A stretch of DNA of 35,542 nt from a virus (taxonomy: Duplodnaviria > Heunggongvirae > Uroviricota > Caudoviricetes): IMG/VR virus record IMGVR_UViG_2667528074_000007, one strand, 5' to 3'. Position numbers and translations under genes: made by a program. Every line of letters begins with the position of its first letter. Positions within the stretch are counted from its first letter, which is position 1. The notes under the pieces are model-generated. The model saw only the letters and a list, made by a program, of their open reading frames with translations. It was not told the DNA's origin and made no database searches. Positions 1-35,542 of the stretch are shown here, piece after piece.

Positions 1-294
1 ACCAAGGTTTTCGAGAGCCGTTTTCACCGTGCCATCCGATTTGATATCGCCAAACGGATTCTTGCGGCTTAACAGCAGCGCACGAAGCGCGGTAAGCAAC
101 TGGTCGTGCCGCGCCTTCTCCAGGCTGGCACCGGATGCCTCCACCACGCTGCAGAGTTCTTCCTGCAACATATCAAAGTAGTCATCATCCAGATCGGTGG
201 CAGGTGTGCCGGTCTGGGGGTTACCACGAGTAAAACCGTTCTTACCCGCGCCGAACTTATCCTTCTGCGCGGTTTTAGTGTCTATGCGATGCAT
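1..294 (-). CDS. Side tail fiber protein, N-terminal 98 codons only (rest lies beyond the window start)
   Basis: Minus-strand ATG at 294 reads [74 protein letters not shown], the conserved N-terminus of enterobacterial prophage tail fibers; open to position 1. Not in the ORF track because it is truncated. Confidence 0.7.
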
Positions 295-297
295 GGA

Positions 298-882
298 TTA
301 CTCCGGATATTTAAAAATTACGTAGGTATGCGACGGGCAGAGTTTGTTAAGCACACACTCAACAACGGTGTCACCCCAGATACGCAGTGCGGAATCACAG
401 GGATCGCTACATGTCATCCAGGTGGAGTTGGTGGTGGCTGGCATGTTGACCTGCCAGTAATACCGCCATTCCGGCGCATTCACCGCGTCAGTACAGGCCG
501 ATGAGCAGGTGAAAGTGCTTTTGTCGTATCGCGTGATGGTGGCATCTGATCTGCCCAGGGCAGCAAGCTGTGCAAGATAAAAATCCTCGTTGATGCCGCC
601 CGCCAGGTTAACCTTCGCATCCAGCCGTTGCTGACGCTGGCGAAGGGTCTGCGTTCCCGCCGGAATACATTCATCCGGCAGACCGCACAGACGCTCCCAG
701 CGGTTTATCAGTTCAGTGGTGGTGCGCGGATCCAGCTCCCGCATCAGGGCATCCGCACGCTGATGAACGCGGGTTAATGACGGTGCCGCACCGGCAATCG
801 CCGGATCGCTGGCTGACCACGCCGGACCGGGGGGCAACAGTGCCGACAACAGACGGATGTAATCATCGTTTGTCACGTCCAT
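298..882 (-). CDS. Mu gp48-like tail/baseplate protein (DUF2313-type)
   Basis: 194-aa ORF in the Mu-like baseplate gene order, immediately before the tail fiber; assignment from position and recalled family resemblance. Confidence 0.6.
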
Positions 883-1931
883 GAAATCGTCCCCAGTACC
901 GCCAGTTCATTTTTTGCAATGGAGATATTGTCTGCCGGTGTAAGCAACTGATGGCTGTATTCCCCGTTCGCACCGGAAATCGCCTCACTGATACGCGATA
1001 CCTTCAGTTCTCCCTGCGGATAACCATCACGCAGCAGGAACGAACGCAACTCCGCGGTGATGGCAGCCCGTATTTCCGGTGTGTCCGGCGTCACGCGGAT
1101 ATGAAAATCCACCGTATGTGCCACCGGCCTGAACACATACAAATCAGAGCCTGCCACCGGGGCCAGTGGCCCGATATGTTGTCTTGCCGCCGTTTCCGTT
1201 GATTCTTCCGGAATGGGATTAATCAGGTCACTGCTGGCAATCATCACACCGACAGTTCCCGTTCCCATCCAGTGACGGTATGTCCATGCGCGGGTAATGC
1301 CGGGCACTTCTTTAGCCCAGACGACATAGTCCCCGTCAGCCCCGCCCTGCGGCGTCCAGTAATACCGCTCAATGACGCGGGCGCGCCACGTTTCCAGATC
1401 TTCAGTATCGAATCCGCCAGTCAGAGTATCTGCAACACCGGAAGACGGCAGACCATTCACCGGCGTGACCAGGATTAATGCCGTACCGTCGTCAGCGTTA
1501 CCGACCGCGCCTGCACTTGAGCAAGTGATCGGCACGCGCAGGACACCACCGGAGCTGGTTGCATCAGCAGTTGCCGTGTACTGAACCAGGTCATCGCGCT
1601 GAATCACGCTCCCGGCAGTCACCTTCAGGCCATCGCTGACACCTTCCCAGCGCATATACCCGCTGGCAGCCGTGGCCCCCTTGCGCGGACACCGTTTCAT
1701 CGCAGCATGTCGCGCCAGCCAGGACTCATCGCACAGGTCAGGCAGCATGTTCATTGCCAGATAATCGATGTAACCGTAAACCGTATGCAGCGCCGCCGCA
1801 TACACCTTTGCCCGCACGTCTTCATCCATGCGCCGGAGCGTGTCGCTGACGTCCAGCCTGGCGAATAAATCGTTACGGAGCATACTGATATTTTCTGCCA
1901 GCGTCGGGCGCTGAAATTCACTGTCCGCCAT
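873..1931 (-). CDS. Baseplate J-like protein (Mu gp47-like)
   Basis: 352-aa ORF overlapping its neighbours; size and position match the baseplate J family in Mu-like tail clusters. Confidence 0.7.
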
Positions 1932-2346
1932 GCGTTATCGCACTCCACAGATCATCAAAAGAAATCATTACCGGTCCGTCACGACGCCAGAGAGTGATAC
2001 TGTTACCCAGTTCATTAATCCCGGTGCGGCGGATATCCAGATCAATACGGGACACCACGCCATCATCAATCATCCATTGCAGGCATTCGCGGATATACCC
2101 CCTTACCGTCTGCACCAGCTGATTGGTCAGTTTGCTGCGCTGAAGCAGCCACAGTCGGGAGCCGTAACGGTCATTCTGTACCGCAGGCCAGGTATCCCCC
2201 CACCATCCCATCGGGACGTCGGCGTTGTCATCAGGCTCCGCCCGCCGCCAGGTAAACAGGGAAATCACCACGGCGCGGGTCAGCGGATCCAGCGGTGCGC
2301 TGGCGCAGGTGCGTTTACCGTTCACCGTCAGCCACAGTTCCATCAT
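1918..2346 (-). CDS. Mu gp46-like baseplate protein (GPW/gp25 family)
   Basis: 142-aa ORF between baseplate V and J homologs; typical size and position. Confidence 0.6.
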   Translation of the reverse strand: MMELWLTVNGKRTCASAPLDPLTRAVVISLFTWRRAEPDDNADVPMGWWGDTWPAVQNDRYGSRLWLLQRSKLTNQLVQTVRGYIRECLQWMIDDGVVSRIDLDIRRTGINELGNSITLWRRDGPVMISFDDLWSAITHGGQ

Positions 2347-2891
2347 GCCTCCATCGCTTTATCCGGTTTGTCGGTGTTACTGCCCTGACCGTTCTCTCTG
2401 TGACTATGCCCGTTATAGGCAAGCCGCATCGCTGACATGGTGGTGCCGCCGGAGTCGCACAGGTCTTTCACCTGTCCTGTCACTTCCAGGTCCATTTCAA
2501 AACGTGCTTCAGGTGCATTGCGAAACGTGATCGTTTTACCTGCACCGTCCACCACGATCCCCTCCCGGGTCAGCGTCACGGACTGCCCCTGATCGTCATA
2601 GACAGCCACCTCACCCGTCTGCAGCCCTTTCAGGCGGTAGCGACGGTCCGACACCGTAACAACCACCGCATGAGAACGGTCGCCATCCGGAAACAACACC
2701 ACCGCTTCCGCACCGCTGTTTGCCCTTGCGGTAAAACCGTAGGGTTCAAGATGTTCAACCCCGGCTTTGGGTTCACCGGCAATCAGGAACACATCCACGG
2801 TCTGACATTTCGTGGCGGCACTGATGCTTTTCACCACGGCCCGCCCAATCAGGCCGAGGAGTTGTCGCTGCATGGCTTCAATCGTCCTCAT
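2343..2891 (-). CDS. Baseplate assembly protein V / spike (Mu gp45-like)
   Basis: 182-aa ORF, 4-nt overlap with both neighbours, canonical position after the gpP homolog. Confidence 0.7.
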   Translation of the reverse strand: MRTIEAMQRQLLGLIGRAVVKSISAATKCQTVDVFLIAGEPKAGVEHLEPYGFTARANSGAEAVVLFPDGDRSHAVVVTVSDRRYRLKGLQTGEVAVYDDQGQSVTLTREGIVVDGAGKTITFRNAPEARFEMDLEVTGQVKDLCDSGGTTMSAMRLAYNGHSHRENGQGSNTDKPDKAMEA

Positions 2892-3970
2892 CAGAACGGG
2901 TCCTCCTGTACTCTGGCTTTTTTCTTTTTCCGCGCGCCGGGGGCTTCGGGTTCAGGCAGATAAGCATCAGGCGGGCCGACACGGATTTCCGTCAGGGTGC
3001 CGTTCTGGTCCTGAGTAAACGTGACTTCCGAAACAAGCAGTTCGGTATTGTCGAAACCACAGACCGGATCAAAGACAATCACCCGCTGGTTGGGCTGCCA
3101 CAGCGTACCGTTACCCTGTCGCCAGCCCTGCACCACATAGGTGGTTTCATCCGTCCGCGCCGCCCGTTGTCGGGCTTCAAAGTCCGCACGGGCAATACAA
3201 CCTGCCCCCGTAGCCTGCCCTGTCTGCCTGATATACATCGGACGGTAACGGGCAATAAATGCGTCCTCTGTGCGGGCCCGCAGCGCGGTGGTGGTGGCCT
3301 CACCGAAATCATCGTCGTTTCCGGCACGCTGCCCCGCCACCTGGTAAACAGAAAATCGCTCCTGGATACTCTTCTCCGTATCGCAGGAAAGGATGTTTTC
3401 CCCGAGTACCAGCGCGGTATGTGCCCGCGTTGAGCCAATACCGCCAATCACCAGCCTGCCGTGCGGGTCGTCATAAGCCAGCGCCTGCTGCTGACCGAGT
3501 ATTTTGTTAATCACCTCGATCACCGTTTCACCGTGATCAGGCTGGACATCAGGAATAACACCCGACGGCGCACCGCTGTTCACCACCTCAATGCCGAAGG
3601 GCGCAGCAAGCGCCTGCGCAATCTGTACCAGTGATCGTCCGTTAAACTGTGTCGGTTCGGCTGCACAGTCAATCAGGTCAGCAGTCAGACTGCGTCCGGC
3701 AATACCGGTGCTGACCGAACGGGCATCGTAACGAACGGGCGTCGCCTCCACCCAGCCGGTGATCACCCGCTCATCACCAATCAGCACCTCCACTTTTGAA
3801 CCGTTTTTAATGCGCGGCTGAAGCGTGGTAATACCCTCATCACCCGGCCACTGGCGGGTGATCTCCACACTGAAATCCCGCGCCAGCCGTTCAATACCGG
3901 CACCGATGCGCACCGATGTCCAGCCATTCCACTCCCGGCCATTTACCCGTAGCGTGACATTGTCGTTCAT
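2891..3970 (-). CDS. Mu gpP-like tail protein (late control gene D family)
   Basis: 359-aa ORF directly downstream of the DNA circulation protein, as in Mu gp43-gp44. Confidence 0.7.
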   Translation of the reverse strand: MNDNVTLRVNGREWNGWTSVRIGAGIERLARDFSVEITRQWPGDEGITTLQPRIKNGSKVEVLIGDERVITGWVEATPVRYDARSVSTGIAGRSLTADLIDCAAEPTQFNGRSLVQIAQALAAPFGIEVVNSGAPSGVIPDVQPDHGETVIEVINKILGQQQALAYDDPHGRLVIGGIGSTRAHTALVLGENILSCDTEKSIQERFSVYQVAGQRAGNDDDFGEATTTALRARTEDAFIARYRPMYIRQTGQATGAGCIARADFEARQRAARTDETTYVVQGWRQGNGTLWQPNQRVIVFDPVCGFDNTELLVSEVTFTQDQNGTLTEIRVGPPDAYLPEPEAPGARKKKKARVQEDPF

Positions 3971-5301
3971 TGCACTGGCACCTTCAGAGGGATCACCGGC
4001 ACAAAGCCGGGATGCGTAATGGCATTACGCCGGATAATGTCCGCGTCACGCGCCGCGTTATCAAACCAGGTCGCCGCCAGCACCAGCGCGGGTAAAACCT
4101 CATCCGGTGTGCGCTGAATGATCCGTGCAGACTGTTCAAGGCGCGTGTTGATATCCGCATTCAGATCTGCTTTCACCCGGCGCAGCGCCAGAAACAGCGC
4201 ATCGCTGGTTGTACGGGACAACTCCTTATCAATTGCCGTATTCAGTGTGTCGCGAATGTCAGTCAGTTCTTCCCACGTCGGCAGGTCAACCGTGTTTTTC
4301 ACCGCCGGTGCATTGTTCAGTGCCGGATGCGTGACGGAAGGCCAGCCAGTGCTCTGCGCGGGTGTTGTTGCCTGCCCCACTGTGGCATTCTGCATCACCG
4401 CGGAAGTTGTTGGCGCAGGCAATCGGGTGACGGCATACGCCGCTTCGCTGATTGCGGTCGTACGAAGGGTGCTGGCAACCACGTTACGCTGCTGCGTCGC
4501 CGTGGCGGTGGTTTTACTGTCCGTTTTCCAGACGCCGCGCGGTTGCAGATCGCTGCCGAGGCTGACACCGGAAAGCGTTTTGATCATGGTGACCAGGTCG
4601 CTGGCGTTACCATAAAGGCGTTTCCCGGTACGCCACATTTTCTGCACCTGCTCAACGAAATTTTTGCCTGACGATGGCGGCGGCAGAAGTACCGAGATAT
4701 CCCCCTGCAACAGCCTGGCGGCGTCCGATACGGCAGAATCCACCACTTTCATCGCATCAGAAACATACCCCAGCATTATGCTGGCATTACCGATAACGTC
4801 GTTCTGCACGAAATCCGCCACACCATCGATACTGAAACCGCTGAAGCTGTCACTGATGCAGTTATCCAGTGCAGAACAGGATGACATCAGCGTCTGCGCC
4901 GTCGCCGCACCTGATGTGGGGTAAGAGAGTTCTCCTGCTTCGACAAACTTCAGGTCAAAGCGGACAATACGCCCTTCACTTTTCGATGTGCTGACCCGAA
5001 CTTCCCCGTCAACACAGACTTTCAGCTCACCGTATGTCGGATGGACAAGCGTGCCGGGACCGGGTTTATTCAGCGCGTCAATCAGGCGATCGCGCTGGTC
5101 AAAGCAGTCATCTCCCACCACATAAGCCGTGATGGACGGGCGAAAAGTGATTTTCCCCAGGTCTTCGGTATAGGGTTTGTCGCGGTTCGGGTATTCATGT
5201 GTTTCCACACGGCGACCGGTTCCCGCACTTTCTTCTTCAACCTTAAACGGCACACCTCGAAATGACGCATCCTGAAGCCTGTCTTTCCACGTCATATACA
5301 C
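3967..5301 (-). CDS. DNA circulation protein (Mu gpN-like)
   Basis: 444-aa ORF; N-terminus MYMTWKDRLQDASFRGVPFKVEEES...HEYPNRDKPYTEDLG matches the DNA circulation N-terminal domain; sits downstream of the tape measure gene. Confidence 0.8.
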   Translation of the reverse strand: MYMTWKDRLQDASFRGVPFKVEEESAGTGRRVETHEYPNRDKPYTEDLGKITFRPSITAYVVGDDCFDQRDRLIDALNKPGPGTLVHPTYGELKVCVDGEVRVSTSKSEGRIVRFDLKFVEAGELSYPTSGAATAQTLMSSCSALDNCISDSFSGFSIDGVADFVQNDVIGNASIMLGYVSDAMKVVDSAVSDAARLLQGDISVLLPPPSSGKNFVEQVQKMWRTGKRLYGNASDLVTMIKTLSGVSLGSDLQPRGVWKTDSKTTATATQQRNVVASTLRTTAISEAAYAVTRLPAPTTSAVMQNATVGQATTPAQSTGWPSVTHPALNNAPAVKNTVDLPTWEELTDIRDTLNTAIDKELSRTTSDALFLALRRVKADLNADINTRLEQSARIIQRTPDEVLPALVLAATWFDNAARDADIIRRNAITHPGFVPVIPLKVPVQ

Positions 5302-5310
5302 TCCGAAAAT

Positions 5311-5336
5311 AAAAAAGCCACCTATTAGAAGGTGGC
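5311..5336 (-). terminator. Rho-independent terminator downstream of the 176-aa moron gene
   Basis: Plus strand reads AAAAAA-GCCACC-TATTAGAA-GGTGGC; on the minus strand this is a 6-bp GC stem followed by a U-tract, 21 nt after the stop at 5357. Confidence 0.5.
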
Positions 5337-5356
5337 CTTGTAATGAATTTTATTAA

Positions 5357-5887
5357 TTAGCGAGTCAGAAACAACGAATCTTTATACTTTTGCTGTTGTT
5401 CATTTAAATACTTAGCTGTTTCATCGCTGGCAAATGGAAATATTACCGTATTTTTAGGCATGGTAATTTCTTTTTTGTCCAGCGTCAGAGTAAACATAGG
5501 AACATACTGAGCAGAGTAACGCACCGCAGAAACGAGCTCTAGTTTAGACTCTTCAATAACACTTAAATTATCCAGGCTAACTTTCTCTTCATCTTTTTTC
5601 TTTGACGCATTTAAAGTTTTTATTACTTTATTTAATTTCTCCTGAAAATCCTCCTTAAAGTTTTCAGGATTGCCGTCGACAACAAGAATCTGTTCACCCT
5701 GATTATCTGGAAAAATAATCTTTGTACTTATCAATTTATTTTCTTTATAAACATCACCAAGTTTTATGGCTCCTCCAGATAACTGAATAATATGTTCATC
5801 TTTAAAGGAGATGTTGCCAGAGATTATGAGAGATGAAAAAATAGCCGCTGCTCCAAGAATTACACTTGCTGTGATATAGCCTTTCAT
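5357..5887 (-). CDS. Hypothetical exported or membrane-anchored protein (moron inside the tail cluster)
   Basis: 176-aa ORF with hydrophobic N-terminus MKGYITASVILGAAAIFSSLIISG; markedly AT-rich compared with flanking tail genes; own terminator; inserted between tape measure and DNA circulation genes. Confidence 0.6.
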   Translation of the reverse strand: MKGYITASVILGAAAIFSSLIISGNISFKDEHIIQLSGGAIKLGDVYKENKLISTKIIFPDNQGEQILVVDGNPENFKEDFQEKLNKVIKTLNASKKKDEEKVSLDNLSVIEESKLELVSAVRYSAQYVPMFTLTLDKKEITMPKNTVIFPFASDETAKYLNEQQQKYKDSLFLTR

Positions 5888-5978
5888 TTTTCGCCTATTA
5901 ACATTTTTCTAAATGTGCATTAATTCTATCACTCTATTTATGACTTACAACCAGCAATACATGTGAGGGGAATCCTGG

Positions 5979-7811
5979 CTACCAAAATCGGGTATAGCCA
6001 ACATCGTGATTTATATCAATGCCACTGGAGCGTGTTTCCGTAACCCGCATACCTGGTGGCATATTTATAAATGATACCTTGATCTCACCATCAACTTTTG
6101 GCGCGGTAGCTTTATTAATCATGAAGGGATTCGAGCCTGTGGCATCGGAGGCGTTGTTTGCCTGAGCCGGATCCACCGCCGGATAAGGAGTGTATCCCCG
6201 TGCCGGTATTCCCGTCCCATAAGCATCATAAGCACCCGCGCCCCACTGCGCAGAGTTAATGGTATCGACCGTGTCACCGGAACTGTCGGTAAACCACTCA
6301 ATAATTGGCTTCAGCTTGTCCCACATATCCTGAAACCACTTAACAACCGGCCCCCAGTTATTGATCACCATCCCCATCGGCGACCAGGCAAAAACTTTCT
6401 TAAGGAGTTCCCAGCCAGCCTCAAAATAAGGACCAATGGTTTCCCAGAGCTTCTTGAAATAAGGTCCGACAACATCCCAGTTAGTGATAATTAATCCCGC
6501 AGCCAGGGCTATCGCCGTCGCAATCATGCCAATCGGCGTCATCGACATGATCCTGCTGACAATGCTGATGGCACTGCCCACGCCCATCAATCCCAGTTTC
6601 AGAATCGCAAGACCGGCAGCAAGCCCGACGACGCCGCGAATAACCCGGGGATTTTCATCCGCAAACTTCGTGAATTTTTCCCCCAACTCCCCCAGCCATT
6701 GCGTGATATTTTTAGCGTCACCAGAAAATGCGCCGCCAATAGCCGCAAGGCCGTTAGTTGCGGTCCCTGTCATTGCCTCCCACAGGTTGGACAGCGTACC
6801 AAGCTGTGCCTGAACACGTTTATTCAGGCTGGCCTGTTTATTCATCTTCTGCTGGATCTGATCGTAGCCATCCTTTCCTTTATCGATTAGTGCATTGACC
6901 ACCTGAAGGGTTTCGGCATCATCACCAAATATTGCCTTAAGTACACCGGTTCGCTTAACGTCGGTCAGTTTTCGCAGCTTTGCCAGTTGCCTGAACATGT
7001 TATCAAGACCGCCAAAATTCCCTTTGCCATCAGTAAAATCGAGCTGTACCCCGAGTTTCTGGCGGGCCATGATTTTATTGACGTCCCTGATTTTCTTAAC
7101 GCTTAATCCGGACTGGATAACTTTTCGCAGGGCATTACCTGCCGACTCCCCGTTCATCCCCATCTGATCCATCATGACACTGATGGGGGCAAGGCTCTGT
7201 GCAGCCTGAAGACCGTCCTTGTTCACCATCTTCAGAACAGAACTGGTTTTAGTGAAGAAGGACAACATGTTGGTATCGTCAACGCCCAGATAAAACGCCT
7301 TCTGGATAGTGTCGAACAGCCCCATCATGTCTTCTGACGCCGTTCCGGTAGCATCCTGCATCTTTGCAGCAAACTCAGCAGCCGCTTCCGGTGTTTTTTT
7401 CAGTTGTACCGCAAGATAAGCTGTCGCTTTACCCACACCACCCAGAATGTTTTCTGCCGGAATCCCCTGACGCACCAGCATCTGCATCATGTTCTGGAAA
7501 TCAGCCGTTGTACCGGGTAGCTGGTTACCCAGTCCAATAGCCAGTTTATTGATGTCCTGAAAGCTCTTTCCAACCTCGCCGTTCGCATCCATCATGGCGA
7601 CTTTCAGCCCGGTGGCGGCGTTTTCCTGATCGGCATAAGATTTCAGGGAAAGCGTCAGACCCGCTGCCAGTCCGCCACCAAGCGCCAGCCCACCCTGTGA
7701 CGCTTCTTCCGCCTGGCGTTTAAATCCCCGGATTTTCTTTTGCATTTTCGACAGCGCGGGAGAAAGCCTGTCGACACCGGTGATCAACGCCTTAAGCTCA
7801 AATTCAGCCAT
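5979..7811 (-). CDS. Tail tape measure protein
   Basis: 610-aa ORF, Ala/Gly-rich with hydrophobic central segments, immediately downstream of the frameshifted chaperone pair. Confidence 0.85.
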   Translation of the reverse strand: MAEFELKALITGVDRLSPALSKMQKKIRGFKRQAEEASQGGLALGGGLAAGLTLSLKSYADQENAATGLKVAMMDANGEVGKSFQDINKLAIGLGNQLPGTTADFQNMMQMLVRQGIPAENILGGVGKATAYLAVQLKKTPEAAAEFAAKMQDATGTASEDMMGLFDTIQKAFYLGVDDTNMLSFFTKTSSVLKMVNKDGLQAAQSLAPISVMMDQMGMNGESAGNALRKVIQSGLSVKKIRDVNKIMARQKLGVQLDFTDGKGNFGGLDNMFRQLAKLRKLTDVKRTGVLKAIFGDDAETLQVVNALIDKGKDGYDQIQQKMNKQASLNKRVQAQLGTLSNLWEAMTGTATNGLAAIGGAFSGDAKNITQWLGELGEKFTKFADENPRVIRGVVGLAAGLAILKLGLMGVGSAISIVSRIMSMTPIGMIATAIALAAGLIITNWDVVGPYFKKLWETIGPYFEAGWELLKKVFAWSPMGMVINNWGPVVKWFQDMWDKLKPIIEWFTDSSGDTVDTINSAQWGAGAYDAYGTGIPARGYTPYPAVDPAQANNASDATGSNPFMINKATAPKVDGEIKVSFINMPPGMRVTETRSSGIDINHDVGYTRFW

Positions 7812-8222
7812 GTGTGCGTTTCTCCTGCTCTATCCTGTTTGCCTGACTGACCAGCAAGGGAATTTCACTGATCGGCATATTCAGCAATTCGAAGGGATTA
7901 ATGCGCCAGTAGCTGGCGCAGTCAAAGAAGCGATCAGTGAGGTATTCAGCCGTCAGGCCTGGAGGAAAAAACCAGCCACAAGCCACGCCGCTGCATTCAG
8001 GTCTGCCGGAGACATCTGGTCGACAGAGCTTTGCGGCACTTTCGCCAGCCGCACAATGTATTTCGACACCACATGCGCCAGAAGTCTGACGGACTCATCC
8101 TGATTCATCTGGTAGGGATACCCCAGCTCGCGGACATCCTTCCCGGTGGGTTCATCAAACTCCAGTACGGAGAGTGTCTCACCATGAGCGATAATCGGTT
8201 TCTTTAACTCAAGCTCTTTCAT
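7804..8222 (-). CDS. Tail assembly chaperone, two overlapping frames joined by a putative -1 programmed frameshift
   Basis: ORF 7953..8222 (89 aa) and ORF 7804..7986 in the -1 frame overlap upstream of the tape measure gene; the overlap contains T_TTT_TTC in the upstream frame. Confidence 0.6.
7965..7971 (-). promoter_or_regulatory. Slippery heptamer TTTTTTC for -1 ribosomal frameshift
   Basis: Minus strand reads GCT GGT TTT TTC CTC; the X_XXY_YYZ heptamer sits in the overlap, and a -1 slip continues as F-F-P-P-G-L-T, matching the downstream ORF. Confidence 0.5.
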
Positions 8223-8578
8223 TACTGGTAATCCCCTTCTTCACCGTGGAACTCAAGATCAACCGTGCCTTCTTCGGCATTATGGTTCGCTTCTCCGTGC
8301 AGCCAGGCGGACGACAATACATAGACCTGACCGTTCGCCAGCTCGGCAGTGATGGTCATCTCATCAGACGAGGTGATTTTACTCACCGGAAAATTCTTCG
8401 GCACCTTGAATGTCCCTTTGACATAAGGCGCACGGTGAGTTTCCTTGCGGTCCACTGAACCGTCCAGGCCGATGATGTCATCATTGACCGTCCTGTTCAT
8501 GGGCACCTCAATGCCGCCGGTCAGCGATAGCTGCTGACCGTCAATTTTGAAATAACAGGTTCCCCCGATACGGGCCAT
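8222..8578 (-). CDS. Tail tube protein (Mu gpM-like)
   Basis: 118-aa ORF directly downstream of the sheath gene with 1-nt overlap. Confidence 0.7.
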   Translation of the reverse strand: MARIGGTCYFKIDGQQLSLTGGIEVPMNRTVNDDIIGLDGSVDRKETHRAPYVKGTFKVPKNFPVSKITSSDEMTITAELANGQVYVLSSAWLHGEANHNAEEGTVDLEFHGEEGDYQ

Positions 8579-10074
8579 TATGCAGACTCCTCTGAATACT
8601 GAAGACGGAACTGGTTAACCACGGCAAAAACACGCAACTGGTTAACATAGTCAGGCGGGAACAGCGTGTTCAGGCGGTTCGGATCGCTGGCATCACGCTC
8701 CACAACCAGGTACTGCTTAAACAGTTCGTAGTTTTCCACGATCCCCGCACGCTCAAGCTGACGGTAGGTTGCCAGCAGTTCCCCTTTGATTACCGCCGGG
8801 GTGACAATCGCCTGACCGGGACCAAAGCGGGTACCGTCGCTGGCAAGCTTGTGACGCCCGTACTTACTGGTAATGACGGATTTCAGTTTGCGCAGTACAT
8901 ACGCACTGGTATGCAGCGTCTCGCTGTCGAGGTAGCTGTTATCCGCAACCCCGTAAGAATTTTTCCTGTACGTGGTGACATCACGCTGAATGCGCAGCAC
9001 CCCGCTTTCGACATACGCCGTTGCCACGCCATGAGACAGCAGGGTCTGCTGCTCGGTCATCGTGAACCGTTTCCCCTTCGGCGCAGGCAGCATACCCACC
9101 AGCTCACCGGTCTGCGTGGGACGTGCCGGATCGTTGCGGATAAACACCGCTGCGCGGGCGGTACGGCTTGCCGCCAGCTCGTCGGCAGGCGTCTGGGTCT
9201 CTTTTTCGTACCCCGCCAGGGTGATGTGCTGCTGGTTAAACTGGTCACCTGCGTTCACCAGTTCTGACAGTGTGCCGGTCTTTGCCGTATACACATGACC
9301 ATACAGCTGACGCGCATAGCTCCAGCGACCGCTGGTATCGTTCATCTCGGTCACCAGCGTGTTAACGGAGGCCGTGTCGTTGAACGGCAGACCGATATAA
9401 TCAAACGGCTCATCCGCCATTGCAGCCACCGCGCCGGTGAGAACCGGAGCGCCCGTTCCGACGGTCCCCGTCGCCACGGCAATCTGTACGCCCGCTGGCA
9501 GCACTTCGCCCCCACCGAAGCCGTAGTAATTGAGGCTGACAGGAATTTCATTCCCGCAAAGCCCCTTATGACGCGCGGTCAGTGTGACCACGCCAGCCGA
9601 AGATGAAGCTGTAAACGGCAGAGTCGGAACGGCATTGATGGCATCTTTGATACTGCTGGCAATCGTCGTGACGTTATCGCCGTTGGTCACCGGAGCCTGC
9701 ACGCGGGTACGTCCCACATAGACATTCACCGTGCCGCTTTCGGTTGCTTCCCCGGTCACCGTCAGCGTAACCGTTGCCGCCGCGCCTGTGGCTTCCGGAA
9801 CGGCAATCACATACAGCTCACCAAACGGGTCGGTCTGGCGATAAGCCTCGACCATACGCGCCAGCTGACTTCCCGCACCACAAATCTGGCGTGCATAGTC
9901 TGCCGACGGCATCAGCACCAGACTGTTGGCAACAATCTCTGCACCGTTATTGGCATGACCAATCAGCAGCGATGCTCCGCTGTCCTGTGCAGTATTCGCA
10001 GCCTGGTTATCCATTTCCGCATAAAACAGCGGAACCAGCGTATTCGACGGAATGGTGTTAAAGCTTATCGTCAT
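8578..10074 (-). CDS. Contractile tail sheath protein
   Basis: 498-aa ORF, canonical size and position for a Mu-like sheath, followed by tube. Confidence 0.85.
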   Translation of the reverse strand: MTISFNTIPSNTLVPLFYAEMDNQAANTAQDSGASLLIGHANNGAEIVANSLVLMPSADYARQICGAGSQLARMVEAYRQTDPFGELYVIAVPEATGAAATVTLTVTGEATESGTVNVYVGRTRVQAPVTNGDNVTTIASSIKDAINAVPTLPFTASSSAGVVTLTARHKGLCGNEIPVSLNYYGFGGGEVLPAGVQIAVATGTVGTGAPVLTGAVAAMADEPFDYIGLPFNDTASVNTLVTEMNDTSGRWSYARQLYGHVYTAKTGTLSELVNAGDQFNQQHITLAGYEKETQTPADELAASRTARAAVFIRNDPARPTQTGELVGMLPAPKGKRFTMTEQQTLLSHGVATAYVESGVLRIQRDVTTYRKNSYGVADNSYLDSETLHTSAYVLRKLKSVITSKYGRHKLASDGTRFGPGQAIVTPAVIKGELLATYRQLERAGIVENYELFKQYLVVERDASDPNRLNTLFPPDYVNQLRVFAVVNQFRLQYSEESA

Positions 10075-10228
10075 CGGTGTTCACCTTTTTATTCACGCGC
10101 CGGATATCACCCGCTGCTTCACGGCGCAGCCAGTAGTTGTTCTCATCAACATTTCGCCCTTCGGCGGGCAAAAGGTCGCCGCGGGCAGGGTCAGGCACTG
10201 ACCGCCCTTTAACAGGTTTCACAAACAT
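10058..10228 (-). CDS. Small basic protein upstream of the sheath gene (56 aa)
   Basis: ATG at 10228 preceded by GAGGA 7 nt upstream; translates MFVKPVKGRSVPDPARGDLLPAEGRNVDENNYWLRREAAGDIRRVNKKVNTDDDKL; overlaps the sheath start. Below the ORF-track size cutoff. Confidence 0.4.
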   Translation of the reverse strand: MFVKPVKGRSVPDPARGDLLPAEGRNVDENNYWLRREAAGDIRRVNKKVNTDDDKL

Positions 10229-10236
10229 GATGATCC

Positions 10237-10797
10237 TCAGGAAGGAAGGGGTATTTCGGTGTGATGTTCGATATCGCCGTCAGGCCCGTTACCGGGATCG
10301 AGATAATCAACATCAATCGCCAGCGTTCGCAGTTCATCCAGACTGTTCAGGTCATCCTGCTGGCGGGTATCGTCTTCGGTCAGCTCGCTGATGACCGAAA
10401 AATCGAACTGATAAATCAGCTCATGACGATTCAGATCCAGCAGCGTGCCGCCGTCATAGGTAATCGGGTTACCGCACGCTTCCGGGTTCCAGCCCAGCAG
10501 AGCCTTAAAGAGCATCTGCCGGACATCGTCCACCACATCATACGAAGCAAACTGACCGCGCTCATCACGCCCGTTACTCAGTATGACAACCACGGAGAAG
10601 CCCTCTTTCAGCTCCTGCCAGTAGTCGGTCTGGCTTTTGTTTTCTCCCGGAGAATCATCCCCCGGTACCACATACGCCGCCGGGAGTCTCAGCTTTCCGA
10701 CCTCCGGCAGATTTTTGAACTGTGCCGCGCCTGCCACCCGGTTTTCAAAATACGGGCAGCGGGCACGCAGCGCAGCAATAACAGGCGTCAGTTTCAT
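10237..10797 (-). CDS. Hypothetical virion protein (neck / tail completion region)
   Basis: 186-aa acidic ORF between head-tail joining genes and the sheath. Confidence 0.5.
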   Translation of the reverse strand: MKLTPVIAALRARCPYFENRVAGAAQFKNLPEVGKLRLPAAYVVPGDDSPGENKSQTDYWQELKEGFSVVVILSNGRDERGQFASYDVVDDVRQMLFKALLGWNPEACGNPITYDGGTLLDLNRHELIYQFDFSVISELTEDDTRQQDDLNSLDELRTLAIDVDYLDPGNGPDGDIEHHTEIPLPS

Positions 10798-11300
10798 CTG
10801 TGTCGTCGCTCCGGCTTCAGTGATTTACGCAATTCCCGCGCCAGAAAATAGCGTGTCCAGCTGCGGTTCTTTTCAAGAGTTTCCACCATGAAGTTATTAC
10901 GTGGAGCCAGTCGCCAGCCGCTGCCACCGGATGCACCACGATGATGGCTGCGACGACGCTTTGCCCCTCGCCTCACGCCATAGAACAAAAAAGCCGGATA
11001 AAAATCACCGGTGATACGGCGGTTTCCCTCTCCATTACGCTGGTTAGGGGCTATACGTGCCATAAAACCAGGGCGATGTTTACTGGCTCTGGGTACCATG
11101 TAACCAATCGAACGAGCCAGGCGTCCGGTCTGATAACCGGGGTTTTCACCCGGTGCCGACCGCGCACGGCGCATCACCAGCCGACGGGCATCACGCATAT
11201 GACGCTGACCAATCGTGACAAACGCCCGCCGGACACGGGCGCGGTTAAAGCGCATCTCCGCAGGCTGCTGAAAATCAACGTGCAAAAAGGAAGTCGCCAT
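10794..11300 (-). CDS. Putative tail completion protein (HK97 gp10-like), very basic
   Basis: 168-aa Arg-rich ORF in the head-tail joining block; 26-nt overlap with the upstream gene suggests the true start may be an internal Met. Confidence 0.45.
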   Translation of the reverse strand: MATSFLHVDFQQPAEMRFNRARVRRAFVTIGQRHMRDARRLVMRRARSAPGENPGYQTGRLARSIGYMVPRASKHRPGFMARIAPNQRNGEGNRRITGDFYPAFLFYGVRRGAKRRRSHHRGASGGSGWRLAPRNNFMVETLEKNRSWTRYFLARELRKSLKPERRHR

Positions 11301-11685
11301 TGCTGCCTCCGTGACTCTGCCTACATTCGCCCAGCTCCGTACACTCCAGCAGCAGAAAGCGCCGCGCCCCGTTCAGATCACGCTGACGTTTCACCCGGTA
11401 CACACTGTCATCACAGACCACCTCATAATCAGCAGTGATCCCCCGGCGGTAACGAATGGTGATGTAATGGGTGATGGCGTCCCCGGTCTGCGCGGTTTCC
11501 TGCCAGGTGGTGGCACTGGTCTGGATAACCTTCGCCCATGTCCGGAACGTAACCGGGTATTGAGGCTCCACGCCAAAGTTATCCGCGGGCATATCCACCC
11601 GCTGGCGGATCAGGACGCGTTTATTCAGTTCACCGGGGTCCGGCAGAATGTAGGTTGCGCTGGTCTGCGCCTGACGAATTTTCAT
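11275..11685 (-). CDS. Head-tail adaptor / head closure protein
   Basis: 136-aa ORF directly downstream of the gp6-like connector gene. Confidence 0.55.
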   Translation of the reverse strand: MKIRQAQTSATYILPDPGELNKRVLIRQRVDMPADNFGVEPQYPVTFRTWAKVIQTSATTWQETAQTGDAITHYITIRYRRGITADYEVVCDDSVYRVKRQRDLNGARRFLLLECTELGECRQSHGGSNGDFLFAR

Positions 11686-12005
11686 TGCGGAAAGTACCTG
11701 TACGGGCCGACAAGCCAGCCAAAACTCTGCGGCATGTCGAGTTTCTCCACTTCCGTAACCGACGAGCGGTTTTCGTAAAAATGGCTGATAAGCATCAGCA
11801 TCCCCAGACGAATATCATCCGGCAGGTGCAGCCCGTCCGGATCGCTGTCCGGAATGGTTTCATCCGGTGCATAGAGCTTCCGGTTCAGATACGTTTCCGT
11901 CCGCTTTTGTGCCGCACAGGCCAGCAGTTGCAGATGGCGGTCATCAGCATCGAAATCCTCATCCAGCCGGAGTTGGGCTTTAATCTCTTCCATTGTCAGA
12001 AGCAT
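11682..12005 (-). CDS. Head-tail connector protein (gp6-like)
   Basis: 107-aa ORF following the capsid gene; typical size and position. Confidence 0.55.
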   Translation of the reverse strand: MLLTMEEIKAQLRLDEDFDADDRHLQLLACAAQKRTETYLNRKLYAPDETIPDSDPDGLHLPDDIRLGMLMLISHFYENRSSVTEVEKLDMPQSFGWLVGPYRYFPQ

Positions 12006-12007
12006 AC

Positions 12008-12208
12008 TCAGCCCTCTTTACTGGTCGTGGCTTTTTTCTCTTTTGCCGCTTTACTGCTTTTTGCACTGATTCCGCGCTCTGCTAACCCGGCCTGAAGTGC
12101 AATCTCCTGCACCCGGGCAGGAAGCGCCCCGTCGTCATACTCACCGGCCCGAATGACCTCAACACGCATACCGTCCGGTGACCATTTCAGATCTTGTTTC
12201 AGGATCAT
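12008..12208 (-). CDS. Hypothetical small protein
   Basis: 66-aa ORF with Lys-rich tail, packed between capsid and connector genes. Confidence 0.4.
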   Translation of the reverse strand: MILKQDLKWSPDGMRVEVIRAGEYDDGALPARVQEIALQAGLAERGISAKSSKAAKEKKATTSKEG

Positions 12209-12257
12209 GATTCTTCACCCGTCAGAACAGGGGGCGCGGTTCCGCGCCCCTGAGTGA

Positions 12258-13463
12258 TTACGCCGCTGCAATCTTCAGCAGTTTGATGGCCTGCGAATCG
12301 ACCAGCATCCCGCCGGTGCGCTTGGTGGTATAAAAACCGACAAACGGTTTATTGGTGTACGGGTCACGCAGAATGCGGGTGCCGATACGGTCAACGATGG
12401 TGTAACCCCGTTTGAAGTTACCAAATGCAATGGCTTTCGCATCAGCGGCGATATCCGGCATCTGTTCGTTTTCAGCGATACCGTAACCCGCCAGAGAGGA
12501 CGGCTGCCCCAGTTCCAGCCCCGGACGCCACAGATAGTTACCCTCGGTGTCTTTCAGCAGACGTATGGCAAACAGGCTGTTGTTGTTCATCATGAACTTC
12601 GCGCCAGTGCGGTGTGCCTTACGCAGCGTGTAAATCAGTTTGATAATGGCGTCTGCGGTCACCGCGGTCGCTTCGCCGGATACAATATGCTGAAGTTTGC
12701 CGAACGCCCGGACCTTGTCGGTTTCATCCGTGGATTCATACGCCAGGAACCCTTTCGGCTTCTTGGTGCCATTGCCTGAGGTAAAGGCAATTTCTTCCTG
12801 TTCGGCAAATTCGGTTGCCAGCTCGCTGTTGATCCAGGCCTCCACGTTGAAGAAGGCATCGTCCAGCATTTTCTGGGTAGCCTGCGGGTTGCCGTAGATT
12901 TCCCCCATGAGAGGTTCAATCAGCTCCAGTCTGGAGGTGGCAGTCTGGGATCGCGTATCCGTTTCCCCCACCCATCCGGAAGCCGTACCGCCCAGATTCA
13001 CCAGTTTTTTGTAGTCGGAACCGCCAACGGTGATCACCGTGGCTTCCTGACGCATCACCACTTCATCTTTCAGCAGGTTAAGAATGTTGCGATCCAGTTC
13101 TTCCGGCACGGCGTAGCCACCGTCTTCATCGGTACCCACCTGCAATGCCTTACGCTCCAGATCGCGCAGACCGTCTTCACGGCCTTTACGCAGGAAGCCC
13201 ACAAACGCCTCTTTATGCTCGGTGGCCAGTTTATTTTGCGCTCCACCTGCCGGACGTTTCAGCTCAAGCAGCTCTTTTTCAAGGTCGCTTTTGAGATTTT
13301 CCAGCTCGCTGAGTTTCCCGTTCAGGGTTTCCACCTGCCCGGCAAGCTTGCCTTTTTCCTGCTCAATCGCATCCACGCGCTTGTCGTTCTTTGCTTTGAA
13401 GTCGTCAAACTTCTGCTGCAGCTCCTGCGCGACCTGTTCGACATCTTTAATATCAACCGCCAT
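12258..13463 (-). CDS. Major capsid protein, HK97 family
   Basis: 401-aa ORF with a coiled-coil-like N-terminal region (delta domain), directly after the prohead protease gene. Confidence 0.85.
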   Translation of the reverse strand: MAVDIKDVEQVAQELQQKFDDFKAKNDKRVDAIEQEKGKLAGQVETLNGKLSELENLKSDLEKELLELKRPAGGAQNKLATEHKEAFVGFLRKGREDGLRDLERKALQVGTDEDGGYAVPEELDRNILNLLKDEVVMRQEATVITVGGSDYKKLVNLGGTASGWVGETDTRSQTATSRLELIEPLMGEIYGNPQATQKMLDDAFFNVEAWINSELATEFAEQEEIAFTSGNGTKKPKGFLAYESTDETDKVRAFGKLQHIVSGEATAVTADAIIKLIYTLRKAHRTGAKFMMNNNSLFAIRLLKDTEGNYLWRPGLELGQPSSLAGYGIAENEQMPDIAADAKAIAFGNFKRGYTIVDRIGTRILRDPYTNKPFVGFYTTKRTGGMLVDSQAIKLLKIAAA

Positions 13464-13477
13464 CGTATTTCTCCTGA

Positions 13478-14164
13478 TTAGAAGTTCAGATTTTTCAGTG
13501 CATTCAGTGCAGAGCCCACATCCTCAGCGTCGCGCAGGGACAGTGCGCCATAGCCCCCGGCCATGAATGCTTTGGCCTGGGTACGGGAGAGTCCGACATC
13601 ACGCAGGACTCTTTCGATTTTTTTCTGTTCGGGGATTTCCCCGCGGGCCAGTGCGTTCTTGACGTCGCTGATCCGCGCCTCGTCGTTAGACGGGAACGTC
13701 ACCAGGCTGACTTCCCAGAGGTCGATTTCTTTCAGCAGAAAGGCTTCTTTGCTCCGGTCGTATTCCCAGTCTTTCAGGACGTACCCAATAGAAAGGCCGG
13801 TTAACGAACCGGCCTTCATGTGTGCATGTGCGCGTTTTGCGAGGGGATCATCATCAATAAGCAACCGTCCCCTGACGTAAAGCCCGACATCGTCTTCCTT
13901 CATTTCGGTGTAAACACCGATGGGTTCATCCATGCGGTGCTGCCAGAGCAGCGCAGGTAACGCTTTTCTGTCACTCCACGCCCGCAGGGAAGCAGCAAAT
14001 GCCCCGGACATCACCACATCATCGTGGCTGTCCTTTACACCAAAGACGGAGCCATACCCTTCAAACTCACCGGAGTCACTGACAGATTTCAGACTCAGCG
14101 GTACATCAAGACGTTGTTTCGTCTGCATTGGCGTTATCCTTCTGCTTACCGGCTTTACTGCCAT
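13478..14164 (-). CDS. Prohead maturation protease, HK97 family
   Basis: 228-aa ORF between portal and capsid genes. Confidence 0.75.
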   Translation of the reverse strand: MAVKPVSRRITPMQTKQRLDVPLSLKSVSDSGEFEGYGSVFGVKDSHDDVVMSGAFAASLRAWSDRKALPALLWQHRMDEPIGVYTEMKEDDVGLYVRGRLLIDDDPLAKRAHAHMKAGSLTGLSIGYVLKDWEYDRSKEAFLLKEIDLWEVSLVTFPSNDEARISDVKNALARGEIPEQKKIERVLRDVGLSRTQAKAFMAGGYGALSLRDAEDVGSALNALKNLNF

Positions 14165-15347
14165 CGGAGGGTTTCGTGGTCATGTTCATCGGTGTGAGAT
14201 AGACATCACCACCGGGACGCGGATTCATATCTTCCAGGTCGCGGCAGTCATTGGGAGAGTAAATTCCCCAGTTGATCCCGGTGGCGTAGGCTTCAAAACG
14301 GGACTTCATATCCCCGCGCAGTAACGCCCCGGCGTTAAATTTGGCGTAATAAACGCCCTGCTTACTTTTTCGTACCAGTCCGGTGTTGATCCGCTGTTCG
14401 ATGCGGGTCAGATACGGCACCAGTGAATAGTTGATAAATCCCAGCCCCAGCTCTTCGATATTGTTGAAGGTGGCGCGATCGGTGTTCTGCACCATGTGCA
14501 ACGGCACCCGGAACAGACGACAGATTTCTTCAAGCTGAAACTTGCGGGTTTCCAGGAACTGGCTGTCCTCGGCGTTCAGCGCCATCGACTTCCAGTCCAG
14601 CCCCATCTCAAGGATCATCGGGCGGTGAGCATTGCCAAGCCCGGTGTGACGCTCCTCAAAATCTTTCTTCAGGCGCTCATAAGCCTGATCCGACAGCGTC
14701 TGCTCTGTACGCAACACACCGGACGTCACCGCACCATTGCTGAACAGTCTGGCCCCGTGCTCTTCGGTCGCAGCTGCCAGCGATATTGCCTCGCGGGCAT
14801 AGGCGATGGGATTCAGCCCCACCAGACCGTCCAGCGTCAGCGTGCGCACATGCCAGATATCTTCCTGGCTCAGTACATCCGTGGAGCCGTCCGGGAATGT
14901 GACCTGATAGACCGGCTCCCAGCTACTGTTAAGCTTCGGTACCACACAGCCGGGATCGACGGGCAGCAGTTCAGCCACTTCGCCAAATGCTTTCACTTTG
15001 TAGGCGTAAAAGTTTCCCCGCAGGCACAGACAGGTGACCACCAGCTCCCAGAACTCCTGCGGCGTCATATAGCCATTGGGATGCGTGGAGATCAGCTTAT
15101 GCAGACGCTCGCCGGTGGCTCTCTGTTTCAGGCTGCCGTTCAGGTGATACAGATTGCAGGGCAACATCCCGACCGACTCTGCCAGCACCCTGACGCAGGA
15201 AAAAACCGCCGTCAGTCGCATGGCCCGCTGGCTGCTGATCTGCTTTCCGGTATAGGTGTCGTAGGACAACCCGATAGCATCCGCCAGCTCTGCTGGCGTG
15301 GTCACCGGTGCGTCACTTTTTCGTTGAAATAATCCCGAAAAGAACAC
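14106..15347 (-). CDS. Portal protein, HK97 family
   Basis: 413-aa ORF directly downstream of the large terminase gene. Confidence 0.85.
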   Translation of the reverse strand: MFFSGLFQRKSDAPVTTPAELADAIGLSYDTYTGKQISSQRAMRLTAVFSCVRVLAESVGMLPCNLYHLNGSLKQRATGERLHKLISTHPNGYMTPQEFWELVVTCLCLRGNFYAYKVKAFGEVAELLPVDPGCVVPKLNSSWEPVYQVTFPDGSTDVLSQEDIWHVRTLTLDGLVGLNPIAYAREAISLAAATEEHGARLFSNGAVTSGVLRTEQTLSDQAYERLKKDFEERHTGLGNAHRPMILEMGLDWKSMALNAEDSQFLETRKFQLEEICRLFRVPLHMVQNTDRATFNNIEELGLGFINYSLVPYLTRIEQRINTGLVRKSKQGVYYAKFNAGALLRGDMKSRFEAYATGINWGIYSPNDCRDLEDMNPRPGGDVYLTPMNMTTKPSDGSKAGKQKDNANADETTS

Positions 15348-15529
15348 TATTTACCTCCGCCGACAGACGACTGTGTACGGTCGAGATATCGCGCCACCAG
15401 CCACGACCAGAACAGGCACAACGCCCCGGCAACAACAAACCCCGCCGGGGGATAAATCAGCCAGGCACCATACGCCAGCAAAAGCGCCCCCAGCACGCCC
15501 ACCAGAGGCGCGAGAATCAGCATGATCAT
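15347..15529 (-). CDS. Small hydrophobic protein
   Basis: 60-aa ORF with two hydrophobic stretches, between large terminase and portal. Confidence 0.4.
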
Positions 15530-15540
15530 AATTACCTCAG

Positions 15541-17274
15541 TTAAAGCGAGCGGATCCCATAGGACTCAATGTGGTCAGACAGCGTGTCTTCTTTCTCGTA
15601 CAGCATGGCTCTGCCAACCGCCATAATCAGCGCAACTGCACCGTCAATTTTGTTTTCCGCCTGCTCTTTGACGGGTTTCACCACATCATCGTTACCCGGA
15701 ATGGTTTTGCCGACCACATTGCCGATACACCAGGTCATGATGGGATTGCCATCATGATGAAAGCGCCCCGATTCAATTGCCGCTTCCAGCTCTTTCATCG
15801 GGTCGGACATGTTGGTGTAGTTCTGAATGATAGTGACGGGATTCAGGTCTTCATCAGCAAGGTCATGTGACAACCCGGTCGCCCCGAAGGGGTCGATGGG
15901 TGACTCACTGACCGGGCTGATTTTGTTCGCCGCTTTGGCCTCCTCGAGGATGTAGCGATAATCCACTTCCGCACCATCGGTAACGGTCAGAACGCCCATT
16001 TCCACCCATTTCTGAAAGCGTTCGGCTGTCCGGCGATCTTCATTTTTCTCGACGCTGTACACCGTGTCATACGGTACCCAGAAGCGCGGAGCCACACTGT
16101 AGTAATGCGTTTTACCGTCAATCTCGCGGGTATAAAGTCGCGCCATGCTGTTCATATCCAGTTTACGCGCCAGGTCAAAGGCCAGAATGCACGGCTGCCC
16201 CTCGAATTGCTCAAGAGTCAGTGATTTATCCTCGCAGCTCTGCCAGCTCACCAGGTTGAAATACGCCGAACGCGCCGACACCCAGATATTGAGGTGTTTT
16301 GTTTTAAAGACGTTTGCCAGACGGGCGTTATTTTTCGCACGCTGTTGCTGACTTAACAAAAACTCACGGTAAACCGACACCCCGATATTCGGGTTGGCTT
16401 TTTCCAGCACCTGTGGGTTGGTCCAGTCGTCACCTTCGTCAACGGTATAGATGATCCCGAACAGTTCATCGTTGGGTACCGAACCGTTGAGCATCTCGAT
16501 AACTTCCCGCCGTTTGTCGTAGCACGGCCCCTCAATGTTGTACCCGGCAGTAGTAATGGCCCACATCAGTGGCTGACGTCGCGCCCCCATCCCGGTAAGC
16601 ATCGTGGTGTAAAGCGCATCGGTGGCGTGCTCGTGATATTCATCCACCACCGCACAGTGGGGTGATGATCCATCACCGGGGTTACCGATCAGCGGTTCAA
16701 ACCGCGCGCCATCCTCCGGACGGTTCATGTTTGAGGCGTTAACCTCAATCCCGAACGCTTCCGTCAGCATGGGTGTGCGTTTACACATCAGTCGCGCCGG
16801 GCGAAAGACTTCCCACGCCTGTTTCTCTGTCGTGGCACCGGAATACACTTCCGCGCCAAACTCGTTATCACAGGCAAAACAATACAGGGCGACACCGGCA
16901 GAGATTGCCGATTTGCCGTTCTTACGGGGGATTTCGGTATACACCTCACGGAAGCGGCGCAGCCGGGAGCCTTTATTGACCCAGCCAAACGCGCAGCAGA
17001 TCACAAAGAGCTGCCACGGCTCCAGCGTGATGGGCATCCTCTTAAATGCCCACTCACCCTTGGTGTGCGGCAACAGCTGAATAAATTTGGCGGCCCGTTC
17101 AGCCAGGTCCTTGTCGAAGCGGTAACGAAACGACTTACTTTTTTCCGCCATCAGGTCATCAAGATGGCGCTGGCAGGCCTGAATCACAAACTGGCAGGCC
17201 ACAATCTTTCCCCGCACGACATCACGGGCATACTGATTGGCAGCATTTACGTTGGGGTAAGATTTCCGGCTCAT
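15541..17274 (-). CDS. Terminase large subunit
   Basis: 577-aa ORF following the small terminase subunit with 4-nt overlap. Confidence 0.9.
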
Positions 17275-17774
17275 GATTCGATGATTTTCAGAAACGGGTT
17301 AGTGGCTTTCTTCTGCCCCGCCAGGCCTATCAGACGCTGGCGGCTGCTGGGGTCGAGTCCGAGCATTGCCCCCGTGCTGCTCATCTCGGACTCCTGTTCT
17401 TTCTTGGCGGTCAGCTCCGGATTTTTGACCATGCCACCCATTGCACCGGTGATGGTGTTGCCCTGTCTGGCAATATTTTTCACGGCACGCCGCCAGAACT
17501 CGTAGGCCACGCACCACCGCTCAAGCACCGCGAGGTCAGTCACGCACAGCAGGCCCTGACCGCAGAGTTCTTTGGTTGTCAGTTGCCACATGATCGTGGC
17601 GAGAGGGAGATCTTCTTCAGCGAACCACTCCGGTGGCTCAACACCTTTGATGGGCGTAAAAACAGGTTCATCTTTATTCAGGGCTCGCTTGCCGGGGTTT
17701 CCGGCCAGCGCCTTGCGCGCCGTTGGCTTGGGGCGACGCCCGGAACGCCCCGCCGTTCCAGCCATATGCGGCAC
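17271..17774 (-). CDS. Terminase small subunit (P27 family)
   Basis: 167-aa ORF with basic N-terminus [30 protein letters not shown], immediately upstream of the large subunit. Confidence 0.75.
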
Positions 17775-17890
17775 TCCTGGTTAAATTTCATTTTTCGCGG
17801 GTATAAAAAAACGATGGGGCGGGCAGTCCGGAAGACGTCAGGTCACAGGGATTTGACCCGCCCCTCCCCTCAGACAGTTGAGAATTATTA

Positions 17891-18241
17891 TCACTTTAAC
17901 CGTTCACGGGCCGTCTTCGCCTTATGGCACGGCCAGCACAGACTCTGCAGATTACTGTCAGCATCAGTGCCGCCATGCGCTTTAGGGATGATGTGGTCAA
18001 CAGTTTTCGCCTCACGCACCACACCAGAACGCAGACATAACTGACACAGGCCTTTGTCACGCTTCAGGACACGCGCGCGGATACAGTCCCACTTCGAACC
18101 GTAGCCGCGCTGATGACGGGATTGTCCAGGTTTGTATTGCTTCCAGCCTTCGCTTTTGTGGCTTTCGCAATAGCCTGACGGGTCAGTGGTGGTATGGCGG
18201 CAGCCGCGAACACGGCAGGCTTTTGGTGTGCGTGGTGGCAT
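17891..18241 (-). CDS. HNH endonuclease (packaging-associated)
   Basis: 116-aa ORF with Cys pairs and HIIPKAHGG...CWPCH, next to the terminase genes. Confidence 0.8.
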   Translation of the reverse strand: MPPRTPKACRVRGCRHTTTDPSGYCESHKSEGWKQYKPGQSRHQRGYGSKWDCIRARVLKRDKGLCQLCLRSGVVREAKTVDHIIPKAHGGTDADSNLQSLCWPCHKAKTARERLK

Positions 18242-18333
18242 TATCCGTCCTTCGGTGATGTAGCTGCTTCTGTTGGGTTCATAGTTGAAATCCTGTTACG
18301 CCATAGCAATGTATCTGCCATCATAATGGCAAT

Positions 18334-18357
18334 AAAAAAGCCCCGCGATTGCGGGGC
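18334..18357 (-). terminator. Rho-independent terminator after the 133-aa moron gene
   Basis: Plus strand AAAAAA-GCCCCGC-GATT-GCGGGGC; on the minus strand a 7-bp GC stem followed by a U-tract, 19 nt after the stop at 18376. Confidence 0.5.
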
Positions 18358-18375
18358 TGATGGTTATATAAAATA

Positions 18376-18777
18376 TTAGCCAATTAAGTCGTCAATTTTT
18401 TTCTGAATATAACCATCCAGCAAACGCCTTGAAACGTCAACTAATGTTCCAATGCTTGCATCTTTAAAGCCGGTCTTGAGAGAATTCCAAACCTCTTTAT
18501 TCCTGAGAGCTTCAAGGAAGTCATGACCGCTTGAAGTTAATCGTAACGGTATAACGAACCATGATCCTCCATCAGCAGCCTCAGAGAAACCAAACCCATA
18601 CTTGCCGTCTGTTCTAGCAATTAGTTGACGATCAGCCAATAAACGCATATGGAATAAAAATTCATCGGTGCTGTAGTCATACCCAGCCAGCTGCAGCTGC
18701 TTTATATCAGTATGCGGCTCTTCAGACGCCTCGAAAGCTTCCAAAAGACCTTTCAAATACTCGTGATCTATTTTCAT
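18376..18777 (-). CDS. Hypothetical protein in AT-rich accessory cassette
   Basis: 133-aa ORF (MKIDHEYLKGLLEAFEASEEPHTDIKQ...), low-GC, own terminator, between Rz/Rz1 and the HNH gene. Confidence 0.5.
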   Translation of the reverse strand: MKIDHEYLKGLLEAFEASEEPHTDIKQLQLAGYDYSTDEFLFHMRLLADRQLIARTDGKYGFGFSEAADGGSWFVIPLRLTSSGHDFLEALRNKEVWNSLKTGFKDASIGTLVDVSRRLLDGYIQKKIDDLIG

Positions 18778-18851
18778 AACATTCCCTTTTATGAATGAGG
18801 GAATAATTTAACATTAAACTAGGCAATTGATGAATACTTGGCGTAATGTCG

Positions 18852-19046
18852 CTAGTGGTCGAGTTGCAATACACCGTGATTCAGTAACTCTAAATAAGCG
18901 ATGAGCCCGGCATAAACGGGGATAAACTCACAATCATCTTCGAATTCTGGGATTATTCCGGTTGCGATGGTGTATTGAGGCTGGCTATCTTCCTTCGCGA
19001 AGGATGCAAGGTCTTCAAACTGCTTAGCTGTAAGAACCACTGTCAT
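18852..19046 (-). CDS. Hypothetical small acidic protein in the same accessory cassette
   Basis: 64-aa ORF immediately upstream of the 133-aa gene, AT-rich. Confidence 0.4.
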   Translation of the reverse strand: MTVVLTAKQFEDLASFAKEDSQPQYTIATGIIPEFEDDCEFIPVYAGLIAYLELLNHGVLQLDH

Positions 19047-19069
19047 ACCTCTGTCGTTAAAAAGCCTCG

Positions 19070-19327
19070 CTATTGCGAGGTTCGAGATTGCTCAATCGTT
19101 CGGATGTCCGCTTTATCTCTGTTACACTGCCCCAGCGCCAACAACAAACTGACATTCAAATCCAAACTGCCTCCATAGGTCAGCGGCTCAGGAATAGCTG
19201 GTTGCAGTGTTTCAGTGGTCAGATTCGCCGGTAATGGCACCGCTGGAACTGGCACGTAAACTGTCCGCGTACTTCCGCAACCGGTCAGCAGCGGCAGCAG
19301 GCACAGCACGTGAAGCACAATCATCAT
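19070..19327 (-). CDS. Rz1-like outer-membrane spanin lipoprotein
   Basis: Alternate-frame ORF overlapping the 3' part of Rz, starting MMIVLHVLCLLPLLTGCGS (signal peptide plus LTGC lipobox) and Pro-rich thereafter; extends past the Rz stop. Confidence 0.55.
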   Translation of the reverse strand: MMIVLHVLCLLPLLTGCGSTRTVYVPVPAVPLPANLTTETLQPAIPEPLTYGGSLDLNVSLLLALGQCNRDKADIRTIEQSRTSQ

Positions 19328-19604
19328 CCGCAACAGCCATTTTGATATCTTCCTGGGTTCTCTGTGACTCCAGTGCGATCTGCTGTTTTGCATGCTGGTT
19401 AGCCTCCAGTACTGTATTGACGATTTGCAGTGATTGCAGGACGTTATTGGTAATGGCAGTTGCCGATTTGGCATTTTGTACAGCCTCATCAGCACGTTTC
19501 TTTTCGTGCTGATATTTGCTGTAGTAGTAGTTGGCTGACCAGATGAAAGAACTGACGACAGTAAAAAGGAAAGCAGCGATAACCAGCTTATAGCTCAACT
19601 TCAT
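19212..19604 (-). CDS. Rz-like inner-membrane spanin
   Basis: 130-aa ORF with N-terminal transmembrane segment and coiled-coil-like body, overlapping the endolysin stop. Confidence 0.7.
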   Translation of the reverse strand: MKLSYKLVIAAFLFTVVSSFIWSANYYYSKYQHEKKRADEAVQNAKSATAITNNVLQSLQIVNTVLEANQHAKQQIALESQRTQEDIKMAVADDDCASRAVPAAAADRLRKYADSLRASSSGAITGESDH

Positions 19605-20064
19605 TTACCACCCCACCAGCCTCTTTAAATCGGGCAATCAGGTCACCGATTTTATGTTCATACTGACCGTAACCTGCACCAGGTAACGACGCCCAGATAT
19701 TGCTGCACCGGTCGATTGCCTGACGGATATCGCCGCGATCAATCATCGGTAAAGCGCCACGTTCTTTAATCTGCTGCAATGCCACTGCGTCCTGGCTTTT
19801 GGGGGAGAAGTCTTTCAGGCCAAGCTGCTTACGGTAAGCATCCCACCAGCGTGAAAGAAGCTGATAACGTCCGGCGGCTGTTGATTTGAGTTTGGGGTTT
19901 AGCGTGACAAGTTTGCGAGGGTGATCGGAGTAATCAGTAAATAGCTCTCCGCCTACAATGACATCATAACCATGATTTCTGGTTTTCTGCCGTCCGTTAT
20001 CCGTTCCTTCTGACCATGCCACCATATCGAGGAAAGCTTTACGCTGGGAATTTAGTACCTGCAT
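19588..20064 (-). CDS. Endolysin, lambda R-type lytic transglycosylase
   Basis: 158-aa protein nearly identical, from memory, to lambda R (NQRKAFLDM.AWSEGTDNGRQKTRNHGYDVIVGGELFTDYSDHPRKLVTLNPKLKST). Confidence 0.9.
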   Translation of the reverse strand: MQVLNSQRKAFLDMVAWSEGTDNGRQKTRNHGYDVIVGGELFTDYSDHPRKLVTLNPKLKSTAAGRYQLLSRWWDAYRKQLGLKDFSPKSQDAVALQQIKERGALPMIDRGDIRQAIDRCSNIWASLPGAGYGQYEHKIGDLIARFKEAGGVVNEVEL

Positions 20065-20067
20065 AAA

Positions 20068-20394
20068 TTACTCCTTAGAGCCACCAAACTTGTTACCGAT
20101 TACTCTCATTGCAGCCCCACGAATAGCATCAACACCGATCAACCCCACCCCACCACCAATGGCAACAGATAGTGATTTAGGCCATCCGACATACTCAAGA
20201 GCGGATGCAAAAGTCAGCGTCAGAGCGCCACAGAGTAGAATTTCGAGTGTTTTTCGCTTCCAGCCGCCACCACCGCCAAAATAGGCAATGCGCAAACCAG
20301 CCATAACAATCGACATAATCACTGCGCCCAGCGGTGTGTCTCCACGCCACCAGCTCTGGACCAACTCCAGCCAGGTATTTGGGTTATGAGGCAT
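20068..20394 (-). CDS. Holin, lambda S-like
   Basis: 108-aa ORF with transmembrane segments and charged C-terminus, immediately upstream of the endolysin; resembles lambda S in its central region. Confidence 0.7.
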   Translation of the reverse strand: MPHNPNTWLELVQSWWRGDTPLGAVIMSIVMAGLRIAYFGGGGGWKRKTLEILLCGALTLTFASALEYVGWPKSLSVAIGGGVGLIGVDAIRGAAMRVIGNKFGGSKE

Positions 20395-20546
20395 TTGTAG
20401 TTATCTCTCACCTCGCCGATACAAGAGGTGCAAATTGAGGGAGTACCACGAACCGCAAATCAGAAGCGGAAACGTAAAAGAAGCCGAGCCAATGGATAAG
20501 AGCTAGATAGACCAAGCCCAACGAATACCAAAGCCCAGAAACGACA

Positions 20547-20568
20547 AAACCCGCTCGACGGCGGGTTT
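20547..20568 (-). terminator. Hairpin upstream of the holin, possible tR'-like terminator of the late leader
   Basis: Plus strand AAACCCGC-TCGACG-GCGGGTTT (8-bp stem); on the minus strand it is followed by TGTCGTTTCT, about 150 nt before the holin start. Confidence 0.35.
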
Positions 20569-20676
20569 AAGCTGTGTGGCGAAGCAACCACTCTTAACAG
20601 ATTACAAGAATTTTTGCGTACGCGTTAATTTTTTTGTATTTTTCTCATTACACAATATATAAACCCTATGTAAAAA

Positions 20677-21960
20677 ATGACAGCAGAAATAGCCGTATTT
20701 AACAAGACCGCAGTAGCTTTAGCCGCAGATTCAGCTGTAACAATTTCTGGAGGCGGCAAACATAAAATCTATAATGGCGCTGAAAAGCTTTTCGCTCTAA
20801 CTAAACATCATCCTGTAGGTTTGATGGTATATGGAACTGGTGATCTCTGCACAGCTCCATGGGAGCTTATCATCAAGGCTTATAGAAAGGATTTAGGCTC
20901 TAAATGTTTTGACTCTTTGGAGGAATATGCTGAGGATTTCTTCAATTATCTACAGTCGGCTAAATCAATCATCACACCAGGTATGCGTGAGGCTCATCTT
21001 TATCACTTCCTGAGCGAGATTGTATTCAGCATGCTTGTTGATGCTTTTTCTGAAGGTCTCGAACCAACATATTTCGTTAACTTCAATAAGAATCAATTTA
21101 TTACAGACCTTACAAATTATTGCAACGATCTCCTTACAAAATTATCTGATATTAATTACTTTGATGGTTTTACTCCGGATGATGAACAAGCAGCCCAAAC
21201 CTATGCTTCATCAGTTGCCCAACGCATCATTGCTCAAAAGTTTAGTGACTTTGATCCAATATCCATAACTCCACAGTTGACAAGAGTAGTTAGTGATGTT
21301 TTGGCAGCTATGATATGCAAGCAAAGTGATATCGGTTCCGTCTCTGGGATTGTAATTGCAGGTTATGGCGATAAAGACTATTACCCTAAAGTATTATCAT
21401 ATGAAGTTTGTGGCTTCTTTAATGATAAAATCAGGAAAACTACAGATGCTGACAAGTGCTGCATCACTCCTAATTGCGGCGTGACTCCTTTTGCGCAAGA
21501 GGATGAAGTTTCTGCTTTCATGCAAGGAGCTAGTTCACATCTTATCCAAAATCTTCATGCTGAGTATCAACGTTCTATCGTCGATTTACTTGATGGTATT
21601 GATTCAGTAATCACAGATTTGGTGCCTACTTCAGATATCGAAGGAGCTAAGGATGCTATAGTTGATGTAGTGCGCAGAACTGTTTCCGATTGCAAGGGGC
21701 GTATTGATAGCTTTGTCCGAGAAAACTATGTTGACAAAGTCGTAAATATGATCGAGTTTTTACCCAAGCAAGATTTAGCTTATATGGCTGAATCATTAGT
21801 AAATTTAACCGCTTTCAAGCGCAAGGTCTCCGATGATACTGAAACAGTGGGAGGCCCCATAGATGTTGCAATCATTTCTAAAGCTGATGGTTTTATCTGG
21901 GTTAAACGTAAGCACTATTTTGCAAAAGAACTGAACCATCACTACTTTTCGCGGCCATAG
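20677..21960 (+). CDS. Hypothetical 427-aa protein, possible HslV/proteasome-like Ntn-hydrolase fold; accessory gene between Q and the lysis cassette
   Basis: Only long plus-strand ORF in a minus-strand late region; AT-rich. N-terminus MTAEIAVFNKTAVALAADSAVTISGGGKHK...VGLMVYGTGD parallels HslV [22 protein letters not shown]...AGFAGGTAD as recalled; later GIVIAGYGD and VGGPIDVAIISKADGFIWV resemble C-terminal strands of that fold. No search run. Confidence 0.7.
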   Translation: MTAEIAVFNKTAVALAADSAVTISGGGKHKIYNGAEKLFALTKHHPVGLMVYGTGDLCTAPWELIIKAYRKDLGSKCFDSLEEYAEDFFNYLQSAKSIITPGMREAHLYHFLSEIVFSMLVDAFSEGLEPTYFVNFNKNQFITDLTNYCNDLLTKLSDINYFDGFTPDDEQAAQTYASSVAQRIIAQKFSDFDPISITPQLTRVVSDVLAAMICKQSDIGSVSGIVIAGYGDKDYYPKVLSYEVCGFFNDKIRKTTDADKCCITPNCGVTPFAQEDEVSAFMQGASSHLIQNLHAEYQRSIVDLLDGIDSVITDLVPTSDIEGAKDAIVDVVRRTVSDCKGRIDSFVRENYVDKVVNMIEFLPKQDLAYMAESLVNLTAFKRKVSDDTETVGGPIDVAIISKADGFIWVKRKHYFAKELNHHYFSRP

Positions 21961-21983
21961 CAACAAATAGACAAGGGGAACAC

Positions 21984-22133
21984 ATGTCACTTAAGCAAGC
22001 CTATGAAAGAACTCAACCCAAAAGCATCAATGATTTCTTTCAGTTGAGTACTTCTGGAAAGAGTCGACGCACTGTAACAAGCCAATCCAACTTCTTTACT
22101 AAATTGAACAAAACATTACCTGCACAATCCTAA
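21984..22133 (+). CDS. Small ORF (49 aa) immediately downstream of the 427-aa gene
   Basis: ATG at 21984 preceded by AAGGGGA about 7 nt upstream; translates MSLKQAYERTQPKSINDFFQLSTSGKSRRTVTSQSNFFTKLNKTLPAQS; stop abuts the terminator stem. Below the ORF-track cutoff. Confidence 0.3.
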   Translation: MSLKQAYERTQPKSINDFFQLSTSGKSRRTVTSQSNFFTKLNKTLPAQS

Positions 22134-22168
22134 AAAGTTAAAAGCCACTACGGTGGCTTTTAACTTTT
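22133..22168. terminator. Bidirectional terminator hairpin between the accessory cassette and Q
   Basis: Perfect 16-bp inverted repeat AAAAGTTAAAAGCCAC-TACG-GTGGCTTTTAACTTTT; the Q stop codon (22167..22169) lies inside the right arm. Confidence 0.6.
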
Positions 22169-22532
22169 ATTTACATGCCATAACGCTCGTAATCCCCTCT
22201 ACAAAACCAATTGCAGTTTGCAATTCCTTTCTAATCGTGCCATCTGAACACCTTCTCTTCTTGGCAATAGTGCGTAATGAGATACCAATAACAAAGTGAG
22301 CTATGATGAGCTCATATTCCTCTGGTTTATACTTTCGCAACCGAGCCACACAACCGTCTATTATGATGCCCTCATCATCATCGCACTGAATCCGGGACTT
22401 TCTGCCATGAGGTAAAAGCCCCTTGAAGCCTGCTGCTATAGGTTGCCAATCCACACTACTGTTATCTGCTGCAGCCCATGCTCCCCAGCGGTCCAATACT
22501 TCATACATATCACGCATCAACCTTCTCCACAA
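22167..22532 (-). CDS. Putative late antiterminator Q
   Basis: 121-aa ORF at the Q position of a lambdoid map, after DUF968 and before the lysis region; C-terminal part looks HTH-like. Family assignment is from memory. Confidence 0.55.
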   Translation of the reverse strand: MWRRLMRDMYEVLDRWGAWAAADNSSVDWQPIAAGFKGLLPHGRKSRIQCDDDEGIIIDGCVARLRKYKPEEYELIIAHFVIGISLRTIAKKRRCSDGTIRKELQTAIGFVEGITSVMACK

Positions 22533-22534
22533 AA

Positions 22535-23530
22535 TCAGGCCAGCACGCCAATTGCCAGCGCACGATCGATAAAACGAAATATCAGCTCCAGCTGGGAGCC
22601 ATACTTCTCTTCAAATGCCACGGTATCCACATGCAACTCGTCGTGATGCTTTCTGCACAAAGGCAAAACAAAGAGGTCATGCGCTTTTGTTCCCATTCCA
22701 CCCTGACCGTGGCCTATCAGGTGGTGGGGATCATCAGCAGGTTTTCCACAACATGCGCACGGCTGCGTCTTAACCCATCGCGTGTACTTTTCATTAACCC
22801 AGCGGCGACGTTTGGGGCGTAACATAAAAGACTCCGGCGACTCCGGCTCCACTTTCAGCGCCAGCACCTTTTTCGCCTTATCCTGGATGATGCTGGTGGC
22901 AGGAACCGAAGGCACAAGGTCACTTTCCCGGGTAACAGACGGCACAACAGGCTTCGGTAATCTCAGTGCCTTACGGGCTGCACTTTCCGGTAAGGCATCC
23001 GCCAGATCATTACGAATCAGCCACCAGCACAGTTCCGGTATTGTCACAACGTGACTGTCATCAAAACCGAGATCCCGACGCACAACAGACAACACCCAGC
23101 GGGCACAGTTATCCGTTGCCATTGATTCCAGCCGTTCCGTGAACTGATCGCGCAGCTGGTTATCGCAGTGCCAGCACAGACGGATTGCGCCCGGAGCGTG
23201 TCGCATTGTGGTCATGTTCTCGCTGTGCCAGTCGGAATGAGGCCACTGGCAGCCTTTTTCACGAAGTAACCAGCTTTCAAGACATTCCACGCCACCAGCA
23301 CGACGGATCACTGCCTCATTGCGGAACACGGCCTGAACGGCAGGATCATCCGCCAGCGGTTGTGATGCCGCCGGAACGGCACCACTGGCGAAAGATGAAT
23401 AACGTTCCGGCTCAGGCTCCAGCAGGACACGCCCCTGCATAAACAGGGGCATCAGCTCTGAACCTGGTCTGAACAATACGATCCCCATACGCGGGGCAAT
23501 TTCAGGGGTCAGTAGTGCTCTCACGGTCAC
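22535..23530 (-). CDS. DUF968-like nin-region protein with C-terminal Cys/His motif
   Basis: 331-aa ORF; C-terminal CACCGKPADDPHHLIGHGQGG...LCRKHHDELH suggests a zinc-binding HNH-like motif. Confidence 0.55.
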   Translation of the reverse strand: MTVRALLTPEIAPRMGIVLFRPGSELMPLFMQGRVLLEPEPERYSSFASGAVPAASQPLADDPAVQAVFRNEAVIRRAGGVECLESWLLREKGCQWPHSDWHSENMTTMRHAPGAIRLCWHCDNQLRDQFTERLESMATDNCARWVLSVVRRDLGFDDSHVVTIPELCWWLIRNDLADALPESAARKALRLPKPVVPSVTRESDLVPSVPATSIIQDKAKKVLALKVEPESPESFMLRPKRRRWVNEKYTRWVKTQPCACCGKPADDPHHLIGHGQGGMGTKAHDLFVLPLCRKHHDELHVDTVAFEEKYGSQLELIFRFIDRALAIGVLA

Positions 23531-23531
23531 C

Positions 23532-24362
23532 TCAATGAACGGTATCGAGCAGCTTTAACAGCTCAGGGAATCGGGATTCGAAGAAATGCGGCTGCGTCTC
23601 GCGCGGATTTGCAGGACTGGTGATGTTCTTGCCGAACATGCAGCCTTTCGCCGTCAGCGACCAGAATTTTTTGATGTTGTTAATCGCGGTACGGCTGTAT
23701 CGTTCGCGCTGCTCGACGATCCCCAGTTTCACCATCTGGTGATATGCCTGATTAGCCGTCAGGCGGATACCATACTGTTTCAGCAGTGCACTCAGTGACA
23801 GTGTCGGGCGACTTGAGCCATCGTGTGCATCAGCAGGAGCATCAATGGCATAGCGCGGTGCCAGATTCGGTAAGCCAACAGCCTCCTGAAGTTTCTGACA
23901 GGCACCAAGCACAGATGAGTTAGACAGGTTTAACTCCCTGCGCATAAAGTCCAGCAGAATCACACCAGCCTGCATCTTGTCAGCAGCCTGCCCGGATAAT
24001 TTTTCCGGTGCGCTGGTTACCATGTCGAAAGTACGGATCACCTTCAGATGGAATGACGGGCTGATCCACATTGCATAGGCATACACCAGTTCTTTGCAGA
24101 CATACGTCCCCTGGTTATTTCCGCCACGAATAACGTTAACTGGCTCTATATTGACCGAGTTGCAAATCTGCAACTCGCTTATTAAACGTTCAGTTTGCTC
24201 ATTGCGGAGCCAGAATGCAGGCTTATGCTTATCCAGAGAACCGGCAGCCCTGTGCAGATCGTTCAGGCTGTAACGCCCATAAGCATCACGACGAACTTCA
24301 ATACCATCAATGACCATCAGATTATTCATACTTCGTTTCTCCTCTTGATCAGGCGGCTGCAC
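23532..24362 (-). CDS. KilA-N domain protein (antirepressor-like)
   Basis: 276-aa ORF; N-terminal NLMVIDGIEVRRDAYGRYSLNDLHRAAG...KPAFWLRNEQ resembles the KilA-N DNA-binding domain. Confidence 0.6.
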   Translation of the reverse strand: MQPPDQEEKRSMNNLMVIDGIEVRRDAYGRYSLNDLHRAAGSLDKHKPAFWLRNEQTERLISELQICNSVNIEPVNVIRGGNNQGTYVCKELVYAYAMWISPSFHLKVIRTFDMVTSAPEKLSGQAADKMQAGVILLDFMRRELNLSNSSVLGACQKLQEAVGLPNLAPRYAIDAPADAHDGSSRPTLSLSALLKQYGIRLTANQAYHQMVKLGIVEQRERYSRTAINNIKKFWSLTAKGCMFGKNITSPANPRETQPHFFESRFPELLKLLDTVH

Positions 24363-24738
24363 CCGCCGTTTTCTCGTACTTACTGATAGTGATCTCGACC
24401 TTCCCTTCCGGGATAACCGGTCCCCACTCCACCAGCATTCTTTTCACCTGACTGTCGTCCTCCCACACACCCGCGTGGGTCAGGGCGTCAAACAGCGCCT
24501 TGTTATAGTTGTCCAGATCGCGGATCCGGTTATCCGGAGGAAACAACACGATCTCCACTGAAGCAGGTGCCGACGTTGGTTTCGGCAGACGACGTAACTG
24601 CTCAACTATTGCTGTGCACGCCGCACTCTGGAATTTTCGCCCCGCCGCGCTTATCAGGCTCTTACCAGCAAATGCCCCTTTGTTGGGGTGTCGCCAGTAG
24701 GTGTTCACGCTGGGTGGAAAAGGCAGGATCAGCTTCAT
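24349..24738 (-). CDS. rusA: Holliday junction resolvase RusA
   Basis: 129-aa protein; PFPPSVNTYWRH and DLDNYNKALFDALTHAGVWEDDSQV match RusA catalytic-region motifs. Confidence 0.85.
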   Translation of the reverse strand: MKLILPFPPSVNTYWRHPNKGAFAGKSLISAAGRKFQSAACTAIVEQLRRLPKPTSAPASVEIVLFPPDNRIRDLDNYNKALFDALTHAGVWEDDSQVKRMLVEWGPVIPEGKVEITISKYEKTAGAAA

Positions 24739-25061
24739 ACTTTCAGGCCCCTCTCATGTAACCAGTGGACTGCACGCAGCCTGGCGTTTTCCTCACCGGC
24801 AAGCAGTGCGCGGATAATCCCGACCGCCTCGCTGTCGTCGTCCTTCACCGCGGTATGAAGCGTTATCCCCCGGGCCACGCCACGCTTTATCGTGATGACG
24901 CCTTTTTTCTCCAGTGCACGAAGATGCTCTACCGCTGCATTCACTGAACGGTATCCCAGCATGGTTGCCACCTCCTGATTGGTTGGCGGAAAGCCACGCT
25001 CTTTCTGGTAAGAAATCAGCATATCCAGCACCTGCTGCTGGCATTGAGTTAACGTCGTCAT
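24735..25061 (-). CDS. LexA DNA-binding-domain-only protein (no S24 peptidase domain)
   Basis: 108-aa protein LTQCQQQVLDMLISYQKERGFPPTNQEVATMLGYRSVNAAVEHLRALEKKGVITIKRGVARGITL aligns with the LexA N-terminal winged helix as recalled ([55 protein letters not shown]); the ORF ends before any protease domain. Confidence 0.7.
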   Translation of the reverse strand: MTTLTQCQQQVLDMLISYQKERGFPPTNQEVATMLGYRSVNAAVEHLRALEKKGVITIKRGVARGITLHTAVKDDDSEAVGIIRALLAGEENARLRAVHWLHERGLKV

Positions 25062-25711
25062 GCCGCCATCTCCCTGACCAGTTTTTCCGCCTGCTGGCGA
25101 ACCTGCGCCAGAAAGGCCTCACCACATGCCTCAAGTTCATCGCGCCCGATGTAGCTGATTGCCGGTCCCTTCCAGGTCTTATCGAAAACAGCAATAGCAC
25201 CAGCGAAGAACGCTCCTGTCGGCACCTGCTTCTCGTCTTTCGGGATAAACCAGACAGGCAGTTCAAAACCAATACGCCCGCGAATAAAAGCAATATGATC
25301 TGCATCTTCCGGCCACCACACTTCGCTGGTGGCAGCTTTGATCAGGAAAACATAGCGCCCGCCTTTATCACGCATGGCACTGGCATGCTTCATGATGTAA
25401 CGCATGCCGGTGATGTATTGCCCCTCATGCTGACTGGCGCGGCTGTATGGAGGATTTCCAAAGGCAGCACCTTTAAGCTCCGCAAGACGTTCTGACCAGT
25501 CATGCGCCAGCGCGTTGTCTTCCGCCGTGTAATACGCGGCGCATTTGGCGTTATCACCGTCAGTAAACAGATCCAGAACAAACGGGCCAAACAGGGTGTT
25601 AATTCCCCAGAAAATGTTGTCCGGTGTGCGCCACTGATCGCCCACTTCCTTCAGTTCATGGGCTGGTTTGTTTCGCAACTCCACCAGCGCCTGGCAATAT
25701 TTATTACTCAT
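25058..25711 (-). CDS. DNA N6-adenine methyltransferase (phage Dam-like)
   Basis: Contains the FGNPPYS motif; start set at internal Met (MSNKYCQ) to give a 1-nt ATGA overlap with the upstream gene. ORF track shows 25058..25744. Confidence 0.75.
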   Translation of the reverse strand: MSNKYCQALVELRNKPAHELKEVGDQWRTPDNIFWGINTLFGPFVLDLFTDGDNAKCAAYYTAEDNALAHDWSERLAELKGAAFGNPPYSRASQHEGQYITGMRYIMKHASAMRDKGGRYVFLIKAATSEVWWPEDADHIAFIRGRIGFELPVWFIPKDEKQVPTGAFFAGAIAVFDKTWKGPAISYIGRDELEACGEAFLAQVRQQAEKLVREMAA

Positions 25712-26205
25712 TAAGCCCCCACGTAATTCCCTGACAGATACCACTCATCACCCGATACAGCGCGCTTGCTGCTTTTCCGTAAGCACCGCTCACGACGCGC
25801 CAGAAAATTGTTTCGTTCTGGCTGGGAATGGCTTTCACGGAATGCCGCCATCCACACCGTTGCAGCACGACGGTATAAGCCCCTGGACTCCAGTTCTTCA
25901 GCCTGGCGGGTCAGGCACAAAATCACCCGTGGATCGTTAGTGCCGACATAGAAATTGCGCACAGGTCTGGTTTCTCGAACTGGTTGTGGTTCCGGTTCCT
26001 GCGCTCTCTCAGTCAGGCGCGGGAAATGTCTGCGTGTATCTCCTTCACAACGGTGAGCCACACGCCCACTCTGACGTAACTTGCTTGCTGACTGCAGAAC
26101 GCGCTGCCGTGAGTAACCTGCAAAAGCATCCGCAATGTCTCCGGAAGTACATCCCGGATGGGCTTCAATGAATTTCTGAACTTCATTCAAAAGACTCATG
26201 ATCAC
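25711..26205 (-). CDS. Hypothetical protein, replication-region (YfdN-like by size and position)
   Basis: 164-aa ORF directly downstream of the O-like initiator, overlapping the methylase start. Confidence 0.5.
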   Translation of the reverse strand: MIMSLLNEVQKFIEAHPGCTSGDIADAFAGYSRQRVLQSASKLRQSGRVAHRCEGDTRRHFPRLTERAQEPEPQPVRETRPVRNFYVGTNDPRVILCLTRQAEELESRGLYRRAATVWMAAFRESHSQPERNNFLARRERCLRKSSKRAVSGDEWYLSGNYVGA

Positions 26206-27143
26206 CCCCTGAATCCTGCCGGGATCTGGCTGTAGTCCACGTTGTCGTAACTGGATTTGAAGTACGGGTCTTCGCGTTTTTCGGTGTACGTGCTGACGGA
26301 CGGTGATAAGCGCAGGGAAAGCTCATCCCATTTTTCCCGCAACTTCGACGGGCTGAGCACGTTACGGCACCAGAACGGATCGCGGCTGACGCGGCTGTAC
26401 ATCTCGCAGATTTGTTTGTGAGTACGACCATCCTGCACACACATCAGGCGAATTTCGTTTGCCCAGGCTGTCCAGTTCGGTTCTTTGGGACGAACCACCT
26501 CGCCGTCACATTCGGCGGCTTGCTCGTACAGGGCGATGATTTTTTTCCAGAGCCACTGTGCGCAGGTCAAATCATCCTGCGTTCCCCACTGGCGCTTTTT
26601 AGGGCTGAATACAACCGCATCAGGATGGCGAGTTAAAAAATCCTGTTCATCCGTCTGCGTGTCCGGTTGCGAAGCGTCCGGACGAGAAGGTTTTTTATCT
26701 GACGGATCATGTTTTGATTTTACTGACGGATCCCCGCCAGATTCTGACGGGTGAAAACCCGCTTTTTTGCCAGATTTCGACGCATCAAATTTTGACGGGT
26801 CAGATTTTGATGCGTCAGATTTTGACGGGTCAGAATCTGACAGTTGAGAAAATGCCGCTGCCTGAAGCTTCGCAACGTTAAGCTGATAAACATTCGACGC
26901 ATTGCGGTTACCCTGGCGACGCGCCTTACGCGTTAACCAGCCTTCTGCTTCCAGCCGTGCGATAGCCGTCCTGACGGTACTCATCCCCGCGCCAATCTGA
27001 CGGGCAATAGTTTCAATTGATGGCCAGCACACACCTTCGTCATTACTGAAATCAGCCAGGCGGGCCATAATTGCCACGCTGGATAATTTCATGCCTGATG
27101 CAGCGCAACCATCCCATACATAGCCGGTTAATTTAGTGCTCAT
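26202..27143 (-). CDS. Replication initiator, lambda O-like, with iterons inside the coding sequence
   Basis: 313-aa ORF with N-terminal HTH-like region; central low-complexity DPSKSDASKSDPSKFDASKS is encoded by the iteron array. Confidence 0.7.
   Translation of the reverse strand: MSTKLTGYVWDGCAASGMKLSSVAIMARLADFSNDEGVCWPSIETIARQIGAGMSTVRTAIARLEAEGWLTRKARRQGNRNASNVYQLNVAKLQAAAFSQLSDSDPSKSDASKSDPSKFDASKSGKKAGFHPSESGGDPSVKSKHDPSDKKPSRPDASQPDTQTDEQDFLTRHPDAVVFSPKKRQWGTQDDLTCAQWLWKKIIALYEQAAECDGEVVRPKEPNWTAWANEIRLMCVQDGRTHKQICEMYSRVSRDPFWCRNVLSPSKLREKWDELSLRLSPSVSTYTEKREDPYFKSSYDNVDYSQIPAGFRG
26695..26843. repeat. Iteron array, putative replication origin inside the O-like gene
   Basis: About eight direct repeats related to ATTTTGACGGGTCAG, with 15-bp periodicity in 26774..26843 and more degenerate copies in 26695..26754. 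Confidence 0.65.
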
Positions 27144-27152
27144 GACCGACCT

Positions 27153-27491
27153 CTATTTCCCTGAATTTACGACGAAACTGTTCGAGCGGGCTGAAGCACT
27201 CATGCTCATAGCCTTCGCGGAGGTAGATAACTCGTTGTGTTTCCGGCTCCCAACGAATGACTCTGACGGGCACTCCGTAGTGATCTTTGAACCAGCGGTT
27301 AACTTGTCGCAAAGGACTGTCTCCTTCTGCCGGTTGAAATCACCCACAGCCCACTCAGCAAAGCTGTGGGTTACAATTTCCCTGTCACCAGGTACATTAA
27401 CTGCATAGCAATACTCCACCTTCGCTTTTCCACCCGGTACAGGAAGCGCAATCAGTTGCGAGCGACGGTAGTGTGTTGTTAAACTGTTCAT
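27153..27491 (-). CDS. Hypothetical protein between CII-like and O-like genes
   Basis: 112-aa ORF whose start overlaps the CII-like stop by 4 nt; C-terminus is low complexity. Confidence 0.4.
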
Positions 27492-28051
27492 GCGTTAGTT
27501 TCTCCACAGTCACGACACGCCACGGCGCCCGGAGCTGCACACTCGCGGGCGTCATTACTTTCTGAAACGCAAAAGATTTTGTAGACCAGTGCTGCATGCT
27601 CCTGCAGCTTCGAAATTGAGAGGTACAGCTCATCGTTAATTGCTGTCTTCTCATGCGGTTCCACTACACCGTCTTCAATTGCTGAACGAATCTGTTTTGA
27701 ATAACTGCCGATCTGTTCAATGACTTCCAGCAGGCGTTGGTTGATATCGGCGTTGTCCACATCCTCGACGTCAGGAAGAGACACAAAGACGCCATTTGCA
27801 GACTGCGCCACAGCATCAGCAATGAAGTGAGTGCCACCAGCACGCTGTAAAACCATTGCCCATCCCAGCGGGAAAATCTGATCGCCATCTGCACGAAGGC
27901 GGTTGAATAAAGCGTTTTCTGTTACATCGAGCCAGTCAGCCGCTTCAGCGTAACCACCCGGCAACGCCGCGATAGTTTTTCTGACAGCTTTCACGTACCA
28001 CTCAGGCTGTTTTTCTATTTTCCAGTGATGCTTACCCACGGTTAGCCTCAT
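27488..28051 (-). CDS. CII-like regulatory protein
   Basis: 187-aa ORF directly downstream of cro on the rightward operon; position and size fit the CII-like regulator family. Confidence 0.55.
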
Positions 28052-28082
28052 CGTTCTGTGGTTAAAAATTGAAAGTGTTCTG

Positions 28083-28283
28083 CTAATCTTTCGGATAGAT
28101 ATCCGGTCTTAAGTCAGATTTCGTAATTGCACCTGACGTGCATTGCTCAAGTTTTTTAGCCAGCACAAAACTGGCTTTTTTATAGCCATTGAAAACCAGC
28201 CGTAAGTAGCCAGGTGTTGAGCCAACTTTTCCGGCCAACTCGCCCTGCTGTTCTTTGGTTAAAGAGTCCCAATACGCTTTCAT
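28083..28283 (-). CDS. cro: Cro-like repressor
   Basis: 66-aa product MKAYWDSLTKEQQGELAGKVGSTPGYLRLVFNGYKKASF with an HTH, GGAGG 8 nt upstream of the ATG, divergent from cI. ORF track shows a longer frame 28083..28586 that would cross the operators. Confidence 0.75.
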   Translation of the reverse strand: MKAYWDSLTKEQQGELAGKVGSTPGYLRLVFNGYKKASFVLAKKLEQCTSGAITKSDLRPDIYPKD

Positions 28284-28373
28284 ACAATATGTACCTCCAG
28301 TGTACATATTACATGATTGAAATGAACCTTCAAGATACTTGTACCTTAACGGTACAAGGGTTTTAATTTCGTT
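28284..28373. promoter_or_regulatory. Immunity operator region with divergent pR / pRM-like promoters
   Basis: Two palindromes with 7-bp spacers: ATATGTAC-CTCCAGT-GTACATAT (28287..28309) and CTTGTAC-CTTAACG-GTACAAG (28338..28358). Minus-strand -35 TTGAAG (28328..28333) and -10 TAATAT (28306..28311) fit pR; TTTAAT about 7 nt before the cI ATG suggests a leaderless cI transcript. Confidence 0.55.
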
Positions 28374-29048
28374 ATGAAAACAATCCATGACATCCGGCGG
28401 TCTAACGCCAGAAAACTGAGAGATGGTGTTGGCGGGAATTCTTCCTTTGCCACTATGATTGATCGCGAGCCAACCCAGACCAGCAGGTTTATGGGAGATG
28501 GTGCTACTAAAAATATCGGTGACAGCATGGCACGACACATCGAAAAATGTTTCGACCTGCCTGTCGGATGGCTCGATCAAGAACACCAGACAACGAACAT
28601 CACAAAAAAACCTGATGTTTCAATCACTAATAAACAAATCACATTAGTCCCTGTCATATCATGGGTACAGGCCGGAGCATGGAAAGAAGTTGGATATTCT
28701 GAGGTTGATTTGAGCACAGCAGAAACGTATCCCTGCCCTGTACCCTGTGGGGAAATGACTTATATCTTGCGGGTGATAGGTGATTCAATGATTGATGAGT
28801 ACCGCCCGGGAGACATGATTTTTGTCGATCCTGAAGTACCTGCCTGCCACGGTGACGACGTTATTGCATTGATGCACGATACAGGCGAAACCACCTTCAA
28901 AAGGTTGATAGAAGATGGGACACAGCGTTATCTCAAAGCGTTAAACCCAAACTGGCCTGAGCCTTACATTAAGATCAACGGTAATTGCTCTATAATTGGT
29001 ACAGTGATTTTCTCAGGAAAACCAAGAAGATACAAAATCAAAGCCTAA
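28374..29048 (+). CDS. cI: CI-type prophage repressor (HTH plus S24 LexA-like autopeptidase domain)
   Basis: 224-aa ORF divergent from cro; N-terminal HTH region and C-terminal VIGDSMIDEYRPGDMIFVDPE with downstream Lys, typical of S24 Ser-Lys dyad repressors. Confidence 0.85.
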   Translation: MKTIHDIRRSNARKLRDGVGGNSSFATMIDREPTQTSRFMGDGATKNIGDSMARHIEKCFDLPVGWLDQEHQTTNITKKPDVSITNKQITLVPVISWVQAGAWKEVGYSEVDLSTAETYPCPVPCGEMTYILRVIGDSMIDEYRPGDMIFVDPEVPACHGDDVIALMHDTGETTFKRLIEDGTQRYLKALNPNWPEPYIKINGNCSIIGTVIFSGKPRRYKIKA

Positions 29049-29060
29049 TCAATGTTTATG

Positions 29061-29083
29061 AACCTGCTTCGGCAGGTTTTTTT
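29061..29083 (+). terminator. Rho-independent terminator after cI
   Basis: AACCTGC-TTCG-GCAGGTT followed by TTTTTTAT, 13 nt after the cI stop. Confidence 0.55.
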
Positions 29084-29087
29084 ATAC

Positions 29088-29115
29088 TTGACAATGTACC
29101 TTTTAGATACATAAT
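29088..29115 (+). promoter_or_regulatory. pL-like early promoter with operator-like TGTAC motifs
   Basis: TTGACA (29088..29093), 16-bp spacer, CATAAT (29110..29115); spacer contains the imperfect palindrome ATGTACCTTTTAGATACAT (29094..29112), and a second TGTAC lies at 29115..29119. Confidence 0.45.
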
Positions 29116-29241
29116 GTACCCAAGCGAAACAACGAACAGGCAGGACGCCCACGAAGTAGCCGCCTGGGGCATATGAAGTCCAGGATGATTCGTTGAGTCA
29201 TGTTGTGCCACTATGCACTCATGTTAAAGCAGGTGTATGAA

Positions 29242-29517
29242 ATGAAAGTCCAGATTTTAAACAATAACTGTGAAGTCGTTTGGTCATACGACATAGCCGC
29301 CCCTGTAGATCAGAGCGGCGATAGCTGGACCAATGGGAAACATCAGATTATGGCTGGAGTTGTGTTCTCTTTACGCCGTGCTTTGGAACAGGCTGAAGTA
29401 TTTCCATCAGACCCTGAATGGAAATGGCCTTTTTCTATTTGTCCAAATTCGGAGAGCACATTTCAGAAAATTGGTCAGAAAGTCGCACTCGAAGAGCATC
29501 AGCCAACTGTTTCCTGA
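29242..29517 (+). CDS. Hypothetical first gene of the leftward (pL-like) operon
   Basis: Start moved to internal ATG at 29242 (MKVQILNNNCEVVW...) with AGGTG 7 nt upstream; ORF track begins at 29200. Confidence 0.4.
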   Translation: MKVQILNNNCEVVWSYDIAAPVDQSGDSWTNGKHQIMAGVVFSLRRALEQAEVFPSDPEWKWPFSICPNSESTFQKIGQKVALEEHQPTVS

Positions 29518-29680
29518 TTTTTTCAGGTAACTCGTCGGCATCGCAGAAACAACAACGCTCGATCATGTTGAAAGCCGATTCGTAGAACTGTTTCTGCTGA
29601 GTGTCGCTGAGACAGGAAAAGAGCGACGTTACGATGATTTTATTAATTGCATTATCAAGTTCTTTTTCATCAAAAGTCAT
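29435..29680 (-). CDS. Hypothetical small protein, convergent with and overlapping the 29242..29517 gene
   Basis: 81-aa ORF with AAGGA 8 nt upstream of its ATG; AT-rich; contains CCFCDADE. Confidence 0.4.
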   Translation of the reverse strand: MTFDEKELDNAINKIIVTSLFSCLSDTQQKQFYESAFNMIERCCFCDADELPEKIRKQLADALRVRLSDQFSEMCSPNLDK

Positions 29681-30119
29681 TTGATTTTCCTTTTATGTAT
29701 ACGGGCTTAAAAGGATACCACCGAGCCTGAAGTGGTGAAAAGACAGGCACATAACAGCTAAGTATTTTCAACCAAAGAGAATCCTTAGCGTTGTGGTGAA
29801 TGCGGCTCAGCGCACGCGGGTTAAGGTTGAGGCTGACAGTCGACCTTCTGTGGATACCCACCCGTCTGGTGTGCAACCTTCGCCAGGCACCGGGAGGCAC
29901 CCGGCACCACAACTTTATGCTGTGTGTAGTCCTGGCGGTACCAGTTTGTACCCTTGCTTCCGGCTGGTACCCCGTCCTTTTTACAAAACAGAGAAGAGCA
30001 TCACCGGACGACGGGCTCATAACCCAATCCATCCGGGCGGCTGCTACCGCAGGTGTTCTTCTCTGTTTTGTGGAGAAACTAATCGGCCTTGCAGGGTCGA
30101 TATGATGAGGAGCAGCAAA

Positions 30120-30482
30120 ATGGCTAGCGAACGCAGTACTGATGTGCAGGCATTTATCGGGGAGCTGGACGGCGGCGTATTTGAAACCAAAATCGGCGCA
30201 GTTCTCAGTGAAGTCGCTTCCGGTGTGATGAACACGAAAACCAAAGGTAAGGTCTCACTCAACCTGGAAATCGAACCATTTGATGAGAACCGTGTGAAAA
30301 TCAAACACAAACTCTCATATGTTCGCCCGACTAACCGCGGGAAAATTTCCGAAGAAGACACCACCGAAACGCCGATGTATGTCAATCGCGGTGGTCGCCT
30401 GACTATTCTGCAGGAAGACCAGGGACAATTACTGACTCTTGCCGGTGAACCTGACGGAAAACTCCGCGCAGCAGGTCATTAA
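30120..30482 (+). CDS. Hypothetical protein, YfdP-like (120 aa)
   Basis: Start placed at MASERSTDV, rejecting the track's upstream extension from 29793, which reads as GC-rich non-coding sequence. Length and position match the CPS-53 yfdP-yfdT block as recalled. Confidence 0.5.
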   Translation: MASERSTDVQAFIGELDGGVFETKIGAVLSEVASGVMNTKTKGKVSLNLEIEPFDENRVKIKHKLSYVRPTNRGKISEEDTTETPMYVNRGGRLTILQEDQGQLLTLAGEPDGKLRAAGH

Positions 30483-30547
30483 TATCGTTCTTAATTAACT
30501 GATTATTTATCTCATCACTGAATATCTTTATATAGTGAGGACTTATT

Positions 30548-31372
30548 ATGTCTCAGAACTTAGACGCAACCGCAATTAATCAAATCCATGCCCTTATTTC
30601 TGCTCAGGGTGTTAATGAAATTATCAGTAAGATTGGTGCCGATGCTGTGGCATTGCCTGAGAATTTCCGCATTCATGATCTGGAAAAATTTAATTTAAAT
30701 CGCTTCCGTTTCCGTGGTGCGCTTTCCACTGCCAGCATCGATGACTTTACCCGTTATTCTAAAGATCTTGCAGATGAAGGCACCCGCTGCTTTATCGATG
30801 CTGATAATATGCGTGCCGTCAGTGTGCTTAACCTGGGTACTATTGATGAACCAGGTCACGCAGATAACACCGCCACTCTCAAACTGAAAAAGACAGCACC
30901 GTTCTCTGCTCTGTTGTCTGTTAATGGCGAGCGTAACTCCCAGAAATCACTGGCAGAATGGATTGAAGACTGGGCCGACTACCTTGTGGGCTTTGATGCT
31001 AATGGTGACACCATTCAGGCAACAAAAGCGGCTGCGGCGGTCCGTAAAATCACGATTGAAGCAAACCAGACCGCTGATTTTGAAGATAATGACTTCAGCG
31101 GCAAACGCTCCCTGATGGAGTCTGTCGAAGCGAAGACCAAAGACATTATGCCAGTGGCATTTGAATTTAAATGCATTCCGTTTGAAGGTCTGAAAGAACG
31201 TCCGTTTAAATTACGCCTCAGCATTATCACTGGCGATCGTCCGGTACTGGTTCTGCGCATTATTCAGCTGGAGGCGGTGCAGGAAGAAATGGCTAACGAA
31301 TTTCGTGATCTGCTTGTTGAGAAATTCAAGGACAGCAAAGTAGAAACCTTTATTGGTACTTTCACCGCCTGA
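30548..31372 (+). CDS. DUF2303-type protein, YfdQ-like (274 aa)
   Basis: 274-aa ORF, same length and position as E. coli CPS-53 YfdQ as recalled; assignment is from memory. Confidence 0.6.
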
Positions 31373-31384
31373 TTTCATTACTGC

Positions 31385-31406
31385 AAATGCCCCTGCGGGG
31401 GCATTT
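31385..31406 (+). terminator. Hairpin after the YfdQ-like gene (weak terminator or processing site)
   Basis: AAATGCCCC-TGCG-GGGGCATTT, 9-bp stem 13 nt after the stop; only a short T run follows. Confidence 0.35.
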
Positions 31407-31499
31407 ATGGAAACGTAATTTACTCAATAATCGCCGGATGGTGAGGGATTCTTTTTACCAGAATTCAGCGCGGTGCAGCGCATATACGTGGAGAACAAA

Positions 31500-32036
31500 A
31501 TGTCATTTATTAAAACTTTTTCCGGGAAGCATTTTTATTATGACAGGATAAATAAAGACGACATCGATATTAACGATATCGCGGTTTCCCTTTCAAATAT
31601 CTGTCGCTTTGCCGGTCATCTTTCGCACTTCTACAGCGTCGCCCAACATGCGGTTCTTTGCAGCCAGCTGGTGCCGCAGGAATTTGCTTTTGAAGCGTTA
31701 ATGCATGATGCAACAGAAGCGTATTGCCAGGACATTCCCGCACCACTGAAACGCCTTCTTCCTGACTATAAACGGATGGAAGAAAAAATAGACGCCGTAA
31801 TCCGTGAGAAATACGGGTTACCCCCGGTTATGAGCACGCCCGTGAAATATGCCGATCTCATCATGCTGGCAACTGAACGCCGCGATCTCGGGCTTGATGA
31901 TGGCTCTTTCTGGCCTGTACTGGAAGGTATCCCGGCAACAGATATGTTCAAAGTTATTCCACTGGCACCGGGCCATGCCTATGGGATGTTTATGGAACGT
32001 TTAAACGAGTTATCGGAGTTACGCAAATGCGCATGA
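31500..32036 (+). CDS. HD-domain phosphohydrolase, YfdR-like (178 aa)
   Basis: Start at MSFIKTF with GGAG 7 nt upstream; contains H...H and MHDATEAY, consistent with an HD metal-dependent hydrolase. Confidence 0.7.
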   Translation: MSFIKTFSGKHFYYDRINKDDIDINDIAVSLSNICRFAGHLSHFYSVAQHAVLCSQLVPQEFAFEALMHDATEAYCQDIPAPLKRLLPDYKRMEEKIDAVIREKYGLPPVMSTPVKYADLIMLATERRDLGLDDGSFWPVLEGIPATDMFKVIPLAPGHAYGMFMERLNELSELRKCA

Positions 32037-32389
32037 ATGTTTTCGAAATGGAAGGGTTTCTTCGCGGGAAATGTGTACCGCGAGATCTGAAAGTGAACGA
32101 AACAAATGCTGAGTACCTGGTACGTAAATTCGACGCGCTTGAAGCTAAATGTGCAGCACTGGAAAACAAAATAATACCAGTGTCAGCTGAACTGCCACCA
32201 GCAAATGAAAGTGTTCTGTTATTTGATGCTAACGGAGAAGGCTGGCTGATTGGCTGGCGTTCTCTCTGGTACACCTGGGGACAAAAAGAAACCGGAGAAT
32301 GGCAGTGGACATTTCAGGTCGGGGACCTTGAAAACGTCAATATCACTCACTGGGCAGTAATGCCAAAAGCACCGGAGGCTGGAGCATAA
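32027..32389 (+). CDS. Hypothetical protein, YfdS-like (120 aa)
   Basis: 120-aa ORF overlapping both neighbours in the early operon. Confidence 0.5.
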   Translation: MRMNVFEMEGFLRGKCVPRDLKVNETNAEYLVRKFDALEAKCAALENKIIPVSAELPPANESVLLFDANGEGWLIGWRSLWYTWGQKETGEWQWTFQVGDLENVNITHWAVMPKAPEAGA

Positions 32390-32694
32390 TGACCACTTTT
32401 ACCGACAAAGAACTGATTAAAGAAATTAAAGAGCGTATCAGCAGCCTTGACGTGCGAGACGATATTGAGCGCCGTGCTTATGAAATCGCACTCCTATCTC
32501 TGGAAGTAGAACCAGATGAACGCGAAGCTTATGAATTATTCATGGAAAAGCGTTTCGGTGACTTAGTAGATCGTCGGAGAGCAAAAAACGGCGATAACGA
32601 ATACATGGCATGGGATATGACTCTCGGTTGGATCGTCTGGCAGCAACGAGCTGGTATCCATTTTTCAACAATGTCACAGCAAGAGGTGAAATAA
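32389..32694 (+). CDS. Hypothetical protein, YfdT-like (101 aa)
   Basis: 101-aa ORF with ATGA overlap with the upstream gene; stop overlaps the xis ATG. Confidence 0.5.
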   Translation: MTTFTDKELIKEIKERISSLDVRDDIERRAYEIALLSLEVEPDEREAYELFMEKRFGDLVDRRRAKNGDNEYMAWDMTLGWIVWQQRAGIHFSTMSQQEVK

Positions 32695-33044
32695 TGGAGC
32701 CATACAGCCTCACACTCGATGAGGCCTGTCATTTTCTCAAGATATCCAGACCGACTGCCATTAACTGGATACGCACAGGGCGTCTTCAGGCAACACGCAA
32801 AGATCCCACTAAGAATAAATCTCCTTACCTCACAACACGACAAGCCTGCATTGCGGCTCTTCAGTCTCCGCTGCATACTGTCCAGGTGAGCGCGGGTGAT
32901 GGCATAACAGAGGAAAGAAAATGTCACTCTTCCGCAGAGGTGAAATATGGTACGCCAGTTTCACATTGCCGAACGGTAAAAGATTTAAACAGTCTCTTGG
33001 AACAAAGGACAAAAGGCAGGCGACAGAACTCCATGACAAGCTAA
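32694..33044 (+). CDS. Excisionase-like HTH protein (xis)
   Basis: ATG at 32694 with GAGGTG upstream; [35 protein letters not shown] reads as an excisionase-type HTH; frame overlaps int by about 41 codons. Confidence 0.5.
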
Positions 33045-34084
33045 AGGCTGAAGCATGGCGGGTCAGCAAACTTGGTGAAATACCTGATATAACGTTCGAG
33101 GAAGCGTGTGTCAGGTGGCTTGAAGAGAAAGCACATAAAAAATCACTGGACGATGACAAAAGCCGGATCGGATTCTGGCTTCAACATTTCGCAGGAATGC
33201 AACTAAGAGACATTACTGAATCAAAAATTTATTCAGCAATGCAGAAAATGACGAACCGGCGTCATGAGGAAAACTGGAGACTCAGGGCAGAAGCATGCAG
33301 AAAAAAAGGGAAACCTGTTCCAGAATACACGCCAAAACCAGCGTCCGTTGCAACGAAGGCTACGCATCTTTCATTTATAAAGGCCCTACTAAGAGCCGCA
33401 GAGCGTGAATGGAAAATGCTGGATAAGGCACCAATTATTAAAGTGCCTCAACCAAAGAATAAACGGATCCGCTGGCTGGAGCCCCATGAAGCACAAAGGC
33501 TGATTGATGAATGTCCGGAGCCATTAAAGTCTGTTGTTGAATTTGCACTGGCAACAGGCTTAAGACGCTCGAACATCATCAACCTTGAATGGCAACAAAT
33601 AGACATGCAGCGCCGGGTGGCATGGATAAACCCGGAAGAGAGTAAATCAAACCGCGCAATTGGCGTTGCGCTGAATGATACTGCATGTCGCGTATTGAAA
33701 AAACAAATCGGGAATCATCACCGTTGGGTATTTGTGTACAAGGAAAGCTGTACCAAACCAGACGGAACGAAAGCGCCAACAGTAAGGAAGATGCGGTATG
33801 ACGCAAACACAGCCTGGAAAGCGGCGCTGAGACGGGCTGGTATTGATGATTTCAGATTTCACGACTTGAGACACACCTGGGCAAGTTGGCTGGTTCAAGC
33901 CGGAGTGCCGTTGTCAGTGTTACAGGAAATGGGAGGCTGGGAGTCTATCGAAATGGTTCGTCGATATGCTCACCTTGCACCTAATCACCTTACCGAACAC
34001 GCACGGCAAATAGACTCGATCCTGAACCCATCGGTCCCAAATTTGTCCCAGTCAAAAAATAAGGAAGGTACTAATGATGTGTAA
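32921..34084 (+). CDS. int: Tyrosine integrase
   Basis: 387-aa ORF; N-terminus [34 protein letters not shown] and C-terminal [39 protein letters not shown] (R/H-x-x-R/Y catalytic motifs); adjacent to a tRNA. Confidence 0.9.
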
Positions 34085-34098
34085 CTTATTGATTTAAA

Positions 34099-34174
34099 TG
34101 GTGCCGATAATAGGAGTCGAACCTACGACCTTCGCATTACGAATGCGCTGCTCTACCAACTGAGCTATATCGGC
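34099..34174 (-). tRNA. thrW: tRNA-Thr (anticodon CGU)
   Basis: Reverse complement reads GCCGATATAGCTCAGTTGGTAGAGCAGCGCATTCGTAATGCGAAGGTCGTAGGTTCGACTCCTATTATCGGCACCA: 76 nt, cloverleaf with CGT anticodon and encoded CCA. Confidence 0.9.
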
Positions 34175-34288
34175 CCTGAAAGGACATGTTCACGAACGTG
34201 AATCACGGTGGACAAGGTTAAAACTAACCGGGCGATGCGTCAATGGCCTTGTGAATCAAATGGCTACTTTTGCATCACCCGGTTTTAT

Positions 34289-35542
34289 TTACGCACGAAT
34301 GGTGTAATCACCAATGCCGATCCACTTGTAAGTGGTCAGTGCTTCCAGCCCCATTGGGCCACGCGCGTGGAGTTTTTGTGTGCTTACCGCCACTTCCGCA
34401 CCCAGACCAAACTGGCCGCCGTCGGTAAAACGCGTAGAGGCGTTAACGTAAACAGCGGACGAATCCACTTCGTTAACAAAACGCTGGGCGTTGCGCATAT
34501 CGCGGGTCAGGATCGCATCGGAGTGTTGTGTGCCGTGTTCACGAATATGGGCGATGGCATCGTCAAGATCGCTGACGATTTTGACGTTCAAATCTAATGA
34601 CAGAAACTCATCGTCATACTCTTCGGCTTTAACAGCAACCACCTTCGCAGGGCCTGCCTGCAACTGCGCCAGTGCAGCTGCATCTGCGTGTAATGTCACG
34701 CCGCTTTCCGCCATTTGTTTGCTTAATGCGGGCAGGAAGCTATCGGCGATGTTTTTATTCACCAGCAACGTTTCAACCGTATTACATGTGCTCGGACGCT
34801 GAGTTTTCGCGTTGACGATCACTTTTAATGCTTCAGCGATCTCTACACTTTCATCAACGTAAATATGGCATACGCCTATACCACCTGTGATCACCGGGAT
34901 TGTCGACTGTTCACGGCACAGTTTATGCAAACCAGCGCCACCACGCGGGATCAGCATGTCGATGTATTTATCCATACGCAGCATTTCACTGACCAGCGCA
35001 CGGTCAGGATTATCAATCGCCTGCACGGCACCCGCCGGTAAGCCGCAGGATTTCAGGGCGTCCTGAATCACCGCCACCGTTGCAGCGTTAGTGCGACACG
35101 TTTCTTTGCCACCGCGCAGGATCACCGCATTACCGGTTTTCAGGCACAGCGAAGCGACATCAACCGTCACGTTCGGGCGCGCTTCATAAATCACGCCAAT
35201 AACCCCCAGCGGTACGCGACGACGCTCAAGACGCAGGCCGCTGTCCAGTACGCTGCCATCGATTACCTGCCCCACCGGATCGGCGAGGTTACACACCTGG
35301 CGCACATCATCGGCAATGCCTTTCAGCCGTGCGGGCGTCAGTGCCAGACGGTCAAGCATCGCTTCGCCAAGGCCATTGGCACGCGCGTCAGCAACATCCT
35401 GGGCGTTAGCGTTGAGGATGATTTCGCTTTGTGCTTCCAGTTCATCGGCGATTTTTTCCAGCACGCGATTTTTTTCGCGGCTGGAGAGTTGCGCTAATTT
35501 ATACGAGGCTTGCTTCGCGGCAATGCCCATTTGTTCCAGCAT
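34289..35542 (-). CDS. proA: Gamma-glutamyl phosphate reductase
   Basis: 417-aa ORF starting [38 protein letters not shown], recognised as E. coli ProA; the start codon lies at the last three bases of the window. Confidence 0.95.

What the first reader, a model, noticed from the sequence alone, without database searches (positions are those of the whole stretch)
5311..5978. AT-rich moron with its own terminator inserted inside the tail gene cluster
Tail clusters are normally tightly packed; here a 176-aa ORF with an N-terminal signal or anchor sequence and sharply lower GC than its neighbours sits between the tape measure and DNA circulation genes. It has about 90 bp of upstream non-coding DNA and a clean terminator. 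This is the signature of horizontally acquired cargo expressed from the prophage, for example superinfection exclusion or envelope modification. I do not recognise the sequence.
Basis: partly seen in the sequence, partly recalled or inferred. Interest (0 to 1): 0.5.

Follow-up and report, generated by a model that had tools for sequence, protein, structure and literature searches.

The report
Envelope-protein moron in prophage tail operon
A small, AT-rich, self-contained gene cassette for a membrane-anchored periplasmic protein of unknown function sits at a cargo "hot spot" inside the tail genes of an E. coli SfV-like prophage. It is a textbook phage moron, most likely a barrier against infection by other phages, but its protein family has never been studied.

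Summary
A 176-aa ORF (5357-5887, minus strand; GC 0.34 against 0.51-0.59 for its neighbours) lies between the tape-measure gene and the Mu-N-type DNA-circulation gene. It has 91 bp of upstream spacer and a strong hairpin plus U-run terminator.

It is optional cargo, not a tail part. Counts in 5,426 complete E. coli genomes:
- about 520-550 have this junction uninterrupted, as in phages SfV, SfI and SfII;
- 179 carry this cassette;
- 85 carry an unrelated signal-peptide cassette;
- 28 carry a bacterial-PH-domain cassette.

Homologues (78 clusters, Gammaproteobacteria-wide, no Pfam family) occupy at least four different slots in different phage backbones, and also non-phage islands. They are AT-rich in every host.

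- The terminator is a fixture of the junction, present even when the junction is empty.
- The gene is not a recent arrival. It has diverged in place together with the tail genes in Escherichia, Leclercia and Edwardsiella prophages.

The function is inferred, not shown. The best guess is superinfection exclusion at the envelope, by analogy with HK97 gp15. This is a new member of a known kind, of moderate interest.

The parts
5357..5887 (-). Cargo ORF of 176 aa (RefSeq WP_000679479.1, 'hypothetical protein'; phrog_5485). It has an N-terminal membrane helix (residues about 2-23) and a periplasmic alpha/beta domain.
   Evidence: ORF and translation. phrog_5485, 1e-107. RefSeq annotation. Hydropathy. 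AlphaFold pLDDT 91.6.
5304..5339 (-). Intrinsic terminator: 10-bp stem (5339-5314), 6-nt loop, then a U-run. It lies immediately upstream of the ribosome-binding site of gene N.
   Evidence: -15.6 kcal/mol, z -3.55. An equivalent hairpin + T-run sits at the same place in all junction variants, including the empty one.
5888..5978 (-). AT-rich upstream spacer of 91 bp (GC 0.34). It holds a weak AGG ribosome-binding site 6 nt before the ATG.
5923..5950 (-). Candidate sigma-70 promoter: -35 TTGTAA, 16-nt spacer, extended -10 TGaTAGAAT, ending 35 nt before the ATG. Unproven.
   Evidence: 9 of 12 consensus matches, but such sites are not enriched over shuffles.
5979..7811 (-). Upstream flank: tail tape measure protein, 610 aa.
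   Evidence: PF10145, phrog_28/17727.
3967..5295 (-). Downstream flank: Mu gp43/N-type DNA-circulation (baseplate hub) protein. The probable start is the ATG at 5295; the longest ORF extends to a GTG at 5301.
   Evidence: PF07157, phrog_184.

Best explanation
The region is a phage moron: a self-contained promoter-ORF-terminator cassette. It occupies a recombination-permissive cargo site at the tape-measure | gene-N junction of the late operon of an SfV-like (HK97-type head, Mu-type contractile tail, lambdoid Q-regulated) E. coli prophage.

Shown:
- The cassette is optional at this junction and is interchangeable with at least two unrelated cassettes.
- Its protein belongs to a Gammaproteobacteria-wide, unannotated family of about 175-aa proteins. 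Members have a single N-terminal membrane helix and a conserved extracytoplasmic alpha/beta domain (motif N-[IV]-[IL]-x4-G-x-V-x-L-G-x-V-Y-x-E ... Y-x-S-E-x-x-P-x-F-x-L).
- Phages carry the family in several different slots.
- The protein is under purifying selection but diverges 2-5 times faster than the adjacent tail proteins.

Inferred:
- In the lysogen the gene is transcribed from its own weak promoter and stops at the hairpin terminator. During lytic growth, Q-modified RNA polymerase reads through that terminator, so tail gene expression is not disturbed.
- The product inserts N-in/C-out into the inner membrane, with its domain in the periplasm.
- There it acts as a superinfection-exclusion or envelope-level defence factor. 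It would interfere with the step at which an incoming tail (tape measure or hub) crosses the periplasm and inner membrane to deliver DNA. This is analogous to, but not homologous with, HK97 gp15, Ltp and Sie2009.
For: Moron status:
- SfV, SfI and SfII have a 45-bp junction between the same two genes, with flanks 94-95% identical.
- E. coli census: 179 genomes with this cassette, 85 with the SKA5-type cassette, 28 with the bPH_1 cassette, and about 520-550 uninterrupted.
- The GC trough and the terminator.
- A Q antiterminator gene in the same prophage (PF06530).

Mobility of the family, by context:
- the same slot in Leclercia and Edwardsiella;
- between hub and spike in a different myovirus baseplate cluster;
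- just before a 767-aa gene (no Pfam match), upstream of baseplate genes, in a Yersinia prophage;
- between Q and the holin in a Citrobacter lambdoid prophage;
- a decayed prophage in Pantoea;
- a non-phage islet in Pseudomonas.

Envelope location:
- 58 of 60 family members have exactly one N-terminal hydrophobic segment, and the segment is preceded by a positive charge in most.
- The confident AlphaFold model shows helix 2-23 followed by a 6-strand/2-helix domain.
- The only significant structural neighbour in BFVD is annotated as a phage lipoprotein (E 1.5e-6).

Defence link:
- In Aeromonas the gene lies directly after an Ltp-type (PF07553) superinfection-exclusion lipoprotein gene. The setting is an AT-rich island next to McrBC, with proteins resembling PD-T4-6 and PDC-S26.

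Selection:
- pN is 0.30-0.40 against pS 0.74-0.84, and dN is 0.39-0.57 against 0.06-0.25 for neighbouring genes.

Precedent:
- The HK97 gp15 moron lies in a tail operon next to the tape measure gene, has the same ORF + hairpin + next-gene-RBS layout, and encodes an inner-membrane exclusion protein (PMC3594210).
Against: - There is no experimental or transcriptomic evidence of expression in the lysogen.
- The promoter is only a consensus match, not enriched over chance, and it is not conserved in sequence in the Leclercia and Edwardsiella copies.
- The defence-island association comes from one genus and is guilt by association.
- The other cassettes at the same junction include a cytoplasmic PH-domain protein, so the site itself does not imply an envelope function.
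- A cleaved signal peptide cannot be excluded in place of a membrane anchor.
Confidence: 0.45

Rival explanations
1. A host-fitness (lysogenic conversion) envelope factor unrelated to phage defence. It would be a prophage-expressed periplasmic or inner-membrane protein that changes envelope properties. Examples would be serum or stress resistance as with Bor/Iss, or immunity to a periplasm-acting toxin such as a colicin, a T6SS effector or a tailocin.
For: It has the same moron architecture and envelope topology as in the best explanation. Related prophages carry other conversion morons, for example iss in the near-identical E. coli S51 prophage. A Pantoea family member lies in a decayed prophage that also carries a colicin/pyocin immunity gene. 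A Pseudomonas copy sits in a chromosomal islet with no phage genes.
Against: There is no similarity to Bor/Iss, Lom, Cmi or any known immunity protein. The family occurs predominantly inside phage or prophage DNA. The only informative non-phage neighbourhood is defence-like.
Confidence: 0.25
2. A non-essential accessory protein of the lytic cycle, expressed only with the late operon. Examples would be a periplasmic or membrane factor that modulates lysis timing, or one that protects the already infected cell from secondary adsorption or 'lysis from without', as T4 Sp and Imm do during infection. On this view it would not be a lysogen-expressed gene.
For: It is co-oriented with the late operon and embedded in it, so Q-dependent read-through must transcribe it late. 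The promoter evidence is weak. One homologue lies between Q and the holin genes. Three others lie next to tape-measure, hub or baseplate genes.
Against: Most close relatives do without it, and unrelated cassettes replace it. It occupies at least four different slots and also non-phage islands. It is separated from its neighbours by spacers and a terminator rather than translationally coupled as the tail genes are.
Confidence: 0.15
3. A structural or assembly component of the SfV/Mu-type tail, for example a tape-measure or hub chaperone, that happens to be AT-rich.
For: Position between the tape measure and hub genes. Synteny across three genera.
Against: It is absent from SfV, SfI, SfII and SfIV, which are viable isolated phages, and from about 520-550 E. 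coli prophage junctions. Homologues occur in a siphovirus-type lambdoid Q-lysis slot and in non-phage DNA. The N-terminal membrane helix puts the domain outside the cytoplasm, where tails are assembled.
Confidence: 0.03
4. A decaying or non-functional ORF, that is, selfish filler DNA at a recombination hot spot.
For: There is no annotated function or domain. A few truncated copies exist in the databases.
Against: The exhaustive search finds 78 clusters at 50% identity, and members keep a similar length, topology and motifs. pN is far below pS. The deep alignment gives a confident, compact fold (pLDDT 91.6). The cassette is at least 99% conserved in 179 E. coli genomes.
Confidence: 0.05

Closest known systems
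HK97 gp15 moron (Juhala et al. 2000; Cumby et al. 2012; reviewed in PMC3594210)
   Same: It is an independent cassette inside a tail operon, directly adjacent to the tape measure gene. The ORF is followed by a hairpin + T-run terminator that abuts the ribosome-binding site of the next tail gene. The product has an N-terminal membrane helix. HK97 gp15 is the archetype of a tail-operon moron whose product blocks DNA entry by other phages in a tail-dependent way.
   Different: The proteins show no sequence similarity (BLASTP E = 18). gp15 is 62 aa and belongs to the YebO family, with almost no extracytoplasmic domain. The protein here is 176 aa with a folded periplasmic domain of about 150 aa. 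The slots differ (chaperone|TMP against TMP|hub), as do the tail types (siphovirus against contractile). Exclusion activity has not been shown here.
Ltp-type (PF07553) and Sie2009-type superinfection-exclusion proteins of Gram-positive temperate phages
   Same: They are prophage-expressed, membrane-tethered proteins with a small extracytoplasmic domain that block DNA injection (from established knowledge; PMC3952083 is listed). An Ltp-domain gene lies immediately upstream of a family member in Aeromonas.
   Different: The window protein does not match PF07553 or any other Pfam model. It has no lipobox cysteine. Its predicted fold (6 strands and 2 long helices) is not the helix-turn-helix repeat fold of Ltp.
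phrog_5485 (PHROGs v4, 'unknown function')
   Same: Full-length match: 1e-107, residues 1-176 against profile positions 1-176 of 176. The protein is a member of this family.
   Different: The PHROG carries no functional information. The exhaustive search shows that the family is much wider than the close E. coli group (78 clusters).
Cargo or defence hot spots of temperate phages, e.g. the lambdoid Q-lysis moron slot and the P2/P4 hot spots
   Same: A fixed junction between conserved genes holds alternative, unrelated, AT-rich single-gene cassettes in otherwise near-identical phages. One homologue of this family sits in the classical Q-holin slot.
   Different: The TMP|N junction of SfV-like phages did not turn up as a described hot spot in the searchable literature. 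None of its three cargo genes matches a PADLOC defence model. The 176-aa and SKA5-type cargo proteins were scanned. The bPH_1 protein was not scanned against PADLOC.

Membership tests
Phage moron (Hendrix/Juhala definition) | Extra DNA between two genes that are adjacent in related phages | tested here: met
   SfV, SfI and SfII have a 45-bp TMP|N junction with flanks 94-95% identical. About 520-550 E. coli genomes have the junction uninterrupted.
Phage moron (Hendrix/Juhala definition) | Nucleotide composition distinct from the surrounding genes | tested here: met
   GC 0.341 (GC3 0.299) against 0.51-0.59 for the neighbours.
Phage moron (Hendrix/Juhala definition) | Own transcription terminator | tested here: met
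   10-bp hairpin + U-run, -15.6 kcal/mol, z -3.55. Caveat: a hairpin at the same position exists in the empty junction too.
Phage moron (Hendrix/Juhala definition) | Own promoter | tested here: inconclusive
   TTGTAA-16-TGaTAGAAT at 5950-5923(-) matches 9 of 12 consensus positions, but promoter-like sites are not above the shuffle expectation (2 against 2.6). There is no sequence conservation in the orthologous spacers.
Phage moron (Hendrix/Juhala definition) | Expression from the repressed prophage | not testable with these tools
   Needs RNA-seq or a reporter in a lysogen.
phrog_5485 | Full-length profile match | tested here: met
   E 1e-107, residues 1-176 against profile 1-176 of 176.
HK97 gp15 / YebO superinfection-exclusion family | Sequence homology to gp15 | tested here: not met
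   BLASTP E = 18. The lengths are 62 and 176 aa.
Ltp-type Sie lipoproteins (PF07553) and other Pfam-, NCBIfam- or PADLOC-defined exclusion or defence families | Match to the family profile | tested here: not met
   There are no hits for the window protein in Pfam (E<=0.01), NCBIfam (E<=1) or PADLOC (E<=1). None of the 60 family members has a consistent Pfam hit.
Superinfection-exclusion proteins (functional class) | Blocks infection or DNA entry by other phages when expressed | not testable with these tools
   Requires plating and DNA-entry assays.
Mu/SfV-type tail structural or assembly proteins | Conserved presence in related tail clusters | tested here: not met
   It is absent from SfV, SfI, SfII and SfIV and from most E. 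coli SfV-like prophages. It is present in unrelated slots and in non-phage DNA.
Bitopic or secreted envelope protein | Single N-terminal hydrophobic segment, remainder soluble | tested here: met
   Hydropathy 2.11 for the 19-residue window from residue 5, with none elsewhere. 58 of 60 homologues are alike. AlphaFold models helix 2-23. Anchor versus cleaved signal peptide is not resolved.

The most novel reading that the evidence does not exclude
The 176-aa protein may be the founding member of a new, Gammaproteobacteria-wide class of phage-borne envelope defence proteins with a fold not seen in solved structures. On this reading it is anchored in the inner membrane and blocks the tape-measure- or hub-mediated membrane-penetration step of incoming contractile-tailed phages. 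Separately, the tape-measure | gene-N junction of SfV-like prophages would be a previously unrecognised cargo or defence hot spot, with at least three alternative cassettes in E. coli.
Probability: 0.3. Interest if true: 0.6.

Novelty: new member of a known kind. Interest (0 to 1): 0.4.

Why it matters
SfV-like prophages are common in E. coli and Shigella. About 880 of 5,426 complete E. coli genomes hold a match to this junction. If the cassette confers phage exclusion, it would add a new protein family and a new hot spot to the catalogue of prophage-encoded defences. It would also give a handle on how contractile tails cross the periplasm and inner membrane, a step that is poorly understood outside T4. 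The family's confident predicted fold without solved relatives makes it an inexpensive target for structure and function work. If it is only a fitness or conversion factor, it is one more ordinary moron.

Tried and rejected
- Pfam, NCBIfam and PADLOC scans of the protein gave nothing. Pfam on 60 homologues gave only scattered chance hits.
- tblastn of the protein against 50,697 phage records found no match. The gene is known only from prophages and from a few phage-sized 'plasmid' records.
- tblastn of a Pseudomonas family member against the phage records also found no match.
- The afdb50 fold library was unavailable.
- The single BFVD hit, 'Lipoprotein' of Pseudomonas phage ventosus, could not be followed up. 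The literature search was uninformative.
Two of three single-protein scans of viral contigs found nothing.
- A second word-index homology search recovered few distant members.
- Rfam gave only sub-threshold matches to the terminator hairpin.
- No flanking direct or inverted repeats suggest transposition.
- No paper mentions WP_000679479. No paper was found that describes a moron at the TMP|N junction of SfV-like phages. The SfIV paper's 'moron' is the Q-lysis one.
- Structural or assembly role: rejected on distribution.
- Lipoprotein: rejected, as there is no conserved cysteine or lipobox.
- Recent acquisition as the explanation for low GC: rejected because of the syntenic, diverged orthologues.

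Full report
**1. What is in the sequence**

The window is a prophage whose late genes run on the minus strand.
- Around the finding, Pfam identifies sheath (8578-10074), tube (8222-8578), tail assembly chaperone (7953-8222) and tape measure (5979-7811, PF10145).
- Next comes the 176-aa ORF (5357-5887).
- After it come a Mu-N/gp43-type DNA-circulation protein (3967-5301, PF07157), Mu gpP/gp44, gp45, gp46 and baseplate J.
- The structural genes overlap or abut. The ORF is set apart by 91 bp upstream (5888-5978) and about 60 bp downstream.
- GC drops from 0.51-0.59 in the neighbours to 0.341 in the ORF (GC3 0.299), and to 0.31-0.34 in both spacers.
- Downstream there is a 10-bp hairpin with a 6-nt loop followed by UUUUUUAUUUU. 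Its energy is -15.6 kcal/mol with z = -3.55, and none of 200 shuffles folds as well.
- Upstream there is one sigma-70-like site with an extended -10 (TTGTAA-16-TGaTAGAAT, 5950-5923). The scan finds no more such sites than in shuffled sequence, so it is only a candidate.
- Rfam finds nothing above threshold, and no repeats flank the cassette.

**2. It is optional cargo at a hot spot**

Megablast of 4800-6500 against phage records shows the following.
- SfV, SfI and SfII share both flanks at 94-95% identity but lack about 620 bp. In SfV the two genes are 45 bp apart.
- SfIV, which has a different tape-measure allele, is also uninterrupted.
- Phage SKA5 has an insert of the same size at the same place, but it encodes an unrelated 170-aa protein with a signal peptide (phrog_8976, GC 0.31).

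Counts in 5,426 complete E. coli genomes:

| State of the junction | Genomes |
|---|---|
| This cassette, nearly all at >=99% identity | 179 |
| SKA5-type cassette | 85 |
| 125-aa cytoplasmic bacterial PH-domain protein (PF08000) | 28 |
| Uninterrupted, SfV-type | about 520-550 |

The 552 genomes with at least 80% coverage include some PH-cassette genomes whose aligned pieces were joined. That is why the uninterrupted count is given as a range.

In every variant, including the empty one, the junction ends with a GC-rich hairpin, then TTTTTTAT, then GGAG and the ATG of gene N. So the terminator position is a constant of the site, and only the stem sequence differs between cassettes. The prophage has a Q antiterminator (22167-22532, PF06530). 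From established knowledge of lambdoid late transcription, Q-modified polymerase would read through such terminators.

**3. The protein family**

- The protein is RefSeq WP_000679479.1, 'hypothetical protein'. It is a full-length member of phrog_5485, unknown function.
- It has no Pfam, NCBIfam or PADLOC match.
- A word-index search found only E. coli copies and about 53%-identical Leclercia and Lelliottia proteins.
- An exhaustive HMMER profile search of 1.84 billion representatives found 78 clusters at E <= 1e-3 (49 at E <= 1e-10). Most full-length members are 165-205 aa.
- The alignment shows a conserved N-terminal hydrophobic segment, a motif N-[IV]-[IL]-x4-G-x-V-x-L-G-x-V-Y-x-E just after it, and a Y-x-S-E-x-x-P-x-F-x-L motif in the second half.
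- Named members come from Edwardsiella, Mangrovibacter, Citrobacter, Serratia, Yersinia, Pantoea, Enterobacter, Aeromonas, Pseudomonas and Alkanindiges.
- 58 of 60 members have exactly one hydrophobic 19-residue window (Kyte-Doolittle > 1.6), at the N-terminus, preceded by a positive charge in most. There is no conserved cysteine or lipobox.
- With the 60-sequence alignment AlphaFold gives pLDDT 91.6. The model has helix 2-23, strands 32-36, 39-44, 46-58 and 65-72, helix 74-93, strands 114-126 and 132-143, and helix 149-171.
- BFVD gives one significant neighbour, annotated 'Lipoprotein' of Pseudomonas phage ventosus (E 1.5e-6, TM 0.66 on the target).

The topology inferred from the positive-inside rule is N-in/C-out, which puts the domain of about 150 aa in the periplasm. 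A cleaved signal peptide cannot be excluded.

**4. Where the homologues sit**

| Host or source | Identity to the window protein | Context |
|---|---|---|
| Leclercia | 53% | Same TMP \| x \| N slot of SfV-like prophages |
| Edwardsiella | 41% | Same TMP \| x \| N slot |
| IMG/VR viral contig | 30% | A different myovirus baseplate cluster, between a hub-like gene (weak PF22759 E217_GP41 match, below Pfam's cut-off) plus a 113-aa ORF of unknown function, and the gpV-type spike; own spacer and terminator |
| Yersinia rohdei prophage | 30% | Just upstream of a 767-aa gene with no Pfam match, probably the tape measure, in a third kind of tail cluster |
| Citrobacter lambdoid prophage | 31% | Between antiterminator Q and the holins, the classical moron slot |
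| Pantoea | not compared | Decayed prophage |
| Pseudomonas yamanorum | not compared | Small AT-rich chromosomal islet |
| Aeromonas | not compared | AT-rich island next to McrBC, directly downstream of an Ltp-type (PF07553) lipoprotein gene; nearby are proteins resembling PD-T4-6 (C-terminal RDD part) and PDC-S26 |

- In the same-slot prophages the tail proteins are 68-86% identical to those of the window (TMP 36-75%).
- The gene is AT-rich in every host: 0.33-0.43 against 0.45-0.60 for the surrounding loci.
- For the same-slot orthologues, pN is 0.30-0.40 against pS 0.74-0.84. This indicates purifying selection, although dS is saturated.
- Nonsynonymous divergence is 2-5 times that of the adjacent tail genes.

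**5. Interpretation**

Shown:
- This is a moron at a cargo hot spot.
- It is not a tail component.
- It encodes a conserved, selected, extracytoplasmic protein of a mobile family that is mainly phage-borne.

- The low GC does not mark a recent arrival. The gene has co-diverged in place across three genera, and the whole family stays AT-rich.
- The terminator is a feature of the junction rather than of this cassette alone.

Inferred:
- The gene is expressed in the lysogen.
- It acts in envelope-level phage exclusion.

The inference rests on four things:
- the precedent of HK97 gp15, a tail-operon moron next to the tape measure gene whose inner-membrane product blocks DNA entry (PMC3594210; identical cassette layout);
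- the bitopic topology;
- the faster-than-neighbour evolution;
- the Ltp/McrBC neighbourhood in Aeromonas.

It is not homologous to gp15 (E = 18) or to any defined exclusion family.

My estimates:
- about 0.9 that it is a moron;
- about 0.45 for the full statement that includes exclusion;
- 0.25 for a non-defence conversion or immunity function;
- 0.15 for a late-only accessory role;
- 0.05 or less each for a structural role or for junk.

**6. Novelty and score**

The kind of element, a tail-operon moron, is textbook. The specific protein family is uncharacterised and has no solved structural relative. No description of the TMP|N junction of SfV-like phages as a multi-cassette hot spot was found in the searchable literature. 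I classify it as a new member of a known kind, with interest 0.4. It is a good and inexpensive experimental candidate, but not surprising to a specialist.

Noticed in passing
window 20400-22400 (ORF 20677..21960, + strand): A second AT-rich island (GC 0.375-0.405) lies between the Q antiterminator (22167-22532, -) and the lysis genes. It holds a 427-aa ORF on the strand opposite to the late genes. The ORF matches phrog_5990 (unknown function) and has no Pfam or PADLOC match. This is a second moron, in the classical Q-lysis slot.
   Followed up: partly
L001 2087-2599 (-) (phage SKA5) and 85 E. coli genomes: An unrelated AT-rich cassette (GC 0.31) sits at the same TMP|N junction. It encodes a 170-aa protein with a cleavable-looking signal peptide (phrog_8976, unknown function; no Pfam, NCBIfam or PADLOC hit).
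   Followed up: partly
L012 1659-2036 (-) (E. coli 30EVA2) and 28 E. coli genomes: A third alternative cassette at the same junction encodes a 125-aa cytoplasmic bacterial PH-domain protein (PF08000 bPH_1, 3e-48; WP_001514801.1).
   Followed up: partly
L027 4300-11300 (Aeromonas contig, GCA_027707925.1): An AT-rich island (0.45 overall, with genes at 0.29-0.44) lies next to McrBC. It holds a string of small membrane or secreted proteins: an Ltp-domain protein, the family member, a duplicated 59-aa membrane protein, an RDD protein resembling the C-terminus of PD-T4-6, and a PDDEXK_4 protein resembling PDC-S26. It looks like a defence island made of single-gene envelope cassettes.
   Followed up: partly
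window 5290-5304: The longest ORF for gene N starts at a GTG at 5301. However, GGAG (5301-5304) followed by an ATG at 5295 matches SfV orf15 and the RefSeq 442-aa annotation, so the real start is probably 5295.
   Followed up: yes
L003-L008, about 10013-11810 (Leclercia prophages): These relatives carry two extra genes (about 503-520 aa and 94 aa, no Pfam match) between gene N and gene P. The genes are absent from the window and from L009 (L. pneumoniae). This is another variable junction in the same tail cluster.
   Followed up: no
plasmid records NZ_CP148394.1, CP088862.1, NZ_CP146678.1, NZ_CP081716.1: The cassette also occurs on 19-64 kb 'non-mobilizable plasmids'. These are probably circular phage genomes or phage-plasmids assembled as separate replicons. 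One of them, NZ_CP081716.1, carries a 66%-identical variant of the protein in E. coli.
   Followed up: no
L015 145-1005 (metagenome contig): A 286-aa family member has an N-terminal extension of about 110 residues before the membrane helix. It lies next to a Ser/Thr protein kinase gene. The contig is too short to judge the context.
   Followed up: no

Follow-up and report, generated by a model that had tools for sequence, protein, structure and literature searches.

A proteasome-family hydrolase and a small partner gene form a mobile cassette in the Q-to-lysis slot of a lambdoid prophage, with a probable role in genetic conflict

In a lambdoid, SfII-like prophage, the slot between the antiterminator gene Q and the lysis genes is occupied by a cassette of two genes. 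Alignment places the product of the first gene in the proteasome family of Ntn hydrolases, with Thr2, Asp18 and Lys37 at the triad positions held in the proteasome by Thr1, Asp(Glu)17 and Lys33; the second gene encodes a small partner protein. In bacteria and archaea, temperate phages, satellites, plasmids and integrative islands carry the pair as horizontally moving cargo. Taken as one combined reading, it seems to us slightly on the probable side that the cassette is an autonomous two-gene accessory operon (a 'moron') and forms a lysogen-expressed protease-plus-partner module, whose genomic context suggests a role in conflict or defence. The operon would be transcribed in the lysogen from its own promoter, and methionine aminopeptidase would expose Thr2 as the nucleophile of an active, substrate-selective protease or transpeptidase. 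Helical inserts may gate or shape the active site of this enzyme and probably stand in the way of assembly into a classical double-ring barrel, and the small protein may bind the enzyme via short aromatic motifs, as a regulator, a pseudo-substrate or inhibitor, or a substrate. The operon would function in genetic conflict, most likely by using regulated proteolysis to shield the lysogen from other phages.

Layout of the cassette

The window (the whole stretch of 35,542 nt analysed here) carries the following features in and around the cassette:

19588-20064: lambda-R-like lysozyme gene, next after the holin gene (ORF list)
20068-20394, minus strand: class I holin gene (PF05106, E 7e-25; phrog_126 holin; ORF list)
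20546-20624, minus strand: conserved lambdoid backbone element bordering the slot, outside the cassette proper (terminator scan; phage matches; alignment)
20625-20676, plus strand: AT-rich region upstream of the cassette genes, presumed own promoter (read from the sequence)
20677-21960, plus strand: gene of the 427-aa protein, a proteasome-like N-terminal-threonine (Ntn) hydrolase (ORF, ATG start)
21973-21979, plus strand: Shine-Dalgarno sequence AAGGGGA of the 49-aa ORF (read from the sequence)
21984-22133, plus strand: gene of the 49-aa basic, Ser/Thr-rich partner protein (ORF, ATG start, own Shine-Dalgarno sequence)
22133-22168, no strand assigned: terminator hairpin (fold; shuffles; analogous hairpins in relatives)
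22167-22532, minus strand: antiterminator gene Q, convergent with the cassette (PF06530, E 1.6e-45; RefSeq annotation of the 98%-identical ETEC locus)

The cassette, made up of the 427-aa ORF, the 49-aa ORF and the hairpin, spans approximately 20625-22168 between Q and the holin gene and is AT-rich, with a GC content of 37-40% as against 50-57% in the flanks. Within the minus-strand block at 300-28000 it is the only convincing long plus-strand gene; the remaining plus-strand ORFs of this block measure 78-196 aa and overlap minus-strand genes. A sequence-only reading had pointed to this sole long plus-strand gene in the minus-strand late region, and had described the two ORFs, the AT-richness and the perfect 16-bp hairpin, all of which we confirmed. 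The second gene starts 23 nt after the first and has its own Shine-Dalgarno sequence. Chance ORFs were rejected on the strength of more than 6,000 homologous clusters for the 427-aa ORF and of purifying selection on the small ORF. Within 20300-22700, Rfam gave no match to a known RNA.

The arms of the hairpin (5′ arm 22133-22148, 3′ arm 22153-22168, with a 4-nt loop at 22149-22152) pair perfectly at 16 of 16 positions, and none of 200 shuffled sequences was equally stable (dG -23.6 kcal/mol, z = -7.2). The 49-aa ORF and the convergent Q gene each end in a stop codon that overlaps the hairpin, and in relatives the small ORF is followed by comparable GC-core hairpins with T-runs. Because A-tracts and T-tracts lie on both flanks, it is plausible that the hairpin is a bidirectional intrinsic terminator which closes the cassette as well as the convergent Q transcript. 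The marks of a moron found here are low GC content, a terminator of its own, the opposite strand and alternative cargos in the same slot, to which a promoter of its own would be added.

A proteasome core with two helical inserts

The AF2 model of the 427-aa protein (pLDDT 84.8) contains the four-layer alpha-beta-beta-alpha Ntn sandwich with helices H1-H4. Along the chain, the model runs from H1 (62-73) and H2 (81-94) through helices (101-214), strands (223-271) and H3 (275-283) to further helices (287-360) and H4 (364-386). Instead of the single insert of ~150 residues proposed from the sequence alone, two helical inserts interrupt the core of strands and H1-H5, one after H1/H2 (~aa 97-216, ~120 aa) and one between H3 and H4 (~aa 286-360, ~75 aa); together they add ~190 residues. 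A fused multi-domain protein was rejected, given that the top 150 representatives are all 417-457 aa long.

At the sequence level the similarity to the proteasome is marginal and was reached only with the inserts removed: an insert-free (core-only) profile had Thermoplasma beta as its sole match in the PDB (HMMER, E 0.002), compared with E ~1.3 for the full-length profile. In the alignment with Thermoplasma beta, T2, D18 and K37 fall on Thr1, Glu17 and Lys33, and VGGPIDVAIISKGDGF falls on SGGMIDVAVITRKDGY. The Gly47 oxyanion hole and Ser129 could be aligned only approximately, with the G48/G53 region and with AG[YF]G (for GSG), and the counterpart of Ser169 is Val391. A phmmer search of the PDB returned noise only. 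Pfam at E ≤ 1 gave no match for the 427-aa protein, PF00227 included, and neither ORF was matched by Pfam, NCBIfam or PADLOC models.

The putative catalytic triad is well conserved. M1, T2, D18, S19, K30 and K37 are invariant in two alignments, one of 41 sequences (A1) and one of 30 core-only sequences from genome-scan loci of many phyla and archaea (A4), and for almost all of the 150 best representatives the first position of the profile is also the first residue of the protein. The N-terminal motifs from which an exposed catalytic Thr had been predicted are present as quoted, the Thr right after Met is kept in essentially all homologs, and the equivalents of Thr1, Asp17 and Lys33 are invariant. 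The catalytic Lys had been expected at 28-30; it is K37 that aligns to Lys33, while K28 is variable and K30, though invariant, aligns elsewhere. The protein has a Met-Thr start and no propeptide, and the specificity of methionine aminopeptidase permits removal of Met before a penultimate Thr.

One could still ask whether the protein is a catalytically dead, proteasome-alpha-like scaffold, i.e. a pseudo-enzyme that acts by binding alone. However, Thr directly follows the start Met in all complete genome-scan loci but L043, which has Ser (L060, shortened by a crude ORF call, was left out as incomplete), and Asp18, Lys37 and other core residues are invariant in bacteria and archaea, which indicates a maintained active-site signature. 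Proteasome alpha subunits, by contrast, have N-terminal extensions. We therefore consider a dead scaffold very improbable.

Relation to known proteasome-type enzymes

The suggestion of an HslV/proteasome-like enzyme held as regards the proteasome family but not as regards HslV. The 427-aa protein is nearer to the 20S proteasome beta subunit and Anbu (MEROPS family T1), to which it has ~13% identity, and HslV (ClpQ) gave a structural score below that of 20S beta. HslV is a compact protein of ~175 aa without inserts, encoded with and activated by the HslU AAA+ ATPase; an HslV orthologue was rejected in view of the length of 427 aa, the two inserts and the lack of a linked, HslU-like ATPase in 80 loci. 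From 20S beta, the protein differs by a Met-Thr start in place of an autocatalytically removed propeptide, by Tyr/Phe at the approximate position of Ser129, by the lack of an alpha-type partner and by its extra helical residues.

Architecture and distribution match a family that was probably already catalogued computationally, including its occurrence in phages, as PMI-4 (PMC8665760). PMI-4 and PMI-3 stand for 'Proteasome homolog with Multiple Insertions' (Fuchs, Alva & Lupas 2021, PMC8665760). With 501 nr90 sequences, PMI-4 has a long insertion after H1/H2, another between H3 and H4, and no propeptide, and Table 1 of that survey lists it for Proteobacteria, Firmicutes, Actinobacteria, Bacteroidetes, PVC, Cyanobacteria, Euryarchaeota and phages (PMC8665760). 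Like PMI-4 and PMI-3, the 427-aa protein has no propeptide, inserts at the same two sites, Thr1/Asp17/Lys33-type residues and no AAA+ partner; like PMI-4, its family spans a broad bacterial, euryarchaeal and phage range. Fuchs et al. argued that insertions in these two places may keep subunits from assembling into rings or double rings, and reported informative gene context for none of their new families (PMC8665760). In contrast to PMI-4 as published, we find ~6,000 clusters (50% identity), a small partner gene at almost every locus and recurrent cargo positions in mobile elements.

Because PMI-4 is probably this very family, the earlier statement that no phage cargo of this kind has been characterised is limited to experimental characterisation, for which it stands. 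Our literature search found no functional study of the family and the 2021 survey (PMC8665760) as the only relevant report. BFVD contained no full-length relative, and neither protein was matched by the defence models of PADLOC-DB v2.0.0 at E ≤ 1.

A small gene follows almost every protease gene

A small ORF on the same strand follows the protease gene in 75 of 78 cases (96%), compared with 173 of 652 other genes (27%; p = 4e-35). This near-universal downstream ORF across bacteria and archaea is new here. Clustering of neighbours with an ORF minimum of 70 aa had suggested a lone gene, a reading that was overturned once short ORFs were inspected and the partner became visible. The sequence type of the small ORF shifts with the protease clade, giving clade-specific subfamilies. 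An iterated HMM of the main partner family, in which the short motif EFEKxYFPKS is sharply conserved, matched 48 diverse loci at E < 1e-3, each time immediately downstream of the protease, and nothing elsewhere in 1.77 M six-frame residues. Across 80 loci there was no other conserved neighbour, neither an ATPase nor a large conserved gene.

The 49-aa protein is basic (8 K+R vs 2 D+E) and Ser/Thr-rich, with the conserved motifs LKQ[AS][YF].R.QPK.[IV].DFF and [NS][NS]FF..L. Frame and Shine-Dalgarno sequence of its ORF are preserved in at least 13 distinct relatives, every relative in the clade having GGGG or AGGAGG 5-9 nt before the ATG, and this type is under purifying selection (pN 0.13-0.19, pS 0.73-0.87, dN/dS 0.08-0.22). 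Its proposed role as a partner has thus gained substance: the ORF is real and conserved, and has positional equivalents after nearly all protease genes. Since HMM and hhalign comparisons with the main partner family were not significant (E 0.23-0.72; hhalign 0.23), the 49-aa protein is linked to that family by position and clade-wise conservation alone.

A sharply conserved motif in the main partner family would also suit a cell-physiological enzyme outside conflict, i.e. a sequence-specific protease or connectase-like ligase which has the small protein as substrate or cofactor (e.g. in peptide maturation or tagging) and travels with phages as a passenger. Connectase, an archaeal protein ligase homologous to the proteasome, sets the precedent, being monomeric and lid-gated and acting on one conserved motif (PMC7980362). 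Its extra helical element and its dedicated substrate with a short motif offer a model for the use of a small partner (PMC7980362, PMC8665760), but the hallmarks of connectase, the loss of H1/H2 and a two-helix lid between S3 and S4, were not found in the 427-aa protein. The absence of an AAA+ partner is likewise consistent with a physiological enzyme, as are many homologs among housekeeping genes in MAGs, archaea included. We regard this explanation as rather unlikely.

The two genes could alternatively form a toxin-antitoxin or addiction module, in which the protease does harm unless it is neutralised by the small, presumably labile partner, so that the mobile element is stabilised and any effect on phages (abortive infection) is secondary. 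This would agree with the compact two-gene layout and the tiny, translationally linked partner that co-varies with the clade, with HicAB adjoining in the same slot, and with the presence of the cassette on plasmids and satellites. However, the order of the genes (large then small) and their size are atypical for type II systems, and a DNA-binding domain or a match to a toxin-antitoxin family is absent (Pfam, NCBIfam, PADLOC). In addition, the protease gene stands without a partner in two Vibrio loci, where a terminator comes immediately after it; this speaks against an antidote that is obligatory. An addiction module is unlikely on these grounds.

Within the preferred reading, that of a conflict module, we tentatively propose a more specific scheme, possible although short of probable: the pair would be an unrecognised two-component immune or conflict system, widespread in bacteria and archaea, in which a co-evolving peptide of 45-70 aa would check, target or trigger a proteasome-type threonine protease. 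The proteasome family belongs to the best-studied groups of proteases. Yet within this well-studied fold, a branch of ~6,000 clusters has no Pfam or NCBIfam model and is annotated 'hypothetical' throughout. With its partner gene, its behaviour as swappable cargo and a version in a genetically tractable E. coli prophage, the orphan family becomes a directly testable hypothesis. Should the cassette prove to be a defence system, it would be the first to build on the proteasome fold and would represent a new catalytic principle for bacterial immunity, a prokaryotic recruitment of proteasome-family enzymes to antiviral conflict, and also a simple model for the regulation of an Ntn threonine protease by inserts and small ligands. 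Should it instead turn out to be a specific protease or ligase, it might, like connectase, be useful in biotechnology.

The cassette as cargo of mobile elements

Among 5,426 complete E. coli genomes, the cassette is present in only nine, in all cases in prophages beside Q. The Q-to-lysis arrangement recurs with the same layout in prophages of Klebsiella, Serratia, Salmonella, Rahnella, Mangrovibacter and ETEC, in agreement with the initial view of the cassette as accessory cargo of this slot. In Klebsiella, Serratia and Salmonella, the slot holds the cassette beside HicAB or orphan methyltransferases; alternative cargos fill it in SfII, mEp460 and 434, and specifically the PADLOC candidate system PDC-M53 has the same slot and orientation in phage SfII. 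The cargos of lambdoid Q-to-lysis slots (PDC-M53 in SfII, HicAB, orphan methyltransferases, nmpC in 434 and stx in Stx phages) resemble the cassette in that they often lie on the opposite strand, with their own terminator and low GC content, between Q on one side and a conserved pre-holin element on the other. Unlike the cassette, they encode unrelated proteins and no proteasome-type enzyme.

Outside this slot, the cassette was found in an integrase-AlpA-primase island in Serratia marcescens, next to an integrase and a type I restriction-modification (R-M) system in Vibrio parahaemolyticus, in satellite phages of Streptococcus, and at one end of a prophage; further locations are plasmids and immunity regions. 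In IMG/VR, 163 contigs have the cassette, with neighbours enriched for Q, repressors or antirepressors and holins. Defence-type neighbours are a minority, methyltransferase/R-M families accounting for 5-9 of 149 neighbours, and many homolog loci in MAGs, archaeal ones included, lie among ordinary or housekeeping genes.

A location between Q and the lysis genes might also reflect a benefit to the phage in lytic growth or induction, through degradation of host defence or stress proteins (counter-defence) or through tuning of lysis or late genes. In Providencia phage PSTRCR_117lys the gene is indeed co-directional with the late operon, so that lysogen-specific expression is no rule, and the proteasome homologs PPH and AAH are common in phages (PMC8665760). 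Such a benefit is nonetheless quite improbable, given the opposite strand and own terminator in most lambdoid loci, the occurrence in satellites, plasmids, R-M islands and non-phage chromosomal loci, and a late promoter that probably lies downstream of the cassette.

Flanking element and transcription

The element at 20546-20624 contains a terminator-like hairpin (20568-20547) followed by TTTTGTCGTTT, as found in a terminator scan, and an invariant TTTTTGCGTACGCGT with the palindrome GCGTACGC, as seen in seven aligned loci. It matches SfII, SfIV, cdtI, 434 and lambda-like phages at 87-90%, just upstream of their holins, and an exact 14-mer of the element lies next to the cargo in 48 loci. Between the window and an ETEC prophage, 20546-22515 alone is shared, at 97%; element, cassette and Q are thus co-inherited. 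We regard the element as a candidate for the Q-cognate late promoter leader and tR'. The position of this conserved terminator element between cassette and holin, and its inheritance with Q, suggest that the late promoter lies downstream of the cargo; late transcription probably starts there rather than crossing the cassette. The expectation that late transcription would run antisense through the cassette has thereby become doubtful.

A consensus promoter scan yielded no convincing late or cassette promoter. The cassette's own promoter is presumed to lie in the region at 20625-20676, where inspection of the sequence reveals a weak sigma-70-like pair that the scan left unreported (TTGTAT at 20634-20639, an 18-nt spacer, and TATAAA at 20658-20663). 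No clear Shine-Dalgarno sequence precedes the ATG of the 427-aa gene. The upstream region also contains TTTTTGTAT, which is semi-conserved among relatives.

An opposite-strand cassette between Q and the holin

The whole window is a prophage whose minus strand holds the tail, head, terminase and lysis genes. Against this strand runs a cassette for which a sequence-only reading had described a 427-aa ORF, a 49-aa ORF and a hairpin; all three were confirmed, as was its AT-richness (GC 37–40% versus 50–57% in the flanks).

Features of the window
20068-20394, minus: class I holin (PF05106), with a lambda-R-like lysozyme on the same side of the cassette
20546-20624, minus: conserved non-coding element of ~75 nt at the cassette's 5′ side, between Q-side cargo and holin
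20677-21960, plus: 427-aa protease ORF
21984-22133, plus: 49-aa ORF, preceded by the Shine-Dalgarno sequence AAGGGGA
22133-22168: hairpin, perfect 16-bp stem, 4-nt loop, dG −23.6 kcal/mol, z = −7.2 against shuffles
22167-22532, minus: antiterminator Q, convergent with the cassette (PF06530, E 1.6e-45)
22535-23530, minus: DUF968/HNH-like protein directly upstream of Q (PF06147, E 5e-80)
32921-34084, plus: tyrosine integrase
34289-35542, minus: host proA gene, adjoining the integrase

Two convergent genes, the 49-aa ORF and Q, reach into the hairpin with their stop codons. As the integrase lies next to host proA, the prophage occupies a proA-adjacent attachment site, presumably the one used by SfII-type phages; this is consistent with the 86–90% identity between the window and Shigella phage SfII over the lysis region and the first part of Q (Q/DUF968 region). 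The DUF968–Q pair stands beside the cassette in many relatives (loci L001 from an ETEC prophage, L085 from Klebsiella oxytoca, L088 from Serratia, and L090).

A proteasome homologue with two insertions

The 427-aa protein had no match in Pfam, NCBIfam or PADLOC, and its sole library match was PHROG 5990, 'unknown function'. A large protein database holds thousands of homologues of ~427–435 aa, every one 'hypothetical', and an exhaustive profile search placed 6,020 clusters at 50% identity in the family, 3,328 of them at E ≤ 1e-30. The best 150 of the 6,020 clusters are all 417–457 aa long and nearly all align from residue 1, Met-Thr standing at the true N-terminus. Invariant among 41 aligned homologues are M1-T2-A3-E4, D18-S19, K30, N33 and K37, as well as AG[YF]G, FAQ..E and a C-terminal ETVGGPIDVA.ISK.DGF.W..RKHYF block.

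From this alignment AlphaFold2 gave a confident model (pLDDT 84.8, pTM 0.80), comprising strands S1–S4 with helices H1 (62–73) and H2 (81–94), a five-helix insert (101–214), strands (223–271) followed by H3 (275–283), a second insert of two long helices (287–360), and H4 (364–386), two strands and H5. There are thus two inserts rather than the one first proposed, modelled confidently as a helical domain. The sequence evidence is weaker but specific: with the inserts deleted, a profile of 30 diverse members had a sole match among 177,635 PDB sequences, the Thermoplasma beta subunit (E 0.002). Its alignment equates T2 with Thr1, D18 with Glu17 and K37 with Lys33, whose counterpart had been expected near 28–30, and pairs the GGPIDVA..I...DG block with SGGMIDVAVITRKDG of Thermoplasma beta, a register found in two other alignments. 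20S beta and Anbu resemble the protein more closely than HslV does, a further correction to that reading. The modelled fold, the pairing of T2 with Thr1 and the invariant M1-T2 nevertheless uphold the reading's central idea, and leave little doubt that this is an Ntn threonine hydrolase of the proteasome family, with the Thr after Met1 as its predicted nucleophile. MetAP specificity permits a penultimate Thr; MetAP would remove Met1 and expose Thr2, and the enzyme may be active and substrate-selective. A rival reading of the same fold is a catalytically dead scaffold; the triad positions are conserved.

Fuchs, Alva and Lupas catalogued 22 new families of proteasome homologues, including an insertion-bearing 'PMI' group; in PMI-3 and PMI-4, which lack a propeptide, a long insertion follows H1/H2 and a second one separates H3 from H4 (Fuchs et al., 2021; PMC8665760). 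PMI-4 is large (501 nr90 sequences) and spans Proteobacteria, Firmicutes, Actinobacteria, Bacteroidetes, PVC, Cyanobacteria, Euryarchaeota and phages; neither a genomic context suggestive of function nor an AAA+ partner was found, and gating or altered assembly was predicted for inserts at these positions (Fuchs et al., 2021; PMC8665760). The inserts of the window's protein may likewise gate the active site or alter assembly. Compared with PMI-4 by architecture and distribution as described, this protein agrees in both and is therefore very probably a member. The family is almost certainly already catalogued, and hence neither a new fold nor a new family. The searchable full-text literature yielded no later functional work on it; as far as that literature shows, what is new is the near-universal small partner gene, a family much larger than catalogued, and consistent cargo-slot placement in phages, satellites, plasmids and R-M islands.

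A small ORF follows the protease gene

Clustering of neighbouring ORFs of at least 70 aa, across 80 loci from every major bacterial phylum and several archaea, turned up no conserved neighbour; the partner appeared once shorter ORFs were inspected. In 75 of 78 loci a same-strand ORF of 40–110 aa starts −45 to +30 nt from the protease stop codon, often overlapping it; of the other genes in these loci that reach 150 aa or more, 173 of 652 are followed by one (Fisher p = 4e-35). An iterated HMM (consensus ...KKKVYRSYEEFEKEYFPKS...DP..LGKKLAKESLERIRKKL) matched 48 loci at E < 1e-3, always immediately 3′ of the protease gene, with no comparable match elsewhere in 1.77 million six-frame residues. 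The sequence type of the partner varies with protease clade.

Partner types by protease clade
One gammaproteobacterial clade: ELREWQKKFNPS...FSW
Another gammaproteobacterial clade: MSLQQVVDNAYKALAAAKFP
Most distant viral clusters (proteases 34–37% identical to the window's): GFFNIP
Window's clade (proteases 60–98% identical): M.LKQ[AS][YF].R.QPK.[IV].DFF ... [NS][NS]FF..L

Frame, start codon and Shine-Dalgarno sequence of the window type are kept in 13 distinct sequences, with pN 0.13–0.19 against pS 0.73–0.87 and dN/dS 0.08–0.22 where computable. Linkage and selection thus bear out the 49-aa ORF as a partner. The window's peptide and the main partner family were not statistically joined (hhalign E 0.23), so we claim their positional equivalence and not homology. 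An intrinsic terminator lies 3′ of the small ORF in relatives and in the window, giving a transcription unit of protease, peptide and terminator; a two-gene operon is very likely. Its aromatic motifs may let the small basic peptide dock, whether as an inhibitor, a pseudo-substrate, a substrate or an adaptor.

In distant members from Latescibacterota (L039, L041, L072) and Chloroflexota (L071), the protease reaches 468–473 aa through a C-terminal extension of ~35 aa, within which the small ORF begins. Two Vibrio loci, L005 (Vibrio sp. J1-1) and L006 (V. bivalvicida), have no small partner ORF, the terminator coming right after the protease stop; as natural 'partner-less' variants they could throw light on function. 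An addiction or TA-type module is a rival reading of the pair.

The pair travels as accessory cargo

Cargo on the opposite strand, set between Q and the lysis genes as the reading had proposed, recurs in prophages of K. oxytoca, Serratia, K. variicola, Salmonella, Rahnella and Mangrovibacter, where the pair adjoins HicAB or an orphan N6/N4 methyltransferase, and in E. coli, where it is present in only 9 of the 5,426 complete genomes, at 98% identity, every copy in a prophage beside Q. HicAB toxin-antitoxin pairs or orphan N6/N4 DNA methyltransferases, together with BssS or tRNA genes, sit in the slot beside the cassette in relatives (L085/L093 of K. oxytoca and Salmonella prophages, ~5100-5800; Serratia L088, 4660-5688; ETEC L001, 6431-7477). 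The HicAB/methyltransferase co-occupancy shows modular stacking of cargo. Providencia phage PSTRCR_117lys uses the same slot, but its pair is co-directional with the late genes; a lytic-cycle function benefiting the phage is a further rival, to be set beside the opposite orientation elsewhere.

Other cargo occupies the slot too: SfII, in identical orientation, carries the PADLOC candidate defence system PDC-M53 (SfII_50 and SfII_49, annotated 'hypothetical'; L103 2781-4395, plus in the locus; PDC-M53 A and B, E 2e-32 and 3e-54), opposed to the late genes like the cassette, and phage 434 carries nmpC. The Q–holin slot behaves as a defence or moron hotspot.

Beyond lambdoid prophages, the pair follows the primase of an integrase-AlpA-primase (VapE) island near fis/dusB in Serratia marcescens (L095, 1414-7450) and, in Vibrio parahaemolyticus, lies directly against an integrase and an entire type I R-M system. 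Seven ~10-kb Streptococcus satellite phages (Javan103, L083, 9274-10653, plus six further Javan satellites) have the pair as their terminal cargo, with the protease as their final large gene, and one Streptococcus prophage ends in the protease gene; satellite-type elements are known carriers of accessory or immune genes. Ten plasmids, five of them conjugative, and 163 IMG/VR contigs (40 clusters at 90% identity) hold the pair, the latter with enrichment of Q, CI-type repressors, antirepressors and holins nearby. Q/holin and repressor/antirepressor neighbourhoods are the two classical moron and superinfection-exclusion regions. Methyltransferase/R-M families were commonest among 149 nearest neighbours, yet comprised only 5–9 proteins, and integrases/transposases recur in ~10 loci. 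Many MAG loci, however, lie among ordinary neighbours, which counts against a defence-type context. Overall, the context suggests, but does not prove, an accessory module that is rare, moves horizontally and has something of the defence island about it.

We propose that lysogens express the operon and that it may act in inter-element conflict, most likely anti-phage defence; a role in defence or conflict is given even chances. The rival that such ordinary neighbourhoods bring up is a dedicated protease or ligase of connectase type with no part in conflict. Weighing near-certain fold and family, a very likely operon and an evenly balanced conflict role, we judge the proposal as a whole slightly favoured. 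There is a realistic, though less than even, chance that the pair is the first immune system built on a proteasome fold; this orphan, widespread enzyme could be studied in E. coli along clear and inexpensive lines.

A conserved element co-inherited with Q

The conserved element lies on the 5′ flank of the cassette at all lambdoid loci and also accompanies other cargo in SfII (L103, 2601-2739), SfIV, mEp460 (L102, ~4401), 434 (L101, 1501-1577) and lambda-like isolates. It includes an invariant TTTTTGCGTACGCGT with the palindrome GCGTACGC and, on the late strand, a terminator hairpin with T-run (20568-20547). A promoter scan of the region gave no decisive late promoter, and Rfam no matching family. 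The sole DNA shared by the window and the ETEC prophage is 20546-22515 (97%), that is element, cassette and Q; Q and element thus travel together with cargo between them, as expected if the element holds a Q-cognate late promoter leader and tR'. This makes it a candidate late promoter leader (qut/tR'), in which case late transcription would begin downstream of the cassette instead of crossing it antisense, contrary to what the reading had supposed.

A viral contig, L104 (IMGVR_UViG_3300045988_128340), encodes a protease 100% identical to the window's and matches it at 97–98% over 16506-18242 and 19535-26942, differing at ~18243-19534; it probably represents a phage closely related to that of the window.

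Follow-up and report, generated by a model that had tools for sequence, protein, structure and literature searches.

The head of an early operon in which no convincing gene can be found raises the question of what its transcript does. Such a region lies at positions 29681-30119 of the window, the whole 35,542-nt stretch of phage DNA that was analysed. The first-pass annotation had described it as a GC-rich, highly structured non-coding leader in the early leftward operon, with a put-like antitermination element, a processed sRNA or a regulated terminator as candidates. What heads the early operon of the prophage is a genuine RNA leader, non-coding and highly folded. GC content reaches 0.55-0.60 between 29750 and 30050, compared with 0.36-0.47 in the flanking sequence. 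For the + strand of 29681-30119 a folding energy of −174 kcal/mol was computed (z = −5.70), and none of 100 shuffled sequences folded equally well; the − strand gave a z of −3.15 against its shuffles. The composition and structure claimed for the region were thus confirmed. The early-left position was confirmed as well, ‘leftward’ being the lambda convention only, as the operon runs rightward on the + strand here. The prophage is lambdoid and SfV-like, and in this region its pL transcript carries a series of linked modules instead of a single leader.

The absence of a convincing ORF was also upheld. Open frames are present (101 and 229 amino acids on the + strand, 120 on the − strand), and translation of one of them could be argued from the PGAP annotation and from PHROG matches. 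The former is only a ‘frameshifted’ pseudogene (‘hypothetical protein’) at 29793-30105, and the latter are fragments of 14 to 37 residues belonging to five unrelated families on both strands, while a Pfam search of the region's ORFs returned no match. A 2-nt indel inside the supposed ORF separates the window from SfV, several 1-nt indels separate it from ST64B, and conservation in the region tracks base pairing, not reading frame. A protein-coding function is extremely improbable. The genes ymfI and ymfJ of e14 were considered as relatives of the window's ORFs and found not to be homologous.

The annotated bounds of the region fared differently. The yfdP start on the right was retained, but the 81-amino-acid minus-strand gene on the left is doubtful. 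It overlaps the + strand orf33, which is annotated by both PGAP and the authors of SfV, and the few variable sites, five out of five at the third codon position of orf33, favour the latter. The untranslated stretch may therefore span 29518-30119.

Upstream of the structured domain, the following features were identified:

29060-29079, just before pL: terminator of cI (ymfK), from the terminator scan
29088-29115, + strand: pL promoter, TTGACA-16-CATAAT, from the promoter scan, with a predicted start site
29094-29112 and 29114-29132, + strand: two operator copies overlapping pL, resembling the OR copies at 28289 and 28339
29725-29755, + strand: hairpin GCCTG (29725-29729) / CAGGC (29744-29748) followed by ACATAAC, from the sequence
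29757-29789, + strand: helix P0, GCTAAGTATTTTC paired with GAGAATCCTTAGC around a 7-nt loop and abutting helix P1, from the repeat finder and predicted fold

A search with the operator pattern gave five matches where 1.1 were expected, and the leader is probably transcribed from pL. No sigma-70-like site was detected by the promoter scan on the + strand of 29681-29790, and no −10 box is conserved there among relatives. The stretch 29712-29757 is about 95% identical to otherwise unrelated Klebsiella phages (phage BLAST hits H73-H80, query positions 32-77), and the motif GCCTG-GAAAGA-CAGGC-ACACAAC also precedes P0 in two further loci (L309 and L324). The hairpin at 29725-29755 is probably the 3′ end of a degenerate upstream repeat unit, consisting of a P5-like hairpin and a P1-3′-like strand.

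P0 was evaluated in 100 non-redundant copies of the element. At least 10 of its 13 pairs were Watson-Crick in 72 of these, compared to none of 100 shuffled controls, and 47 distinct duplex sequences were counted. P0 could be extended by 6 bp (CATAAC 29750-29755 with GTTGTG 29790-29795), and this extension would compete with P1.

The domain adjoining P0 is organized as follows:

29790-29913, + strand: pseudoknotted multi-helix domain of 124 nt, assigned to the STnc100 superfamily by Rfam match and covariation
29790-29798 / 29905-29913, + strand: helix P1, GTTGTGGTG paired with CACCACAAC, outer pairs covarying
about 29801-29817, + strand: P2 hairpin; the junction GAAT lies in the domain
29823-29829 / 29874-29880, + strand: pseudoknot AAGGTTG / CAACCTT, supported by covariation
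29864-29871 / 29881-29888, + strand: stem B, its loop bearing the 3′ strand of the pseudoknot, supported by covariation
29890-29904, + strand: P5 hairpin, CCGGG-AGGCA-CCCGG, joined to the 3′ strand of P1

All features listed in the first-pass annotation were recovered in place or a few bases away. These include the pairing of CCGGG (29890-29894) with CCCGG (29900-29904), of ACAAAACAGAGAAGA (29983-29997) with TCTTCTCTGTTTTGT (30057-30071) in arms that the repeat finder extended to 25 nt, and of GGTACCAG (29937-29944) with CTGGTACC (29964-29971), followed by TTTTT at 29978-29982. The perfect 9-nt long-range pair of P1, which closes the key domain, had been overlooked. The emphasis placed earlier on the 25-bp and GGTACCAG hairpins was not sustained, since the informative conserved element is the 124-nt domain. 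This had been noted only as ‘CCGGG/CCCGG pairs’, and its kinship with STnc100/PasD had not been recognised.

With the 3′ motif GGGAGGCACCCGGCACCA, more than 90 distinct phage copies were retrieved, which have P1, P2, stem B, the pseudoknot and P5 in common. Covariation among related phages had been proposed as a check on the paired regions, and P0, stem B and the pseudoknot do covary over about 100 copies. Formal column-wise counting was used for P1, P2 and P5 only; for stem B and the pseudoknot, where MAFFT misregistered the lineages, alignment-free tests of cognate against non-cognate strands were performed in Python. Among the phage copies the pseudoknot occurs as 24 distinct duplexes and stem B as 50, and a Watson-Crick run of at least five pairs was found in 59% of cognate versus 12% of non-cognate pairs. 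A covariance model, R1, detected a single copy in the 35.5-kb window; as the window sequence was part of its seed, the score of R1 for the window proves nothing. A search of genome contigs with the 15-base pattern TGAATGCGGCN{1,3}AGCGC yielded nearly exclusively chance matches and one true copy, in Citrobacter (L196).

Judged by its sequence and predicted fold, the domain at 29790-29913 is an uncatalogued, diverged member of the STnc100/PasD superfamily of phage sRNAs. An Rfam scan had also been suggested: at the gathering threshold no family was found in the region, but with E values up to 10 STnc100 (RF02076) was the sole credible match. It covers 29792-29911 and model positions 31-147 of 206, at 33.7 bits (E = 2×10−5), which is below the cut-off of 47 bits, while canonical copies score about 80 bits; two of the family's three subtypes fall below Rfam detection. 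The last 22 positions of the alignment are identical to the window. The core of STnc100 is present: P1 reads UGGUG/CACCA, the junction is GAAU, P5 leads directly into the P1 3′ strand, and stem B and the pseudoknot have the STnc100 topology and covary. A hairpin with U tract follows the domain at a conserved position (29933-29974). Canonical copies have a TTGACN-17-TAANNT promoter immediately upstream of P1, whereas no sigma-70-like site was found beside P1 in the window.

Between the domain and the first gene, further elements precede the yfdP start:

29918-29931, + strand: conserved 14-nt box TGCTGTGTGTAGTC, predicted single-stranded, between domain and terminator
29933-29982, + strand: intrinsic terminator, with a hairpin at 29933-29974 (−17.8 kcal/mol), a TCC spacer and TTTTT at 29978-29982
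29983-30071, + strand: long hairpin, branched at the apex, whose arms (29983-30007 / 30047-30071) form a stem of about 25 bp, from the repeat finder and fold
30084-30099, + strand: small hairpin, from the sequence; ST64B, sal3 and phiNP also have a hairpin here, with another sequence
30107-30112, + strand: Shine-Dalgarno sequence GAGGAG, before the yfdP ATG at 30120 (start according to PGAP)

The box is a candidate seed or protein-binding site. It is invariant or nearly so in the window, ST64B, sal3, phiNP and phiES15, despite their differing adjacent terminator stems, and was also found in L016, L060, L071 and L350, adjoining a different domain subtype in the last. It is missing from mEp460 and L092.

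One of the three original candidates was a regulated terminator. A true intrinsic terminator was indeed located at 29933-29982; its regulation, like the processed sRNA, is a live candidate. In the predicted fold its core pairs GGTACCAG with CTGGTACC around a 19-nt loop; this loop, the 3-nt spacer and the presence of only five U residues suggest that the terminator is leaky or rather weak. A hairpin and U tract with other stem sequences are present at the same position in ST64B/sal3, phiNP, phiES15, L016, L071, L092 and L350. Within 100 nt downstream of the domain, a terminator-like site was found in 60 of 95 family copies versus 91 of 600 random windows, using a lenient detector for which 15% of random windows score; a stricter first version had missed the window's own terminator owing to the 3-nt spacer and was relaxed. 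In two relatives (L196 and L320) no terminator follows the domain, which runs directly into the ribosome-binding site. In the window's lineage, a constant box beside a terminator that is kept in position and variable in sequence corresponds to the usual seed-plus-terminator layout.

The long hairpin was observed only in phages with yfdP as the first downstream gene. It is 94-95% identical in mEp460, cdtI and Stx2 phages, with one compensatory change from G-C to A-U in ST64B and two mismatches in phiNP. It is a candidate site for RNase III or mRNA processing.

The gene order cI, pL, domain, terminator and early genes is shared by SfV, ST64B, sal3, phiES15, phiNP, mEp460 and an Stx2k phage. The window-type subtype is located inside the early-left leaders of seven annotated phages without a promoter of its own, and the genes downstream vary among the seven, yfdP being present in most and Kil/Gam in phiES15. 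Window-like sequences occur in 2785 out of 5426 complete E. coli genomes and also in phages of Shigella, Salmonella, Cronobacter, Citrobacter and Klebsiella; in CPS-53 of E. coli K-12 the leader has been lost. The canonical branch, whose members are stand-alone RNAs of roughly 200 nt, is positioned between Q and the lysis genes, right after a strong promoter (L098 and HK639). A link of these copies to one Q family was rejected, their upstream neighbours being several unrelated Q types, a methylase and Stx A. In several viral contigs (L327, L252 and L256) the domain is part of a tRNA array, with tRNA genes in the same orientation about 10-110 nt away.

The explanation that we favour, though we rate it somewhat short of an even chance, is an STnc100-like RNA that is driven from pL and ended by the terminator, with partial read-through into yfdP-int. 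P0, the domain, the box and the terminator (29757-29982) form one RNA unit with the architecture of STnc100/PasD. Upon loss of the repressor, transcription from pL would cross orf33 and a fraction of the polymerases would stop at 29982, releasing a stable STnc100-like RNA either directly or after 5′ trimming. Since the window copy has no promoter beside P1, such an RNA would have to be cut from the pL transcript of about 860 nt. The folded domain would serve as a stabilising or partner-binding handle and the box as the interaction site, acting in trans through Hfq-type pairing. The remaining polymerases would pass the rather weak terminator to transcribe the long hairpin, where the message may be processed, followed by yfdP-yfdQ-yfdR-xis-int. 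Several observations speak against the sRNA reading, namely the lack of a promoter beside P1, the missing box in mEp460 and L092, the lack of a terminator in L196 and L320, the sub-threshold Rfam score and the leniency of the detector behind the terminator counts. An invariant, elaborate pseudoknotted core is moreover unusual for a simple Hfq-dependent base-pairing sRNA and points to a specific partner.

The main rival is that the same arrangement acts in cis: with or without host factors, the domain would alter RNA polymerase or the nascent transcript so that 29933-29982 and later terminators are passed, taking the role of lambda nut/N or HK022 put in a phage without N, or it would tune the extent of termination. 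This is possible but rather doubtful. In seven annotated phages the domain always has the sense orientation and closely precedes a position-kept terminator where the early-left operon begins, and the canonical branch occupies the other place where lambdoid phages overcome terminators, from Q to the lysis genes. The statement that no N-like antiterminator is evident proved correct: a scan of all ORFs for arginine-rich motifs gave out-of-frame artefacts only, and the ORFs separating pL from the domain are not related from phage to phage, with no conserved ORF adjoining the element. Competition of P0 and P1 for GTTGTG makes a structural switch possible. Against control in cis, lysogens accumulate the canonical copies as short RNAs that have been terminated, so that the canonical fold is not an autonomous antiterminator, and the terminator is missing after the domain in some relatives. 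The element also differs from put: in the 35.5-kb window R1 found none of the second copies expected in the pR operon of a put system, and HK639, with a proven put-type system, keeps the family in its late region only. The boxA-like UGCUCUUU that directly precedes P1 in relatives, equal to the rrn boxA core, was rejected as a nut element; it is the 3′ strand of P0, with 47 covarying sequences, and is the degenerate AUCCUUAG in the window.

Two other functions can be proposed for the fold itself. A tRNA mimic or tRNA-like processing signal for RNase P, RNase E or other factors, punctuating the polycistronic RNA or serving as a decoy, would fit the cloverleaf-like order of the helices: P1 (8-9 bp) and P5 (5 bp), stacked and directly joined through the 3′ strand of P1, resemble an acceptor/T-arm minihelix, and P2 takes the place of the D-arm. 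The P0 loops of some relatives hold T-arm-like GGTTCGANTCC motifs, certain copies neighbour genuine tRNA genes at 10-110 nt as described above, and RNase P is known to mature RNAs of the phages P1, P7 and P4. However, neither ARAGORN nor the Rfam tRNA model made a call, the P5 loop counts 5 nt instead of the 7 nt of a T loop, a single-stranded NCCA tail is lacking and no tRNA genes adjoin the window copy, and this reading is unlikely. The core might alternatively bind a small molecule or ion and, by shifting between the P0-extended and P1 folds, set termination at 29982, tying early-left expression (late expression for canonical copies) to host physiology. The pseudoknot, the invariant junction and loop nucleotides amid variable peripheral helices, the mutually exclusive P0 and P1 and the location right after promoters and right before terminators all agree with such a riboswitch-like sensor. 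It is nevertheless very unlikely: no known class matched in Rfam with E values up to 10, the terminator stem has no clear overlap with the P1 3′ strand, P5 and such stems are atypically kept as sequence, and no association with gene function hints at a ligand.

For a known sRNA family, the covariation-supported pseudoknot, the upstream helix, the tandem arrays, the neighbourhood of tRNA genes and the early-operon setting are new. They suggest that the STnc100/PasD RNAs, long known and without a function, are leader transcripts of phage late operons. It is conceivable, though we would not expect it, that the P0-plus-pseudoknot module represents a class of cis-regulatory phage RNA not recognised before, which would govern whether transcription ends at operon-proximal terminators (tL here, tR′ for canonical copies), with the STnc100/PasD RNAs as terminated by-products. 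The means would then be RNA-based antitermination or a protein- or ligand-responsive P0/P1 switch in lambdoid phages without N. Should the fold control termination, it would explain early-left expression, xis and int included, in phages of the SfV/ST64B type that have neither N nor put. Should the RNA act in trans as favoured above, it would be an sRNA of the early phage operon whose seed is conserved between genera.

Among known systems, put of HK022 and HK639, an RNA-only processive antiterminator, corresponds to the put-like element among the original candidates. Both are structured early-operon RNAs upstream of terminators in lambdoid phages without N, which allows a functional analogy. 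Membership was not supported: on inspection of HK022 putL/putR and the annotated HK639 putL, and after searching both phages with R1, put proved to be an unrelated RNA, and R1 had no match in the HK022 early region. HK639 bears both RNAs, an HK022-like putL and an STnc100-family domain in the late region. The put element consists of two side-by-side stems in about 70 nt (PMC9378689), in contrast to the closed multi-helix pseudoknot of 124 nt in the window, and no relationship in sequence or structure was found. It lies adjacent to pL, while the window element is a single copy about 670 nt from pL. The pL-proximal part of the leader (29122-29200) has only CGAAC and CAGGATGA in common with put and folds differently (z = −1.4).

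The lambda nutL-N leader has an RNase III hairpin and a long untranslated stretch after the early promoter, and the long duplex of the window (29983-30071) is similarly placed just before the ribosome-binding site of the first gene. Canonical STnc100 copies occupy the pR′-tR′ position and yield a short terminated RNA, as does lambda, where the pR′-tR′ leader RNA is known as ‘6S’. Lambda differs in having the N protein and in keeping boxA and boxB as sequence; in the window operon neither a sequence-kept boxA nor an ORF with an arginine-rich motif was found. To our knowledge, lambda leaders carry no conserved pseudoknotted domain.

The closest likeness is to STnc100/PasD itself, Hfq-associated sRNAs that prophages encode in Salmonella and pathogenic E. 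coli. The core fold (P1, GAAU junction, P2 hairpin, stem B and P5), an identical 20-nt 3′ motif, CCGGGAGGCACCCGGCACCA, the layout of domain, linker and intrinsic terminator, and temperate enterobacterial phages as hosts are shared. The P2 hairpin is GCGGCUCAGCGCACGC in the window and CCCCC-UNNGCGG-GGGG in STnc100, and the window copy, with its extra upstream helix P0 and without its own promoter, resides in an early-left (pL) leader, unlike canonical STnc100 in the late region downstream of Q. Canonical members are expressed in lysogens as RNAs of about 160-210 nt, and a northern blot verified one of them (PMC5331693). PasD, which has RIL-seq targets, is abundant and bound by Hfq and is held to have a common ancestor with STnc100 (bioRxiv 10.64898/2026.05.13.724894). 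In its proposed biogenesis, the window unit would be matured from the orf33 message, with which it would have pL and the terminator in common, and this recalls CpxQ and SroC. These are sRNAs derived from a 3′UTR or leader that share the terminator of their mRNA, and they do so without the large conserved tertiary fold seen here.

Judged by sequence, the window represents a lambdoid prophage similar to SfV. SfV matched the leader (29681-30119) at 99.3% in a phage BLAST, and one E. coli chromosome matched at 100%. The layout around the leader, read from the annotated records of SfV and that chromosome and from a promoter scan, is as follows:

minus strand, cro (ymfT), with the operators next to it
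28374-29048, plus strand, cI (ymfK)
29060-29079, terminator after cI
29088-29115, near-consensus promoter TTGACA-16-CATAAT (promoter scan), putative pL
29221-29517, plus strand, orf33; full-length match to phrog_3195, annotated by PGAP and by the SfV authors
29435-29680, minus strand, 81-aa ORF; full-length match to phrog_3311, without PGAP or SfV-author annotation
after the cI terminator, all plus strand, in this order: yfdP, yfdQ, yfdR, xis, int

Two copies of the OR-type operator half-site pattern were found by pattern search to overlap the promoter at 29088-29115. With this promoter as pL, the pL transcript includes the leader at a distance of about 560-1000 nt from its predicted start. 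The overlapping, convergent orf33 and 81-aa ORF are neither of them homologous to e14 ymfI or ymfJ; all variable sites, few as they are (5/5), fall on codon position 3 of orf33, which favours the plus-strand frame. The 81-aa ORF, taken as the boundary gene in the first-pass annotation, is unproven. The attachment site is presumably a tRNA gene (34102-34174, minus strand, 71.8 bits) just past int; a SecB-like gene occupies those coordinates in the E. coli record that matches at 100%, so the prophage is integrated elsewhere there.

The first-pass annotation had described a GC-rich, highly structured, non-coding leader, and this description held. GC climbs to 0.55-0.60, the plus strand folds with z = -5.7 versus -3.15 on the minus strand, and all named inverted repeats were recovered in place from the sequence and with a repeat finder. 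The leader ORFs contain no Pfam domain, their PHROG matches are fragmentary and on both strands, PGAP places a ‘frameshifted’ pseudogene here and close relatives differ by 1-2-nt indels. Alignment of the window with ST64B, Salmonella phage 118970_sal3, Citrobacter phiNP and Cronobacter phiES15, plus the reading of further viral contigs, divided the leader into five plus-strand modules:

29790-29913, domain of the STnc100 superfamily, closed by a perfect 9-bp P1
29918-29931, box TGCTGTGTGTAGTC, constant across the genera compared
after the box, intrinsic terminator, its place kept and its stem sequence different in almost every lineage
29983-30071, hairpin of about 25 bp, only in phages with yfdP next
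5' of the ribosome-binding site, small hairpin, constant in position and variable in sequence

The terminator stems read GGCGGTACCAG.../...CTGGTACC in the window and phiNP, GTCGGCGTC.../...GACGCCGAC in ST64B, GCCCGC.../...GCGGGC in phiES15 and contig L016, and GGCGGCACC.../...GGTGCCGC in contig L092. The window terminator has a predicted folding energy of -17.8 kcal/mol; its stem is followed by a 3-nt spacer and five U. SfV and most viral contigs read CTGGTACCGTCC at the place where the window, at 29970-29973, reads CTGGTACCCCGTCC; this 2-nt insertion in the window makes the spacer from terminator stem to U tract longer and may reduce termination in this one prophage. A plausible role for the 25-bp hairpin, by comparison with the lambda N leader, would be that of an RNase III site. 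Prophage CPS-53 of E. coli K-12 (9248-9604) retains yfdP-yfdT and has lost the entire structured leader; its similarity to the window is limited to about 25 nt 5' of the yfdP start, and a GACGGGTCAGATTTTGA-like repetitive tract replaces the rest.

In Rfam, the single credible match was STnc100 (33.7 bits, E = 2e-5, below the 47-bit cut-off); a known riboswitch or tRNA was excluded, as neither was matched. IMG/VR scans yielded at least 120 loci with the 3' motif and at least about 100 further loci with the 5' motif GTTGTGGTGAATGCG. From 5' to 3' the family consists of P1, a GAAU junction, hairpin P2, a variable insert, ‘GCG’, hairpin stem B and P5 (CCGGG-AGGCA-CCCGG), the last fused directly to the P1 3' strand. 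The outer pairs of P1 covary from GC to AU. P5 is invariant among the collected copies, a consequence of their having been gathered through it; the mEp460 subtype, gathered without P5, has CCGG-AGAUCAGCA-CCGG in its place.

An H-type pseudoknot arises from pairing between the stem B loop and the nucleotides immediately 3' of P2; its strands are (5'/3'):

window: AAGGTTG/CAACCTT
phiES15: AAGGCTG/CAGCCTT
L016: AGACTGACAAA/TTTGTCAGTCT
contig L319: TGGTTAA/TTAACCA
contig L256: TGGTTAT/ATAACCA
canonical copies: CCAGTC/GACTGG, ATCAGCA/TGCTGAT and GCCAGGTC/GACCTGGC

In an alignment-free test, loop and upstream segment could form five or more consecutive Watson-Crick pairs in 59% of cognate and 12% of non-cognate combinations, with 24 distinct duplexes for the pseudoknot and 50 for stem B.

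Three subtypes were distinguished by P2: canonical (CCCCC...GGGG, Rfam match of about 80 bits), window (GCGGCUCAGCGCACGC) and mEp460 (GCGCA-GGCUGA-UGCGC, with a larger P5 loop and a length between 69 and about 200 nt). At the gathering threshold, the window and mEp460 subtypes match none of the Rfam families; both carry a helix, P0, before P1, with consensus GGUAAGAGCAUUG...CAGUGCUCUUUCC and window version GCUAAGUAUUUUC/GAGAAUCCUUAGC. Ten or more of the 13 P0 pairs are Watson-Crick in 72 of 100 non-redundant copies versus 0 of 100 shuffled controls, and the number of different duplexes is 47. The base of P0 can be extended by CACAAC/GUUGUG at the expense of the P1 5' strand, so extended P0 and P1 compete. 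Tandem units occur (contigs L319, L320, L268 and L343), and window positions 29712-29757 resemble what is left of the 3' part of a second unit. In phage tRNA arrays (L327 5016-5241, L252, L256, L268), domains and genuine tRNA genes (Ser, Thr, Arg, Met, Tyr) share one orientation and are about 10-110 nt apart; some P0 loops hold T-arm-like motifs GGTTCGANTCC. A miniature domain GGTGGATAAGCCGGGCATCATCCCGGCACC (short P1 and P5-like hairpin) precedes the full domain by about 100-150 nt in L016, L060, L071 and L092, about 100 nt past a pL-like promoter bearing the palindromic operator TTACCATAATGGTAA. A candidate 9-codon leader ORF (ATG GAG CCG CGA CAA AGT GTG ..., MEPRQSV..) just 5' of P0 is conserved in mEp460-type and L016-type leaders (L248 2300-2330; L016 minus strand) and absent from the window.

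In annotated phages (SfV, ST64B, sal3, phiES15, phiNP, mEp460 and an Stx2k phage), window-type and mEp460-type copies occupy the interval from cI/pL to the first early-left gene; the promoter scan of the window and comparison of relatives revealed no promoter of their own. The window holds one family copy. Its annotated Q-like antitermination gene (21757-22509, minus strand) has no STnc100-family domain between it and the holin genes, and the family is thus confined to the early-left operon in this phage.

We tentatively prefer a reading in which transcription from pL would yield an STnc100/PasD-like RNA unit ended at a leaky terminator, with read-through supplying yfdP-int. It is preferred because the relatives sharing the domain-linker-terminator plan are experimentally Hfq-bound sRNAs, as determined for PasD (bioRxiv 10.64898/2026.05.13.724894), because the linker box keeps its sequence in different genera and the terminator stem does not, and because the canonical fold evidently permits termination in lysogens. 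Control of the terminator in cis by the domain, the main rival, is somewhat less probable; in its favour are P0/P1 competition and the invariant placement ahead of terminators where both types of operon begin, in phages without N or put. A tRNA-like processing signal is improbable and an unknown riboswitch more so still.

The family is already known; as far as we could check, the pseudoknot, P0, the two uncatalogued subtypes, the arrays and the early-operon context are undescribed, and the preprint linking PasD with STnc100 does not mention a pseudoknot (bioRxiv 10.64898/2026.05.13.724894). The put-like element listed among the candidates in the first-pass annotation was rejected, since HK022 putL/putR and the annotated HK639 putL are RNAs of another kind and HK639 carries the family in its late leader only. 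The pL-proximal leader (29122-29200) has CGAAC and CAGGATGA as in HK022 putL, spaced by about 46 versus 50 nt; its predicted fold is unlike put and insignificant (z = -1.4), and the likeness is probably chance. A nut site was likewise rejected: the boxA-like string is a strand of a covarying helix, and no N-like protein was found, in line with the earlier annotation, by an ARM scan of the window ORFs or comparison of ORFs next to the element.

Canonical copies are found between Q and the lysis genes; a strong promoter ends some 7 nt 5' of P1, terminators come after the domain (contig L098; HK639 44811-44923), and in this the copies resemble the pR'-tR' leader RNA. The several unrelated Q families upstream of them indicate no bond to one Q type. 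In HK639, the phage in which put-like antiterminators were defined, the canonical domain (84 bits) lies between Q and the holin gene with four annotated terminators around it, which suggests that STnc100 RNAs are late-promoter leader transcripts. Constitutive expression of the canonical RNAs in EDL933 lysogens, with lengths of about 160-210 nt (PMC5331693), fits this identity.
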